In this document: positions 1 to 43,765 of the stretch, one piece after another
Numbering within the stretch: position 1 is the stretch's first letter
Layout: each line of letters opens with the position of its first letter
Sequence record: ON286972.1
DNA length: 43,765 bases
Direction: 5' to 3' (one strand)
Position numbers and translations under genes: made by a program
Notes under the pieces: model-generated
Database searches by the model: none
What the model was told of the DNA's origin: nothing
What the model saw: only the letters and a program-made list of their open reading frames with translations

Positions 1-124
1 CAAAACTGATGGCACAAAGGTACGTAATAAGTACAAAGTTATAATTGATGGTATTAACTATCAGGGTTATGACCTGGTAGATGCAATAAATGAACATACT
101 AGTAAGAGTAGAGGTTATTGAAAA

Positions 125-448
125 ATGTATGCTATAATTATCACTGTAATTTGTTGTGCTACTATAATCATCTGCCGTTGTATTGAAAAGAATGCACACA
201 TTCGTGGTATGGAAATTGAAAAAGACCTATATACTGAAAACATAGCAGAAAAGAAACCACAATCTCCATATAAACTTCAGAGAGATATGCATAATGAGTC
301 AAAAACATGGGGTTATTGCATTACTCAAAACGGTAGTCGTCTAACATCAAGTTCTGGACATTATCAAATCATCCATAACATTGATGAAGCAAAAGAACTT
401 GTTTGGGAACTAGAGGATCTTGGTGGCTATGAAAGAACGAAATTTTGA
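125..448 (+). CDS. hypothetical protein, N-terminal membrane anchor
   Basis: ORF in packed + strand run; hydrophobic N-terminus. Confidence 0.7.
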   Translation: MYAIIITVICCATIIICRCIEKNAHIRGMEIEKDLYTENIAEKKPQSPYKLQRDMHNESKTWGYCITQNGSRLTSSSGHYQIIHNIDEAKELVWELEDLGGYERTKF

Positions 449-632
449 AATTTACAAAACAATTCAGGAATTAAACGTAAAGCATGATATAATGCTAGAT
501 GTAGACAATAAGATTGCTTACATGAAAAAAGAAACTGTTTCAATGCTTCAGAGATTTTCACAAAAAGCATTTTTAATGAAGTTCTGTGCAGATGAGCATC
601 TCACGGGACGAAAACTCTATAACGAGGCATAA
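429..632 (+). CDS. hypothetical protein
   Basis: ORF; ATG 429 preferred, overlaps previous gene. Confidence 0.65.
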   Translation: MKERNFEIYKTIQELNVKHDIMLDVDNKIAYMKKETVSMLQRFSQKAFLMKFCADEHLTGRKLYNEA

Positions 633-633
633 T

Positions 634-975
634 ATGGATTTAAGCTCAACAATTAATTTTTTGAGTGATAATTACGAAAAGGTCATATCAAGGGGTGGTA
701 TTATTATCCACCCTGTAACAAATGAAATGTTCATGGTTCGCTTTGATGCAAATTCATATGACCAAGTACTTGTAATATCACAATTTATCGATTATAATGA
801 AGTTGTTCAATTTTGCTGTACTGAATTCGGAATCTATCTTAAAGATGCGGAAACTAATGAGATTGGTCATTACTTATATCAAACTCTGATGGTTACTCTA
901 GATTTTGGACTTACTTTCGAAAATCTGGTACAATGTCACTATATGTTTAAAAACTTTCCCGCGTCTGGGAATTAA
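634..975 (+). CDS. hypothetical protein
   Basis: GAGG RBS before ATG 634. Confidence 0.7.
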   Translation: MDLSSTINFLSDNYEKVISRGGIIIHPVTNEMFMVRFDANSYDQVLVISQFIDYNEVVQFCCTEFGIYLKDAETNEIGHYLYQTLMVTLDFGLTFENLVQCHYMFKNFPASGN

Positions 976-985
976 TGGAGTTCAA

Positions 986-1828
986 ATGTCAAACATTATC
1001 GTATTCAAAACTGTATCATTCAATAAAGATCTTTATTCTCATTCTTATGTGTCTTCCAATAATCTCATCATTGAGTTGACAAATGGGGCAACGTTGGCGG
1101 TAGAATTCGATTCTAGTATTGAATCTAACGCTGCACTAAAAGAACTAGCAATGGTATTAAATGGTGAACCAGTAAACAAATCCAAACCAACTGATGGGTT
1201 GGATATGTTGGTCAATAAGATCCTAAATGGCAAATCTTCTGAAATTGTTGAACTTCTTAAAAATTGTACTGATAAAATCACTGAAACTGTTAGTACTGCA
1301 AAATCTAAGGCTGAAGATAAGCTTTATGAAGAAGCATTTAAAGTCGTGGGGGCCGCAGCAGAATCTAAGTTAAATGGTATGATTAATAATCTTGACCAAG
1401 TGCTGTCTCATATGTTCACAAAAGAATATGAAACTGAAGAACCTGAATCCCAAGAACAACCTTCCAAAAAAGAAGATGTAAAATCTAAAGTGAAATCCGC
1501 ATTTACTGGTGCTAAAAAGAAATTTGGTCTATCTGAAGATATCTTTGGATATTCTGATACCACAGCACAAACCGATGATGATTCACAGTCAGATGATATT
1601 CTGATTGGTGATATGCTTGATCGCCAGTTGCGTGCTGAAATTTCAGCATTCGTTGACAGTGTTGTTAGTTCTGAACGTGCACAAGATATGTTCGAAAGTA
1701 TCAGTAAGAATTTTGGTGAAGAAGAATCGAAAGCTGCTATTGATGGATTTAAAAATCTAATTTATTCCGTTGCAGTGCAGCACCAAGATAAAACATTAGA
1801 ATATGTGATTCGCAATTACTTTATGTAA
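986..1828 (+). CDS. acidic hypothetical protein
   Basis: GGAG RBS before ATG 986; long ORF. Confidence 0.8.
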   Translation: MSNIIVFKTVSFNKDLYSHSYVSSNNLIIELTNGATLAVEFDSSIESNAALKELAMVLNGEPVNKSKPTDGLDMLVNKILNGKSSEIVELLKNCTDKITETVSTAKSKAEDKLYEEAFKVVGAAAESKLNGMINNLDQVLSHMFTKEYETEEPESQEQPSKKEDVKSKVKSAFTGAKKKFGLSEDIFGYSDTTAQTDDDSQSDDILIGDMLDRQLRAEISAFVDSVVSSERAQDMFESISKNFGEEESKAAIDGFKNLIYSVAVQHQDKTLEYVIRNYFM

Positions 1829-1836
1829 TGAGAACG

Positions 1837-1864
1837 AAAAAGCCTCCATATGGAGGCTTTTTTT
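1837..1864. terminator. bidirectional intrinsic terminator
   Basis: AAAAAGCCTCCA-TA-TGGAGGCTTTTT between convergent genes. Confidence 0.9.
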
Positions 1865-3020
1865 ATTGTTTGTCATAACCAATCACTACAATCTTAGCAT
1901 CAAATGCTTCGACAGAAGTAATTGTAACATTCTCATCATCATCAAGCTGAATTTCACATTGAACTGCATCATTGTTAATATCATATACTTGAACAAAAAC
2001 AAATTCTTTCAAGTGTCCAGTACTGGATATATTAATTTCATACATTTCACCATTGCGTGTCCATTCAGAAGAAGAGACATTTTGTACATATGGAGATGTT
2101 TGTAATGTACTACCCAATATACTTAGTTTTATAGGTGTATTATCATATATTGTTACTGTAATATCACCAGTGGAGCTAACATTAATGCCAGCAGATACCA
2201 AATTATTATGATTATCATATACCTGAATAGCTAAGTTATTACCACGCCCATGTACATCACCAGGGATTCTTGCACTATACACATCACCAGGCCCAGTACT
2301 GAATGTAGTTACTGATACAGTAGTGGTAAAGCCGTCATCATCACCAACATCTAATATATTAAAATTAACGCTTTTTGTATTATAAAAATCAGACGTAAGA
2401 GTTATAGTTGCAGTTCCGGTTGACATAATTTCCGGTACTGTTATAATGAATTCATCATTGACTATTGTACTCGTTGAATACTCGGACCCATCTGAAAATT
2501 TTACAGTAATTGTCATTCCTGTTGTGTTGATGGTTTGTCCAGCATTGAACAGTTTACCCGATATTTCAGTATCCCCAACATGAACCGGATTAACTAAAAT
2601 ATTATCTATATCACGATCAATAATTGAACAAGTTGGTGTGTACATATCAAAAGTAACATCGGAGTTTCCAAATATCGTTTTGTGTAATTGGAATTTAGTT
2701 ACAAACCCTGTTGGATCTGTAGGTTTCAATTGATTAGTGTATCCACGAACAAAGAAAGTATTCTTTGCAATAACATCCAATAATTCATCATCGGATTTTT
2801 TATAGTTAAGTAAATTTCCTACCTTATCATAAGAAGTAATTTGTACGCGTCTATATATTTTGTTTGTTACAGGATCTATAATATCAAATAGTTTATAACT
2901 ACGCTGTCTGTAAATTCTTATATTTTTTAATTTGGTTCCATCGATTAGTAAAGCACCATCCACGATATAACCACATTCACCGAACTTGTATTCTCCGGCA
3001 TCAGCTATGGTTCTAGACAT
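1863..3020 (-). CDS. probable virion structural protein with two C-terminal beta-rich repeats
   Basis: two repeats with xQVYDxNN motif; Thr/Val-rich; CATAAATA upstream. Confidence 0.55.
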   Translation of the reverse strand: MSRTIADAGEYKFGECGYIVDGALLIDGTKLKNIRIYRQRSYKLFDIIDPVTNKIYRRVQITSYDKVGNLLNYKKSDDELLDVIAKNTFFVRGYTNQLKPTDPTGFVTKFQLHKTIFGNSDVTFDMYTPTCSIIDRDIDNILVNPVHVGDTEISGKLFNAGQTINTTGMTITVKFSDGSEYSTSTIVNDEFIITVPEIMSTGTATITLTSDFYNTKSVNFNILDVGDDDGFTTTVSVTTFSTGPGDVYSARIPGDVHGRGNNLAIQVYDNHNNLVSAGINVSSTGDITVTIYDNTPIKLSILGSTLQTSPYVQNVSSSEWTRNGEMYEINISSTGHLKEFVFVQVYDINNDAVQCEIQLDDDENVTITSVEAFDAKIVVIGYDKQ

Positions 3021-3055
3021 AAAACAAACCCCTCATTGTTGAAATGCTTATAAAA

Positions 3056-3063
3056 TATTTATG
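3056..3063 (-). promoter_or_regulatory. T4-late-type promoter (CATAAATA)
   Basis: one mismatch to TATAAATA, upstream of 3020 gene. Confidence 0.45.
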
Positions 3064-3085
3064 ATAAGGAGGGTGAAAATCGGCC

Positions 3086-3113
3086 TTGACAGACCTGTAT
3101 TTTTGAGTATAAT
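3086..3113 (+). promoter_or_regulatory. sigma70 promoter
   Basis: TTGACA-16-TATAAT. Confidence 0.75.
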
Positions 3114-3141
3114 GTACATTAATAGTGAAAAGGAGTATTTT

Positions 3142-3726
3142 ATGAATGTATTAGAAAATCGTTTAATTGTTAAAAATGGCAAGATGACTGTGAAACTATA
3201 CTCTGATGAAGCAGATTCTTTCATGGCTAAAGCAATCGAAAAGTCTGAGCGATATCAAGTTCTTGCACCTGAAAACAAATCACCTTATGGGTTTAATCAC
3301 GCTCATAGTCATTTTGTTGGAATGGTTTGTGAACACGCATCGTTTGTATTGTTCTCTGAAATTGAAGCCAGTACTGGTATTAAGTTAAACATTGATCCAG
3401 CATTCCAATGTGATGGACGTGATGGTGAATGTGACATTAAAGTAAATGGGTTGCGTATAGAAGTAAAAGGTATTAAGTATAAATCATGGAAAGACTTTGG
3501 TCCATGTGTCAGTACTCGACAATTGAAAAACATTCAGAAAAAAGCTGATGTTATTCTGTGGGTCTTGTATAATGAGAAAAAACAAGAATTTACGTTTGAG
3601 GGATTCAATTACGTAAAAGACATTAGTTCGATTCCAGTAGTATTAACAGGTGTACCAGGTCGTCCATTAATTGAGAATCACCCAGTTATTAGTATTCTTA
3701 AGCCACTACAGGAGCTACCACTATGA
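3142..3726 (+). CDS. PD-(D/E)xK nuclease-fold protein
   Basis: G-x-x-x-E helix followed by DIKVNGLRIEVK; AAGGAG RBS before ATG 3142. Confidence 0.6.
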   Translation: MNVLENRLIVKNGKMTVKLYSDEADSFMAKAIEKSERYQVLAPENKSPYGFNHAHSHFVGMVCEHASFVLFSEIEASTGIKLNIDPAFQCDGRDGECDIKVNGLRIEVKGIKYKSWKDFGPCVSTRQLKNIQKKADVILWVLYNEKKQEFTFEGFNYVKDISSIPVVLTGVPGRPLIENHPVISILKPLQELPL

Positions 3727-3962
3727 TTAAATGTAATATTGAAGTAAATGAATACACTACTAATCAATATAACGGTGAGAAAGAGTTTTCATTTAGTACA
3801 GTACAACATGTATTGAATTTCCCAGTACTTCCATCTATTGGTTCAGTACTGACAATCACAAATACGTATGATACCCAGTACGAGATCCTTGATATTGAGT
3901 ACAGAGCAAATCTTAGTTCCAGTGCAGATGTTGAAATCTATATCATCGTAGAAGAGGTATAA
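3723..3962 (+). CDS. hypothetical protein
   Basis: ATGA overlap with upstream gene. Confidence 0.7.
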   Translation: MIKCNIEVNEYTTNQYNGEKEFSFSTVQHVLNFPVLPSIGSVLTITNTYDTQYEILDIEYRANLSSSADVEIYIIVEEV

Positions 3963-4288
3963 TGATGTTCAAGAACTTCATTGCTATAGTAGCAGTACTA
4001 TTCTTAACTACGTGCTTCATCAATCCAGTTTATGCTGATAAAGTGCGATGGAAGGATGTTAAATCACCATCCTATTGTGCTGGTTATGCTAAGGTAAAGG
4101 ATGAACAACACAATAAGCAGTACTATAAGGATATGTTTTCATTTTACAATTCTATGATTTCAGAAACTGACTTGATGGCAAAGAGAGTTGATCGTGAAGA
4201 TTTCCTTCAAGGCTATGACATGAATGATGATGAAAAAACATTAGAATGCGTAGAAGTTTTTAATTACATACGAGGGTTTGATGAATGA
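3962..4288 (+). CDS. secreted/periplasmic hypothetical protein
   Basis: signal-peptide-like N-terminus ending VYA. Confidence 0.7.
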   Translation: MMFKNFIAIVAVLFLTTCFINPVYADKVRWKDVKSPSYCAGYAKVKDEQHNKQYYKDMFSFYNSMISETDLMAKRVDREDFLQGYDMNDDEKTLECVEVFNYIRGFDE

Positions 4289-4749
4289 CAGCACTGATAT
4301 GTATTAGTCTATTTGTTATTGTATATCAATTGATTTTTTCTATCATTGATGATGTTGAACATATTGCATATAGTAAATCTATATCTAAGTTTGAGGGCAA
4401 TCTTGCTTTTTTTAAATCATTATTTTGGACATATTTGTTACCAAAAGAATTTTTAGTTGTGTCTTCATATTATTCATCATATAATCTAAACTATAGTATT
4501 AGTGATTTAGCAAACATTGAACTGGTTTGTCGAAATGCTATCAACAATGTTAATGGATACAAAGTTGTGATGAAAAATCCAGGGGTGATCCATTTTATAG
4601 AACCAGGTAACAGCAGTTCTGAACTAAAACTTAGTGATATGTATCTTTCATATAACTCAATGGAAAGATTCGTTTTACCACCGTACTATATTCGTTTGAT
4701 CCTAAAAGCACTACAAAATAAAACTACAGATGTTCTTGACAGGCTATAG
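4285..4749 (+). CDS. hypothetical protein, N-terminal TM
   Basis: ORF with ATGA coupling. Confidence 0.7.
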   Translation: MTALICISLFVIVYQLIFSIIDDVEHIAYSKSISKFEGNLAFFKSLFWTYLLPKEFLVVSSYYSSYNLNYSISDLANIELVCRNAINNVNGYKVVMKNPGVIHFIEPGNSSSELKLSDMYLSYNSMERFVLPPYYIRLILKALQNKTTDVLDRL

Positions 4750-4764
4750 GTGAAGTGATAAGAT
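4736..4764 (+). promoter_or_regulatory. sigma70 promoter
   Basis: TTGACA-17-TAAGAT with TGn extension. Confidence 0.65.
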
Positions 4765-4813
4765 AGTACCAATGAAACACAACACTAATTTATAATCTAA
4801 TGAGGAACCAACC

Positions 4814-5272
4814 ATGACAGTATTAGCTACCCAATTTAAACGAAATACAGAGCAACGTGAAGGTTACTTGAGTATCAGTGAAGTGGTTGAAGGAAACTTC
4901 AAACAGTACATTTTCAATGCTTCTATTAAATTAAAAGCGACAAAATCTGATAAAGATCGTGGCTTTACTAAGTGGGTGGCTTACTGGGAAGATTCACCTG
5001 TTGCAATTGAAATGACAGTAATGACAACAGTACTGGAAACTGGATACATTAAAGCGACCATTGTAGATAAACAAGTACGAACCATTGATGAGATTGGTCC
5101 TTACCCAGCACGAAATTCTAAAGTATTTGGTAACTTGATTGATGGTAAGTTTATGTTGGATAAAGATGCACAAGTTTATGTGATGGATAAGGTAGAAAAA
5201 GCGGCAGCTAAAAAAGAAGTTGTAAATCAAAGTCAAATTGACTTAATCAAACAAGCATGGGGTTTAAAATGA
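4814..5272 (+). CDS. hypothetical protein
   Basis: GAGGA RBS, 152 aa. Confidence 0.8.
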   Translation: MTVLATQFKRNTEQREGYLSISEVVEGNFKQYIFNASIKLKATKSDKDRGFTKWVAYWEDSPVAIEMTVMTTVLETGYIKATIVDKQVRTIDEIGPYPARNSKVFGNLIDGKFMLDKDAQVYVMDKVEKAAAKKEVVNQSQIDLIKQAWGLK

Positions 5273-5712
5273 TTTCTATCAAATCCGTAAAATACATTTA
5301 TCTTCTTGGTATTTTGTCTTGGTTTGCATTACCAGTACTGGACTTCTTTCAAGTCACAGATGATAACAAGTACCAAACAGTAGTTTCAGTGTTTTCACTT
5401 TTATTTTTTCTTGGTGTCTTTTTTTCTAGTGCTTTTATGATCTTTAGTGATGAAGACGATGCAAGACGTTTCTATGCAGTAGTTTTTGAATTTAAACACT
5501 ATGGGTGGTATCTAACACTCCCGTTCATTCCATGTATCATTTATGCTTTCAACTATGAATACTATTCATATATGGGCATGGCAATGATTTTGTTTATTAT
5601 CCTTGAACGTATGCGAACGGTTCAAAACAAGTTTGCACAGGAGTACGAAGACATGCAAACTGCGGAAGAGATACGTAGGAAGTCAATTCCAACAACAAAG
5701 GTAGATTTATAA
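5269..5712 (+). CDS. multi-pass membrane protein
   Basis: four hydrophobic segments; ATGA-type coupling. Confidence 0.75.
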   Translation: MISIKSVKYIYLLGILSWFALPVLDFFQVTDDNKYQTVVSVFSLLFFLGVFFSSAFMIFSDEDDARRFYAVVFEFKHYGWYLTLPFIPCIIYAFNYEYYSYMGMAMILFIILERMRTVQNKFAQEYEDMQTAEEIRRKSIPTTKVDL

Positions 5713-6137
5713 TGAGAACATACTATAAACTATTACTCGCTCCCTTTTCATTTGGTATTTTATGTCTAATCGACGTATTATGCACAAAGTATTCGATTAG
5801 TACAGTACTTAATCCAGCTTGGTTTACTATTGCTATTGTTGGATACTGCCTGTGTGCGGGTATGGCTGCTCTTATTACGTTACTAACAATTGCAATGGAT
5901 AATGACGAGAAAGATAAAAACAGCTTTGCGAATGACTTTGGGTGGAAAACGATCAGTTCAGTAACTATTGTACCATTTGCATTACTGACAGTTTATTTCA
6001 TTCAAATGGGTGAGATCATTCCTGGTGTTGCATCATCAATACTTTTGTTAATGACAATAGTTGTTCGTTCACGACAAAATTCAATAATCCAAGAGTTTCT
6101 TGAACGAGAGGCAAGGGAAGGAACAAAAACATCTTGA
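5712..6137 (+). CDS. multi-pass membrane protein
   Basis: four hydrophobic segments; same layout as the preceding gene. Confidence 0.75.
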   Translation: MRTYYKLLLAPFSFGILCLIDVLCTKYSISTVLNPAWFTIAIVGYCLCAGMAALITLLTIAMDNDEKDKNSFANDFGWKTISSVTIVPFALLTVYFIQMGEIIPGVASSILLLMTIVVRSRQNSIIQEFLEREAREGTKTS

Positions 6138-6162
6138 CATAAAATGTGTTAAGGGATATAAT
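6134..6162 (+). promoter_or_regulatory. sigma70 promoter
   Basis: TTGACA-17-TATAAT; -35 contains the upstream TGA stop. Confidence 0.85.
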
Positions 6163-6191
6163 TATTTTATCAAAACAAAGGAGGGACACAT

Positions 6192-6443
6192 ATGAATCTC
6201 GAGGTGGTGAAATCATTAACTGAAGCTTTACAGAAAAATGAAGTCCAATGTCAAGAACTACGTGACACTATTAAGGTTGAATACGCACGACTCCAAGGTA
6301 TGCTTCAAGAATCAGAATGGGTAGTTACTAAAAGCATCGAAGGTATCTACAAAGATATCGAATCAATGTTCAATAAGAAAAGTAAGATTGAATCAGATTC
6401 TTTTAACAAACGTAAAGAACTAAATGCAGTTTTAGGTATCTAA
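6192..6443 (+). CDS. coiled-coil hypothetical protein
   Basis: AGGAGG RBS; heptad-like pattern. Confidence 0.75.
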   Translation: MNLEVVKSLTEALQKNEVQCQELRDTIKVEYARLQGMLQESEWVVTKSIEGIYKDIESMFNKKSKIESDSFNKRKELNAVLGI

Positions 6444-6447
6444 GTAC

Positions 6448-6485
6448 TTGACAGTACTGAAATATAGGAGTACAATGTACTCCTA
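6448..6485 (+). promoter_or_regulatory. sigma70 promoter with 10-bp inverted repeat over the -10 box
   Basis: TTGACA-17-TACAAT; TAGGAGTACA-A-TGTACTCCTA at 6465-6485. Confidence 0.8.
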
Positions 6486-6516
6486 CTTTAATTGAAAACC
6501 AAAAAGGAAAAACACA

Positions 6517-6792
6517 ATGAACTCTATTCTAGTAGCAGTAAACCTGGTTGCTTCTCCGTCTTTTGATTTTAAAAAAGTTATTTCTAATAATCTTAAAAAC
6601 ATTTGCCCTGATACTGAACTTACTTTTTGTGTATTCGATTCTGAAAAAGTTACTAAAGTAGATCTTAATTATCTCATGAACGATGTTAAGAGTGTTCAAG
6701 GTAAAACTAATTTAGATGTAGTACGTTCTGTTGCTGACGACTACGATGATGCTCTGATCATTTCTGAATCTTTTGAAGAGGGTGTACTGTGA
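6517..6792 (+). CDS. hypothetical protein
   Basis: AAGGA RBS. Confidence 0.75.
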   Translation: MNSILVAVNLVASPSFDFKKVISNNLKNICPDTELTFCVFDSEKVTKVDLNYLMNDVKSVQGKTNLDVVRSVADDYDDALIISESFEEGVL

Positions 6793-7256
6793 ATAAATTA
6801 GTTCAATGGGTAGAAAAAACTAAGGTCTATCCACCGTCTGAATTGTTTTTCCAAGCAGACTCTAAGCAAGCCAAGGCAGAAAAACGCGTTGTAGCCATTT
6901 GTGAAGACCTTTATAAACTTGAAGTACATACTCTTAGTGATATGCATACTGCGTTCACAGTGCTTGCCAACGCAGCTAAACGCGATATTCATAACATGAA
7001 GATGAAGTACATTGAAGAACTATGCGGTGTGCTTGCATTCCATGTTGAATATTCGGTTAATGCATTAGATGCTATGCATAAGAAAGATCCCATCCTCCAA
7101 GCTTATTACAAAGGATGGTCAGTAAAAGCTAAAGAGCTAAAGGATGAAATCAAAGCATTACTTATTGAATCATTCCCTGATATTGATAAGGCAATGTTAC
7201 TTTCGGAGATGCAGTACTATTATGATTCTGAAAAAGATAAGGTACTTTCTAAGTAA
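6789..7256 (+). CDS. hypothetical protein
   Basis: GTGA coupling, GAGG RBS. Confidence 0.75.
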   Translation: MNKLVQWVEKTKVYPPSELFFQADSKQAKAEKRVVAICEDLYKLEVHTLSDMHTAFTVLANAAKRDIHNMKMKYIEELCGVLAFHVEYSVNALDAMHKKDPILQAYYKGWSVKAKELKDEIKALLIESFPDIDKAMLLSEMQYYYDSEKDKVLSK

Positions 7257-7653
7257 ACTAATTCTAAGTAAGCCCAAAGTACAAATACAAGCTCAAGAGG
7301 CTTTTGATATATACGAGGCATTGAATAATTGTAATTATGATTTACTCAATAAGCATTGTAGATCCAAAGTAGCTGTTGATTTGATATGTGAACAAATGGC
7401 AGTTAGTAACTTTTCAAAAAATTACAACATTCACTATTTTGGATTTGATGGTTCACCTACAAAATTTGATTATAATTATGCTTATGCAGAATTGGTTAAG
7501 AGTAAGGAAAACATCAAAATAACTGAATTCATTGCCTTGTATTTTTTCACAAAACTTGGTATAGTAACTGGATGTAAAGATCCCTTCCCATTTGATAAGG
7601 TATTGAAAGGAAGAGAACTTGATATATATTCCGCATTCTTAGATAAGGTGTAG
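7222..7653 (+). CDS. hypothetical protein
   Basis: ORF; internal ATG 7222 preferred over 7144. Confidence 0.6.
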   Translation: MILKKIRYFLSKLILSKPKVQIQAQEAFDIYEALNNCNYDLLNKHCRSKVAVDLICEQMAVSNFSKNYNIHYFGFDGSPTKFDYNYAYAELVKSKENIKITEFIALYFFTKLGIVTGCKDPFPFDKVLKGRELDIYSAFLDKV

Positions 7654-7654
7654 A

Positions 7655-8152
7655 ATGACTACAGTATATGTTGACAAGCGTGTTGGATTATTGCTCACTG
7701 ATTCACGAGTAACAACCACTACTGAGAGGTACTTTCTCGGATTATTCCCGTTAAAACCAAAAAAACAATATGGTGTAGTTACTCAAAAATCATTATACAT
7801 TCATGATCGTCTGTTTAGTGCCGCAGGTTCAGTGAATGAAATCAATAAAGTCTTGATGTATTTGATATATGGTGATATAGTACTGCCCAGTAGAAAAGAG
7901 AACTGCCATTGTGTCTTGTTGTCCAAAGATTATTGTATTCACTTAGGAACAAAGAACGGGAAGTTTTTTAAGTACCTTGAGTTCATGCATGAGGAATATG
8001 TGTTCTTCATGGGGAGTGGTGGAGAGTACATGGTTGATGCTGCTGTGCATGAGAACCAAGACACACTACTTCAAAAAATATTCAGTACTTTCAAAGAGGT
8101 AAAAAACCACGATGAATATACTGACGACAATATTAATGTATACCAATTTTGA
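7655..8152 (+). CDS. Ntn-hydrolase / HslV-proteasome-beta-like protein
   Basis: M-T-T start, DSRVT, AAGS, MGSGG, HDEYT motifs. Confidence 0.65.
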   Translation: MTTVYVDKRVGLLLTDSRVTTTTERYFLGLFPLKPKKQYGVVTQKSLYIHDRLFSAAGSVNEINKVLMYLIYGDIVLPSRKENCHCVLLSKDYCIHLGTKNGKFFKYLEFMHEEYVFFMGSGGEYMVDAAVHENQDTLLQKIFSTFKEVKNHDEYTDDNINVYQF

Positions 8153-8173
8153 TTTTTTCATTAGGAGAAGTAA

Positions 8174-9136
8174 GTGAAGAAACTAGACTTAAACGCAATT
8201 TCCGAAGAAGTACTGGATGAATGTTTTGCGAATGAAGAAGTCAATCCATTGGAAGCAATTGAACCATCAGAAGTTATTGAAGATGATATTCCACATAAAG
8301 TTCGTAGTAAAAGTAACATTAGTCTCAAGCGTCCAGTAGGTGTGACTAATGAATCCATCATCGAAGAGATTCGTGCTGGAATTAATGTAAAAAAGAACAC
8401 TGACCTATTACTTCGTTATAACTATGGTATGATCGTTGATGTTGCTTCAAAGTGTACATGTTATATTCCGTTTGAAGATAAAATTGCATATGGTGTAGAA
8501 GGTTTTATGCGAGCACTTAAAACCTTTGATCTTAGTAAGAATGTCAAATTCATTACATATGCAACAACGTCCGTTTATATGACTATGTATAATGAAAGTT
8601 CAGATGCAAATTACATGGTGTACTTACCACGTTATATGAGCGTTCATAACATCCAAGTACGTCGATTTAATGAATCATATCAACGTGAACACGGTAAGCG
8701 ACCTACACCAGAATTAATCTCTGAGAGTACTGGTATCGAGCTTCAGCACGTTAAGAACTGTTTGTTATACCAGAATGCATATACGACTCTTGATGCACAA
8801 CTGGGTTCAGATTCAGACGGAACCCTTGGGGATATTCTGAGTTCATCTGCTCGTGATTATAACCTTAATGTTGATAGCATTTGTAATCCATTACGTTATG
8901 CAATCACAGAAATCATTGACGAATTGAGTACTAAAGAACGAGAAATTATCATGCGTGTTCATGGTCTTGGGGATTACAAAGCAGAAACCCTTCGTGAAAT
9001 TTCTGATAATGGATATGTTGATGATAAAGGAAACATTGTTAAGTCCCGTTCATCTGTGCACCGAAAATATAGTGAAGCTATTCAAAAGCTTAAAAAAATA
9101 GTACTTGAAAAAGGGTACGAATACGAAGATTTCTAA
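8174..9136 (+). CDS. RNA polymerase sigma70-family factor (divergent)
   Basis: regions 2 (EGFMRALKTFDLSKNVKFITYAT), 3 (GKRPTPELIS..TLDAQLGSDSDGTLGD) and 4 (LSTKEREIIMRVHGL..ETLREI) align with RpoD-type order. Confidence 0.9.
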   Translation: MKKLDLNAISEEVLDECFANEEVNPLEAIEPSEVIEDDIPHKVRSKSNISLKRPVGVTNESIIEEIRAGINVKKNTDLLLRYNYGMIVDVASKCTCYIPFEDKIAYGVEGFMRALKTFDLSKNVKFITYATTSVYMTMYNESSDANYMVYLPRYMSVHNIQVRRFNESYQREHGKRPTPELISESTGIELQHVKNCLLYQNAYTTLDAQLGSDSDGTLGDILSSSARDYNLNVDSICNPLRYAITEIIDELSTKEREIIMRVHGLGDYKAETLREISDNGYVDDKGNIVKSRSSVHRKYSEAIQKLKKIVLEKGYEYEDF

Positions 9137-9137
9137 A

Positions 9138-9170
9138 GAAAAAGGGTTGACTTAGGTCAGCCCTTTTTTT
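9138..9170 (+). terminator. GGGTTGAC/GTCAGCCC hairpin element (copy 1, no -10 box)
   Basis: AAAAAGGGTTGAC-TTAG-GTCAGCCCTTTTTTT. Confidence 0.85.
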
Positions 9171-9179
9171 ATGGGACAA

Positions 9180-9680
9180 AATGGATGTTCATGATACAAT
9201 GATATTGTACAATTCTGTTGGCATGGATGACATGAACCTGATCCACTCGAAAATGTAGAGGGCAGTTGAGCAGTCCAGCAGTGCGAAGTGCAGAAGAAAC
9301 CCGTCAGATGTGGGCATATTATGAACCCCTCACGGCAATGCGGCACTATAAAGAACCACGTTAGGATGGCTGGTGGTTCCTCGATAGACATATAAGGATA
9401 ACACCTTACGAATTATCTAAGGGAGAGTTATCAAATTTTGTACAGGAAAGTTGCGTCCAAAATTTGAGTACTCACATTAAGTATTTGATTGCATAGATAC
9501 TTAATGAAGATACACTATGTTTAAAAGTGTAGACCGTCATATGAAACTGAAGTAGAGAGAAACAGGATGACCCGCTTTCGTACTCATTAAGAGTAATCTT
9601 CAATGCAATAGCTCTGATACCATCAGCGTCAAATTCCCCTCCCAGCGGGGGGAAGAAAAATCCCTTCCTCAAATCCCGTC
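9180..9680. ncRNA. candidate structured noncoding RNA or hairpin-rich cis element
   Basis: no credible ORF, higher GC than flanks, at least 7 stem-loops; TGnTACAAT at 9192-9200. Confidence 0.35.
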
Positions 9681-9694
9681 AATATTAAAAGTCC

Positions 9695-9723
9695 TTGACA
9701 GTTATTAATCATTCGCGTAGAAT
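9695..9723 (+). promoter_or_regulatory. sigma70 promoter
   Basis: TTGACA-17-TAGAAT. Confidence 0.8.
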
Positions 9724-9787
9724 ACGTAGTATTAGAAGCGAACAGACATCTCGAAGAGATGGATGACTAACTATTAAGGAACATTCA

Positions 9788-9997
9788 ATGAATACTACAA
9801 TCTTTTTAATTGTTGCTCTTTCAATGCAATCCGGTGTACAAATTACCCCTATGAATTCATTAAACCAATGTTTTTCTGTACGTGATAGTACATACGAACA
9901 AGTAAACAAAAATTCTTGGATGACAGTTAGTGAAGAACAAATGTGGTGTTACAAAAGTGATATTAAAGCGAAATTTATTGTAGGACAAACTCAATGA
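9788..9997 (+). CDS. small secreted two-Cys protein
   Basis: hydrophobic N-terminus, AAGGA RBS. Confidence 0.7.
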   Translation: MNTTIFLIVALSMQSGVQITPMNSLNQCFSVRDSTYEQVNKNSWMTVSEEQMWCYKSDIKAKFIVGQTQ

Positions 9998-10188
9998 TTT
10001 ATCGAGTGAGGTTTGAAGTTTGTAAAATTGTTTTCAATAGCAAAGGTGAAGCCTCACTAGATGAAACTATGCACATATATAATCTCCAATTTAGGGCAAA
10101 AACAGAAGCTGATGCATTAGTAAACATGTTTAATTTCAACCATAGGTGCGGGTATCATTTAGTAAGAGTTATAGAGGTTAAAAAGTAA
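9994..10188 (+). CDS. hypothetical protein
   Basis: ATGA coupling. Confidence 0.65.
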   Translation: MIYRVRFEVCKIVFNSKGEASLDETMHIYNLQFRAKTEADALVNMFNFNHRCGYHLVRVIEVKK

Positions 10189-10218
10189 TCACCGAATGCA
10201 GTGAAGAGGAAATCTAAA

Positions 10219-10482
10219 ATGAGTACTATCAATGCATTCAAGCACTTAGACAAAGGTATCAAACACTTTGATGTTGAATGTTTAAATTCAGGTATGAATC
10301 GTTTAGTACAAATTTACATGAAATCGTTTATAGGTATTGACAGTGCACGACTACCAGTATATAATTACTTTATTGAAAGCGTAGAAGGTGAATCACTTCG
10401 TGATTATGGTGAAAGATTTAATAAGAAAGTTTTCACTGCAATAGCAAATGAGATTCATTACTATAAACCCTATGTAATTTAA
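10219..10482 (+). CDS. hypothetical protein
   Basis: GAGGA RBS before ATG 10219. Confidence 0.7.
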   Translation: MSTINAFKHLDKGIKHFDVECLNSGMNRLVQIYMKSFIGIDSARLPVYNYFIESVEGESLRDYGERFNKKVFTAIANEIHYYKPYVI

Positions 10483-10496
10483 TTAGAGGAACTATC

Positions 10497-10664
10497 ATGC
10501 AAATCATTATCTTAATCGTTGGTATCGGTTTGGGCATCTATGGACATTCATGGGTAACTGAGAAGTTTCCTGACACCCGTCCAGATTACTGTACAACTAA
10601 AACAGAAAGTACTGAAAGTATTGGAACTAAGATCGATAAAGTAATCGAGGTGATTAAACAATGA
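10497..10664 (+). CDS. small membrane-anchored protein (55 aa, not in ORF track)
   Basis: GAGGA RBS; MQIIILIVGIGLGIYG... Confidence 0.7.
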   Translation: MQIIILIVGIGLGIYGHSWVTEKFPDTRPDYCTTKTESTESIGTKIDKVIEVIKQ

Positions 10665-10741
10665 TGAAACTTAATATATTTCTGGTTGTATTCACTGTCG
10701 TTGTTATCGGTATTGGTGCACTGGCATATATCCAACCTTAA
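10661..10741 (+). CDS. single-TM microprotein (26 aa)
   Basis: GAGG RBS, ATGA coupling; MMKLNIFLVVFTVVVIGIGALAYIQP. Confidence 0.55.
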   Translation: MMKLNIFLVVFTVVVIGIGALAYIQP

Positions 10742-10752
10742 AGGAAAAATAA

Positions 10753-10953
10753 ATGTTTAAATCGAATACAAATGTTGGTAAGCAGGTTCAATTACTTGAA
10801 GACGTATCCACTATGAGTGGAACCTTCACTAAAGGTCACATCATGACTATTATTGCCGAAACATCCCGTGGCTGGGACTTGGAAGATGCTGATGGTAATC
10901 GCATCCTTGAGGCTGGCTTCTATGGTCATCGTGAATATAAAATTATCGATTAA
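10753..10953 (+). CDS. hypothetical protein
   Basis: AAGGA RBS. Confidence 0.75.
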   Translation: MFKSNTNVGKQVQLLEDVSTMSGTFTKGHIMTIIAETSRGWDLEDADGNRILEAGFYGHREYKIID

Positions 10954-10962
10954 GGATATAAC

Positions 10963-11046
10963 ATGATGTTAGAGGCTATCGTTGGTATTATTAGTTTAGT
11001 CGTCTGTGTAGGTTGGTTTGGGTATCTGATGATTTTTGGCGATTAA
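10963..11046 (+). CDS. single-TM microprotein (27 aa)
   Basis: AAGGA RBS; MMLEAIVGIISLVVCVGWFGYLMIFGD. Confidence 0.55.
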   Translation: MMLEAIVGIISLVVCVGWFGYLMIFGD

Positions 11047-11049
11047 TAC

Positions 11050-11077
11050 TTGACATAAGATATCAGTACTGTATAAT
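11050..11077 (+). promoter_or_regulatory. sigma70 promoter
   Basis: TTGACA-16-TATAAT, AGTACT in spacer. Confidence 0.8.
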
Positions 11078-11121
11078 GTTTATATCAACGACACCCACTT
11101 TAACAAATAATAGGAAATATT

Positions 11122-11400
11122 ATGTCTTTTACCAAAGAAGAACGTGACCTTATTAAAAAAGCAATCTGGTTTTATGCTAATGAAGGGGAGTGCGATGAAG
11201 AAAAAGCACGTGAACTGTGTAATATCCTTGAGCAGAAACAAGAACTGAAAGTTTATCGTATCCGTGTTTTGGATGACGGGGATCGTATTGTCCTAGCTGA
11301 AACAAAAGAAGAAGCAGAACAAATCTTCACTGATAAAAACGAAAATCCACATTGGATGGAAGAAGTCTGTGAAGTAAAAAAAGGTACTTATATCGATTGA
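11122..11400 (+). CDS. hypothetical protein
   Basis: AGGA RBS. Confidence 0.75.
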   Translation: MSFTKEERDLIKKAIWFYANEGECDEEKARELCNILEQKQELKVYRIRVLDDGDRIVLAETKEEAEQIFTDKNENPHWMEEVCEVKKGTYID

Positions 11401-11425
11401 CTGTACTGAATAATAGCAGTATAAT
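11397..11425 (+). promoter_or_regulatory. sigma70 promoter
   Basis: TTGACT-17-TATAAT. Confidence 0.8.
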
Positions 11426-11437
11426 GTTTATATCAAA

Positions 11438-11497
11438 GGGAATGCAGTGAAAGGAAAGACAGCATAATCGTACTCGTCACTGCGTTCCCGCCCTTTT
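11438..11497 (+). other. 13-bp leader stem-loop followed by T-run
   Basis: GGGAATGCAGTGA...TCACTGCGTTCCC then GCCCTTTT. Confidence 0.55.
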
Positions 11498-11518
11498 AAA
11501 TTAAATGAGGAATTAACT

Positions 11519-11827
11519 ATGTTTCAAACTAACACTCAAGGTTTTGTAATCATCGATTTGAATCAAAACAGCGGTTATTGGATGAAACCTACTGACGCAT
11601 GTATGCAGTTTGATTTCTTAGGTTACAGAATTAGTGTAAGTACTGGTGCTTCTGTACTGCGTGGTGGTTGTATCGTTGAACATCTGGTAACTGATCCAGA
11701 AGGTCGTGAGTATGAAATCGCAGGTTCAGTACAAGATGCCATTATGTTTGTATGTCAGCGTGAAATGAATGGTTCGAATTCAAATGCACTGACTCATGCT
11801 CTTTCTCAAGAAGTGGAGGTTCGTTAA
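11519..11827 (+). CDS. hypothetical protein
   Basis: GAGGA RBS. Confidence 0.75.
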   Translation: MFQTNTQGFVIIDLNQNSGYWMKPTDACMQFDFLGYRISVSTGASVLRGGCIVEHLVTDPEGREYEIAGSVQDAIMFVCQREMNGSNSNALTHALSQEVEVR

Positions 11828-12072
11828 TGAAATATATTGTAGCAGTACTAATTGCTTTCCTACTCACTGCATGTGATGCTTCAACAAAAGAACGAACTGG
11901 TGAGTTTGTTTTACCAACTGAACTCAAAGAAGCAGGGTGTAAGATTTATCGTATGCAACAGGAAGGTGCAGGTGCAACTTTGTACACTGTTTACTGTCCT
12001 AATGCAAACACTACTACGTCTTATATGAGTGGTAAAGTTCGCGTGGATACATCTGTGGTTCATGGAGAATAA
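11827..12072 (+). CDS. small lipoprotein
   Basis: lipobox LTAC after hydrophobic leader. Confidence 0.75.
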   Translation: MKYIVAVLIAFLLTACDASTKERTGEFVLPTELKEAGCKIYRMQQEGAGATLYTVYCPNANTTTSYMSGKVRVDTSVVHGE

Positions 12073-12074
12073 CA

Positions 12075-12443
12075 ATGAGTCTTGATACTACTCGTTCGGC
12101 AAATATCTTGGAACGTTTGAATGATGAAGAATATCTTGCTAATGCAAAATATCAGCTTGAAAAACTCATTCGAAATGTAAAATATGTTGATATCACTACA
12201 CAGCTTCCACTAGATGAATATCACAAGTTAAACGAAGATATTGTATATCACCCAAATGAAATTTGGATTGAGTGGGAATCATGGACTCATTCGGTTCTCC
12301 GTATCGAAGGATATTGTGTGAAATATGAAAGTTCACCAGGTGATTTTACAAAAAAACTGTCGATATTGTGCACTGACACACATGAAATAGTTGAGGTGAA
12401 TTTGAATCATATGAAGGGTTGCCGTTGGGGAGATGTTAAATGA
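12075..12443 (+). CDS. hypothetical protein
   Basis: GGAG RBS. Confidence 0.75.
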   Translation: MSLDTTRSANILERLNDEEYLANAKYQLEKLIRNVKYVDITTQLPLDEYHKLNEDIVYHPNEIWIEWESWTHSVLRIEGYCVKYESSPGDFTKKLSILCTDTHEIVEVNLNHMKGCRWGDVK

Positions 12444-12715
12444 TTAAAAAACTCTTGACGGTGTTTGTTGTATTCTGTACAATGTTTCTTACAGCATGTA
12501 ATGATGACGGCAGGTTCAGTGCAAAAGACTTAGTTCGTCAGGATTGTACATTCACAGGTAAGTCTTTTATTAACGAATATGAAATATGTACACAAGCAGG
12601 ACGTATTTGTGGGGGTTGGGAAAAACGTCAGGAGCGTCTGTATGTATATGATTGTCCAGGACACCTCAACAAAGTACTAAGCACACACAAACTTGTTTAT
12701 GATAAGGTTGAATAA
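12440..12715 (+). CDS. small Cys-rich lipoprotein
   Basis: lipobox LTAC; four further Cys. Confidence 0.75.
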   Translation: MIKKLLTVFVVFCTMFLTACNDDGRFSAKDLVRQDCTFTGKSFINEYEICTQAGRICGGWEKRQERLYVYDCPGHLNKVLSTHKLVYDKVE

Positions 12716-12924
12716 TGACTACCAATGAAATGATGCAGGTTATTTGGAATAAAGGTTGTGATATTAAAATCACTAGTACTGATGTTCGTGTATTCAAAAC
12801 TGAATACATGGAATACTTGGACCTTGATACTTATAATAATATTGTATCAATTGAACACAAAGGTGCAGTACTGGAAACAATTGACGTTGTTCTCAAGAAA
12901 GCAACGGATTTATTGGGAGCATAA
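12715..12924 (+). CDS. hypothetical protein
   Basis: TAATG coupling. Confidence 0.65.
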   Translation: MTTNEMMQVIWNKGCDIKITSTDVRVFKTEYMEYLDLDTYNNIVSIEHKGAVLETIDVVLKKATDLLGA

Positions 12925-12925
12925 G

Positions 12926-13072
12926 GTGAACAATAAAGAATGGGAAGAGTACCGCAAGAAGTGCCGAGAGTTTGATAAAGAACTCACTGGTACTGTGAAC
13001 GCAGTAATGTGGGTATCTGCAATAATTGCAGTACTGGGACTGTTTGCAGTTATCATTAATAAGTTTTTTTGA
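12926..13072 (+). CDS. small membrane protein
   Basis: GTG 12926 after GGAG; C-terminal TM. Confidence 0.6.
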   Translation: MNNKEWEEYRKKCREFDKELTGTVNAVMWVSAIIAVLGLFAVIINKFF

Positions 13073-13081
13073 GGAATACAC

Positions 13082-13282
13082 ATGTTTACTTTATATCTAG
13101 CTGTAGTACTAACAAATGGTGAAATCACACGTACATTCGGTGATGGTGTATATAAAACACCTGAGCAGTGTTATTCTGCGACACACTGGCCTCGTGATGC
13201 TGGTGACGAAACTCGTACCGAATACAAATGTATGAAGGTCAAAGGTGACTTTGTTAACCTTAAGGTCATTGAGGTGAAGTAG
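13082..13282 (+). CDS. hypothetical two-Cys protein
   Basis: GAGGA RBS. Confidence 0.7.
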   Translation: MFTLYLAVVLTNGEITRTFGDGVYKTPEQCYSATHWPRDAGDETRTEYKCMKVKGDFVNLKVIEVK

Positions 13283-13788
13283 TGAATCTTAGTACTGATA
13301 AGTTTGTAAAGTTCATAGAGTTTATCAATTTCAATGAGAGCTACAATGGTACGTACAATACTATGAATATTGTATCTGATAAAGTATTTGATAGTACAAT
13401 GTTCTATTTGTATGATACAAACGGTGATAAGCTGTGTGATGTTACATTCGGTATTGGTGATCTTTTTGAATCTGCGGTTTATCTATCTAAACCAACGGTG
13501 CGTGATACATATGAAATTCACTTTCATAATAGACCGAATCACAAAAACATTGTAGAATATGATATACCATCATCACACGAACTGTTCATTGTAGATTACA
13601 GTACTGAAGAGGGTGTATTTCAAAGTTCATTGCTATACAACTTTGAACTACACGATCCTGATATTCCTAAAGTACTGGCAATTTCGAATAAGGTATGTGA
13701 ATTGCCATATAACATATACATGTCAGTTCCTGGTAAAAGAGTAGGTAATTTCTGTAAAGCCTTTGACATACAAGCGGATGATAAATGA
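13282..13788 (+). CDS. hypothetical protein (EExxFQxSL family)
   Basis: motif STEEGVFQSSL shared with 18804 gene. Confidence 0.7.
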   Translation: MNLSTDKFVKFIEFINFNESYNGTYNTMNIVSDKVFDSTMFYLYDTNGDKLCDVTFGIGDLFESAVYLSKPTVRDTYEIHFHNRPNHKNIVEYDIPSSHELFIVDYSTEEGVFQSSLLYNFELHDPDIPKVLAISNKVCELPYNIYMSVPGKRVGNFCKAFDIQADDK

Positions 13789-14009
13789 ACAGATACGTGA
13801 TTGAATACGTGGGTATATCTGAATTTGATAACATTCGTGGCTATGAAAAGGTCATGAGTGAACGCACGATATATGTTAGGGGTCGCGATGAAGCCCATGT
13901 TCTCTCTTTACTGTTAAATGACCTGACAAAGTTCAATACAACAAAGACACAACGTTATATTGAAACAATTAAATCTATTAAACTTTTAGACGAGGATGAT
14001 GAAGAATGA
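13785..14009 (+). CDS. hypothetical protein
   Basis: ATGA coupling. Confidence 0.7.
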   Translation: MNRYVIEYVGISEFDNIRGYEKVMSERTIYVRGRDEAHVLSLLLNDLTKFNTTKTQRYIETIKSIKLLDEDDEE

Positions 14010-14218
14010 ATTTATATCTAGTAGAAGGTACAGTGCAGGTTTTCCGTTTTGATGGTGATCGTGGTATGCGTTTCTCACATGTTGAAGAATTTAAATTTGT
14101 CGTACATGCAGAAGGTGAGTACGAAGCTGAGATTAAAGTATCTGAATCCTTTGATAAGAAAGAAACCGTAGATGTACAGTATCAGCAACTACAATTTAAA
14201 GTGTGGCCTACGCTTTAA
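14006..14218 (+). CDS. hypothetical protein
   Basis: ATGA coupling. Confidence 0.7.
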   Translation: MNLYLVEGTVQVFRFDGDRGMRFSHVEEFKFVVHAEGEYEAEIKVSESFDKKETVDVQYQQLQFKVWPTL

Positions 14219-14222
14219 AAAC

Positions 14223-14251
14223 TTGACACGCATGTAAAAAGCGAGTATTAT
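14223..14251 (+). promoter_or_regulatory. sigma70 promoter
   Basis: TTGACA-17-TATTAT. Confidence 0.75.
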
Positions 14252-14282
14252 ATCTGTATTATGAATTAACTGAGGAATACGT

Positions 14283-14948
14283 ATGCTCGCCAATTTAAGT
14301 TACATTATTAGTGATGATATGGTACAAAGTCGTGGGATGTATCTTGAGAAAGTTCCATACGATAGCGATGGTATCAAAGGAACTTTATACGAAAGTCGTT
14401 TTGACAGAAAGCATCCATTCTGGGAAAAGGCTAATCTAACGGAAGAAGATAGTAATCGTTTATTTTGTGCTGTGCAGACACCTACACCTGGTATATTAGC
14501 GGGTTATGGTATAGATAAAGTCATTAACTTTATGACAGACTATGAAGTTATTGAACGTCTTCAATATATTAATACGAACAATGGTGAGTTCTATAATTCT
14601 GATGATTTTCTTGCTATGTGTAGTGCTTCATATGAGAGTGAATTATTGCCAAGTGGTAGACCATTCCCATTGTCAACACATTGTAATTCCCCTTACGGTG
14701 TAGCTGACAACTTACAGCAGATCCTTAAGAAACATAAGAATGTTCTTACATCTGAAATGGAAGTTGTTATTGGATTTCATCCAGTGTACAAGGAAGATCA
14801 ACCTGAACATGGTGGGTGGCGTTGGCATAAGCACGGCACATACATTGGTACTCATAAGAAAAAGCATGAGTACTTGTATGATGAAGAAGGTATTGATGTT
14901 GTTTATTGTTACGAACTAATCCCAGTAAAGAAAAAGGAAACACTATAA
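14283..14948 (+). CDS. phage hypothetical protein (GGWRWHKxGxYIG motif)
   Basis: GAGGA RBS; distinctive Trp/His motif. Confidence 0.8.
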   Translation: MLANLSYIISDDMVQSRGMYLEKVPYDSDGIKGTLYESRFDRKHPFWEKANLTEEDSNRLFCAVQTPTPGILAGYGIDKVINFMTDYEVIERLQYINTNNGEFYNSDDFLAMCSASYESELLPSGRPFPLSTHCNSPYGVADNLQQILKKHKNVLTSEMEVVIGFHPVYKEDQPEHGGWRWHKHGTYIGTHKKKHEYLYDEEGIDVVYCYELIPVKKKETL

Positions 14949-15190
14949 TGTTAATTTTATACGTTGTACTGATTTTATTAGTTAACTTTTCTCCAACTAT
15001 TTTAACTTTAGTATGGGGTAAATTTTATGATGCTGTAAAAGTATTTCTCTTGAATACTGCATGGGTATTGGTAAGTCTGACTCTTTATTGGTCTACTGAT
15101 TGGATGATGATTGTGAGTCATATACTACTATATATTTCATTCCTAATGTTGTTCCAAGAAAAAGAAGTACTTGACAAACTTGAAGGTTAG
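14948..15190 (+). CDS. membrane protein
   Basis: TAATG coupling; hydrophobic. Confidence 0.7.
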   Translation: MLILYVVLILLVNFSPTILTLVWGKFYDAVKVFLLNTAWVLVSLTLYWSTDWMMIVSHILLYISFLMLFQEKEVLDKLEG

Positions 15191-15199
15191 ACCTATAAT
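15171..15199 (+). promoter_or_regulatory. sigma70 promoter
   Basis: TTGACA-17-TATAAT preceded by AGTACT. Confidence 0.85.
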
Positions 15200-15222
15200 A
15201 TCCTTCTACTAAGGGGGATATT

Positions 15223-15483
15223 ATGGCAGTAGGTTTTGGTTCACCTGATAACCACCAAGAAACAATACAAGCAACAATTGATAATGCTATTGACTTTGCT
15301 CGCTCAAATCTGTATAGTGGTGAGTCTGAAGAGTACTGCATCGACTGTGACTGTGAGATACCAGAGAAGCGGAGGTTAGTACTGAAGGGTGTAAAACGAT
15401 GTGTTCAGTGTCAATCAAAGGTTGACAAGGTATATCAAGAGCGTTATAATAGACGTGGAAGTAAAGACAGCCAACTCCGTTAA
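15223..15483 (+). CDS. ybiI: DksA/TraR family C4 zinc-finger protein (YbiI-like)
   Basis: CIDC..EIPEKRR..GVKRCVQCQ and the C-terminus YNRRGSKDSQLR as in enterobacterial YbiI. Confidence 0.9.
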   Translation: MAVGFGSPDNHQETIQATIDNAIDFARSNLYSGESEEYCIDCDCEIPEKRRLVLKGVKRCVQCQSKVDKVYQERYNRRGSKDSQLR

Positions 15484-15503
15484 ATTAATATGAGGAACTA
15501 CTA

Positions 15504-15836
15504 ATGTTATCATTTATTCTTTCTATCCCTTGTTTTGTTCTTCTTTTTGTATTACTTTTTGAAGCATTCCAGAAAGATGAAGAAGTTAAAAATGACCTAC
15601 GTAAACTATTCAATCTGGATAGTCCAGTAGTTAGGATCTTTTATGTTTTAGTATGTGTGTATGCGGTTGTGTGGCTATTGGGCTTTTTATTACCACTATC
15701 TACTGTACTTGCATGGATTTCCGTTGTTGAAAATTTAGTAGCTATTGTATGGTTTATTCAATGTTTGTTTAGTGGTTTGGTTTCTGATTGGATTTTCTTA
15801 CTTAAAATGAAGTTTAAATCAAAATCTGATAAGTAA
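15504..15836 (+). CDS. membrane protein
   Basis: three hydrophobic segments. Confidence 0.75.
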   Translation: MLSFILSIPCFVLLFVLLFEAFQKDEEVKNDLRKLFNLDSPVVRIFYVLVCVYAVVWLLGFLLPLSTVLAWISVVENLVAIVWFIQCLFSGLVSDWIFLLKMKFKSKSDK

Positions 15837-15871
15837 TAACCAAGTACTCATATAAAATACAGAATAGTATT

Positions 15872-15910
15872 AAATACTTGTGTACTAGTTAAGTACGCAA
15901 GTATTTTTTT
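15872..15910 (+). terminator. hairpin with GTAC arms and T-tract
   Basis: AAATACTTGTGTAC-TAGTTAA-GTACGCAAGTATTTTTTT. Confidence 0.6.
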
Positions 15911-15927
15911 ATTATTTTGAGGTTAAT

Positions 15928-16293
15928 ATGGGAAAGCTTACAATTATAATAGCCATGATAATGGCACTTAATGTTATGCCAGTTGAAGCTAACGAGGACG
16001 TTGCGTGGTTCGATTGCATAGGAAATGATGGACAGTGGCATACGTTTTCCAGTGATCCATATAATGGTACTGATATACTAATAGATGGTGAAAATTATCG
16101 TTTTGTTAGTGAAAGTAAAATTGGCAACAAAAAGGTATCGACATTTAGAACTGATTCTGGTATAATTGCTAATGTCATAATGATAGTTGATCCTGAAAAT
16201 AATACAGGGGATATATATGTAGTGGTTTACCGTGATCATTCCAATAAAAGAAGTCTGGATCTTGATAAACTTCATTTACATTGTCAAATATAA
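15928..16293 (+). CDS. periplasmic two-Cys protein
   Basis: signal peptide; IxIDGxxY motif shared with 16679 gene. Confidence 0.7.
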   Translation: MGKLTIIIAMIMALNVMPVEANEDVAWFDCIGNDGQWHTFSSDPYNGTDILIDGENYRFVSESKIGNKKVSTFRTDSGIIANVIMIVDPENNTGDIYVVVYRDHSNKRSLDLDKLHLHCQI

Positions 16294-16307
16294 TTTAAGG
16301 TAAATCT

Positions 16308-16682
16308 ATGTTCAATAGTATCATTGGGTTCTCATTAGTACTTCCACAAATCATTTTTGGTATTTGTTTTGTAACTTTTATGATGGGGTCAATCTATGGT
16401 ATATGGTATTACATTTTAAAACAATCAGATGGAATCATTTTAAAAATAACAATGCATTTTGATGTGGATTCACCAGCATGGAATTCATCTATTATTACCA
16501 ATACATTGTATTTTATGATGATCATTTTGGAACAATTGGGATTTGTATCTAATAGTAATGTTTCTATGACCGCAGGTATGGCAAGTATTTGTTGTTTGTG
16601 GTATATTGTTTATAAGATTGATGTGTTGTATAATATGTATCGTGAAATGGTATTGAACAGAGATATGCAGAGGAAAAAATGA
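16308..16682 (+). CDS. membrane protein
   Basis: three hydrophobic segments. Confidence 0.7.
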   Translation: MFNSIIGFSLVLPQIIFGICFVTFMMGSIYGIWYYILKQSDGIILKITMHFDVDSPAWNSSIITNTLYFMMIILEQLGFVSNSNVSMTAGMASICCLWYIVYKIDVLYNMYREMVLNRDMQRKK

Positions 16683-17032
16683 TGAAAGTTATATTATTTT
16701 TTATGTGTATTATTATGTGTGGTGTCTCTTATGCTGCACCCTTAGCCGGATTGCTTTGTAAAGAGAATTCTGAACAACACATATTCCAAGGGGATTCAGA
16801 TGACCTTGATATCATTTACATCGATGGTACTGAATATACATACGTTAAAGACCATACTGTTGGTGATATCAGTTTCACTGAATATGCAAAAACAGGTGAC
16901 ACTGATTATAGAGCCTACCTTCAAGTGAATATGATAGAGGGTGAAGACGGAACACAAGAAGTCAAACTCGTACTTAAACGTATTGGAGATAAGGAGGCTG
17001 ATTTTGGAGGTGAGTGTACATATGATGATTGA
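16679..17032 (+). CDS. periplasmic two-Cys protein
   Basis: signal peptide ending SYA; IYIDGTEY. Confidence 0.7.
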   Translation: MMKVILFFMCIIMCGVSYAAPLAGLLCKENSEQHIFQGDSDDLDIIYIDGTEYTYVKDHTVGDISFTEYAKTGDTDYRAYLQVNMIEGEDGTQEVKLVLKRIGDKEADFGGECTYDD

Positions 17033-17034
17033 TT

Positions 17035-17072
17035 AAAAAAGGTTGACTAACGTCAGCCTTTTTTGTTATACT
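17035..17072 (+). promoter_or_regulatory. fused terminator/promoter element (copy 2)
   Basis: AAAAAAGGTTGAC-TAAC-GTCAGCCTTTTTT-GT-TATACT. Confidence 0.85.
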
Positions 17073-17081
17073 GATCCCAAT

Positions 17082-17207
17082 ATGCTTGCATTTCTTCAAG
17101 TTGATGTATATGAAGAAAGTAATGGCGAACAGTATGTTAAACTTGTGATGATGCGTAAGGCAGCAAAACAGGCAACATTCGGTGGCTTGTGTAAATATGA
17201 GGACTAA
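17082..17207 (+). pseudogene. 3' remnant paralogous to C-terminus of 16679 gene
   Basis: AFLQVDVYEESNGEQYVKLVMMR..ATFGGLCKYED vs AYLQVNMIEGEDGTQEVKLVLKR..ADFGGECTYDD. Confidence 0.75.
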
Positions 17208-17211
17208 ACAT

Positions 17212-17403
17212 ATGTTGATTTATCAATGTGATAACATTCGTGTTATACAGCATCCCTACTTACAAATCTTTGATGTGCAGCAGTATATGGAAGGTGATGA
17301 CCCAAGAACCTATGGTCGTAAGTATGATTACTTCACTGTAAAGCAGTGTCGTAACATCAAAGAAGTACGACAATTAGTTCAAGAACTTCAAAATAAAGGT
17401 TGA
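17212..17403 (+). CDS. hypothetical protein
   Basis: GAGGA RBS before ATG 17212; stop lies inside next element. Confidence 0.7.
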   Translation: MLIYQCDNIRVIQHPYLQIFDVQQYMEGDDPRTYGRKYDYFTVKQCRNIKEVRQLVQELQNKG

Positions 17404-17429
17404 CTTCGGTCAGCCTTTTTTGTTATAAT
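17394..17429 (+). promoter_or_regulatory. fused terminator/promoter element (copy 3)
   Basis: AAAGGTTGAC-TTCG-GTCAGCCTTTTTT-GT-TATAAT. Confidence 0.9.
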
Positions 17430-17458
17430 CATTTCATCTACTACTGGGGATTTTAATT

Positions 17459-17899
17459 ATGTATGTATATCGTTTTGAACTTAAATTCAGTTATATTGAA
17501 CCTAACTTAGATCCTGCAAAAACAGTAGGACCGTTCGCACGGTACTCTTCGCGATACAGTACTAAAAATGGATTTGAACGTTTGTGTATGACTACACCTT
17601 CGCAATTCCAACCTGAGCCAACTGAAGATGGGATATATTCAATCAAACGTGGCTGGGTATTTGGTTGTCAGAGTTTGAATGATTTGTTTAAGTTCTTTAC
17701 TATGGACTTGGGTAAATTACATCGTGCAGGGTTCGCTGTATCAGTATATGAAGTTCCTGATAACCATGTAGACATTGGACATAACCAAGTGCAGTACTAT
17801 TGTGGTAGTGCAAAACTACTTCGTATTATGTCAGTAAAGGAAGCTAAAGAAGAATTTCGTGCTACAAGATTTAATAAGGAAGAGATGGCATATGAATAA
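17459..17899 (+). CDS. phage hypothetical protein, possible ADP-ribosyltransferase-like fold
   Basis: VYR..GPF, FGCQS, GF.VSVYEV..V.IG..QV pattern; fold call is weak. Confidence 0.4.
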   Translation: MYVYRFELKFSYIEPNLDPAKTVGPFARYSSRYSTKNGFERLCMTTPSQFQPEPTEDGIYSIKRGWVFGCQSLNDLFKFFTMDLGKLHRAGFAVSVYEVPDNHVDIGHNQVQYYCGSAKLLRIMSVKEAKEEFRATRFNKEEMAYE

Positions 17900-18248
17900 A
17901 ACATCAACACGATTTGCAAAGTACTTGAGTTATGAAATACCACAAGATCCGTATTTCGACCAACGTGACGATGAAGATTACATAAAGTTAACTCGTGAAC
18001 TACGAAATAAGTTCCAACAGATTTTAAGTTCATACACTAATACACATCCACATTTAAAGTACTTCATTAAGGCAGATATAGATTCAGATGATTCTGAACT
18101 ATCATTCCTTGAATACACAGTTGAGTGTGTTGGGTATGTACCTGATAATAGTGTAATTAATCACAACAAAATAAAGTTCGACTTGTACGTTATTTGTGTT
18201 ATAATGAACTTAATTGCACAAATGAACAACTATTCAATAGGGGATTAA
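17892..18248 (+). CDS. hypothetical protein
   Basis: ATG 17892 overlapping upstream stop. Confidence 0.65.
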   Translation: MNKTSTRFAKYLSYEIPQDPYFDQRDDEDYIKLTRELRNKFQQILSSYTNTHPHLKYFIKADIDSDDSELSFLEYTVECVGYVPDNSVINHNKIKFDLYVICVIMNLIAQMNNYSIGD

Positions 18249-18512
18249 ATGAAACTGAAATTGAACTATCATGGTTTTCGTCTGCGTGATGATGTGGAGT
18301 TCCTTCGTCGCACACCAGGTGCTGAATTGTTTTTAACTGAAATGGGTGTCCCATTTAAAGTCGAGCACATTGGTGACAATGACTGCCTGGTATATGATAA
18401 TCAACCAGATATCAACGTTCCGTGGTATTCTGAACATATGTACATTGATATGGCGGCTCGCTACAACTGTACGTTTGAAATTACATCTAAAGGTATTGCT
18501 ATTCAATTCTAA
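18249..18512 (+). CDS. hypothetical protein
   Basis: GGGGA RBS. Confidence 0.7.
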   Translation: MKLKLNYHGFRLRDDVEFLRRTPGAELFLTEMGVPFKVEHIGDNDCLVYDNQPDINVPWYSEHMYIDMAARYNCTFEITSKGIAIQF

Positions 18513-18533
18513 TAGTCTGATGGACACGAGTAA

Positions 18534-18758
18534 ATGAAATACATGCTGGTGGCATTAATGTTTGTGAGCACTATAGTACAGGCCAGAATCAAGTACTTTG
18601 TGAAGTGTACAAACGTTAGCGGTGGCTACACAGAGACATATCAGGGTAAGTCGGTTAAGATGGCAATACACAATGATAGAGGAACAGTGATTTTCCTTGT
18701 GAATGATATAATCATTTTGTACAAACCAGATGTACCATGTGAAGTAAAAAGATATTAA
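18534..18758 (+). CDS. small secreted protein
   Basis: signal peptide, two Cys. Confidence 0.65.
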   Translation: MKYMLVALMFVSTIVQARIKYFVKCTNVSGGYTETYQGKSVKMAIHNDRGTVIFLVNDIIILYKPDVPCEVKRY

Positions 18759-18763
18759 ACTAC

Positions 18764-18795
18764 GGGGTTGACATAAGTCAGCCCTTTTGTATAAT
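18764..18795 (+). promoter_or_regulatory. fused terminator/promoter element (copy 4)
   Basis: GGGGTTGAC-ATAA-GTCAGCCCTTTT-G-TATAAT. Confidence 0.85.
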
Positions 18796-18803
18796 GGTGA
18801 CTT

Positions 18804-19382
18804 ATGAACCGTAAAGGTAAGTTTAAAGTATCAAAGAAGAATAAAAGTGGAAGGTTCAATGATATATGCTTAGGTTTTATCAAAGCACACAATAAACTTT
18901 CTGCCCTGAGTAGAAAGATAGTATCTAACAAGATTGATATTAGATATATAAGTACTAACAATAGTACAGGGAAAGATGCACATCCAACTGAAAATATTAT
19001 TTCAGTATCCTTCGTATACGATGGTCTGGACATTACGATAGATGATTACAGACGATACGGTACTGGGTTTATACGTATCTATTGCAGAGATGCATCTGAT
19101 AAGCCGGAACGTATTCGTATTATCGGTACATTGAGTGCTGGTATATTTGAGTGGGAGATTGTTCAACTTAAAACTATCGATGAGTACACCACAAGTTCTA
19201 ATATTATTGAGTTGAATTGCAATGTGAAAGACCTCCCAAACTTGAGCGAAGAAGAATATTTTCAAGAAAGCTTGCTAACGCCAAATTTGGATGATATAAT
19301 TAAACAATATAAGACGATGGTGTACTTCTTCAAATGTATCAAACCTAAGACTTGTTTGATGAATATTGTCCGTGATCTATAA
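18804..19382 (+). CDS. hypothetical protein (EExxFQxSL family)
   Basis: motif SEEEYFQESL. Confidence 0.7.
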   Translation: MNRKGKFKVSKKNKSGRFNDICLGFIKAHNKLSALSRKIVSNKIDIRYISTNNSTGKDAHPTENIISVSFVYDGLDITIDDYRRYGTGFIRIYCRDASDKPERIRIIGTLSAGIFEWEIVQLKTIDEYTTSSNIIELNCNVKDLPNLSEEEYFQESLLTPNLDDIIKQYKTMVYFFKCIKPKTCLMNIVRDL

Positions 19383-19393
19383 CAGGAAAAAAT

Positions 19394-19825
19394 ATGTGGG
19401 TTAACGTTAATAGTACTGAACTTAATGAAATTGATATCTTTGCATTTGTTAATCTGGAAACTGATACCTTTGTTCGTGGACGTTTGTTCATGAGTTCTGC
19501 CTGTGTTCGCAGTATTGCAGTTATGGATGAACTCGGTCAGGTAATTGAGTGCCTACCATTACCTGCATGGGCATATAGCAGTACTGAAGAAGATGTAATG
19601 CAAAAGATCTTTGAAGGGATCAATAAGCTACCAGGTGCAGATGTGAAGAATAAGATATTCAACATTGAGAATAAGAACTACAGTGCAGATGTATTGCGTC
19701 CTTTAGTGGATTCAGTACTACAAGCTGCATTAGCTAAACCTAAGTGCATTATTTTAAAGTACATTCCAGAACTTTCCCTAACTAAAGAGGATATGAAAGG
19801 ATTTATATTCTCATCGGAGTTGTGA
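19394..19825 (+). CDS. hypothetical protein
   Basis: AGGA RBS. Confidence 0.75.
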   Translation: MWVNVNSTELNEIDIFAFVNLETDTFVRGRLFMSSACVRSIAVMDELGQVIECLPLPAWAYSSTEEDVMQKIFEGINKLPGADVKNKIFNIENKNYSADVLRPLVDSVLQAALAKPKCIILKYIPELSLTKEDMKGFIFSSEL

Positions 19826-20049
19826 TGAAAAGGTATAAAATTGAATACCTACTTAAAGTAAGAGAGAAAAGTATTAGTAGTGAGAAATACACCAGTGAGA
19901 TATTCGTCAGAGATGAGTATTACATTGGTGAAAATGAAGTTGAAGTACTGTTACAATGCATAGAAAATGAATTTCAAGATATGACACGTTATATGTCATT
20001 TGAGATATCGTGTGCAAAAGTTACATTCTTGAACAATACTTCATATTAA
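19822..20049 (+). CDS. hypothetical protein
   Basis: GTGA coupling, GGAG RBS. Confidence 0.65.
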   Translation: MMKRYKIEYLLKVREKSISSEKYTSEIFVRDEYYIGENEVEVLLQCIENEFQDMTRYMSFEISCAKVTFLNNTSY

Positions 20050-20093
20050 AAAAGGGTTGACTTTTGTTGACCCTTTTTGCTATTCTATAAATA
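20048..20093 (+). promoter_or_regulatory. hairpin element (copy 5) followed by T4-late-type TATAAATA
   Basis: AAAAAGGGTTGAC-TTTT-GTTGACCCTTTTT; TATAAATA at 20086-20093. Confidence 0.75.
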
Positions 20094-20139
20094 TAGACAT
20101 AGAGAATATATAACATGAAATCTATGGAGAGAAATCAAA

Positions 20140-21678
20140 ATGCCAGGTAAATTCACTGACAAAAACGGCGGCAATATGGCTGGACACTCTGATAAATGGA
20201 GTGATGAGAATCGTCGCAAAAATAGTTTCCAAGCGGGGCAAGGTTCCCGTGGCTCTCGCAACCAAGGAACGGGAGAAGCTGGGAAAGCAAACACAGTTGC
20301 ATCACAGGGTCTTGATACTTCAAACATGTCCCAGCATGAAAAATTGAAGTACTTCAATAGTCTTGGTCTTTTAAATCCGCAGCAGAAGCAACAACTTGCT
20401 GCACTGGATAAAGCACAAGAACAACCTAAAGCAGCACCAGAAGCACCTGCACAGCCTAAAGCGGCTAATCCGGTAAAAGAACTAAGTGATAAACTTGGGA
20501 AGATCTTTGCTAACAAACCACAACTAATTCAAGGTATCGTAAAAGCACTTCAAGCGGTTCCTAAAGAACAACTCAAGGATAAAGCACAAGCTGTTCTTGA
20601 TAGTATGAAAGGGAATACCAGTACTGAACCAACTGAAGTATTCAGTACTATCATGCGTGCACTTGAAGGTAAGCCACAGGCTGATGATGATATTGAGTTT
20701 GATGAACCTGCACAAGAAGTAGCAAATCTTGACTCAATCGTTTCTACATTTGGAAAAATTGGTGCAGAAGATAAGACTAATGCACAACAAGTTAAGAATG
20801 TACAAGCTAAGTTACAAAATCGTCTTGAAGGTAAAGATGAAAAGATTAAACTTGCAGCAGATGCGTTGAAGAAAGCATTAGAATCATATAAACCTGGTGA
20901 GAAATCTCGCTTCATTACTGCAATGAATGCAGTATTCGGTGCAATGAAGAAGTATGAAGCTGAACACGGTGAGAAAGTAACTCCTGATGGATATCTCCTT
21001 CGCAAAGATGAAGAAGGTGCTGTTGACCAGAAGGACGCTGAACCAGACTATGGTAATTTACCAGATACAGTTGATATGGATGGTTACATTCATCGTCCTG
21101 ATATGCAAGAATTTGGTTCAGACAAAGAAGGTTTTGAACATGCTATGGCTGTGTACAAAGCATTAGTCGATAATCCACAATATGCAAATAGTTTTGTAGA
21201 TGAGTTTGATAGTGCATGGAACAACTACCAAGACAAAGGATATGATTTCCCAGCAGAAGCAGCATTCTTTGAACTAGGTAAACTTCTTGCTAAAAATGGT
21301 ATTAATGTTGGTTCTAATGGTGAAGCAAACACTTCAGAAATGGACGCTGAATTGGCTAAAGATCGTGAAATGACTGATAAGTCAATTCATGAACTACAAA
21401 AGCTAATGATGTGGATTGCTGAAATTGGCAAGAAAGCTGGTGCAGATCCTAAGAGCATTAACAGCAATATTAGTTGGATTAAACATAAGGTTGATAACAA
21501 TGCCCGTAAATTACAAAAGGCATGGACCGACCTAGTGAATGGTGCAGACGATGTTGATATCGATTCACCAGAAGCATACGAGTACGCATTGAACACACTT
21601 GATAACTCTTTCAAGGATTACGAAAATGGTAACGTAACTGATTGGGAAAAGGATATCATGCATAAGTACGGTAAATGA
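20140..21678 (+). CDS. 512-aa charged, low-complexity protein; candidate late/virion-internal protein
   Basis: long ORF, GGAG RBS, perfect TATAAATA upstream, high-expression-like codon use. Confidence 0.55.
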   Translation: MPGKFTDKNGGNMAGHSDKWSDENRRKNSFQAGQGSRGSRNQGTGEAGKANTVASQGLDTSNMSQHEKLKYFNSLGLLNPQQKQQLAALDKAQEQPKAAPEAPAQPKAANPVKELSDKLGKIFANKPQLIQGIVKALQAVPKEQLKDKAQAVLDSMKGNTSTEPTEVFSTIMRALEGKPQADDDIEFDEPAQEVANLDSIVSTFGKIGAEDKTNAQQVKNVQAKLQNRLEGKDEKIKLAADALKKALESYKPGEKSRFITAMNAVFGAMKKYEAEHGEKVTPDGYLLRKDEEGAVDQKDAEPDYGNLPDTVDMDGYIHRPDMQEFGSDKEGFEHAMAVYKALVDNPQYANSFVDEFDSAWNNYQDKGYDFPAEAAFFELGKLLAKNGINVGSNGEANTSEMDAELAKDREMTDKSIHELQKLMMWIAEIGKKAGADPKSINSNISWIKHKVDNNARKLQKAWTDLVNGADDVDIDSPEAYEYALNTLDNSFKDYENGNVTDWEKDIMHKYGK

Positions 21679-21680
21679 TA

Positions 21681-21720
21681 AAAAAAGAGGTTGACTTCGG
21701 TCAGCCTTTTTTGCTATAAT
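21681..21720 (+). promoter_or_regulatory. fused terminator/promoter element (copy 6)
   Basis: AGAGGTTGAC-TTCG-GTCAGCCTTTTTT-GC-TATAAT. Confidence 0.9.
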
Positions 21721-21748
21721 ACTCTCATAACCTAAAAGGAGAAACTCT

Positions 21749-22024
21749 ATGAACACATACGAACGTTTAGTTGGCTCAATGCGTTATGAAGAAATTTTAA
21801 GTGATATTGAAGAACTGAAAGACTCTAAAAGTTACATCCACTTAGATGAACTTATCGTGAAGTATGGGGAGGTTGGTGCAAAAGAATTAATTTGCTTTAT
21901 GGTTCATGTTCGAAATTTAAATTACTTTGATCTTTCATCGAAGAACGGTGAACCGAATCTTTATTATCTATATTATTTGAAACATAAAGATGCATGTAAT
22001 AAATTATTCTTAGAACTTTTATAA
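21749..22024 (+). CDS. hypothetical protein
   Basis: AAGGAG RBS. Confidence 0.75.
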   Translation: MNTYERLVGSMRYEEILSDIEELKDSKSYIHLDELIVKYGEVGAKELICFMVHVRNLNYFDLSSKNGEPNLYYLYYLKHKDACNKLFLELL

Positions 22025-22037
22025 CTGGAGATATCTA

Positions 22038-22298
22038 ATGCAAAACCCTGAATTGAAAATGTTTACACAAATCCGTCTTGCTCGTGTTGAACATGACACT
22101 AACTATGTACTGAACGATGGTCCTCCACAACGCGTTGAAGTTGGTTATATTGACGTTGATAATTCACAATCTCTTCTGATTACCATTGGTTCTAACTCTT
22201 ACAGTGTTGCTACACTGGAGAGTGTATTGTCCCTGGCACAATCCGCAAGGATTGCCCGTAACGCTCTTATGAACTGTGATGAACCTGATAATGAATGA
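22038..22298 (+). CDS. hypothetical protein
   Basis: GGAG RBS. Confidence 0.75.
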   Translation: MQNPELKMFTQIRLARVEHDTNYVLNDGPPQRVEVGYIDVDNSQSLLITIGSNSYSVATLESVLSLAQSARIARNALMNCDEPDNE

Positions 22299-22629
22299 TT
22301 ATATGTATGAATTAAACCTGGTATCGTTTATCGTATCAGGACTAGGATGGATGTACTATATGCTTGGGTATATTTTATTATTCTTCCGATACAATACATT
22401 CTACAAACGCTATTGGGATGATGCACCAATTCACTTCTTCGCATTTGTATTCTTAACTATGGCAGTGGGTGAAGTACTGCTAACTGGTATCCAAAGTACT
22501 GGTGGAATGATGTGCACACTAACAACATTCTTTGTTGTTTTTGGGACTGTAGTTTGGTTTTTCGCGTGGGGACTCTTCTCTTTGATTATGAAACTTGAGA
22601 AACTCCGAGACAAATTACCAGAGCGTTGA
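22291..22629 (+). CDS. 3-TM membrane protein, similar to the 27.9-30.4 kb array
   Basis: LLFFRY after TM1, ends KLRDKLPER. Confidence 0.65.
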   Translation: MNDYMYELNLVSFIVSGLGWMYYMLGYILLFFRYNTFYKRYWDDAPIHFFAFVFLTMAVGEVLLTGIQSTGGMMCTLTTFFVVFGTVVWFFAWGLFSLIMKLEKLRDKLPER

Positions 22630-22639
22630 TGAAAAGTAT

Positions 22640-22667
22640 TTGACAAACTCAACTAGTACTGTATAAT
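22640..22667 (+). promoter_or_regulatory. sigma70 promoter
   Basis: TTGACA-16-TATAAT with AGTACT in spacer; short leader hairpin GGGATGA/TCATCCC downstream. Confidence 0.8.
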
Positions 22668-22714
22668 GTTTATCAAGGGGATGAACTTCTCATCCCTACA
22701 ATCGAGGAACTACC

Positions 22715-23266
22715 ATGATTACTTTTAAGAAAACTGCCAACCACATCCATGAAATTTACATTAACGGTCACAAAGCTGGCCTTCTTCGTTTACTCGCCCA
22801 TCATCCTGATGTTACCGTATCTGATAATGAACCTAAAGATTGGCGTGTATTTTTCTTTGGAAAGTACAGTGATTTTCAAGTATCAAACCTGAAGAACATT
22901 CGTTCAGTATGCACGTTAACTGAAATTAAAGAAAAGTTAACCAAAGCATTGAAAACTAATCCAGATGGTGTTCTTCCACCTGATAACTTTGTAGAGAAAG
23001 GATATGCCTTAGCTCATTTCAAAGATGGTACTATTCAATCTATCAGTACTGAATATGAATACCAATGGACTGAGTACTTCACTTATGGCTCCCGTAATAC
23101 TTTGATGGCTTCACGTAGTAAATTGGAAGAAGTACTGACTCGTATGAATGAACGCGAGCGTCAGTACTATGAACCAGAAATGTGGAGTTCAACTTACATT
23201 GACCGTATTGACTATGTTATGATGACTCCAATCTTTGACACTGCTTACTATGATTCTTTGAAATAA
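22715..23266 (+). CDS. hypothetical protein
   Basis: GAGGA RBS. Confidence 0.8.
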   Translation: MITFKKTANHIHEIYINGHKAGLLRLLAHHPDVTVSDNEPKDWRVFFFGKYSDFQVSNLKNIRSVCTLTEIKEKLTKALKTNPDGVLPPDNFVEKGYALAHFKDGTIQSISTEYEYQWTEYFTYGSRNTLMASRSKLEEVLTRMNERERQYYEPEMWSSTYIDRIDYVMMTPIFDTAYYDSLK

Positions 23267-23277
23267 GGATAACTTAT

Positions 23278-23454
23278 ATGAAACTACGTACTCGCAATCG
23301 ACTGATGGATGCCCTATATCATGAACAGTGTTCATTAAATGAAGTAAAGCGTCAGTTAATGTACACATATCAGTTACCCGCTCGTGTTGCAAAACAACGT
23401 GCTAACGAATTGCTGAAAGAAGCAATCGAGTACTGGGAATCTGATTCGTACTAA
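23278..23454 (+). CDS. hypothetical protein (58 aa, not in ORF track)
   Basis: AAGGA RBS; MKLRTRNRLMDALYHEQ... Confidence 0.7.
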   Translation: MKLRTRNRLMDALYHEQCSLNEVKRQLMYTYQLPARVAKQRANELLKEAIEYWESDSY

Positions 23455-23493
23455 TATTACGTGATATGTCACGTTAATTAAGTGAGGCGATAA

Positions 23494-23745
23494 ATGAAAA
23501 TATTATTAGTTCTAATACTACTAATTGTTTTACCATTTACTTTAGTATCCCCTGAACTTGCATGGAATGTGTTTGTGTACTTAGTATGTACTATTGTAGT
23601 AAATGGTATCTTGTTCTTAGTTCTATTCATAAATGGAATAGGACACGGTGGAGGATGGACCAGTACTGCTGATATTGTACATAAAACCACTATGTCTTTA
23701 TTTGTAGTGTGGAATTTATTCTGGACTTGGTTTGTGTTCTTCTAA
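23494..23745 (+). CDS. membrane protein
   Basis: GAGG RBS; hydrophobic. Confidence 0.7.
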   Translation: MKILLVLILLIVLPFTLVSPELAWNVFVYLVCTIVVNGILFLVLFINGIGHGGGWTSTADIVHKTTMSLFVVWNLFWTWFVFF

Positions 23746-23754
23746 TTAAAAAAT

Positions 23755-24126
23755 ATGAATATAGATTTGAAAGGTGCAACACGAACTGTCATACTCATTG
23801 GGGAATATGCTATCAAGATTCCAACCTTCAAAAGCTGGAAGTTATTCCTAACTGGAATGATAGCTAACCTCAATGAACGCTCATGGATGCAGTACTCCAA
23901 GCGTAGTGACAGTGGGATATGTCCTACTCTGTGGTCATCGCGAACTGGCTTAATAACAGTACAGAAACGTTGTAAGCCAGTACAACATAGGGGTTTGTTT
24001 TGGGTGGAGTTGAGTGCATTAGCATTGAATTCAGAGTTGAGTACTGACTTCTTCTATTCAGATGCGAAGCCAGAAAACTTTGGATATTTGAATGGTAAGT
24101 TAGTTAAGCTTGATTATGGAGATTAA
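23755..24126 (+). CDS. minimal protein-kinase-like protein
   Basis: GATRTV (Gly loop), AIK, NLNE, DAKPEN catalytic loop, DYG. Confidence 0.7.
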   Translation: MNIDLKGATRTVILIGEYAIKIPTFKSWKLFLTGMIANLNERSWMQYSKRSDSGICPTLWSSRTGLITVQKRCKPVQHRGLFWVELSALALNSELSTDFFYSDAKPENFGYLNGKLVKLDYGD

Positions 24127-24147
24127 TATGTACGCATTGTATAATAA

Positions 24148-24186
24148 AGAAAAGGATTGACTTCAGTCAGCCCTTTTTTCTATAAT
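24148..24186 (+). promoter_or_regulatory. fused terminator/promoter element (copy 7)
   Basis: AAAAGGATTGAC-TTCA-GTCAGCCCTTTTTT-C-TATAAT. Confidence 0.85.
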
Positions 24187-24214
24187 CATTTCATCGAAAC
24201 GAGAGGATGAATAC

Positions 24215-24652
24215 ATGACACGCATTAACTTAGTACATGTTAAAGAACTTGCTGACCAACATCTGATGGCTGAATATCGTGAACTTCCACGTGTGTTTGG
24301 TGCTGTACAAAAACATGTTCAAGCACGTAAGCGTGTACGTGATTTCAAAATTAACAGTACTTATCTGTTAGGTTCAGGTCATGTAACATTCTTCTACGAC
24401 AAGTTACTATACTTACAGAAGCGTCATATTGATATTGTTAACGAATGTTTGCGTCGTGGTATGAAGATTCAAAACACTGAAGTAAACGACATTAGCGGCT
24501 TCCCTGCTGAGTTTTGTAATGACTACGTACCATCGGAGTCCGAGATTAAAACATCACGCGAGCGTTTGATTGAGAAGCTTCAGATGAAGCCTAAGTGGTA
24601 TAAGTTTACTGATGTTGAGCTACCTATATATTATGTTGATATGATACAATGA
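24215..24652 (+). CDS. denV: pyrimidine dimer DNA glycosylase / endonuclease V
   Basis: [35 protein letters not shown] closely follows T4 DenV. Confidence 0.97.
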
Positions 24653-24876
24653 ATGATGAAGAATTCAAAAAATATGCGATTGCGAAGCTTGATTCATACA
24701 AGTCACGCGAAACGTATAAATTTAATCCTGATAAAACAAAAGCATCTATAAGATGGATGATTAATTCACCCAAATATACATTTGACGAAAAATATTCATG
24801 GATAGTGCAATGTAGTGATTATGAGGATTTGGTATATAATATTAAACTGTGTTGGTATGAATACAACAATAAATGA
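24649..24876 (+). CDS. hypothetical protein
   Basis: ATGA coupling. Confidence 0.65.
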
Positions 24877-24879
24877 TAT

Positions 24880-24915
24880 AAGGGGTTGACTTCGGTCAGC
24901 CCTTTTTGCTATAAT
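24880..24915 (+). promoter_or_regulatory. fused terminator/promoter element (copy 8)
   Basis: GGGGTTGAC-TTCG-GTCAGCCCTTTTT-GC-TATAAT. Confidence 0.9.
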
Positions 24916-24941
24916 CATTTCATCAAATTAAGAGGTGATAC

Positions 24942-25181
24942 ATGAAACTATCTTTTATACGTTTAGCAGAATTCTTCGGTACTGATATAATTACTTTACA
25001 ACAAATTGCAGACAATACTTCATTAAGTACACAAGAAGTACTTGACTTAGATGTGATAGAGTGTGATAATACTTCTATCGATTATAAAGAAGGTCTTGTC
25101 GAAAAAGATAAGATTCAGGCTAAGATTAATGGTGCTGGACGGGTTCAGTACTGGAAAGGAGTTTTAAGTCATGCCAGCTAA
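24942..25181 (+). CDS. hypothetical protein
   Basis: GAGG RBS. Confidence 0.7.
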   Translation: MKLSFIRLAEFFGTDIITLQQIADNTSLSTQEVLDLDVIECDNTSIDYKEGLVEKDKIQAKINGAGRVQYWKGVLSHAS

Positions 25182-26868
25182 ATTAACCCCTAAACAAGCA
25201 AAAGAAAAATTCAACAAAAAAGTATTAGAACATAACGTTCCAATTGAAGCTGATTATAGTAAGTATGAAAATGCCAAATTAAAAAACATCCAAGTAGTTT
25301 GCAATGATGTATTAAAACACAAATCAGGCATATCACAAATATATCTTATGGATCACGCAAACCTCACACACCCATCCAAAAAATTTGGTTGTCCTGAATG
25401 TGAAGACTGGTATAATGGTCATGCTAAAAGTTTAGATATTTTAATTGTTAGGGAAAGAATTAATTCTTGGATTAGTACTTATGGCGGGATTATTGATACG
25501 GTTAGTGGTGAAGTTGAAGTTTATAAAAATAATTCATCCAAAATACCATATATTTGTAAAAATGGAACTAAAAAAACGCTTACTATTTCTTCACTTGGCG
25601 ATGAAATCGGTTGTAATTGTTCTAAATGTAAAGCTGAATTAATATCAGAAATCGAAGATAACAATGAATATACATCCATGACTACTGTTGATGATTGTGT
25701 TACAATTTCCCATTTTAAATTTGGGGATGATGTTGCATTCTCGTGGATTTCACCATTGGAAATGAAAAAACATGGTTACTGTCTTGCCGAAAAAATGAAA
25801 GAAAAAGCATTGTCGGTTGGTAAAAATATTATTGGATATGCAATATCATCTCTTAGTGAATGGAAAAATGAAAAAACTCCTGTAATAACCGAACACGAAG
25901 GAGTATTATATCGTATTTCCAAAGCATCATATTTGATCAATAATAATATAGTACATAGACCACATTATACAAAAAATAATTTTTTATATTATTTTTACAA
26001 ATGTTCACCTAACAATCAACTTATTACACCAATCCTAATACCTGATGATATTGGTACAAAAAAGAAAATTAAAGTATGTTATAAATCATGTGGGTGTGAA
26101 TATGATATATCTGTGGACGTTATAATGAACAGAAATTTAAAAACTTGTGGAAACTGTAAAAATATAGATACTAATAAATTTATAGAACAGTGCTTGGAGT
26201 TCACTTCAAGTGGAGATTATATCTATGATAGAGTAAACTATATAAATCAAAGTACACCTGTAACTATAGTTCATAAAATTTACGGCGAATTCAAAAGTAC
26301 ACCACAAAATCACTTAATACATTTAAAAAACGGTTTGAAATATGATACAGCTAACTTTAAAATAAAAAATTTAACTCAATTTAAAATTAAAGCAAATGAA
26401 GTTCATAATAACTTATATAATTATGATAAAGTTGATTATGTAAATTCTTCAACGAAAGTATTAATAACTCATCCAGTATATGGAGACTTTTGGCAAACTC
26501 CAGCAAGTCACCTTGGTGGGTGTGGTCATCCACTTGCGGCTGGTCATTCTCAGCAATATGCATATATTCATAATATTTTGGATGGTGTTTTATCTGTAGC
26601 ATTGAAATATGGGATTGAAAAGCAGAAAGGTAAGAGGGTGATGCAGCAAAATAAAAAATCCATGTTTCAAGTTCAATCTCTGTATACTTATTTTTTTCCA
26701 TCTGTATACGAATGTAAGCAAGCTGAAAAAGAATGTAAGAAACTATTTGGTAAAGGTGTTTTAACTAAACAAGAAATGCCAGACGGGTATACTGAAACAA
26801 CTACACCAAACAACATAGATAAAATTATTGCCATCTATGAAAAATGGGGTGGGGTGAAACAAAACTAA
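25171..26868 (+). CDS. free-standing homing endonuclease-like protein (DUF723-type repeats, Zn knuckles, C-terminal GIY-YIG-like domain)
   Basis: YDKVDYVNSSTKVLITHPVYGDFWQTP repeats; CPEC, CSKC, CGNC; YAYI..LKYGI..R..AE..DGYTET. Confidence 0.7.
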   Translation: MPAKLTPKQAKEKFNKKVLEHNVPIEADYSKYENAKLKNIQVVCNDVLKHKSGISQIYLMDHANLTHPSKKFGCPECEDWYNGHAKSLDILIVRERINSWISTYGGIIDTVSGEVEVYKNNSSKIPYICKNGTKKTLTISSLGDEIGCNCSKCKAELISEIEDNNEYTSMTTVDDCVTISHFKFGDDVAFSWISPLEMKKHGYCLAEKMKEKALSVGKNIIGYAISSLSEWKNEKTPVITEHEGVLYRISKASYLINNNIVHRPHYTKNNFLYYFYKCSPNNQLITPILIPDDIGTKKKIKVCYKSCGCEYDISVDVIMNRNLKTCGNCKNIDTNKFIEQCLEFTSSGDYIYDRVNYINQSTPVTIVHKIYGEFKSTPQNHLIHLKNGLKYDTANFKIKNLTQFKIKANEVHNNLYNYDKVDYVNSSTKVLITHPVYGDFWQTPASHLGGCGHPLAAGHSQQYAYIHNILDGVLSVALKYGIEKQKGKRVMQQNKKSMFQVQSLYTYFFPSVYECKQAEKECKKLFGKGVLTKQEMPDGYTETTTPNNIDKIIAIYEKWGGVKQN

Positions 26869-26869
26869 A

Positions 26870-26907
26870 CAAAAGGGTTGACTTCGGTCAGCCCTTTTTG
26901 CTATAAT
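26870..26907 (+). promoter_or_regulatory. fused terminator/promoter element (copy 9)
   Basis: AAAAGGGTTGAC-TTCG-GTCAGCCCTTTTT-GC-TATAAT. Confidence 0.9.
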
Positions 26908-26935
26908 TATTTCATCAACTGATGAGGACAACGAA

Positions 26936-27706
26936 ATGACCAGAGAAGCACGCAGCATTCAAATTCAGAAAAACTTCAACTCCATGATGGTTGCTCTTGA
27001 GTGTTTGCTCGATGATAGCAGTACTGTAAAAAGTATGGTTGTCAGCGGTGCTCCTGGTGTTGGTAAGACTTACACCCTCTCTAAACGCCTCCAGAAAGCA
27101 CATGACGCGGCAGAATGGAACGTAGCTACCATCAGTGGTAAAATGACCACTCTGGCTCTGTACGAAGTTCTGTACAAGAATCGTCATAGCACCAACGTGT
27201 TAGTACTGGATGATATGGACAGCATCTTTGATTCAGAAGACGGTATGAACCTGCTCAAAGCAGTACTGGATAGTGGCAAGCGTACTGTTTCTTATATGAC
27301 TAGCTCGAAGTATCTGAGCAGCAACGGTATCCCTAACAGCTTTGATTTTAATGGTCGCATCGTATTCATTACTAACAAAGATTTAGCACTGAATGCTAAA
27401 GCTAAAACTAAAATGTCTGCTCACTATGCTGCTCTTATGTCTCGCTCTGTATACGTTGACTTACAGATCCAGACCAAAAGCGATATCATGATTCACATTG
27501 AGAACGTGATGAACCAGACCAACATTCTGGAATCTAAGGGTATTAACAGTAATGGTAGTAAAGCAATCCTGAACTGGATGTTGAAGCACGAAGATTCACT
27601 TCGTTCACCTTCACTGCGTATGCCACTGTTGATTTCGGCAGTATATAACAACAACCCATACGATTGGGAAGAGCAATGTGAAAACTTGTTCCTGGAGAAA
27701 AATTAA
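26936..27706 (+). CDS. AAA-type P-loop ATPase
   Basis: Walker A GAPGVGKT, Walker B LVLDD, sensor-like FITN, SRS. Confidence 0.85.
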   Translation: MTREARSIQIQKNFNSMMVALECLLDDSSTVKSMVVSGAPGVGKTYTLSKRLQKAHDAAEWNVATISGKMTTLALYEVLYKNRHSTNVLVLDDMDSIFDSEDGMNLLKAVLDSGKRTVSYMTSSKYLSSNGIPNSFDFNGRIVFITNKDLALNAKAKTKMSAHYAALMSRSVYVDLQIQTKSDIMIHIENVMNQTNILESKGINSNGSKAILNWMLKHEDSLRSPSLRMPLLISAVYNNNPYDWEEQCENLFLEKN

Positions 27707-27925
27707 TTGATAACACATAACATCGATAAGGTCATGTTATTATATGCATGTATTAACATGATTGTCGTTTTAGTTAAAGTTTATGGATGGTTTCATACAC
27801 TTGATATTGATACTGAAAAGGAGTATAATCCTCAAGAAGCATCTCTTGGATTAAAAATTATTGTTTTAATTAGCGTAGTATCCGTATACATGGTATTACT
27901 ATCAACTATGATTAAGTTCACTTAA
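27707..27925 (+). CDS. small membrane protein
   Basis: TTG start adjacent to stop; two TMs. Confidence 0.55.
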   Translation: MITHNIDKVMLLYACINMIVVLVKVYGWFHTLDIDTEKEYNPQEASLGLKIIVLISVVSVYMVLLSTMIKFT

Positions 27926-27935
27926 CGAGGAACAT

Positions 27936-28268
27936 ATGATTAATTTATTTTCAACTGAGGTTATGATTAAAATTACATTAGTATACATATGTCTATTCGT
28001 ATACTACCACGCTCTCATCGGAATCTTGTGGTTCTTTAAGAAAGGTCGTATTCTTGAGAAATTGTACCCAGACTATATGATATTGTATACAATTGTCCAG
28101 GGTGTAGGAATAGTACTGGGAATTCTAGTGCACTTGATATATTTGTTTGAACCACACCTTCCGTGTATTACACAATACATTGTATTCGGAACTACTATTA
28201 TGTGGCTTGTAATGATGGGTGTGTATGGTCTGTATTTGTACAGGAAACGTATAGTGGGAGATTTCTAA
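27936..28268 (+). CDS. 3-TM membrane protein (paralog array)
   Basis: WFFKK after TM1; GAGGA RBS. Confidence 0.75.
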   Translation: MINLFSTEVMIKITLVYICLFVYYHALIGILWFFKKGRILEKLYPDYMILYTIVQGVGIVLGILVHLIYLFEPHLPCITQYIVFGTTIMWLVMMGVYGLYLYRKRIVGDF

Positions 28269-28621
28269 TGCAAGAGGTTATTAAATGGTTGACAACCAGT
28301 GATATTGCTAGTACACTGAACTATGTACTCATTATCTTATATCCGTTTTTGATGGTTCTAAACTTCATTGGATGGTATTTCAAACGTCCAATTTACTACA
28401 AGATTAATAATTCAGAGTACTATGAAAGTGTTGTAATTGCAACCTCAATCACGTATACTATGGGTGCGGTTCTTACAGTCATAGGATTAGGTCAAGGTGA
28501 TAATCTTAACTTTATGCTATGTACCTTTGTTATGATATGTATTCCAACACTAATTGTAATTCTATCGAATATTGTGTGGAAAAAAATGTTATTTGCACGC
28601 AACAAAATACCGGAGGCATAA
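28268..28621 (+). CDS. 3-TM membrane protein (paralog array)
   Basis: WYFKRP; TAATG coupling at 28268. Confidence 0.75.
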   Translation: MQEVIKWLTTSDIASTLNYVLIILYPFLMVLNFIGWYFKRPIYYKINNSEYYESVVIATSITYTMGAVLTVIGLGQGDNLNFMLCTFVMICIPTLIVILSNIVWKKMLFARNKIPEA

Positions 28622-28956
28622 TGGAGTACTTTATCAGTTTACTACCGTGGTACTTGAAAGTAAGTACAATTTACTACATCATTTCCGCTGGGTTTTATTT
28701 CTTGATGTGGTTCTTTAAACGTCCAATCAGTGAATTCATCGATAATCATATGATGAGTTTTAAACTTCACTGCTGGTTTTGGTCATCGTCAGTGATGCCA
28801 TTCATCCATTACGGAATTATCAGTACTGGTAAACGTTCTAATGGTGAAATCATTTCCTTGGGTTTTTACTGGATATCGACTATTGTTTACATTGGTGTGC
28901 TTTTGTATCCATTTGTAGTTAAACTACGAAACTCTATCCCAGATCACAGGAAATAA
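28621..28956 (+). CDS. 3-TM membrane protein (paralog array)
   Basis: WFFKRP; GGAGG RBS before ATG 28621. Confidence 0.75.
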   Translation: MEYFISLLPWYLKVSTIYYIISAGFYFLMWFFKRPISEFIDNHMMSFKLHCWFWSSSVMPFIHYGIISTGKRSNGEIISLGFYWISTIVYIGVLLYPFVVKLRNSIPDHRK

Positions 28957-28957
28957 T

Positions 28958-29278
28958 ATGAAGATTCAATTTATTCTTTTCACAGTAAGTGCATTCTACT
29001 TTTGGGTTTGCTGGATTGGTTTTCTCTTTGCACTAAAACCATTTGACTTCTATGCAAAGCAGTGTAAAAATGCTGCTGTTGGTAATGTAGCTTTTACATT
29101 GCTTAGTACATTATGGGTAGTACTGATTATATTCAATCCACCTGATAATGATTTGGAAATGTCATTGTGTACATTATTTGCAGGACTGTGTGTATTCGCA
29201 GCATTCTGTAGTTATATTGGAAAGTTATGTTCTTTGGTATCAAATTTCCATCGTAAACAAAAAGATAAGAGGGTATAA
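28958..29278 (+). CDS. 3-TM membrane protein (paralog array)
   Basis: FALKPF; same TM layout. Confidence 0.75.
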   Translation: MKIQFILFTVSAFYFWVCWIGFLFALKPFDFYAKQCKNAAVGNVAFTLLSTLWVVLIIFNPPDNDLEMSLCTLFAGLCVFAAFCSYIGKLCSLVSNFHRKQKDKRV

Positions 29279-29661
29279 TGTACACAACAATATATGTTAT
29301 TCTTAATATCCTAAGTGCATGTCTAACAATAGGTGCATTAATATACATTGGAAAGTTCTTTTGTGTAAAGTTCGTCGAAGATGTGTATGAGGATATTGAA
29401 TCCGACTACGAATCTAAGTGCTTCTTCCATGTTGGATATATCATTTGCTTAGTAACCACTATCTTCACATGGATTGTATACGTATTCGGGATTGGAATCA
29501 CTTCAATTGGTGAACCAGTACTGTGCATTATTGGATTAGTGTTTTCTTCAATATTCGGGTTATTGTTCATGATTATTCTTATGTATAATTTAATCTGTAC
29601 TGCTATTGTTCCTTTCTTTTATGAAATTCACAATAACATTAAACGTAAGAAACGAGGTTAA
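29278..29661 (+). CDS. 3-TM membrane protein (paralog array)
   Basis: FFCVKF; same TM layout. Confidence 0.75.
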   Translation: MYTTIYVILNILSACLTIGALIYIGKFFCVKFVEDVYEDIESDYESKCFFHVGYIICLVTTIFTWIVYVFGIGITSIGEPVLCIIGLVFSSIFGLLFMIILMYNLICTAIVPFFYEIHNNIKRKKRG

Positions 29662-29663
29662 TT

Positions 29664-30017
29664 ATGTTTTCTCCTGCTGGACAAGTTATATTCATGGTAT
29701 GTACACTGGTATTCTTTATGTTGTCTGTACTATTTGTGATGAAATTCTTTCACATGAAACCATTCAGTACTTGGTATGATAATATTGTGTACTATATTGG
29801 TAATGCTATAACACTCTTTTCAGTTGCATACTATTTCGGTTATTTTGCAATGCTATTTGGGTTATTACTTGAAGCTCGTGCATTGCTTGTAGCTGGTATG
29901 GTGGCAGATTTAATGTGTCTAACACTAGCTTGTATTGGATTTACTGTATGTATGTCGTTAACCATTTTTGACAAATTATGTAAACTACACAAACGTTTAG
30001 GTGAGAGGATGAAATAA
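29664..30017 (+). CDS. 3-TM membrane protein (paralog array)
   Basis: FFHMKPF; same TM layout. Confidence 0.75.
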   Translation: MFSPAGQVIFMVCTLVFFMLSVLFVMKFFHMKPFSTWYDNIVYYIGNAITLFSVAYYFGYFAMLFGLLLEARALLVAGMVADLMCLTLACIGFTVCMSLTIFDKLCKLHKRLGERMK

Positions 30018-30400
30018 TGACTTACCGTGATTACTTTTGTATTTTTGAAATTGCAGTATTCGCTTTAGGTTCAGTCTGGTTACTTCTATACTACTTCTGT
30101 ATTAATCCAGTATTCAATTGGGTTCGTCGTGCTGAACAAAGTAGTGCTGGACAAATAGCAGTTGTTATGGGTATGACATATTATATGTTCGCCGTGGCTT
30201 CTGTTGTTATTGAAGTAATATTTGGTGGCATGAATGGTGATGATGGGGCAACGTTCTATGGATTCGTAACATTCTTTAGTGTGCTGATTCCGTGTGGTGC
30301 TCTTATTATTACTGCGTTCTATTGGCTATATCGTGGTGTTAAGAAGCTGGAATCAATTCACGTAGATATGCGTTCAAAACGAATGGGGATTGACAAATAA
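30017..30400 (+). CDS. 3-TM membrane protein (paralog array)
   Basis: YFCINPV; same TM layout. Confidence 0.75.
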   Translation: MTYRDYFCIFEIAVFALGSVWLLLYYFCINPVFNWVRRAEQSSAGQIAVVMGMTYYMFAVASVVIEVIFGGMNGDDGATFYGFVTFFSVLIPCGALIITAFYWLYRGVKKLESIHVDMRSKRMGIDK

Positions 30401-30951
30401 TGAAACGAAGTTCTAATGTCATTCGCGAACGATTTCGTAAAGTAAAAACTATTAAGTACGGGACTATTGCTCTTGTACTTAGTAGTACTTTTATTATGAC
30501 AGGATGTGAACGCTCTGAAGATATTTCTGTATATCAGAATGTGGACCAATGTAAAAGAAGTGGTAGCAATCCGGTACAGTGTGAAGATGATTATAAAAAA
30601 GCACTAACTGAATCGGAAAAGGTAGCACCAAAATATAGTTCACAAAGTGATTGCTCTAGTGATTTTGGTAATCAGTGTCAACAGCATAGCTCTGGATTCT
30701 TTTGGATGCCAATTATGAGTGGATTCCATAGTAGTGGTAATGGGTTTGCTAGTCAACCACTATACAACTCTAAAGGGAACTACTATGATGCTGGTGGTAA
30801 CTCCTACGGTAGCAGTACTGCAAAAGGTACAACACGTACTGTATCAAGTTCCGCATTAGCTCCAAAACCTCCTACAACGACCACAATCACCCGCAATGGG
30901 TTTGGGTCTTCAGTAGCCAGAAGTGCCGCTCACACGAGTTCTGGTGGATAA
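30400..30951 (+). CDS. ygiB: DUF1190 / YgiB-like lipoprotein
   Basis: MKRS..FRK leader, MTGC lipobox, YQNVDQC, APKY...DC..FG, FWMPIMSG, APKPPTTTTITRNGFG match enterobacterial YgiB. Confidence 0.9.
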   Translation: MKRSSNVIRERFRKVKTIKYGTIALVLSSTFIMTGCERSEDISVYQNVDQCKRSGSNPVQCEDDYKKALTESEKVAPKYSSQSDCSSDFGNQCQQHSSGFFWMPIMSGFHSSGNGFASQPLYNSKGNYYDAGGNSYGSSTAKGTTRTVSSSALAPKPPTTTTITRNGFGSSVARSAAHTSSGG

Positions 30952-30952
30952 T

Positions 30953-30980
30953 AAAAAAGCCCACATTAAGTGGGCTTTTT
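30953..30980. terminator. bidirectional intrinsic terminator
   Basis: AAAAAAGCCCAC-ATTAA-GTGGGCTTTTT between convergent blocks. Confidence 0.9.
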
Positions 30981-30981
30981 G

Positions 30982-33006
30982 TTATTTGTGTTTTATGTGT
31001 AAAGTGTCTAATATTGTATTGAACAATGATTTAGCAGAAATCATGATTACTTGATCAAAATCTTTAGTATAAGAAATATTAGCAGTACTGGAAGAATCTT
31101 TCACCTCATCCGGTAATGCATCAAACTCTTCTTTTTCCATAATCTTTTCAAGTTCTTCACGAGAAATGGCTTTTACGTTTTCAATAGTCCTTAGTTGTAT
31201 ATTATAATCTTTATAATACGAAACTAAGTTCGTTGCGTATGAACCATCTTTAGATGCTGTTCCAGTAAAATCATAACATCCTGTATCAGTACTAACCCAA
31301 TCGATTTTCCCTGAACTACCACTATATACACCTTTGTTGAACTTAATGTTAACAACATCACCAATAGTTTTCAATATACCACCTTTACATTCATTAAATG
31401 CGTTTAATTGATAACTTGTAGTCATATAGAATTTCGGTTCTAATGTAACAGTATCACCTACAGTTGCTTTCATATCAGAAACACTTAAGAACAATTCATT
31501 AAATCCTTTTGAATAAGTCTTGGTAATTGTTGTTCCATCCCTGTTAGTTACTGTGTATTCTAAGTCCAATTCACAAATACTATTCAATGATAAGTAAGGG
31601 ATATCAAATTTATCAGTACTAGCATCATAAGGACATCTTGAGGATGGTAGTATACCAGTAGGGTTTGGTACGTATTGAACTTTTGTTAACTCATACCCGC
31701 TTGCATTCGCTGGTGTAACTGTAATAGACGGTGTAGATATTCCTTTCATTCCACAGAAGTATATGTTATCTGGAAAATCATTTATTACGAAGTCAGTGAC
31801 AGGAATATCATAAGTATCTTTATCAGTCCAATTAAGAACAACATTAGAACTGGTTGGATCAACAATATGTTCACTAGAACCACAGAAATATACTGATTTG
31901 GTATTAGTAATCATTAGTAATGTTTTGGATGATGAGTTCAATTCAAGAACATCTTTCACTTCAAGACCAGATGGTAATGTCAATGGTAACTTCGTAAATG
32001 ATGTTAAATCTTGTTCATCTTTAACACCACTAGTCCCCGCCGGAAACTTACCTGAACCATAGAAAACACCTTTATTCGTCATGAAATACATGAACGGGGT
32101 TGATGTTCCTTTGTCAAATAGTTGAATGTCATCACATGTTAAACCATCAGGTAAATCCACTTTAGATGGAGTTCTATAAACACCAGGCTTAATACCACCT
32201 TCACCATTACTTACATCACCTAGTACATATAAATCTTTACCTAGTTTCAAGAACATTGATTTATTTTTAGCACACAAGAATGTATCATATGATTTATCAT
32301 CAATTGGTAGCTTGGTATATTCGGTGTATGTAGGCATTGAATCATCAATCCACGAACTATCACCACTAATGTAAATGTGATTGTTTCTGTCAATATAATA
32401 TGAATACACATCAGTACTGTTCATATATAAAGCATTTAGTGCATTTGTTTTCACTAAGTGATTGAACTTAAGAACTTGTTTTCCATCGTACTTATGGGAG
32501 TTGACACCAATATCACCATTTAGGCTACTACCAATTGAATATATATGACCACGTGGTAATAGAACTTGAACACCACTTTTGGTTAAATTATATTTGGAGT
32601 GCAAGAGATCGTTATATACAACTCTAACTTTCTTAAAGATATCAGTACATTCAATCCACGATTTAGATGGTGTACCATCCATTCCTATTATTGCCGGATC
32701 ACCATAATAATAAGCTTTATTTTCATATGATATTTTAAAAGATGATTTACCATCTTTTGTATTAGCACTGAAGTACACATCTTTACTATCTTTAATTGGA
32801 TAAGTACTATTCTCTACAAAAGTATTATATGAGATATCGTTGTTAGCACTATTAAGAACAAAAGAAGTAGATGTACTATTGGACTTATAGACTGCTACGG
32901 AAGATGTATCACTGAAATCAATTTTAGTGAACGTATCTTTGTATGTTTCGTTTAATAATCCTACATAAAAAACATCAGTGCCATCCATCAGTAACGAATA
33001 TAGCAT
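30982..33006 (-). CDS. RCC1-like beta-propeller protein, 3' part of a frameshifted gene
   Basis: LYVLGDVSNGEGG, FYGSG, YFCGS blades; joins 33919 ORF if 4 nt are removed. Confidence 0.65.
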   Translation of the reverse strand: MLYSLLMDGTDVFYVGLLNETYKDTFTKIDFSDTSSVAVYKSNSTSTSFVLNSANNDISYNTFVENSTYPIKDSKDVYFSANTKDGKSSFKISYENKAYYYGDPAIIGMDGTPSKSWIECTDIFKKVRVVYNDLLHSKYNLTKSGVQVLLPRGHIYSIGSSLNGDIGVNSHKYDGKQVLKFNHLVKTNALNALYMNSTDVYSYYIDRNNHIYISGDSSWIDDSMPTYTEYTKLPIDDKSYDTFLCAKNKSMFLKLGKDLYVLGDVSNGEGGIKPGVYRTPSKVDLPDGLTCDDIQLFDKGTSTPFMYFMTNKGVFYGSGKFPAGTSGVKDEQDLTSFTKLPLTLPSGLEVKDVLELNSSSKTLLMITNTKSVYFCGSSEHIVDPTSSNVVLNWTDKDTYDIPVTDFVINDFPDNIYFCGMKGISTPSITVTPANASGYELTKVQYVPNPTGILPSSRCPYDASTDKFDIPYLSLNSICELDLEYTVTNRDGTTITKTYSKGFNELFLSVSDMKATVGDTVTLEPKFYMTTSYQLNAFNECKGGILKTIGDVVNIKFNKGVYSGSSGKIDWVSTDTGCYDFTGTASKDGSYATNLVSYYKDYNIQLRTIENVKAISREELEKIMEKEEFDALPDEVKDSSSTANISYTKDFDQVIMISAKSLFNTILDTLHIKHK

Positions 33007-33919
33007 TTCTATTATTACATAAAGAAGTAATATTTTTTACTACTTTATTTGAATTATAGTTTGGTAACTTCTTTAATCCACGAACAAAATTATCACAAAT
33101 AATACCAGTACCATAGAAGTTATAATCTTTATCACAGTATATAAATGCTGTATCATATGGTGAAGTACTTAAATTCTTATAGAATGGGAATGGAGTGAAT
33201 GTGAATTGTAGAACCTTACGCAATTCCCCTACTGTCTCTGTTGGGAATTGTCTGTTTTTATTATTACCAATAAAAACAACTCTATCTGTTAGGAATGTGT
33301 ACATAATTCCATATGGTTTTACGTACAAATCATTATATCCCAATGATAATTTAGTTGGTGATGTTAGTGGTCCTGAGTTTATTTTGGTTTGATTAATTGA
33401 AAACTCATTAGAATTATAACCAGCCCCATATGTATTACCATTAGTACTTAAATAATATACAGTAGCTTCCCCTGCTCCAAGAAAAGTCTTTACATCAGTT
33501 GCTAACGTTTTTTGGAAAGTTGGATAAAATTTATTATATGTTCCCGTTCCCATCATCAGTTCACCATTGCGGTTATGACCACGAGCATATAGAATACCTT
33601 TGTCTGTATCTAAGAAGAACATACCATTATATGTTTTGTAAATCTTACCTTTTGTAATATCGAAATTGGAAAAATCATCACTAATATCAATGAATATTGT
33701 CTCAAGATTATCTTCAAGGGAGTTTAGAGATTTACCACAATACCATACTGAGTTATCTTTTTTAACAGCAACACAACCACACGGACTGGCATCAAAATAT
33801 GTTACATCGGAAAGAACCAGAGATAAGTTCTTTGTACTGCAATAGTTATCCATTGCATATAAATCGGAATCTTTAAGTATATATACGGAATTCCCAACCG
33901 CTTTAATCGAATTTATCAT
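32975..33919 (-). CDS. RCC1-like beta-propeller protein, 5' part of a frameshifted gene
   Basis: GAGGA RBS before ATG 33919; LYARGHNRNGEL, TYGAGYNS blades. Confidence 0.7.
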   Translation of the reverse strand: MINSIKAVGNSVYILKDSDLYAMDNYCSTKNLSLVLSDVTYFDASPCGCVAVKKDNSVWYCGKSLNSLEDNLETIFIDISDDFSNFDITKGKIYKTYNGMFFLDTDKGILYARGHNRNGELMMGTGTYNKFYPTFQKTLATDVKTFLGAGEATVYYLSTNGNTYGAGYNSNEFSINQTKINSGPLTSPTKLSLGYNDLYVKPYGIMYTFLTDRVVFIGNNKNRQFPTETVGELRKVLQFTFTPFPFYKNLSTSPYDTAFIYCDKDYNFYGTGIICDNFVRGLKKLPNYNSNKVVKNITSLCNNRNAIFVTDGWH

Positions 33920-33983
33920 GTTTATATCCTCATAAATTGATACCAATTCTAATGTATTTACCCACTTAAAGTACAAAAAATGA

Positions 33984-34140
33984 TCAATTAAATGGGGAAT
34001 CTTTAACAAATGAATTCATGATGTACTTGATGAATTGCCCATACCAACGGATTCCTCAGTCCCAGCATACCACATGGTATTATCGAACTTTTTATCATTG
34101 TAGTATCATAACCACACCAAACATCATCAACATTAGTATT
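33984..34140 (-). pseudogene. decayed relic of a propeller-array gene
   Basis: NTNVDDVWCGYDTTMI / KFDNTMWYAG (1-nt shift) / SFVKDSPFN* resemble blade 1 and C-terminus of neighbours. Confidence 0.7.
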
Positions 34141-35491
34141 ACAACAATTGTATTTCTGTGAGTGTTTGATATGTTGTACCGTTGTACACACCTCTCCAAT
34201 ATACCCTACCTTCAGTACTAACCACTAATAATCCATATGTTGTAAACCCAAGAGTACCACCAACATACATAGCATCTTTAATTCGAATACCAATGTCTTC
34301 ATATGTAAATGAAGCGACTGCTCCCGCTTGCCACGAAGGACTAGCGTAGTAATCACTATAAACACCATGTGCTTTATATATTGATGTTGTTCCTGGTTCA
34401 AAAATTACAGTTCCACAGTAGTTCATTCGTATTTTAGTACTGGATGAAGTCGGTACATTTATACCTATGCCATCTTTTATCCCTGTAGTTAGGACGTTAA
34501 AACCACCCGCCACACGGTTGACGTCATTCTCACCGATTAAAAACATACCAACGTTGTAGCCCATATAATATACACTGCTACTGCCATTCCAGAAAGAAAA
34601 ACCACCACCATTACCACAGCGATATAGTTGTGAATTTGAGCAGTACATCATACCTTCGTTTGTCGCATCAAATTCATCTGCTGTTCCTATTGTAGCTACA
34701 GTAGTCCACGTTTTAATCACTTGGTTTGTACTAGCTGGTGTTTGTATACCATATCGTATATTATATCCCTTACCAACGATTGTACCATCTTCTAATTTAG
34801 CATAAAGTACAGGTCTATTACCAACAAAATACATATTATTGTGTGACATGTCTATTGTGCATCTTAATGAAACTACTTTTTGTGTCAATTGATTATCTTT
34901 AGTAAAAGAAGTAAAGTAGTAATCCGATGTTGAGTTGTTTATTAAACCTTGTATTGACAATCCCATATACCAGATTTCACCATTGCTGTTTAATGCTGCC
35001 AAAATACAACTATATTTTGAAGTGTATGCTGGTGATGTTGTTGAAGTTGCTGGTCCTTTATCATATCCACCACAGAATACCATCTCCACAACTTCACCTA
35101 CGTTCGAAAAATAAGAAGATACATTGATAAAACCATTTGTTATAAAAGGTGCTGTATTCATACTTGAATGTGTGAATATCCCATTTGCATATACACCACA
35201 AAAATGATATGAACCATCATTATCTTGGACTATTATTCCATTTGATAGTAACCAAAAATTGTTTACATTTTTTCTTACTAATTCAACTCCTGCACCATTG
35301 GTTGGTGTTATACCAAAAGAAACATATTTTGTTTGACCAATACCATATAAATTTCCATTAGTTGCTAGTATTGCACCAAACCAGTTCCCACCACCATTCC
35401 TATCATGACCCATACCAATGGAGTCAAATTTCTTCACAGTAGGGACTTCAACTTTATTCCCATACTCTAGCATTCTAACAAAAGGTAACAT
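34139..35491 (-). CDS. MLPFVRM-leader RCC1-like beta-propeller protein (450 aa)
   Basis: true start at MLPF with AAGGAGG RBS; LYGIG, IWYMG, VYWRG blades. Confidence 0.85.
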   Translation of the reverse strand: MLPFVRMLEYGNKVEVPTVKKFDSIGMGHDRNGGGNWFGAILATNGNLYGIGQTKYVSFGITPTNGAGVELVRKNVNNFWLLSNGIIVQDNDGSYHFCGVYANGIFTHSSMNTAPFITNGFINVSSYFSNVGEVVEMVFCGGYDKGPATSTTSPAYTSKYSCILAALNSNGEIWYMGLSIQGLINNSTSDYYFTSFTKDNQLTQKVVSLRCTIDMSHNNMYFVGNRPVLYAKLEDGTIVGKGYNIRYGIQTPASTNQVIKTWTTVATIGTADEFDATNEGMMYCSNSQLYRCGNGGGFSFWNGSSSVYYMGYNVGMFLIGENDVNRVAGGFNVLTTGIKDGIGINVPTSSSTKIRMNYCGTVIFEPGTTSIYKAHGVYSDYYASPSWQAGAVASFTYEDIGIRIKDAMYVGGTLGFTTYGLLVVSTEGRVYWRGVYNGTTYQTLTEIQLL

Positions 35492-35555
35492 ATATCCTCC
35501 TTTATTCATTATATTATATTTAATCAAAAAAGAAAAGCCAGTACAGAGTACTGGC
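35460..35555 (-). repeat. array junction repeat 1 (hairpin, T-tract, TAAATA, RBS, leader codons)
   Basis: GCCAGTAC-TCT-GTACTGGC TTTTCTTTTTTGATTAAATATAATATAATGAATAAAGGAGG..ATGTTACCTTTTGTTAGAATG. Confidence 0.95.
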
Positions 35556-35566
35556 ATTTAAAATAA

Positions 35567-36742
35567 TCAAAATGTAGGAAGTTTGAATTCTCTCATAACA
35601 GATGAACTGCTTGCAGATACATTATCTGGTGATTTCCCTGCGTAGTATAATTTATTATCAATGAACATATACAATGTTGCATCATTTCCTGCTACAAGTG
35701 ATTCACTTTTCTTAAATTTAACACCACTAGGTAAAATTGCTTCAACAAATGAACCTGATTCTCTTGTAGTATTATTTGCCAATTGACCATTGTTATTATA
35801 ACCAGTACTATAAATTTTACCTGAACTATAATATACGAGTCCACGAGTACTAGTGTTTTCTATTCGAATGAATTCACTATCATCTGGGACTGTAGTTGAT
35901 AGAACTGGGTTTAACTTATAAGCAGATGATACATTATTATTACCCAATTGACCATAACCTTGAAAGCCTAGTGTATACATAGGACATGATTCTGGTGTGC
36001 CTTTTGTTATAATACCAATATAATTCACACTACAAAAAATGTCTATTGCTTCTGTAATAGGTGTACCCTTATATTGAACCCAAGGGAATACATACGATTG
36101 TTGCTTACCATTTCCCAAAGTACCGGAAGTTGTTGTCCCAGTACGCCACATTGTATCATCAAGTTTAATAATCCAGTTAGCTGTCGTTATCGATGAACAG
36201 AATTTTTTAACATTATCCACTAAAAATGTAAATTGATTATAATATGATGCAGTGTTTATACCAAACTTAGCACCAGTATTATCACCTAACAAATATAAAC
36301 TATTATCTGTACCTAAAATCAAAGCATAATCATAACCCACGTATATATCTTTAATTCTTGAAATTCCAAATTGTGTAAAATAGCTTGTACATTCTGTGAA
36401 TGTTGTTATATTATTGGTTGTATTATTACCTAGCCATTTATCTAAACCACTATAAAAGAATCTATCATCATTTGTGCGTATTAGACAAAAAGCGTTCATT
36501 GTACTGCACCAAAAATCTTTAACATTGCTATATATTTTTGTCCATTCAGTTACTGCATTAGTATGACCTAAACCAAAAATTCCACCATTCTGAAGACCAA
36601 TAGCCCATATTGAACCATTTTTATCAAGCATCATTGTACATGTATGTGAATAACCACCCGATGGTGTAACTAATTTAACAAAATTGGGAATATATGGTAA
36701 AACTTTATTTCCATAATCCAACATTCTAACAAAAGGTAACAT
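35567..36742 (-). CDS. MLPFVRM-leader RCC1-like beta-propeller protein (391 aa)
   Basis: IWAIGLQNGGIFGLG, YTLGFQGYGQLGN, YSTGYNNNGQLAN. Confidence 0.9.
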   Translation of the reverse strand: MLPFVRMLDYGNKVLPYIPNFVKLVTPSGGYSHTCTMMLDKNGSIWAIGLQNGGIFGLGHTNAVTEWTKIYSNVKDFWCSTMNAFCLIRTNDDRFFYSGLDKWLGNNTTNNITTFTECTSYFTQFGISRIKDIYVGYDYALILGTDNSLYLLGDNTGAKFGINTASYYNQFTFLVDNVKKFCSSITTANWIIKLDDTMWRTGTTTSGTLGNGKQQSYVFPWVQYKGTPITEAIDIFCSVNYIGIITKGTPESCPMYTLGFQGYGQLGNNNVSSAYKLNPVLSTTVPDDSEFIRIENTSTRGLVYYSSGKIYSTGYNNNGQLANNTTRESGSFVEAILPSGVKFKKSESLVAGNDATLYMFIDNKLYYAGKSPDNVSASSSSVMREFKLPTF

Positions 36743-36809
36743 AATTCCTCCTTTATTCATTATACTATATTTAATCAAAAAAGAAATGCCAGCATCAAGT
36801 ACTGGCATT
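36710..36809 (-). repeat. array junction repeat 2
   Basis: same unit, hairpin with one mismatch. Confidence 0.95.
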
Positions 36810-36813
36810 ATTG

Positions 36814-38004
36814 TTATAGTTGTCTTGGTGTATCAAGTACATATCTATTTGTACTAGGACCACCATCATCATACGTTCCGGTTGAATATATATTTTTCAT
36901 ATCAGCAGTTAGAAAAGTACGATACGAACCGCGATATATTTTTATTTTATCATACATAGAATATGATATTTCTGCTGGCATTGGACATATAGTAAATCTA
37001 CCAATAGTAACATTAGAACCAACACCCAACGAACCAGCATAACTACTCGCATTTAAACCAGTTGCATATACACCAGTACTCGTAACTAGTATACTAGATT
37101 GTGTTGGGTATCCTGTATGAATTGAATACAAAGTTCCAGTTGGTAATGTCGTACTATTGCTCCCTAATACAGCAAGTGCCGAACTGGTTGTGGTATTGTT
37201 ACCCCATGCACCATTACTCGCTAAACCACCAACTAGAAACTGACGTGCACCAGTACTTGGATTCTCAACCAAAGCACTGACTGCACCACTTGAGCATCCA
37301 GTGTATTGTAACGTTTTTGTGTATGTTGTACTTGGTTTATATAAAGTATATTCATTAAATGGTGTCCATGTGGTACTGGTACTTATACCTGACGTACCAC
37401 CACCAATATATAAATTATTTTGTGTATCAAAAAACATTACACAGTTATTTGTTGACTGTATTTGTGCAATATCAACATTAGGCGTGACAGCTTTTACAAA
37501 TGATCCATCTGTTATTTGTTGAGTACTACCAGTACCATCAGCGAATTGTCTAGCCCCACTCCAACCAGTACTCCATATTGTATTATTATCCATTAATACC
37601 GTAAACCACGTAGTACCTCCATACATCTGTTTAATTGAAGTACTTGAACTTTGCGTGTACAAATTTTCAATATATTGGTTATAACTTAAAAACGTAGTAG
37701 TACTAGTTGGTAAACCAATATGATCACCATATCCACAATAAAAATAATTTGAGTCATTATCTTGTACTAACAAAGTTCCTTGTGACACCCAGAAATCTTT
37801 AACATTTTCTCTAATTAAGGTCCATGACTTTACTGCATTACTATTTCCTATACCAAACTTCCCAAAACTATTATTTCCACGTGCGTATAGTTGACCATCC
37901 GTATAAAGAACGACAACATCTAAATCAGTTGGTGTTATTTTCTTAATTTGAATAGGGACTGGTGTTATATTCCCATAATCAAACATTCTAACAAAAGGTA
38001 ACAT
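36814..38004 (-). CDS. MLPFVRM-leader RCC1-like beta-propeller protein (396 aa)
   Basis: LYARGNNSFGKFGIG, VYATGLN..GSLGVG. Confidence 0.9.
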   Translation of the reverse strand: MLPFVRMFDYGNITPVPIQIKKITPTDLDVVVLYTDGQLYARGNNSFGKFGIGNSNAVKSWTLIRENVKDFWVSQGTLLVQDNDSNYFYCGYGDHIGLPTSTTTFLSYNQYIENLYTQSSSTSIKQMYGGTTWFTVLMDNNTIWSTGWSGARQFADGTGSTQQITDGSFVKAVTPNVDIAQIQSTNNCVMFFDTQNNLYIGGGTSGISTSTTWTPFNEYTLYKPSTTYTKTLQYTGCSSGAVSALVENPSTGARQFLVGGLASNGAWGNNTTTSSALAVLGSNSTTLPTGTLYSIHTGYPTQSSILVTSTGVYATGLNASSYAGSLGVGSNVTIGRFTICPMPAEISYSMYDKIKIYRGSYRTFLTADMKNIYSTGTYDDGGPSTNRYVLDTPRQL

Positions 38005-38069
38005 ATTTCCCTCCTTTATTCATTATACTATATTTAATCAAAAAAGAAAAGCCAGTATCAAGTACTGGC
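37972..38069 (-). repeat. array junction repeat 3
   Basis: same unit; hairpin 38051-38069. Confidence 0.95.
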
Positions 38070-38075
38070 CTATAT

Positions 38076-39245
38076 TTAAACTGGTGAATCTAATACAAAT
38101 TCTAAACTACTAATGCCACCATATGTGACATTTGTCCCTGTGCTATATACAAAATTACCATCAGTTATATAAGTTCGGTTATACCCACCTGCCATCTGCG
38201 ACTTACTATAATCAAACCCATCAGGAACGATTGCTTTGGTATATACTAATGCATTATTAGATGTACCAATACCTAACATACCAGCTCCTGAAGATTTATT
38301 GTAGCCGCAACAATATATACCATCTGTTGTAGCAATAACTTGGTTATAATATGAAGTAATGTTAGCAATGCTTACTACATCACCGGGTGGCATTAGTGAA
38401 GCAGTTTGAACCTCAAATGCTCTATAATCACTGAGAGAACCATTTATCCCATCTGCTTGTGCACCAAATATTCTCGAACCGCCATTTGCGATGATGGTTT
38501 TACCAGTGGGATCAGTACCAATTGCCATTGCCATTGAAGTACTATTCTCCATATAGTACTTGATATTAATTGTATTTCTTAAGCTGGTAGGAGCACCATA
38601 ATATATAGTATATAACTTACCTCCTGAACTTGTAACTGCATTTACTCTTCCTGTATAAAATAGCCATCCTTGGTTTGTAACATAACCGTGCATTAAATTA
38701 CTTGCAAACAATTTAACAGGTAATTGATCTGCTGCGGTCGGAACAGTACTTTTGACGAATTTTCTAGCAACATTGTTAGTTGTTGTCCCATCACCCAACT
38801 GACCATCACCCCCTGCTCCAGTACTCCATATTGTTTGGTCTGTTAGTAATACACTTGTAGTCTGATAACTAACTGCTATATCTAATATTGGTAATGTTAA
38901 CGTATCGAATGTTGGCATAGCAGAAGTCCATATTGATACTGCTGCCCCTGGCATACCAACAGTTGTTGAACTTCCACTGTACCATATTTCATCATTGCTT
39001 TTCTTAATAACTATCGACGTGGCTCCCATCCAAAAATCTTGAACATCAGAAGTGCTAAAAGTCCATGTAGTAACAATATTTTTGTGACCTAAACCCAAAA
39101 GACCATTTGTATTCTCACCACGCACATATAAATCACCACTGTTTGTTAAAACAGCAACATTATAGTTGTTAGCTAGTATTTTTTTAATATTTGGTTTAGC
39201 AGGTGCAATATTCCCATACTCTAACATTCTTACAAAAGGTAACAT
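38076..39245 (-). CDS. MLPFVRM-leader RCC1-like beta-propeller protein (389 aa)
   Basis: LYVRGENTNGLLGLG, IWSTGAGGDGQLGDG. Confidence 0.9.
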   Translation of the reverse strand: MLPFVRMLEYGNIAPAKPNIKKILANNYNVAVLTNSGDLYVRGENTNGLLGLGHKNIVTTWTFSTSDVQDFWMGATSIVIKKSNDEIWYSGSSTTVGMPGAAVSIWTSAMPTFDTLTLPILDIAVSYQTTSVLLTDQTIWSTGAGGDGQLGDGTTTNNVARKFVKSTVPTAADQLPVKLFASNLMHGYVTNQGWLFYTGRVNAVTSSGGKLYTIYYGAPTSLRNTINIKYYMENSTSMAMAIGTDPTGKTIIANGGSRIFGAQADGINGSLSDYRAFEVQTASLMPPGDVVSIANITSYYNQVIATTDGIYCCGYNKSSGAGMLGIGTSNNALVYTKAIVPDGFDYSKSQMAGGYNRTYITDGNFVYSTGTNVTYGGISSLEFVLDSPV

Positions 39246-39309
39246 AATTCCTCCTTTATTCATTATATTATATTTAATCCAAATAAGAAAGCCAGTATCA
39301 AGTACTGGC
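39210..39309 (-). repeat. array junction repeat 4
   Basis: same unit; hairpin 39291-39309. Confidence 0.95.
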
Positions 39310-39315
39310 ATTGTG

Positions 39316-40425
39316 TTATTTCGGTAAATCAATTTTAGTAAAGACTGCAACATCCTCGCTTGCACCGGGAATGGCGTAATACGTTCCAGTACTATATACA
39401 TCTCCATTTTTGGTTAATATTGAAGTCAAACCATCACTAAAAAGAACATCCCTAATCTCACTAACTTCAACGGGTAATTGTAAATTTGTAGCACTATATA
39501 TAGCACCAGTTTGAGAATTGTTTAATCCCAAACCACGGTTCGCCCCAACACCCTTCTGATATGTACTGGTAATTACCATTTGTGTAGCAGTATTTAATGC
39601 AGGTGAATTCGTCATAAACAACGGAGAACTATTAGGCAAAGTACTTACAGGAACTGCACGGAATGTAGTCGTACCTGAACTAAGAAAGTTTGGAGTTTGA
39701 CCACATACGAAATATGATGTACCATTATAGTAATTAAATGCATTACCACCAATCGCTGCATCGATTACACCAGAACTACGTAATCCCCAAGTGTTAATTT
39801 GTGTTTGGTCCCCTGTACCATGCTGCCCACTGCTATTCCATCCAGAACTATATAGCTTATTATCTAATGTAATATACATACTATCATTTGCATTAGTCAT
39901 TACTTTACGCACGTTAGTAGCACATTGAGTTAATGTGTAAATCGATGATGAGCCAATACCTAAAGAACCACGATATCCATTATCTCCTGCACCATAGAGT
40001 ACTGAACTAGTGCTAAGTACAAATATTAAACCATTTGTACATACAATATTAGCAATTTCACTCACTGGTATAGCATTGGTAAACCAATTAGTCCTTTCAA
40101 CTAATATAGTACTGTAAGAAGTAGTTGTAGAAGATGAGAACCAGTACGTTTCACCCGATGTCCATATCGTATTATCATTTTTAATAATAACAAGTGTACG
40201 ACCACCCACGAAAAAATTAGAAACATCTGAACTTACTAATATCCATGAAGATACCGTGTTGTTATTACCATTTCCAGATTCACCACCTTGATTTCTACCT
40301 ATGTAATATAAATCATGTGAATCAGTCAATAAGAATTGACCCTGTGTAGAAGCACCAACTTTAATTATATTTTTAGGACCGGGTACAATATTCCCGTACA
40401 CTAACATTCTTCCAAAAGGTAACAT
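39316..40425 (-). CDS. MLPF-leader RCC1-like beta-propeller protein (369 aa)
   Basis: LYYIGRNQGGESGNG, LYSSGWNSSGQHGTG. Confidence 0.9.
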   Translation of the reverse strand: MLPFGRMLVYGNIVPGPKNIIKVGASTQGQFLLTDSHDLYYIGRNQGGESGNGNNNTVSSWILVSSDVSNFFVGGRTLVIIKNDNTIWTSGETYWFSSSTTTSYSTILVERTNWFTNAIPVSEIANIVCTNGLIFVLSTSSVLYGAGDNGYRGSLGIGSSSIYTLTQCATNVRKVMTNANDSMYITLDNKLYSSGWNSSGQHGTGDQTQINTWGLRSSGVIDAAIGGNAFNYYNGTSYFVCGQTPNFLSSGTTTFRAVPVSTLPNSSPLFMTNSPALNTATQMVITSTYQKGVGANRGLGLNNSQTGAIYSATNLQLPVEVSEIRDVLFSDGLTSILTKNGDVYSTGTYYAIPGASEDVAVFTKIDLPK

Positions 40426-40490
40426 AATTCCTCCTTTATTCATTATACTATATTTAATACAAAAAAGAAAAGCCAGTACTCTGTACTGGC
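40390..40490 (-). repeat. array junction repeat 5
   Basis: same unit; hairpin 40472-40490. Confidence 0.95.
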
Positions 40491-40498
40491 ATATTACA

Positions 40499-41641
40499 TT
40501 ATTTCCACGGTAGAAGTGAATCAGGAACTCTGGTTGGTACTCTAACGGCTGGAACATTTCCAAGTTCAGGTAAACCACTCATATACAAATTGTTATTTTC
40601 ATCAATTATCATTGAATAGAAATTATCAATTACGAAGCCTGAAATTCGTCTTCCTTCTAATGCATCAAGAACCATTTCGGTGAAAGTTAGTATATTTTCG
40701 GATGTTTGATTAACACCACATGCACCATAGGTATTTCGACCACAAGTATATAACTTATTATTATTTTTAACAACACATCCATTCCCTTCGTTGTTGGATA
40801 AACCACCCACCAACTCTATTTCACCTTGGAATGATAAATTGGGAATTAATGTACTCATTGGTACTGCTGATACTGTACCTACACCAGCTTGACCATATGC
40901 ATTTGGTGAAGCAACCTTCACTGAACCATCATTAAGAAATATATATGAAGTACGGTATGTATTTACAGCTTGTATAGCATTGGTGATAGTATTGTCTTTT
41001 GTAAAACTTAATATATTTGATGTTTTTGTACTACCAGGAGCAACAGTATTTCCTGCATACCAATAGGAGCCATCATCAAGTACTAACCCAGTACTGAGCA
41101 AAGAACAGCCATAACTTTTAACATTTTCTATAGTGCTGTATCTGAACGATGTGACATTAGCTGTTGACGCGTTACCAAATACACCACCTTCGCCAGAACC
41201 ACAGTAGAACCATTTTCCATTTTTTAAAAATACACGCAAATTCTGCCCAACAGCAATACCATCAATATCATCAGCACTGACACCAAAATCAGTGAAGTAC
41301 TGGGTTACATCAATCCAAACCCCATTTGTATTTGTTCCGATTTGTGGCATTACTATACTAGCACCTGTGAACCAAATAGTTCCATCATTCTTAATGGCAA
41401 TGGAACCAAGAACACCACCCCAGTAACGTTCAATATTATTATTCACACGGGTCCATACGGTGGATGATTGTAATGAACCATTACCACCTTGTCCAAATGA
41501 AGATGAACCATACCAGTACAAGTCACCATTAACATGCAAATAAAAACGAGTATTATAATTTGCTTGTAATCTATTTTTAAATAGAGGTTTTGGTTCCGGT
41601 GCAATATTCCCGTACTCTAACATTCTAACAAAAGGTAACAT
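40499..41641 (-). CDS. MLPFVRM-leader RCC1-like beta-propeller protein (380 aa)
   Basis: LYWYGSSSFGQGGNG, LYTCGRNTYGACGV. Confidence 0.9.
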   Translation of the reverse strand: MLPFVRMLEYGNIAPEPKPLFKNRLQANYNTRFYLHVNGDLYWYGSSSFGQGGNGSLQSSTVWTRVNNNIERYWGGVLGSIAIKNDGTIWFTGASIVMPQIGTNTNGVWIDVTQYFTDFGVSADDIDGIAVGQNLRVFLKNGKWFYCGSGEGGVFGNASTANVTSFRYSTIENVKSYGCSLLSTGLVLDDGSYWYAGNTVAPGSTKTSNILSFTKDNTITNAIQAVNTYRTSYIFLNDGSVKVASPNAYGQAGVGTVSAVPMSTLIPNLSFQGEIELVGGLSNNEGNGCVVKNNNKLYTCGRNTYGACGVNQTSENILTFTEMVLDALEGRRISGFVIDNFYSMIIDENNNLYMSGLPELGNVPAVRVPTRVPDSLLPWK

Positions 41642-41710
41642 AATTTCCTCCTTTATTCATTATACTATATTTAATACAAATAAGAAATGCCAGTACTCTG
41701 TACTGGCATT
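41600..41710 (-). repeat. array junction repeat 6
   Basis: same unit; 11-bp stem 41686-41710. Confidence 0.95.
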
Positions 41711-41713
41711 ATA

Positions 41714-42856
41714 TTATTTCCACGGTAGAAGTGAATCAGGAACCCTTGTCGGTACATTTGTAGTAGACACCCCATCAAGATTTGGTACACCGCATGTATA
41801 TAAATTATCAGCATCGTCAACTAACATCGTATAGTTATATCCCCTACAAAAACTACTAACATTACGACCTTCTAATGCAGTAAGAATCATTTCAGTGAAT
41901 GTTGTTATATTTGTCGAGGTTGAACCAACACCACATTGTCCATTTGAATTAAGACCACATAAAAATAACTTATTATCATTTTTAATTATACAGGATGGTC
42001 CAGTAAGGTTTGTACCAAGCTCACCCACTAACTCTATTTCACCTTGGAATGCTAAATTTGGAATTAATGTACTCATAGGGGCTGGTGTTGTATTCCCAGT
42101 ACCTGCTTGACCACGTTCGTTGGAAGATGCAACTTTAACTGTTCCATCACTAAGAAATATATAGGAAGTTTCAATTGTATTGACTGCTTTAATTGCAGTG
42201 CTGATAGAAGTTTCTTGTGTAAATCTTAGCACGTTTTGTGCTGACGTTCCCGATATAAACGTATTACCTGCATACCAATATGTACCATCATTGAGTACTA
42301 ATGCAGTACTTCGAATTGCACAACCAGCACTTCGAACATTTTCTATAGTACTGTACGTGAATTGTGAAACGCTTGCCGATGAACCATTTCCGAATACACC
42401 ACCACTCCCAGCACCACAGAAGAACCACTTTCCATTTTTCAAAAATACACGCATACACGCAGATATAACAATACTATCAATATCATCAGCACTGACACCG
42501 AAATCAGCAAAGTGCGATGTCACATCAACCCAAACACCGTTAGTGTTTGATGCAATTACTGGAATAACAGAACTTGTACCAGTGTACCAAATAGTACCAT
42601 CTTTCTTTATCGCTATTGTTCCTTGAACACCACCCCAATATCGTACAACATTTGTATTGACGAGAGTCCATGCGGTTGAAGAGTTCAATGAACCATTACC
42701 ACCTTGACCATATGATGAAGAACCAAACCAATATAGATTACCATTGGTGTGTAAATAAAATTTGGCATCTGCCGAGCATTGTAACCTATTTTTTAATCGT
42801 GGTGCGGGTTCCGGTGCAATATTCCCGTACTCTAACATTCTAACAAAAGGTAACAT
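41714..42856 (-). CDS. MLPFVRM-leader RCC1-like beta-propeller protein (380 aa), close paralog of 40499 gene
   Basis: same length, identical first 17 and last 12 residues. Confidence 0.9.
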   Translation of the reverse strand: MLPFVRMLEYGNIAPEPAPRLKNRLQCSADAKFYLHTNGNLYWFGSSSYGQGGNGSLNSSTAWTLVNTNVVRYWGGVQGTIAIKKDGTIWYTGTSSVIPVIASNTNGVWVDVTSHFADFGVSADDIDSIVISACMRVFLKNGKWFFCGAGSGGVFGNGSSASVSQFTYSTIENVRSAGCAIRSTALVLNDGTYWYAGNTFISGTSAQNVLRFTQETSISTAIKAVNTIETSYIFLSDGTVKVASSNERGQAGTGNTTPAPMSTLIPNLAFQGEIELVGELGTNLTGPSCIIKNDNKLFLCGLNSNGQCGVGSTSTNITTFTEMILTALEGRNVSSFCRGYNYTMLVDDADNLYTCGVPNLDGVSTTNVPTRVPDSLLPWK

Positions 42857-42868
42857 AATTCCTCCATA

Positions 42869-43765
42869 TTATTTAAAAACATACTGCGTATTAACACGAG
42901 TGCCATTGTCAAAACCAAGTACATAAAATATCTCAGCACTATTCTTAGAACCAAATAACGCACCAGTACTACTACTCAAAGTAGTATTAACCGCTAAGGG
43001 AATCCATATGTCTTCTTCTGCATCGTATCTCAATAAATTTAATGCACCATACGACACTGCATATATATTTTTATCATATGTACTGTAACATATTTTACTA
43101 GGGTTATTACCACCAACTGGTGCTATGTTAGACCACACCGCACTTTGTATATGATATTTTTGTGCAGTACTAGTACCTTGACCAGTAATATATATGTAAG
43201 TACCATCCGTACACATATCACCACCTCCATTGTTATTTGTTCCATCACTTGTACCTAATGATGACCATGTATTAGTACTTGGAGTATAACTGTATAACGA
43301 ATTATTAGTAGGCGAACCCCACAAATATATCTTATCCCCAGCAGTAATCATCTTACTATACGCCAGTTGACTAGGCTTCCCAATACTGTTAGTGTTCAGA
43401 ATCCATGTATTTGTACTTATATTATATACATAAAAATTATTACTACTATTACCTGAACCACCAAACAAATATATTTTTCCCTGATAAGCACATAACGCAC
43501 TACCAAATGTAGATACAGGTGCATTGGCTAATTGTGACCACGTTCTTGTAGTTAAATTAAAACTCCATAACTGATTATCCGTCTGCACCGCATTCTGTAT
43601 ACCACCAAATATATAAGCAATATTACTTTCCGCATCATACGTATAACCAAAGTTATTTCGTGCTGAAGGTACTGGTGATGTAGTAAATTGTGTTCGTACT
43701 CCACCATTTGGGCCAGGTAATGGACCTACATTCCCGAACTCAAACATTCTTACAAAAGGTAACAT
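42869..43765 (-). CDS. MLPFVRM-leader Kelch-repeat beta-propeller protein (298 aa)
   Basis: YIFGG, IYLFGG, LWSFNLTTRTWSQL, YVYNISTNTW Kelch motifs; ATG is the last codon of the window. Confidence 0.9.
   Translation of the reverse strand: MLPFVRMFEFGNVGPLPGPNGGVRTQFTTSPVPSARNNFGYTYDAESNIAYIFGGIQNAVQTDNQLWSFNLTTRTWSQLANAPVSTFGSALCAYQGKIYLFGGSGNSSNNFYVYNISTNTWILNTNSIGKPSQLAYSKMITAGDKIYLWGSPTNNSLYSYTPSTNTWSSLGTSDGTNNNGGGDMCTDGTYIYITGQGTSTAQKYHIQSAVWSNIAPVGGNNPSKICYSTYDKNIYAVSYGALNLLRYDAEEDIWIPLAVNTTLSSSTGALFGSKNSAEIFYVLGFDNGTRVNTQYVFK

What the first reader, a model, noticed from the sequence alone, without database searches (positions are those of the whole stretch)
35460..41710. Repeated ~105-bp junction unit with fixed 70-75-nt spacing: possible recombination/shuffling site
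Seen: six junctions have intergenic lengths of 75, 71, 71, 70, 73 and 72 nt. Each has the same order: GCCAGTAC-NNN-GTACTGGC-type hairpin, T-tract, TTAAATA, TATAAT, AAAGGAGG, then ATG TTA CCT TTT G.. AGA ATG. The identity extends to synonymous codon positions, while the gene bodies share little DNA identity. Every gene is therefore a self-contained unit with its own terminator, promoter and RBS. Inference: the DNA repeat is kept homogeneous by, or used for, recombination that adds, deletes and reorders cassettes (integron-like logic without a visible integrase).
Basis: partly seen in the sequence, partly recalled or inferred. Interest (0 to 1): 0.8.

Follow-up and report, generated by a model that had tools for sequence, protein, structure and literature searches.

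The report
Recombining junction repeat in phage array
Between the tandem beta-propeller genes of the jumbo coliphage A4 sits a repeated ~105-bp terminator-promoter-ribosome-site-leader unit, and ten related phages show that whole genes are lost, gained, swapped and reordered by recombination inside this unit, much as with the 'PeSL' cassettes of T4-type phages.

Summary
The window is the end of Escherichia phage A4 (Asteriusvirus, 355 kb). On the minus strand lie eight tandem genes, seven RCC1-like and one Kelch-like. Six junctions of 75/71/71/70/73/72 nt carry the same hairpin, T-tract, TAAATAT-nn-TATAAT, AAGGAGG and ATG TTA CCT TTT.

The units are 91% identical to each other. The gene bodies are at random-alignment level (61% against a 59% baseline; 22% amino-acid identity).

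In ten relatives, copy number (8-13 leader-bearing cassettes) and order both differ: 97 junctions give 63 different adjacencies. Of 684 homology-block ends, 668 lie within -110..+70 of a start codon. All 14 clean three-way recombinants switch parent between -68 and +46. Codons 5-12 evolve in concert within each genome.

The 'integron-like' part is not supported. Crossovers are spread over the whole unit, hairpin-less junctions also recombine, and a relative is reported to have no integrase but to encode a RecA-type recombinase.

Best reading: a functional regulatory and leader-peptide cassette that also serves as ~100 bp of portable homology for general recombination. This is a PeSL-like device, here extended into the coding sequence and serving virion beta-propeller genes. 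It is a new variant of a known kind.

The parts
35492..35566 (-). Junction 1 (75 nt) between A4_239 and A4_238: hairpin 35537-35555, T-tract 35523-35536, TAAATATAATATAAT 35508-35522, AAGGAGG 35496-35502
36743..36813 (-). Junction 2 (71 nt) between A4_240 and A4_239: hairpin 36788-36806, T-tract 36774-36787, TAAATATAGTATAAT 36759-36773, AAGGAGG 36747-36753
38005..38075 (-). Junction 3 (71 nt) between A4_241 and A4_240: hairpin 38051-38069, T-tract 38037-38050, promoter motif 38022-38036, AAGGAGG 38010-38016
39246..39315 (-). Junction 4 (70 nt) between A4_242 and A4_241: hairpin 39291-39309, T-tract 39277-39290, promoter motif 39262-39276, AAGGAGG 39250-39256
40426..40498 (-). Junction 5 (73 nt) between A4_243 and A4_242: hairpin 40472-40490, T-tract 40457-40471, promoter motif 40442-40456, AAGGAGG 40430-40436
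41642..41713 (-). Junction 6 (72 nt) between A4_244 and A4_243: hairpin 41689-41707, T-tract 41674-41688, promoter motif 41659-41673, AAGGAGG 41647-41653
42857..42868 (-). Short junction 7 (12 nt, RBS only, no hairpin or promoter) between the Kelch-like A4_245 and A4_244; this pair is probably co-transcribed
34139..35491 (-). Cassette O (A4_238, 450 aa), a divergent RCC1-like protein. Its leader codons 1-12 at 35456-35491 belong to the repeat unit
35567..36742 (-). Cassette G (A4_239, 391 aa), an RCC1-like beta-propeller; leader codons at 36707-36742
36814..38004 (-). Cassette B (A4_240, 396 aa), RCC1-like; leader codons at 37969-38004
38076..39245 (-). Cassette K (A4_241, 389 aa), RCC1-like; leader codons at 39210-39245
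39316..40425 (-). Cassette A (A4_242, 369 aa), RCC1-like; leader codons at 40390-40425
40499..41641 (-). Cassette J (A4_243, 380 aa), RCC1-like. The AlphaFold model is a beta-propeller with residues 1-19 unstructured. Leader codons at 41606-41641
41714..42856 (-). Cassette F (A4_244, 380 aa), RCC1-like; has the same leader codons but is preceded by the short junction
42869..43765 (-). Cassette Q (A4_245, 298 aa), a Kelch-repeat propeller carrying the same MLPFVRM..GN leader. It is the first gene of the array. Its promoter lies across the record end (A4 record 1-60): the same T-tract plus TTGATTAAATATAGTATAATGAATAAAGGAGG, with no intact hairpin

Best explanation
Each junction is a compact working regulatory cassette with two roles.

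Role 1, regulation. The unit has four parts:
- an intrinsic terminator for the upstream gene;
- a T-tract that is also the upstream part of a phage-type promoter (TAAATAT-nn-TATAAT, no -35);
- a strong Shine-Dalgarno sequence;
- the first ~12-15 codons, which encode a common N-terminal leader (MLPFxRMxxYGN) predicted to be a flexible extension outside the propeller.
This leader probably acts as a shared virion-docking or targeting peptide.

Role 2, recombination. The same ~105-115 bp precede almost every gene of the array, so they act as portable homology. General homologous recombination occurs within one genome, between sister copies in concatemers, and between co-infecting relatives. The likely enzyme is the phage's RecA/UvsX-type system.

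A crossover anywhere between the hairpin and about codon 15 deletes, duplicates, replaces or re-inserts a whole gene. The gene stays correctly terminated, promoted, translated and leader-tagged. The same exchanges homogenise the unit (concerted evolution).

What is shown: the anatomy; variable number and order among relatives; breakpoints confined to the unit; mosaic ancestry of the A4 cassettes; within-genome homogenisation.

What is inferred: promoter and terminator activity; the timing and sigma factor of the promoter; the recombination enzyme; excised circles; the role of the leader peptide.
For: Anatomy and terminators.

The head-of-array promoter keeps the T-tract and TAAATAT..TATAAT while the right arm of the hairpin has decayed. 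So the T-tract belongs to the promoter, and the hairpin is kept only where there is an upstream gene to terminate.

Cassette orders in 10 phages differ. The 97 junctions make 63 distinct adjacencies among 29 orthogroups, and cassette B has 7 different upstream neighbours.

Ends of inter-genome homology blocks: 589/600 lie within -110..+60 of a start codon. Under relaxed thresholds 668/684 lie within -110..+70. Most of the rest are at the array end or only 1-16 nt beyond the zone, and there is only one intragenic breakpoint pair.

Segment linkage: the last 30 nt of the upstream gene follow the upstream cassette (0.88 against 0.50). Codons 17-22 follow the downstream cassette (0.88 against 0.42). 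Everything from the hairpin to codon 4 is equally similar (0.81-1.00) whatever the neighbours.

All 14 clean three-way recombinants switch parent between -68 and +46. Worked example: the 121Q F|B junction equals SP27/PBECO4 F|C up to the RBS or codon 14, and C|B after that, which is a precise loss or gain of cassette C.

Concerted evolution of codons 5-12: 0.840 within genomes against 0.797 between them, with 0 of 1000 permutations reaching this. The MLEY variant occurs in four A4 cassettes and in no other genome.

A4 cassettes have different nearest relatives: J is 98.7% identical to 121Q and G17, G and B are 96% to PBECO4, O is 94% to EC.P1, and Q is 93% to Turkey5.

A Kelch propeller carries the same leader as the RCC1-like ones. 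The leader is outside the predicted fold.

RCC1-like proteins are in the phAPEC6 virion by mass spectrometry (PMC7247149). Relatives encode RecA/UvsX and no integrase (PMC11895373; PMC5259590). The PeSL precedent is in PMC2839356.
Against: Everything is comparative.

The promoter has no -35 and its class is unresolved.

Nucleotides 1-12 of the CDS are invariant in all 107 cassettes. Recombination alone does not explain this. Selection on RNA or translation, or on the peptide plus codon choice, must contribute.

Of 117 candidate three-way comparisons only 14 were clean. The others have more than 3 discordant sites, meaning divergence or multiple events.

Gene-boundary changes in divergence can also arise from different evolutionary rates of neighbouring genes, though that does not explain the changed order.

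The structure model is shallow (7 sequences, pLDDT 72.5), so 'leader is disordered' is weak evidence.
Confidence: 0.75

Rival explanations
1. Integron-like site-specific recombination. The GCCAGTAC...GTACTGGC hairpin would be an attC-like site, cut and rejoined by a dedicated (unseen) recombinase or nuclease, and the rest of the unit would merely be carried along.
For: The specific stem sequence is conserved in all canonical junctions of 36 phage records, although any GC-rich stem would terminate. The same palindrome CAGTACTG is about 45-fold over-represented across the window, as if it were a recognised site. About a third of the mapped crossover intervals include the hairpin or T-tract.
Against: Crossover intervals are spread from -68 to +46, and at least 8 of the 14 lie wholly downstream of the hairpin, in the RBS or leader codons. 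RBS-only junctions with no hairpin still exchange partners: E|A against E|K, I|R against I|P and I|O, T|A against T|B. Pfam found no integrase or recombinase domain in the ten larger non-array ORFs of the window that were scanned. The related phage Sharanji is reported to lack an integrase. At the head of the array the right arm of the hairpin has decayed while the promoter is intact, as expected of a terminator.
Confidence: 0.07
2. Pure functional constraint. The unit would be conserved only because terminator, promoter, RBS, open initiation region and leader peptide are each under purifying selection after tandem duplication. Recombination at the unit would be incidental or negligible, and the array differences among phages would arise by other means.
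For: Every element has an obvious function. The predicted 5' mRNA region is no more structured than shuffled controls (z +0.4 to +1.3). Nucleotides 1-12 of the CDS never vary, which looks like selection rather than conversion. Hairpin loops and spacers do vary.
Against: This does not explain why 668/684 homology-block ends lie within -110..+70 of a start codon, almost all of them in the unit. It does not explain why informative sites switch parent inside the unit. It does not explain why codon 5-12 variants are shared by non-orthologous cassettes of one genome but not by orthologues elsewhere. It does not explain the fixation of rare codons such as GGG (9% usage).
Confidence: 0.12
3. Assembly artefact. 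Short-read assemblers might have mis-joined cassettes across the repeat, so that the different orders in database genomes are not real.
For: Repeats are a classic cause of mis-assembly. Several records (121Q, PBECO4, Ecwhy_1 which is marked 'UNVERIFIED') contain frameshifted cassette fragments.
Against: The shared unit is only ~105 bp at ~90% identity. That is shorter than typical reads and much shorter than insert sizes (my own reasoning, not a tool result). Independent isolates share long identical sub-orders, for example B-H-D-L-I-R-P in SP27 and phAPEC6, and C-U..M..A-N-V-B-G in Ecwhy_1 and EC.P1. Cassette presence or absence, and different nearest relatives per cassette, cannot be produced by mis-ordering.
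Confidence: 0.03

Closest known systems
PeSLs (promoter-early stem-loops) of T4-type phages (Arbiol et al. 2010, PMC2839356; Comeau et al. 2014, PMC4122927)
   Same: Both are a ~100-bp composite of stem-loop terminator, promoter, Shine-Dalgarno and start codon, repeated at the borders of variable genes. Indels and replacements between close relatives are bounded by the motif. The proposed mechanism is homologous recombination between copies, so that each moved gene carries its own promoter and terminator (compared).
   Different: Here the promoter has no sigma-70 -35 and is not of the early type. The same phage has a separate early-type PeSL-like repeat (TTGACA/TTGCA-17-TATAAT plus a GGGGGAA..TTCCCC stem-loop) in the neighbouring region. 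The stem-loop is a canonical terminator upstream of the promoter, and its U-tract doubles as promoter upstream sequence. The homology runs ~36-45 nt into the coding sequence and encodes a shared leader peptide. The genes are paralogous virion beta-propellers, not ORFans. The host genome is a Rak2-like jumbo phage. Mini-circles were not tested.
Integron gene-cassette arrays (attC sites plus IntI)
   Same: Both are a tandem array of single-gene cassettes separated by hairpin-capable repeats, with cassette content and order varying among relatives.
   Different: Pfam found no integrase or recombinase domain in the ten larger non-array ORFs of the window that were scanned, and none is reported in the related phage Sharanji. 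Crossovers are not at a fixed point. Each cassette has its own promoter rather than sharing a Pc. The hairpin is a perfect terminator stem followed by a T-tract. Hairpin-less junctions also recombine.
Phage 'morons' (autonomous promoter-gene-terminator units; established knowledge from the lambdoid phages HK97/HK022)
   Same: Each gene is a self-contained transcription unit flanked by its own promoter and terminator.
   Different: Morons are isolated, unrelated insertions. Here the flanks are one repeated sequence that itself mediates exchange, and the genes are paralogues.
Conserved N-terminal anchor modules of phage tail fibres and tailspikes with swappable distal domains (established knowledge)
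   Same: A conserved 5' coding segment is shared by otherwise unrelated receptor-type proteins and serves as a crossover point for module exchange. RCC1-like and Kelch propellers share one leader.
   Different: The shared part is only ~12-15 residues and is continuous with the non-coding regulatory repeat. An anchoring function is not shown.
Concerted evolution of tandem multigene families by unequal crossing-over and gene conversion
   Same: Within-genome homogenisation of a repeat (codons 5-12) together with copy-number change.
   Different: Only the ~105-bp junction is homogenised. The gene bodies stay highly divergent.

Membership tests
PeSL-type recombinogenic regulatory cassette | Composite of a stem-loop and a promoter, ending in SD and start codon, within about 100 bp of intergenic DNA | tested here: met
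   Six junctions of 70-75 nt with hairpin, T-tract, TAAATAT-nn-TATAAT, AAGGAGG and ATG. Definition from PMC2839356.
PeSL-type recombinogenic regulatory cassette | Many copies per genome, concentrated in a variable (hyperplastic) region | tested here: met
   8 places in A4, all in this array. 3-13 places in each of 36 Asteriusvirus records. The array is the region that varies among relatives.
PeSL-type recombinogenic regulatory cassette | The promoter is a strong sigma-70-consensus early promoter (-35 and -10) | tested here: not met
   Perfect -10 (TATAAT) but no acceptable -35 in the scan. The early-type consensus promoters of the same phage look different. Activity and timing were not measured.
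PeSL-type recombinogenic regulatory cassette | Insertions, deletions and replacements between close relatives are bounded by the motif | tested here: met
   668/684 homology-block ends lie within -110..+70 of a start codon. 14/14 clean recombinant triples switch inside the unit. Worked example.
PeSL-type recombinogenic regulatory cassette | Excised mini-circles carrying one gene and one chimeric motif | not testable with these tools
   Needs reads or outward PCR on phage DNA.
Integron | Tyrosine-recombinase integrase (IntI) adjacent to the array | tested here: not met
   Pfam gave no recombinase or integrase domain in the ten larger non-array ORFs of the window that were scanned. The Sharanji genome paper reports no integrase. 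The whole A4 genome was not scanned here.
Integron | Recombination at a fixed point in an imperfect attC hairpin | tested here: not met
   Crossover intervals range from -68 to +46, and most lie outside the hairpin. Hairpin-less junctions also exchange partners.
Integron | Promoterless cassettes expressed from a common Pc | tested here: not met
   Every canonical junction carries its own promoter-like motif.
RCC1-like / Kelch beta-propeller proteins (the cargo) | Pfam RCC1 or RCC1-like domain, or Kelch repeats | tested here: met
   PF25390, PF00415 or PF13540 in six cassettes. Kelch families in A4_245. A4_238 matches only by PHROG 4219. The model is a propeller.
Intrinsic (Rho-independent) terminator | GC-rich stem-loop followed by a U-tract on the coding strand, directly after a stop codon | tested here: met
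   Six of six were called by the scan. Stems of 7-11 pairs with hairpin-dominated centroid structures at -10 to -17 kcal/mol. The G17 record annotates the homologous sites as terminators. Function was not assayed.

The most novel reading that the evidence does not exclude
The unit may be more than passive homology. It could be a selected 'plug-and-play' diversification device for the virion surface. The leader-encoding junction would let any beta-propeller (RCC1-like or Kelch) be dropped into the array and automatically receive a terminator, a late-type promoter, an RBS and a common docking peptide. Exchange would be actively stimulated at the CCAGTAC...GTACTGG palindrome, whose unsplit form CAGTACTG is about 45-fold over-represented across the genome, by a phage nuclease or DNA-binding protein. 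Clonal lysates would then be mixtures of array variants and packaged mini-circles.
Probability: 0.12. Interest if true: 0.8.

Novelty: new variant of a known kind. Interest (0 to 1): 0.5.

Why it matters
This extends PeSL-type 'mobile regulatory cassette' shuffling from the ORFan regions of T4-type phages to a jumbo (Rak2-like) phage. It also shows a version in which the homology continues into the coding sequence, so that a shared leader peptide is exchanged together with promoter, terminator and RBS.

That gives a concrete and testable explanation for several things: how Asteriusviruses maintain and reshuffle 8-13 or more divergent virion-associated beta-propeller genes; why copy number differs between isolates used for phage therapy; and where to cut and paste when engineering such arrays.

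It also flags the RCC1-like proteins, annotated as 'DNA condensation proteins', as a fast-evolving modular set. That pattern fits surface or host-interaction functions better than DNA condensation.

Tried and rejected
1. A scan of IMG/VR for the leader motif returned only phage 121Q itself and one chance match inside an unrelated ORF (L012). It gave no extra arrays.

2. A sigma-70 promoter scan of the array gave no more hits than shuffles and did not call the junction promoters. I therefore dropped the idea that they are ordinary early sigma-70 promoters.

3. My first hairpin search pattern had the wrong spacing and found nothing useful. The hairpins are documented instead.

4. A maximal-order Markov test for palindromes was uninformative, because the sub-words are themselves enriched. 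The dinucleotide-shuffle result is the one used.

5. I considered whether the leader is the 'velcro' strand closing the propeller. The model leaves residues 1-19 unstructured, so this was rejected, though only weakly.

6. I considered a T4-like capsid-targeting or protease-cleaved leader (my own recollection of the T4 cleavage motif, not a tool result). The L-x-E-like motif of A4 (RMLE) is not kept in relatives (RMVK, RLFD), so I did not pursue it.

7. I considered conserved mRNA structure at the start. The folds are no better than shuffles.

8. The longer ORFs that read through the junction from an ATG in the hairpin are products of the mechanical ORF listing. The annotated starts with the strong SD are used.

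9. Literature searches found no paper describing this junction unit in Asteriusviruses. They found only the paralogue array itself (PMC7247149, PMC5259590).

Full report
WHAT THE WINDOW IS. A megablast of the region finds it 100% identical to Escherichia phage A4 (ON286972.1, genus Asteriusvirus, 355,528 bp). The window is the last 43,765 bp of that record. The finding region lies in a run of ten minus-strand genes, A4_236 to A4_245. Eight of them (A4_238-A4_245) begin with ATGTTACCTTTTG..AGAATG, encoding MLPFxRM. This 21-nt motif occurs 8 times against 0.00 expected. Six of the eight match Pfam RCC1 or RCC1-like families. A4_238 matches only PHROG 4219 ('regulator of chromosome condensation'). 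The first gene, A4_245, is a Kelch-repeat propeller.

CHECK OF THE OBSERVATION. The annotated intergenic lengths are exactly 75, 71, 71, 70, 73 and 72 nt. Read on the coding strand, each junction is: stop codon, a few bases, GCCAGTAC-(3-5 nt)-GTACTGGC, a T-tract (TTTTCTTTTTTG-like), (G/T)ATTAAATATA(G/A)TATAAT, GAATA, AAGGAGG, 4-6 nt, ATG TTA CCT TTT G.. AGA ATG.

All six hairpins are called terminator-like on the coding strand. They fold as the dominant structure, with centroids at -10 to -17 kcal/mol.

The 104-nt unit from hairpin to codon 12 is 90.6% identical on average (minimum 87.5%). The gene bodies are 60.7% identical in global alignment, against 59.2% when one partner is shuffled. Body amino-acid identity averages 22%.

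The synonymous claim holds, and non-preferred codons are fixed. CCT accounts for 33% of Pro codons in the bodies, AGA for 38% of Arg and GGG for 9% of Gly.

Two corrections apply. The junction between the Kelch gene and the next gene (42857-42868) is only 12 nt with an RBS. The promoter has no recognisable -35.

IS THE UNIT GENOME-WIDE OR ARRAY-SPECIFIC? A blastn search with one unit finds 334 places in 36 phage records. All are Escherichia or Salmonella Asteriusviruses, with 3-13 places per record and 8 in A4, about one per cassette of this array. The promoter motif TAAATATnnTATAAT occurs nowhere else in the window except for one 1-mismatch site.

The neighbouring, divergently transcribed block of small ORFs lies in A4 record 6-25 kb, outside the window. 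It carries a different repeat: TTGACA/TTGCA, 17 nt, TATAAT, then a GGGGGAA..TTCCCC stem-loop and an SD. That repeat looks like the classical early PeSL design.

The promoter of the first array gene wraps to the start of the record. It has the same T-tract and TTGATTAAATATAGTATAATGAATAAAGGAGG but no intact hairpin. In relatives this head region still shows the left arm (ACCAGTACTGAAA...) with a decayed right arm. Two conclusions follow. The T-tract is part of the promoter, and the hairpin is maintained only where an upstream gene must be terminated. This supports ordinary terminator and promoter functions.

I fetched the arrays of nine relatives: 121Q, phAPEC6, UE-S1, PBECO4, G17, Turkey5, SP27, Ecwhy_1 and EC.P1. 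I found every leader-bearing cassette and grouped the cassette bodies at 70% or more DNA similarity into 29 orthogroups. The orders, 5' to 3' on the coding strand, are:
- A4: Q F J A K B G O
- 121Q: C J A F B H C D L I
- phAPEC6: X J A E K B H D L I R P
- UE-S1: C S M A D H B G Y
- PBECO4: E A F C B N D G
- G17: Z E A K C J B H L a I P
- Turkey5: E A Q F K N M T B D I O b
- SP27: c E A F C B H D L I R P
- Ecwhy_1: C U M E A N V B G D W
- EC.P1: C U S M T A N V B G O W

Number and order both vary. The 97 junctions make 63 distinct adjacencies, and cassette B has seven different upstream neighbours.

Ends of inter-genome homology blocks (85% identity or more, 300 nt or longer) fall within -110..+60 of a start codon in 589 of 600 cases, and none fell further than about 150 nt from a start codon. 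That zone is about 14% of a cassette's length. With relaxed thresholds (80% or more, 200 nt or longer), 668 of 684 fall within -110..+70. Most of the exceptions are at the 3' end of the array or 1-16 nt beyond the zone. One pair is a true intragenic breakpoint (phAPEC6 cassette X against G17, at about +320).

The A4 cassettes also have different nearest relatives:
- J is 98.7-98.8% identical to 121Q, phAPEC6 and G17.
- F is only 85.6% identical to 121Q and 73% to phAPEC6 and G17.
- B and G are 96% identical to PBECO4.
- K is 96% identical to G17.
- O is 94% identical to EC.P1.
- Q is 93% identical to Turkey5.
The array is therefore a mosaic assembled by exchange between phages, not only by local deletion.

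WHERE EXACTLY ARE THE CROSSOVERS? I split 75 canonical junctions into segments and compared pairs by shared neighbours.
- The last 30 nt of the upstream gene follow the upstream cassette only (0.88 against 0.50).
- Codons 13-16 and 17-22 follow the downstream cassette (0.78 and 0.88, against 0.51 and 0.42).
- Hairpin, T-tract, promoter, leader RNA and codons 1-4 are equally similar (0.81-1.00) in every category.
- Codons 5-12 are only weakly linked to the downstream cassette.

For junction X|Y present in one phage, I looked for X|Z and W|Y in another and aligned the three. Of 117 such triples, 14 were clean (3 or fewer discordant informative sites). In all 14 the parental switch lies between -68 and +46.

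A worked example: the 121Q F|B junction is identical to SP27 or PBECO4 F|C through the RBS spacer (with PBECO4, through codon 14). It is identical to C|B from there on. This is a precise loss or gain of cassette C by a crossover inside the unit.

RBS-only junctions also exchange partners, with switches at -5..-3 or -5..+46 (for example I|P against I|R plus R|P, and T|A against T|B). So the RBS plus leader codons are enough homology without any hairpin.

HOMOGENISATION. Codon 5-12 variants track genomes rather than orthogroups. MLEY occurs in four A4 cassettes and in no other genome. LFDY occurs in 7 of 13 Turkey5 cassettes and in several of Ecwhy_1 and EC.P1. MVKY dominates in 121Q, phAPEC6 and SP27.

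Non-orthologous cassettes are more alike within a genome than between genomes (0.840 against 0.797). When sequences were permuted among orthologues, 0 of 1000 permutations reached this difference. This is concerted evolution by conversion or crossing-over.

Nucleotides 1-12 of the CDS never vary in 107 cassettes. That needs selection as well, on the peptide plus codon choice or on the mRNA. Other genes of the phage start quite differently, so it is not a general initiation rule. The start region is no more structured than shuffles.

MECHANISM. The data fit general homologous recombination on ~100 bp of portable homology.
- Crossovers are spread across the unit.
- There is no fixed point.
- A hairpin is not required.
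- Pfam found no integrase or recombinase domain in the ten larger non-array ORFs of the window that were scanned.
- The Asteriusvirus Sharanji is reported to lack an integrase and to encode recombinase A (PMC11895373).
- The Rak2-like phage CBB has uvsX, uvsW, gp46/47 and endonuclease VII homologues (PMC5259590).

Recombination between two direct units would delete a gene and, by inference, release a circle. Unequal exchange between sister or co-infecting genomes would duplicate, replace or re-insert one. Every product keeps a terminator, promoter, RBS and leader.

This is the PeSL model of Arbiol et al. (PMC2839356) and Comeau et al. (PMC4122927).

PROMOTER CLASS AND CARGO. All promoter variants share TAAATA, 3-5 nt, TA(T/G)AAT. 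This holds for the canonical form, the head-of-array form GGGTAAATATGATATAAT, the M/S-type TGTAAATACATTATAAT, and GGGTAAATACATTAGAAT in front of A4_237. Relatives CBB and GAP32 have a predicted late motif ATAAATA resembling T4's TATAAATA (PMC5259590).

RCC1-like proteins are found in phAPEC6 virions by mass spectrometry (PMC7247149). A middle or late phage-specific promoter is therefore likely, but this is not shown. A phage sigma-70-family gene lies in the window (8174-9136) and is a candidate factor.

The AlphaFold model of A4_243 is a beta-propeller (pLDDT 72.5, pTM 0.77, 7-sequence alignment) whose residues 1-19 are unstructured. Together with the Kelch protein carrying the same leader, this suggests a shared docking or targeting peptide. 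That is an inference.

COMPARISON AND NOVELTY. The unit works like a PeSL. It meets four of the PeSL features tested but not the 'sigma-70 early promoter' feature, and mini-circles could not be tested. It differs in four ways: it extends into the coding sequence, it serves paralogous virion propellers, it is array-specific, and it sits in a jumbo phage.

It is not an integron: integrase, fixed crossover point and common promoter were all tested and not met.

The paralogue array itself is known (PMC7247149, PMC5259590). Some database records annotate the terminators or a 'repeat_region'. I found no paper describing the junction as a recombination unit.

The integron analogy is wrong in mechanism. 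This is a new variant of a known kind, of moderate interest.

CAVEATS. All evidence for recombination is comparative. Only 14 of 117 triples were clean. Some deposited arrays may contain sequencing errors, seen as frameshifted cassettes. Expression, termination, circles and leader function remain untested.

Noticed in passing
whole window (e.g. 2018, 11064, 25146, 41089); junction hairpins at 35537-35555 etc.: The palindrome CAGTACTG occurs 24 times against 0.54 expected from dinucleotide shuffles. AGTACT occurs 122 times against about 15. The sites are evenly spread and lie mostly inside coding regions. The junction hairpin is this palindrome split by a loop (CCAGTAC-nnn-GTACTGG). A strongly over-represented palindrome in a lytic phage is unexplained. 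It could be a binding, nicking, modification or packaging site.
   Followed up: partly
L002 (A4 record 6,000-25,000, just beyond the window end if the genome is circularly joined): The divergently transcribed block of about 50 small ORFs carries its own intergenic repeat: AAAAAGTACTTGCA/TTGACA, 17 nt, TATAAT, then a GGGGGAA..TTCCCC stem-loop, an SD and ATG. This is a classical early PeSL-like cassette. So the phage has two different families of repeated regulatory junctions.
   Followed up: partly
window 8174-9136 (+): A 320-aa phage-encoded sigma-70-family factor. It has clear regions 2 and 3 but only a weak region 4 match (E 0.0023). It is a candidate factor for the -35-less TAAATAT..TATAAT promoters of the array.
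   Followed up: partly
window 42869-43765 (-): The first gene of the array is a Kelch-repeat propeller, not RCC1-like. It carries the same MLPFVRM..GN leader with the same codons. In Turkey5 its orthologue sits in the middle of the array.
   Followed up: yes
window 30982-34009 (-): A4_236 (674 aa) and A4_237 are weakly RCC1-like (Pfam PF25390 E about 1e-7, PHROG 4219). They lack the MLPF leader and the canonical junction. A4_237 is preceded by a variant promoter-like GGGTAAATACATTAGAAT at about 33945-33962, and there is no hairpin after A4_238.
   Followed up: partly
junctions, e.g. 35492-35566 (-): In a read-through transcript the terminator's U-tract (CUUUUCUUUUUU) is predicted to pair with the downstream AAAGGAGG Shine-Dalgarno (MFE structures). 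Transcripts started at the junction promoter would lack the U-tract. Codons 3-4 (CCU UUU) are also complementary to AAAGG. Both are weak predictions. They might explain the fixed CCT codon or a bias against translating read-through RNA.
   Followed up: no
relatives: L005 UE-S1, L008 Turkey5, L010 Ecwhy_1, L011 EC.P1 (after cassettes M and S): A second junction type follows cassettes M and S. It has a different hairpin (ACCAGTACTGAAATATGTGCTGGT), promoter (TGTAAATACATTATAAT) and weak SD (GGAGAT). There is also a class of RBS-only junctions: E|A, Q|F, I|R, I|P, T|A, L|a. The array is therefore a mix of monocistronic and probably bicistronic units.
   Followed up: partly
L004 phAPEC6 cassette 1 (X) against L007 G17: This is the only intragenic homology breakpoint found, about 320 nt into a cassette. 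It is a possible chimeric propeller gene.
   Followed up: no
window 34139-35557, 35567-36808, 38076-39407, 39316-40578 (-): The mechanical ORF list extends four cassettes upstream through the junction. The junction is open in frame from an ATG or GTG in or before the hairpin (MPVL..SFLIKY.IMNKGG.MLPF). There is no SD there, and the annotated starts are the MLPF ATGs. This is probably meaningless, but the open frame recurs.
   Followed up: no
L003 121Q, L006 PBECO4, L010/L011: Several cassettes in relatives are split by frameshifts into fragments of 59-68 aa (annotations). They are either pseudogenes or sequencing errors in older assemblies.
   Followed up: no

What the first reader, a model, noticed from the sequence alone, without database searches (positions are those of the whole stretch)
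42856..43765. Same leader grafted onto a different fold (Kelch), at the one junction lacking the hairpin
Seen: the last gene has MLPFVRMFEFGN followed by Kelch repeats rather than RCC1-like repeats. Simple whole-gene duplication cannot explain the shared leader, so the leader is a mobile module. The 42856/42869 junction is only 12 nt with no hairpin, but TAAATA is still present overlapping the stop codon. Inference: TAAATA is the conserved promoter core, and these two genes are co-transcribed.
Basis: partly seen in the sequence, partly recalled or inferred. Interest (0 to 1): 0.7.

Follow-up and report, generated by a model that had tools for sequence, protein, structure and literature searches.

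The report
Shared address tag on jumbo-phage virion proteins
A 12-residue N-terminal tag (MLPFxR..xYGN) is shared by structurally unrelated proteins of Rak2-like jumbo phages, many of them found in virions; it most likely directs them into or onto the virion, and in this phage it sits inside a repeated terminator-promoter-ribosome-site DNA cassette.

Summary
The window is the last 43.8 kb of Escherichia phage A4 (Asteriusvirus, a Rak2-like jumbo phage).

**Observation: confirmed.**
- The minus-strand gene 43765..42869 starts MLPFVRMFEFGN and continues as a six-bladed Kelch propeller.
- Seven downstream genes start with nearly the same 12 residues and are seven-bladed RCC1-like propellers.
- Apart from the leader, the two kinds of body share no detectable similarity.

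**What the leader is.**
- It is not a recent graft. Kelch orthologues in Pectobacterium phage CBB and Erwinia phage Hallingskeid already carry it.
- In relatives and metagenomes the same tag heads Kelch, RCC1-like, LamG-lectin and RCC1+Kelch fusion proteins, plus several unassigned families.
- Published virion mass spectrometry (CBB, phAPEC6) detects many of these proteins, and CBB peptides cover tag residues 7-20. The tag is therefore retained, unlike the T4 capsid-targeting sequence.
- AlphaFold models place it on a disordered N-terminal stalk.
- Tag variants track the genome rather than the gene, which indicates concerted evolution.

**Promoter and junction.**
- TAAATA is the most depleted hexamer in the window. 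It lies upstream of genes and matches a late promoter already predicted in the literature.
- At the 12-nt junction, TAAATA is made by the codons Phe-Lys-stop and sits in a different register. It is probably a by-product.
- Co-transcription of the Kelch gene with the next gene is likely but untested.

The parts
42869..43765 (-). Kelch-repeat gene (A4_245, 298 aa): 12-residue tag, about 12-residue low-confidence linker, six-bladed propeller
   Evidence: ORF and translation. Pfam Kelch E=1e-24. AlphaFold2 pLDDT 89.6, with residues 1-10 at pLDDT 51. Top Foldseek PDB hits are six-bladed Kelch domains, TM about 0.75. Annotated as kelch-like protein in ON286972.1.
43730..43765 (-). Leader/tag codons of the Kelch gene (MLPFVRMFEFGN)
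   Evidence: Pattern match. Its promoter and ribosome-binding part of the cassette continues in the record's first ~50 nt, outside the window.
42857..42868 (-). 12-nt intergenic junction TATGGAGGAATT with Shine-Dalgarno GGAGGA (42860-42865); no hairpin
   Evidence: Sequence. No terminator called. No excess folding, z=+0.47. The same 12-nt junction occurs in Turkey5 and BF17.
42870..42875 (-). TAAATA overlapping the Kelch stop codon, formed by the codons TTT-AAA-TAA plus TA; probably not a promoter
   Evidence: It lies 13 nt from the ATG versus 25 nt in the cassettes of this window. It is absent at the short junctions of Hallingskeid and CBB and at Turkey5's other short junctions.
41714..42856 (-). 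First RCC1-like gene (A4_244, 380 aa), tag MLPFVRMLEYGN at 42821-42856; likely second cistron of a Kelch-RCC1 transcript
   Evidence: Pfam RCC1/WD40_RLD. AlphaFold2 pLDDT 85.9, with residues 1-19 below 50. Top Foldseek hits are UVR8, the HERC2 RCC1-like domain and RCC1, TM about 0.77.
41642..41713 (-). Cassette 1: terminator hairpin 41686-41710 plus T-run, TAAATA 41668-41673, TATAAT-like box, AAAGGAGG ribosome-binding site
40499..41641 (-). RCC1-like gene A4_243 (tag at 41606-41641)
   Evidence: Its body is 98.6% identical in DNA to the 121Q orthologue while the leader matches at only 30/36 nt.
40426..40498 (-). Cassette 2: hairpin 40472-40490, TAAATA 40451-40456
39316..40425 (-). RCC1-like gene A4_242 (tag MLPFGRMLVYGN at 40390-40425)
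39246..39315 (-). Cassette 3: hairpin 39291-39309, TAAATA 39271-39276
38076..39245 (-). RCC1-like gene A4_241 (tag at 39210-39245)
38005..38075 (-). Cassette 4: hairpin 38049-38071, TAAATA 38031-38036. A further TAAATA at 38073-38078 overlaps the upstream stop codon.
36814..38004 (-). RCC1-like gene A4_240 (tag at 37969-38004)
36743..36813 (-). Cassette 5: hairpin 36785-36809, TAAATA 36768-36773
35567..36742 (-). RCC1-like gene A4_239 (tag at 36707-36742)
35492..35566 (-). Cassette 6: hairpin 35537-35555, TAAATA 35517-35522
34139..35491 (-). Divergent tagged paralogue A4_238 (450 aa; tag at 35456-35491). No Pfam hit, but BLASTP links it to the RCC1-like paralogues.
   Evidence: PHROG 4219, E=2e-16.
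30982..33919 (-). Two leaderless, weakly RCC1-like genes (A4_237 at 32975-33919; A4_236 at 30982-32988), preceded by GGGTAAATAC at 33955-33960

Best explanation
The Kelch gene is a long-standing member of a multi-fold family of late-expressed accessory virion proteins found in Rak2-like jumbo phages.

**Protein architecture.** Each family member has three parts:
- a 12-residue N-terminal tag, M-[L/I]-P-F-x-R-h-h-x-Y-G-N;
- a short stretch of low predicted order;
- a globular, probably ligand-binding head: an RCC1-like or Kelch propeller, a LamG/ConA-like lectin, or another fold.

**Proposed function of the tag (inferred).** The tag works as a peptide that addresses or anchors these unrelated heads to one common partner in the virion. 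It remains on the mature protein.

**Concerted evolution.** Within each genome all copies of the tag share a genome-specific variant, across unrelated folds. The cause could be co-evolution with a shared partner, short-tract gene conversion, or both.

**The DNA cassette.** In Asteriusvirus the tag codons are the 3' end of a repeated DNA cassette of roughly 85-110 nt. It comprises an intrinsic terminator hairpin with T-run, a TAAATA late-promoter core, an AAAGGAGG ribosome-binding site and the first 12 codons. This gives most genes their own late transcription unit. It also supplies homology for shuffling, duplication and loss of whole genes, in the manner of PeSL cassettes.

**The Kelch junction.** Kelch and the next RCC1-like gene lack an intervening cassette. 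They are most likely transcribed together from the promoter upstream of Kelch and terminated at hairpin 41686-41710. The TAAATA at their junction is most likely a by-product of the codons Phe-Lys-stop.

**Shown versus inferred.**
- Shown: the shared tag, the different folds, concerted evolution of the tag, the cassette anatomy, the depletion and placement of TAAATA, and virion presence with tag retention in relatives (published mass spectrometry).
- Inferred: the docking function, the late timing of expression, co-transcription and cassette-mediated recombination.
For: **The tag is shared across unrelated folds**
- The window has 8 leader genes against 0 expected.
- CBB_536, 537, 548, 549, 550, 551, 552, 553 and 554 all begin MLPF....
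- An IMG/VR scan found the motif in contigs of 348-378 kb; the only other contig, of 49 kb, held a 13-codon chance match. The metagenome scan added many more.
- Pfam assigns the bodies to RCC1, Kelch, LamG_3 and RCC1+Kelch fusions; some remain unassigned.
- Kelch and RCC1-like bodies are unrelated. The models are six-bladed versus seven-bladed.
- Cellular Kelch relatives lack the tag.

**Selection acts on the peptide**
- M1, P3, F4, R6, Y10, G11 and N12 are invariant across 20 RCC1-like proteins whose bodies share only five invariant glycines.
- Codons at these positions vary synonymously: CCT/CCA/CCG, TAC/TAT, GGG/GGA/GGT, AGA/AGG.

**The tag sits on a disordered N-terminal extension**
- pLDDT is 51 for residues 1-10 of the Kelch model and below 50 for residues 1-19 of the RCC1-like model.

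**Virion association and retention**
- phAPEC6 mass spectrometry finds eight proteins of its RCC1-like clusters (six named DNA condensation protein) in virions.
- CBB mass spectrometry finds CBB_536, 537, 548, 549, 551, 552 and 553.
- CBB peptides LFEYANVIIPPNYK, YANVIVEYATK and LLQYGNK lie within the tag-linker region.

**Concerted evolution**
- A4 gene 40499-41641 matches its 121Q orthologue at 986/1000 nt in the body but only 30/36 in the leader, and each carries its own genome's variant.
- Leader identity averages 9.64/12 for same-genome, different-fold pairs against 8.21/12 for different-genome, same-fold pairs. None of 2000 permutations reached the observed value.

**Cassette and promoter**
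- Alignment of the upstream regions.
- Six terminators called at the six long junctions, with folding z-scores of -1.9 to -4.3.
- 403 copies of the cassette in 42 phage records.
- TAAATA is the most depleted of 982 hexamers (18 vs 85). In my reading, 12 of the 18 copies lie within about 60 nt upstream of an ORF start on the same strand.
- [G/T]TAAATA is conserved upstream of leader clusters across genera.
- It was published as a predicted late promoter, including upstream of CBB_552, 553 and 537.

**Shuffling**
- The order of orthologous genes differs among A4, Turkey5 and 121Q.
- The same Kelch-plus-junction-plus-leader unit is joined to a different downstream body in BF17.
- The locus is syntenic with CBB, next to a DUF1190 gene, but holds different cargo.
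Against: - No experiment shows what the tag binds or where these proteins sit in the virion.
- The mass spectrometry comes from relatives (CBB, phAPEC6), not from A4. The direct CBB orthologue of this Kelch gene (CBB_550) was not detected; only the paralogue CBB_552 was.
- The peptides show that residues 7 onward are retained. Whether residues 1-6 remain is unknown.
- Concerted evolution could come from gene conversion alone, with no shared partner.
- No transcription start or end has been mapped in any Asteriusvirus that I could find. "Late promoter" and "co-transcribed" therefore rest on sequence logic and analogy with T4.
- Because TAAATA is so strongly purged elsewhere, its survival at the junction in three phages might still reflect function.
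Confidence: 0.65

Rival explanations
1. The tag is a capsid-targeting signal like the T4 CTS. The tagged propellers and lectins would then be internal head (inner-body or ejection) proteins, delivered into the host with the DNA and perhaps acting as anti-defence binders, rather than external adhesins.
For: - The concept matches T4 internal proteins: diverse cargo sharing only a conserved N-terminal targeting sequence (PMC3012670).
- phAPEC6 has an inner body whose proteins are unassigned, and its authors suggested the RCC1-like proteins for that role.
- The family is highly polymorphic among close relatives, as expected for arms-race genes.
Against: - Tag residues 7-20 are found in mature CBB virion peptides, so the tag is not removed the way the T4 CTS is.
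- LamG/ConA-like lectin folds, and Kelch bodies closest to proteins annotated as N-acetylneuraminate mutarotase (some carrying PF18962), point to extracellular carbohydrate or surface binding.
- phAPEC6 also has unassigned external "hairy" fibres on capsid and tail.
Confidence: 0.15
2. Conservation of the leader acts on the nucleic acid only, as a translation-initiation region or a recombination site. Under this reading the encoded peptide has no function of its own.
For: - In Asteriusvirus the leader is contiguous with a non-coding cassette that is roughly 90% identical or more between copies, repeated 4-16 times per genome.
- Short conversion-like tracts are visible.
Against: - Across genera the DNA diverges while the peptide is kept. 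Synonymous codon variation occurs at P3, F4, R6, Y10, G11 and N12.
- In CBB and Hallingskeid most leader genes have 8-15 nt junctions with no repeated cassette, yet they keep the peptide.
Confidence: 0.07
3. The junction TAAATA (42870-42875) is a working internal late promoter, so the RCC1-like gene 41714-42856 also has its own transcript.
For: - TAAATA is the most strongly avoided hexamer in the window.
- It is nevertheless kept at this junction in A4, Turkey5 and BF17.
Against: - It lies 13 nt from the ATG, against 25 nt in the cassettes here and roughly 24-34 nt in other genera. A T4-like start about 6 nt downstream would fall inside the GGAGG.
- The hexamer is dictated by the conserved C-terminal Phe-Lys-stop.
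- EJP2 ends the gene with Phe-Thr-TAG and has a full cassette instead.
- Other short junctions (Turkey5 9 and 10 nt, Hallingskeid 10 nt, CBB 8 nt) lack it.
- TAAATA at 38073-38078 also overlaps a stop codon directly in front of a terminator.
Confidence: 0.15
4. The Kelch gene is a highly diverged RCC1-like paralogue produced by whole-gene duplication, so the shared leader is simply inherited.
For: - Both are beta-propellers in one tandem array.
- hhalign gives 49% probability.
Against: - In the hhalign alignment only the leader columns are confident, and BLASTP gives E>=0.19 without the leader.
- The Kelch body hits Kelch models at 1e-24 and cellular Kelch proteins. Its fold is six-bladed Kelch, against seven-bladed RCC1/UVR8 for the neighbour.
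- The only link between the two groups in clustering is a two-domain RCC1+Kelch fusion protein.
- The leader also heads LamG lectins.
Confidence: 0.02

Closest known systems
T4 internal-protein capsid targeting sequence (CTS)
   Same: A short conserved N-terminal peptide is the only feature shared by an otherwise diverse, polymorphic set of phage proteins, and it directs them into the virion (PMC3012670).
   Different: As I recall it, the CTS is removed by the prohead protease and its cargo lies inside the head. Here tag residues 7-20 are present in mature virion peptides, and the location in the virion is unknown. From memory the two sequences are unrelated; I did not compare them. The cargo here is 200-690 aa propellers and lectins, not small basic proteins.
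PeSL (promoter-early stem-loop) mobile regulatory cassettes of T4-type phages
   Same: A composite terminator stem-loop plus promoter, repeated between non-core genes of a hyperplastic locus, supplies homology for insertion, deletion and shuffling of whole genes (PMC2839356 and PMC4122927). In A4 the six cassettes separate the array genes, and gene order and content differ among close relatives.
   Different: PeSLs carry strong sigma-70-type early promoters and stop before the coding sequence. This cassette has a TAAATA late-type core with no -35 box at a proper spacing, and it extends through the ribosome-binding site into the first 12 codons. Mini-circles and crossover points were not tested here.
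T4-type late promoter (TATAAATA) and the ATAAATA motif predicted in CBB and GAP32
   Same: A TAAATA core lies 25-35 nt upstream of the start codons of virion-protein genes in the window. It is strongly avoided elsewhere. The CBB authors list the same motif upstream of CBB_537, 552 and 553.
   Different: In the cassettes only 6 of the 8 T4 consensus positions match (ATTAAATA). A perfect TATAAATA occurs at 20086-20093. No transcription start mapping exists, and the CBB authors found no gp33 or gp45 homologues.
Conserved N-terminal anchor modules of multi-tailspike or depolymerase phages (e.g. CBA120/Vi01-like, Klebsiella jumbo phages); from my own knowledge, not tested here
   Same: The logic is modular: a conserved N-terminal attachment part plus interchangeable C-terminal binding parts, encoded in tandem arrays.
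   Different: Those anchors are folded domains of roughly 100 residues or more on trimeric beta-helix spikes. Here the shared part is a 12-residue peptide on what appear to be monomeric propellers or beta-sandwiches.

Membership tests
Kelch-repeat beta-propeller proteins | Kelch motif or domain matches above the Pfam gathering scores | tested here: met
   PF24681 87.6 bits (cut-off 50), Kelch_6 71.5 (25.3), Kelch_1 62.6 (20.1).
Kelch-repeat beta-propeller proteins | Six-bladed propeller fold | tested here: met
   AlphaFold2 pLDDT 89.6, pTM 0.88. Top Foldseek PDB hits are six-bladed Kelch domains (NS1-BP, KLHDC10, LZTR1, Keap1), TM 0.64-0.78, E about 1e-14.
Phage RCC1-like paralogue family (PHROG 4219), as a home for the Kelch gene | Sequence or profile similarity of the body to the RCC1-like paralogues | tested here: not met
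   BLASTP E>=0.19 after leader removal. PHROG 12615 rather than 4219. hhalign 49% probability, confident only in the leader. Seven-bladed versus six-bladed models.
MLPFxR..xYGN-tagged virion protein set of Rak2-like phages (defined here) | The motif sits at residue 1 of the ORF, preceded by a ribosome-binding site | tested here: met
   The same holds for 79 proteins in 11 genomes and for the metagenome hits.
MLPFxR..xYGN-tagged virion protein set of Rak2-like phages (defined here) | The protein is present in purified virions | not testable with these tools
   There are no proteomic data for A4. Relatives: seven tagged CBB proteins, including the Kelch protein CBB_552, and eight phAPEC6 proteins of the RCC1-like clusters. 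The direct orthologue CBB_550 was not detected.
T4 CTS-type capsid-targeting leaders | A short N-terminal peptide shared by otherwise unrelated virion proteins | tested here: met
T4 CTS-type capsid-targeting leaders | The leader is removed from the mature protein by the prohead protease | tested here: not met
   Published CBB virion peptides cover tag residues 7-20, 10-20 and 7-13. The fate of residues 1-6 is unknown.
T4 CTS-type capsid-targeting leaders | The cargo lies inside the capsid | not testable with these tools
   No localisation data exist.
PeSL mobile regulatory cassettes | A composite stem-loop terminator plus promoter, repeated between genes of a variable locus | tested here: met
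   Six cassettes in the window and 403 copies in 42 records.
PeSL mobile regulatory cassettes | A sigma-70-type early promoter (-35 and -10 boxes) | tested here: not met
   The sigma-70 scan shows no enrichment (61 found vs 70.6 expected) and no strong (10 of 12) hit in the cassettes. A TATAAT box is present without a -35 box at 16-18 nt, and the core is TAAATA.
PeSL mobile regulatory cassettes | Recombination between cassettes causes gene gain, loss and shuffling | tested here: inconclusive
   The evidence is indirect: a different order of orthologues in A4, Turkey5 and 121Q; the same Kelch-junction-leader unit joined to another body in BF17; and a divergent patch confined to the leader in 98.6%-identical orthologues. 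Crossover points and mini-circles were not observed.
T4-type late promoters | A TATAAATA-like element alone, at about -10, upstream of late or structural genes | tested here: inconclusive
   The TAAATA core is present, depleted elsewhere and conserved. It matches 6 of 8 consensus positions in the cassettes. No transcription start data are available.
T4-type late promoters | The phage encodes a gp55-like late sigma factor | not tested
   The CBB paper reports a gp55-like protein, CBB_244. I did not look for it in A4. The window does encode a sigma-70-family protein at 8174-9136.

The most novel reading that the evidence does not exclude
The 12-residue tag is a universal plug. It docks a shuffling repertoire of ligand-binding heads (RCC1-like and Kelch propellers, LamG lectins, fusions) onto one receptor site of the still-unassigned "hairy" fibres that decorate the capsid and tail of Rak2-like jumbo phages. 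This would form a combinatorial adhesin display. The genome-specific tag variants would then reflect co-evolution with that docking site. The terminator-promoter-ribosome-site-tag cassette would be the recombination device that lets any new head be installed in one step.
Probability: 0.3. Interest if true: 0.8.

Novelty: new variant of a known kind. Interest (0 to 1): 0.58.

Why it matters
- **Re-reading existing annotations.** Databases label these genes "regulator of chromosome condensation" or "DNA condensation protein". The phAPEC6 authors suggested they help order the packaged DNA, possibly in the inner body. A shared, retained N-terminal tag on propellers and lectins instead points to one delivery or anchoring system for interchangeable binding modules.
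- **A testable handle.** If correct, a 12-25 residue peptide could be tested for loading foreign proteins onto or into jumbo-phage virions. It would also give a way to identify the unassigned hairy appendages of phAPEC6 and CBB.
- **An evolutionary example.** The tag evolves in concert across unrelated folds, and the regulatory cassette reaches into the coding sequence, which extends the PeSL idea.
- **What is not new.** The promoter part was already predicted in the literature.

Tried and rejected
1. **T4-CTS-like cleavage at (M/L)-x-E within the tag.** Rejected. Position 9 varies (E/D/K/Q/V), and CBB virion peptides span it.
2. **The tag as the propeller's closing ("velcro") strand.** Rejected. 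It has low pLDDT and lies outside both propellers, and it also heads non-propeller LamG proteins.
3. **Covalent attachment through the invariant Asn12 (isopeptide).** Not supported. Unmodified peptides containing that Asn were identified.
4. **Signal peptide or lipoprotein.** I see no hydrophobic core or lipobox cysteine in the tag sequences; no predictor was run.
5. **The upstream in-frame "MPVL.TGFSFLIKYNIMNKGG" extension listed by the ORF finder.** This is simply the hairpin-promoter cassette read in frame. The annotated starts are the MLPF ATGs behind the ribosome-binding site.
6. **A sigma-70 promoter in the cassette.** A TATAAT box exists but has no -35 box.
7. **Single-linkage clustering that merged Kelch with RCC1.** The merge was traced to an RCC1+Kelch fusion protein, not to body homology.
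8. **Literature searches.** Searches for the tag strings and for RCC1/jumbo phage/virion found no description of the tag. The Asteriusvirus genome papers I opened (fEgEco12, UE-S1, Sharanji) do not discuss it.
9. **tRNA scan of the window.** None found.
10. **The one IMG/VR hit outside jumbo contigs (L011).** It is a 13-codon ORF, so a chance match. About ten metagenome hits were similarly short chance ORFs.


Full report
**Source and layout.** The window is identical to the last 43,765 nt of Escherichia phage A4 (ON286972.1, 355.5 kb, Asteriusvirus, a Rak2-like jumbo myovirus). The genes in the finding lie on the minus strand. The Kelch gene (A4_245) runs 43765..42869 and is the first gene of a leftward array. 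It is followed by seven genes annotated "putative DNA condensation protein" (A4_244 to A4_238) and two leaderless relatives. The window stops exactly at the Kelch ATG. Its upstream region is the start of the GenBank record, which reads ...TTTTCTTTTTTGATTAAATATAGTATAATGAATAAAGGAGGAAAT-ATG. That is the T-run, TAAATA and ribosome-binding part of the cassette found before the other genes; the sequence where the consensus hairpin would sit is different. Phage BF17, whose record is circular, has a closely similar upstream sequence.

**Checking the observation.**
- All eight genes begin MLPF[V/G]RM[L/F][E/D/V][Y/F]GN. A degenerate DNA pattern for this peptide matches 8 times against 0.00 expected.
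- The first gene hits Kelch models (PF24681 E=1e-24). Six of the others hit RCC1/WD40_RLD models. The seventh, A4_238, has no Pfam hit but is linked to them by BLASTP and by PHROG 4219.
- Six junctions of 70-75 nt have the layout stop codon, GCCAGTAC-loop-GTACTGGC hairpin, T-run, GATTAAATATAGTATAATGAATAAAGGAGGAATT, ATG. All six hairpins are called as intrinsic terminators on the coding strand. The junction sequences fold better than shuffles, with z from -1.9 to -4.3.
- The Kelch-to-RCC1 junction (42857-42868) is 12 nt, TATGGAGGAATT. No terminator is called there and folding shows z=+0.47.
- TAAATA lies at 42870-42875 and overlaps the TAA stop codon.

**Is the Kelch protein a diverged RCC1-like paralogue?** No.
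- With the 12 leader residues removed, BLASTP between the Kelch body and every RCC1-like body gives E>=0.19. The RCC1-like bodies link to one another, although most pairs are only 21-33% identical.
- A profile-profile comparison of a Kelch alignment with an RCC1-like alignment gives 49% probability, and only the leader columns are confident.
- The AlphaFold2 Kelch model (pLDDT 89.6, pTM 0.88) matches six-bladed Kelch domains such as NS1-BP, KLHDC10, LZTR1 and Keap1.
- The AlphaFold2 model of the neighbouring gene (pLDDT 85.9, pTM 0.85) matches the seven-bladed propellers UVR8, the HERC2 RCC1-like domain and RCC1.
- The closest cellular relatives of the Kelch body include proteins annotated as N-acetylneuraminate mutarotase. 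They start with signal peptides or other domains, never with the leader.

**The leader is old and heads many folds.**
- Full-length Kelch orthologues occur in only four other Escherichia phages: Turkey5, EJP2, BF17 and vB_Ec-M-J.
- More distant orthologues (36-37% identity) occur in Pectobacterium phage CBB (CBB_550) and Erwinia phage Hallingskeid. Both start with the tag (MLPFPRLIEYGN and MIPFARMLQYGN). In Hallingskeid the Kelch gene again heads an array of at least seven tagged RCC1-like genes.
- In CBB nine genes begin MLPF...: CBB_536, 537, 548, 549, 550, 551, 552, 553 and 554. They comprise three Kelch proteins, two LamG_3 lectin-like proteins and four proteins with no Pfam assignment.
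- A pattern scan of IMG/VR hit 18 loci on nine contigs. Eight are jumbo contigs of 348-378 kb; the ninth hit is a 13-codon chance ORF.
- A metagenome scan added dozens more.
- Overall the tag heads RCC1-like, Kelch and LamG_3 proteins, RCC1+Kelch fusions of 667 and 690 aa, and several unassigned families.

It does not support a recent graft in A4.

**What kind of module is it?**
- In a 20-sequence alignment of RCC1-like members, M1, P3, F4, R6, Y10, G11 and N12 are invariant, while the whole ~370-residue body has only five invariant glycines.
- Across 96 distinct leader DNAs these residues are encoded by varying synonymous codons: CCT/CCA/CCG/CCC, TAC/TAT, GGG/GGA/GGT, AGA/AGG/CGN. Selection therefore acts on the peptide. 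One caveat: the search motif fixed several of these positions, though not R6.
- Both models leave the tag unstructured and outside the propeller. pLDDT is 51 for residues 1-10 of the Kelch model and below 50 for residues 1-19 of the RCC1-like model. Residues 13-25 are rich in Ile, Val, Pro and Lys (Pro 11%).
- Published virion proteomes contain these proteins. In phAPEC6 eight proteins of the RCC1-like clusters were detected, six of them named DNA condensation protein. In CBB, proteins 536, 537, 548, 549, 551, 552 and 553 were detected.
- In the CBB peptide table I found LFEYANVIIPPNYK (CBB_536, residues 7-20), YANVIVEYATK (CBB_548, residues 10-20) and LLQYGNK (CBB_553, residues 7-13). The tag is thus retained in mature particles, at least from residue 7 onward.

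That argues against a cleaved T4-CTS-type signal. It fits a permanent anchor or address peptide on a flexible stalk. This function is inferred, not shown.

**Concerted evolution.** Tag variants follow the genome, not the gene.
- A4 mostly has VRMLEYGN, Turkey5 has VRLFDYGN, 121Q has ARMVKYGN, Hallingskeid has MIPFARMIQYGN and CBB has MLPFPRL.EY. One soil contig carries MIPFARI[S/V]KYGN on five different body families.
- A4 gene 40499-41641 and its 121Q orthologue match at 986/1000 nt in the body but at only 30/36 in the leader, and each carries its own genome's variant.
- Mean leader identity is 9.64/12 for same-genome, different-fold pairs against 8.21/12 for different-genome, same-fold pairs. 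None of 2000 label permutations reached the observed value.

Possible causes are short-tract gene conversion, co-evolution with a common partner, or both. In genomes where most junctions are 8-15 nt and no repeated cassette exists (Hallingskeid, CBB), co-evolution seems the simpler explanation.

**The DNA cassette.**
- In Asteriusvirus the tag codons are the 3' end of a repeated block. An 81-nt query (T-run to codon 12) finds 403 places in 42 phage records, 4-16 per Asteriusvirus genome, with weaker matches in Salmonella Munch-like phages and Klebsiella phage fENko-Kae01.
- The order of orthologous genes differs among A4, Turkey5 and 121Q.
- The Kelch-plus-12-nt-junction-plus-leader unit is joined to a different downstream body in BF17. 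EJP2 has a full 78-nt cassette at that position instead.
- The whole locus lies next to a DUF1190 gene both in A4 (30400-30951) and in CBB (CBB_547), but it carries different cargo in the two phages.

This behaviour resembles the PeSL terminator-promoter cassettes that mediate modular shuffling in T4-type phages (PMC2839356, PMC4122927). It differs in two ways: the promoter is of the late type, and the repeat extends into the coding sequence. Recombination at the cassette is inferred from these patterns and was not observed directly.

**TAAATA.**
- It occurs 18 times on both strands against 85.5 +/- 8.5 expected.
- It is the single most under-represented of the 982 hexamers with an expectation of 30 or more (O/E 0.21). 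The maximal-order Markov expectation is 57.6.
- In my reading, 12 of the 18 copies lie within about 60 nt upstream of an ORF start on the same strand. One of them is a perfect TATAAATA at 20086-20093.
- In other genera, [G/T]TAAATA followed by an ATA-rich box recurs about 24-34 nt upstream of the start codon before leader-gene clusters, while the surrounding sequence differs.
- The CBB authors had already predicted (A/C/G)TAAATA as a T4-like late promoter of structural genes. Their list includes the sites upstream of CBB_537, 552 and 553.

"TAAATA is the conserved promoter core" is therefore well supported and already in the literature, although no transcription start has been mapped.

**The junction copy of TAAATA is a different matter.**
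- It ends 13 nt from the ATG, against 25 nt in every cassette of this window. A T4-like start about 6 nt downstream would fall inside GGAGG.
- It is spelled by the conserved codons TTT-AAA-TAA (Phe-Lys-stop) in A4, Turkey5 and BF17.
- EJP2 ends the gene with Phe-Thr-TAG and has no TAAATA at the stop.
- The short Kelch junctions of Hallingskeid (10 nt) and CBB (8 nt) lack it, as do Turkey5's other short junctions (9 and 10 nt).
- Another TAAATA (38073-38078) also overlaps a stop codon, immediately in front of a terminator hairpin, where a promoter would serve no purpose.

I therefore read the junction copy as a coding by-product (about 0.8) and keep an internal promoter as a minor rival (0.15).

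**Co-transcription.** Co-transcription of the Kelch gene and gene 41714-42856, ending at hairpin 41686-41710, is the straightforward inference. Short operon-like junctions are the norm for this family in other genera.

**Where the proteins act.** This is the weakest part of the argument.
- The phAPEC6 authors proposed a DNA-condensing role for the RCC1-like proteins, possibly in the inner body.
- The same paper describes unassigned "hairy" fibres on the capsid and at three rings on the tail. CBB has similar whiskers that are also unassigned.
- The fold repertoire (lectin-like beta-sandwiches, Kelch bodies related to annotated sialic-acid mutarotases, RCC1-like propellers), the retained tag and the rapid turnover make external binding heads the more likely reading to me. 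An internal ejection-protein role in the style of T4 internal proteins cannot be excluded.

**Comparison with the known, and novelty.**
- The closest known systems are the T4 CTS, the PeSL cassettes, the T4-type late promoter and N-terminal anchor modules of multi-spike phages.
- The defining features that failed are cleavage for the CTS and an early sigma-70 promoter for PeSL. The system therefore works like each in part but is a member of neither.
- I found no paper that mentions the tag. The CBB paper lists only BLASTP-detectable paralogue pairs.
- I rate it a new variant of a known kind. The promoter element is already known, and the Kelch and RCC1 annotations are already in the GenBank records.

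Noticed in passing
whole window: After TAAATA, the most depleted hexamers all contain GATC (AGATCA, ATGATC, TGATCA; O/E 0.30-0.33). This suggests avoidance of Dam or GATC-directed restriction sites.
   Followed up: no
window 20086-20093 (+): A perfect T4-type late promoter octamer, TATAAATA, lies 46 nt upstream of the 512-aa ORF 20140-21678. That ORF has no Pfam hit.
   Followed up: partly
window 38073-38078 (-): A second TAAATA overlaps a stop codon (gene 38076-39245) and sits directly upstream of a terminator hairpin. It shows that this hexamer can occur at a stop codon without a plausible promoter role.
   Followed up: yes
window 33920-34138 (-): The 219-nt spacer after the last tagged gene seems to hold a decayed RCC1-like blade (KFDNTMWYAGTEESVGMGN, interrupted by a stop). 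tblastn gives E about 6e-4 against the paralogues. It points to gene birth and death in the array.
   Followed up: partly
window 8174-9136 (+): A phage-encoded sigma-70-family protein (Pfam Sigma70_r2 and r3). The Sharanji paper calls a phage-encoded RpoD sigma factor a hallmark of this group of jumbo phages.
   Followed up: no
window 30400-30951 (+) and 30954-30980: A DUF1190 gene converges on the RCC1-like array, and a strong hairpin with T-runs on both sides lies between them. The same DUF1190 neighbour (CBB_547) flanks the tagged-gene cluster in CBB, so this is a syntenic variable locus.
   Followed up: partly
window cassettes, e.g. 40426-40498 (-): In the minimum-energy folds, the terminator's U-tract pairs with the AAAGGAGG ribosome-binding site downstream. 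Read-through RNA might therefore be translated less well than RNA started at the cassette promoter. This is speculative.
   Followed up: no
L012:6413-8416(-) = L051:7528-9531(-); L057:11752-13824(-): Soil-metagenome jumbo-phage contigs encode tagged proteins of 667 and 690 aa with a C-terminal Kelch propeller. In L012/L051 the N-terminal part is a clear RCC1-like propeller.
   Followed up: partly
L017 (121Q), reverse-strand positions 8486-8692; L026:7106-7216; L030:320-430: Truncated ORFs of 36-68 codons still carry a full cassette and tag. They are probably remnants of decayed array members.
   Followed up: no
L005 (Turkey5) 5581-20867: Turkey5 carries two tag variants side by side: VRLFDYGN/VRMFDYGN on most genes and A/TRMVKY[G/A]N on four. 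Two of those four have 121Q orthologues at 82-93% identity, which suggests recent import of cassettes by recombination.
   Followed up: partly
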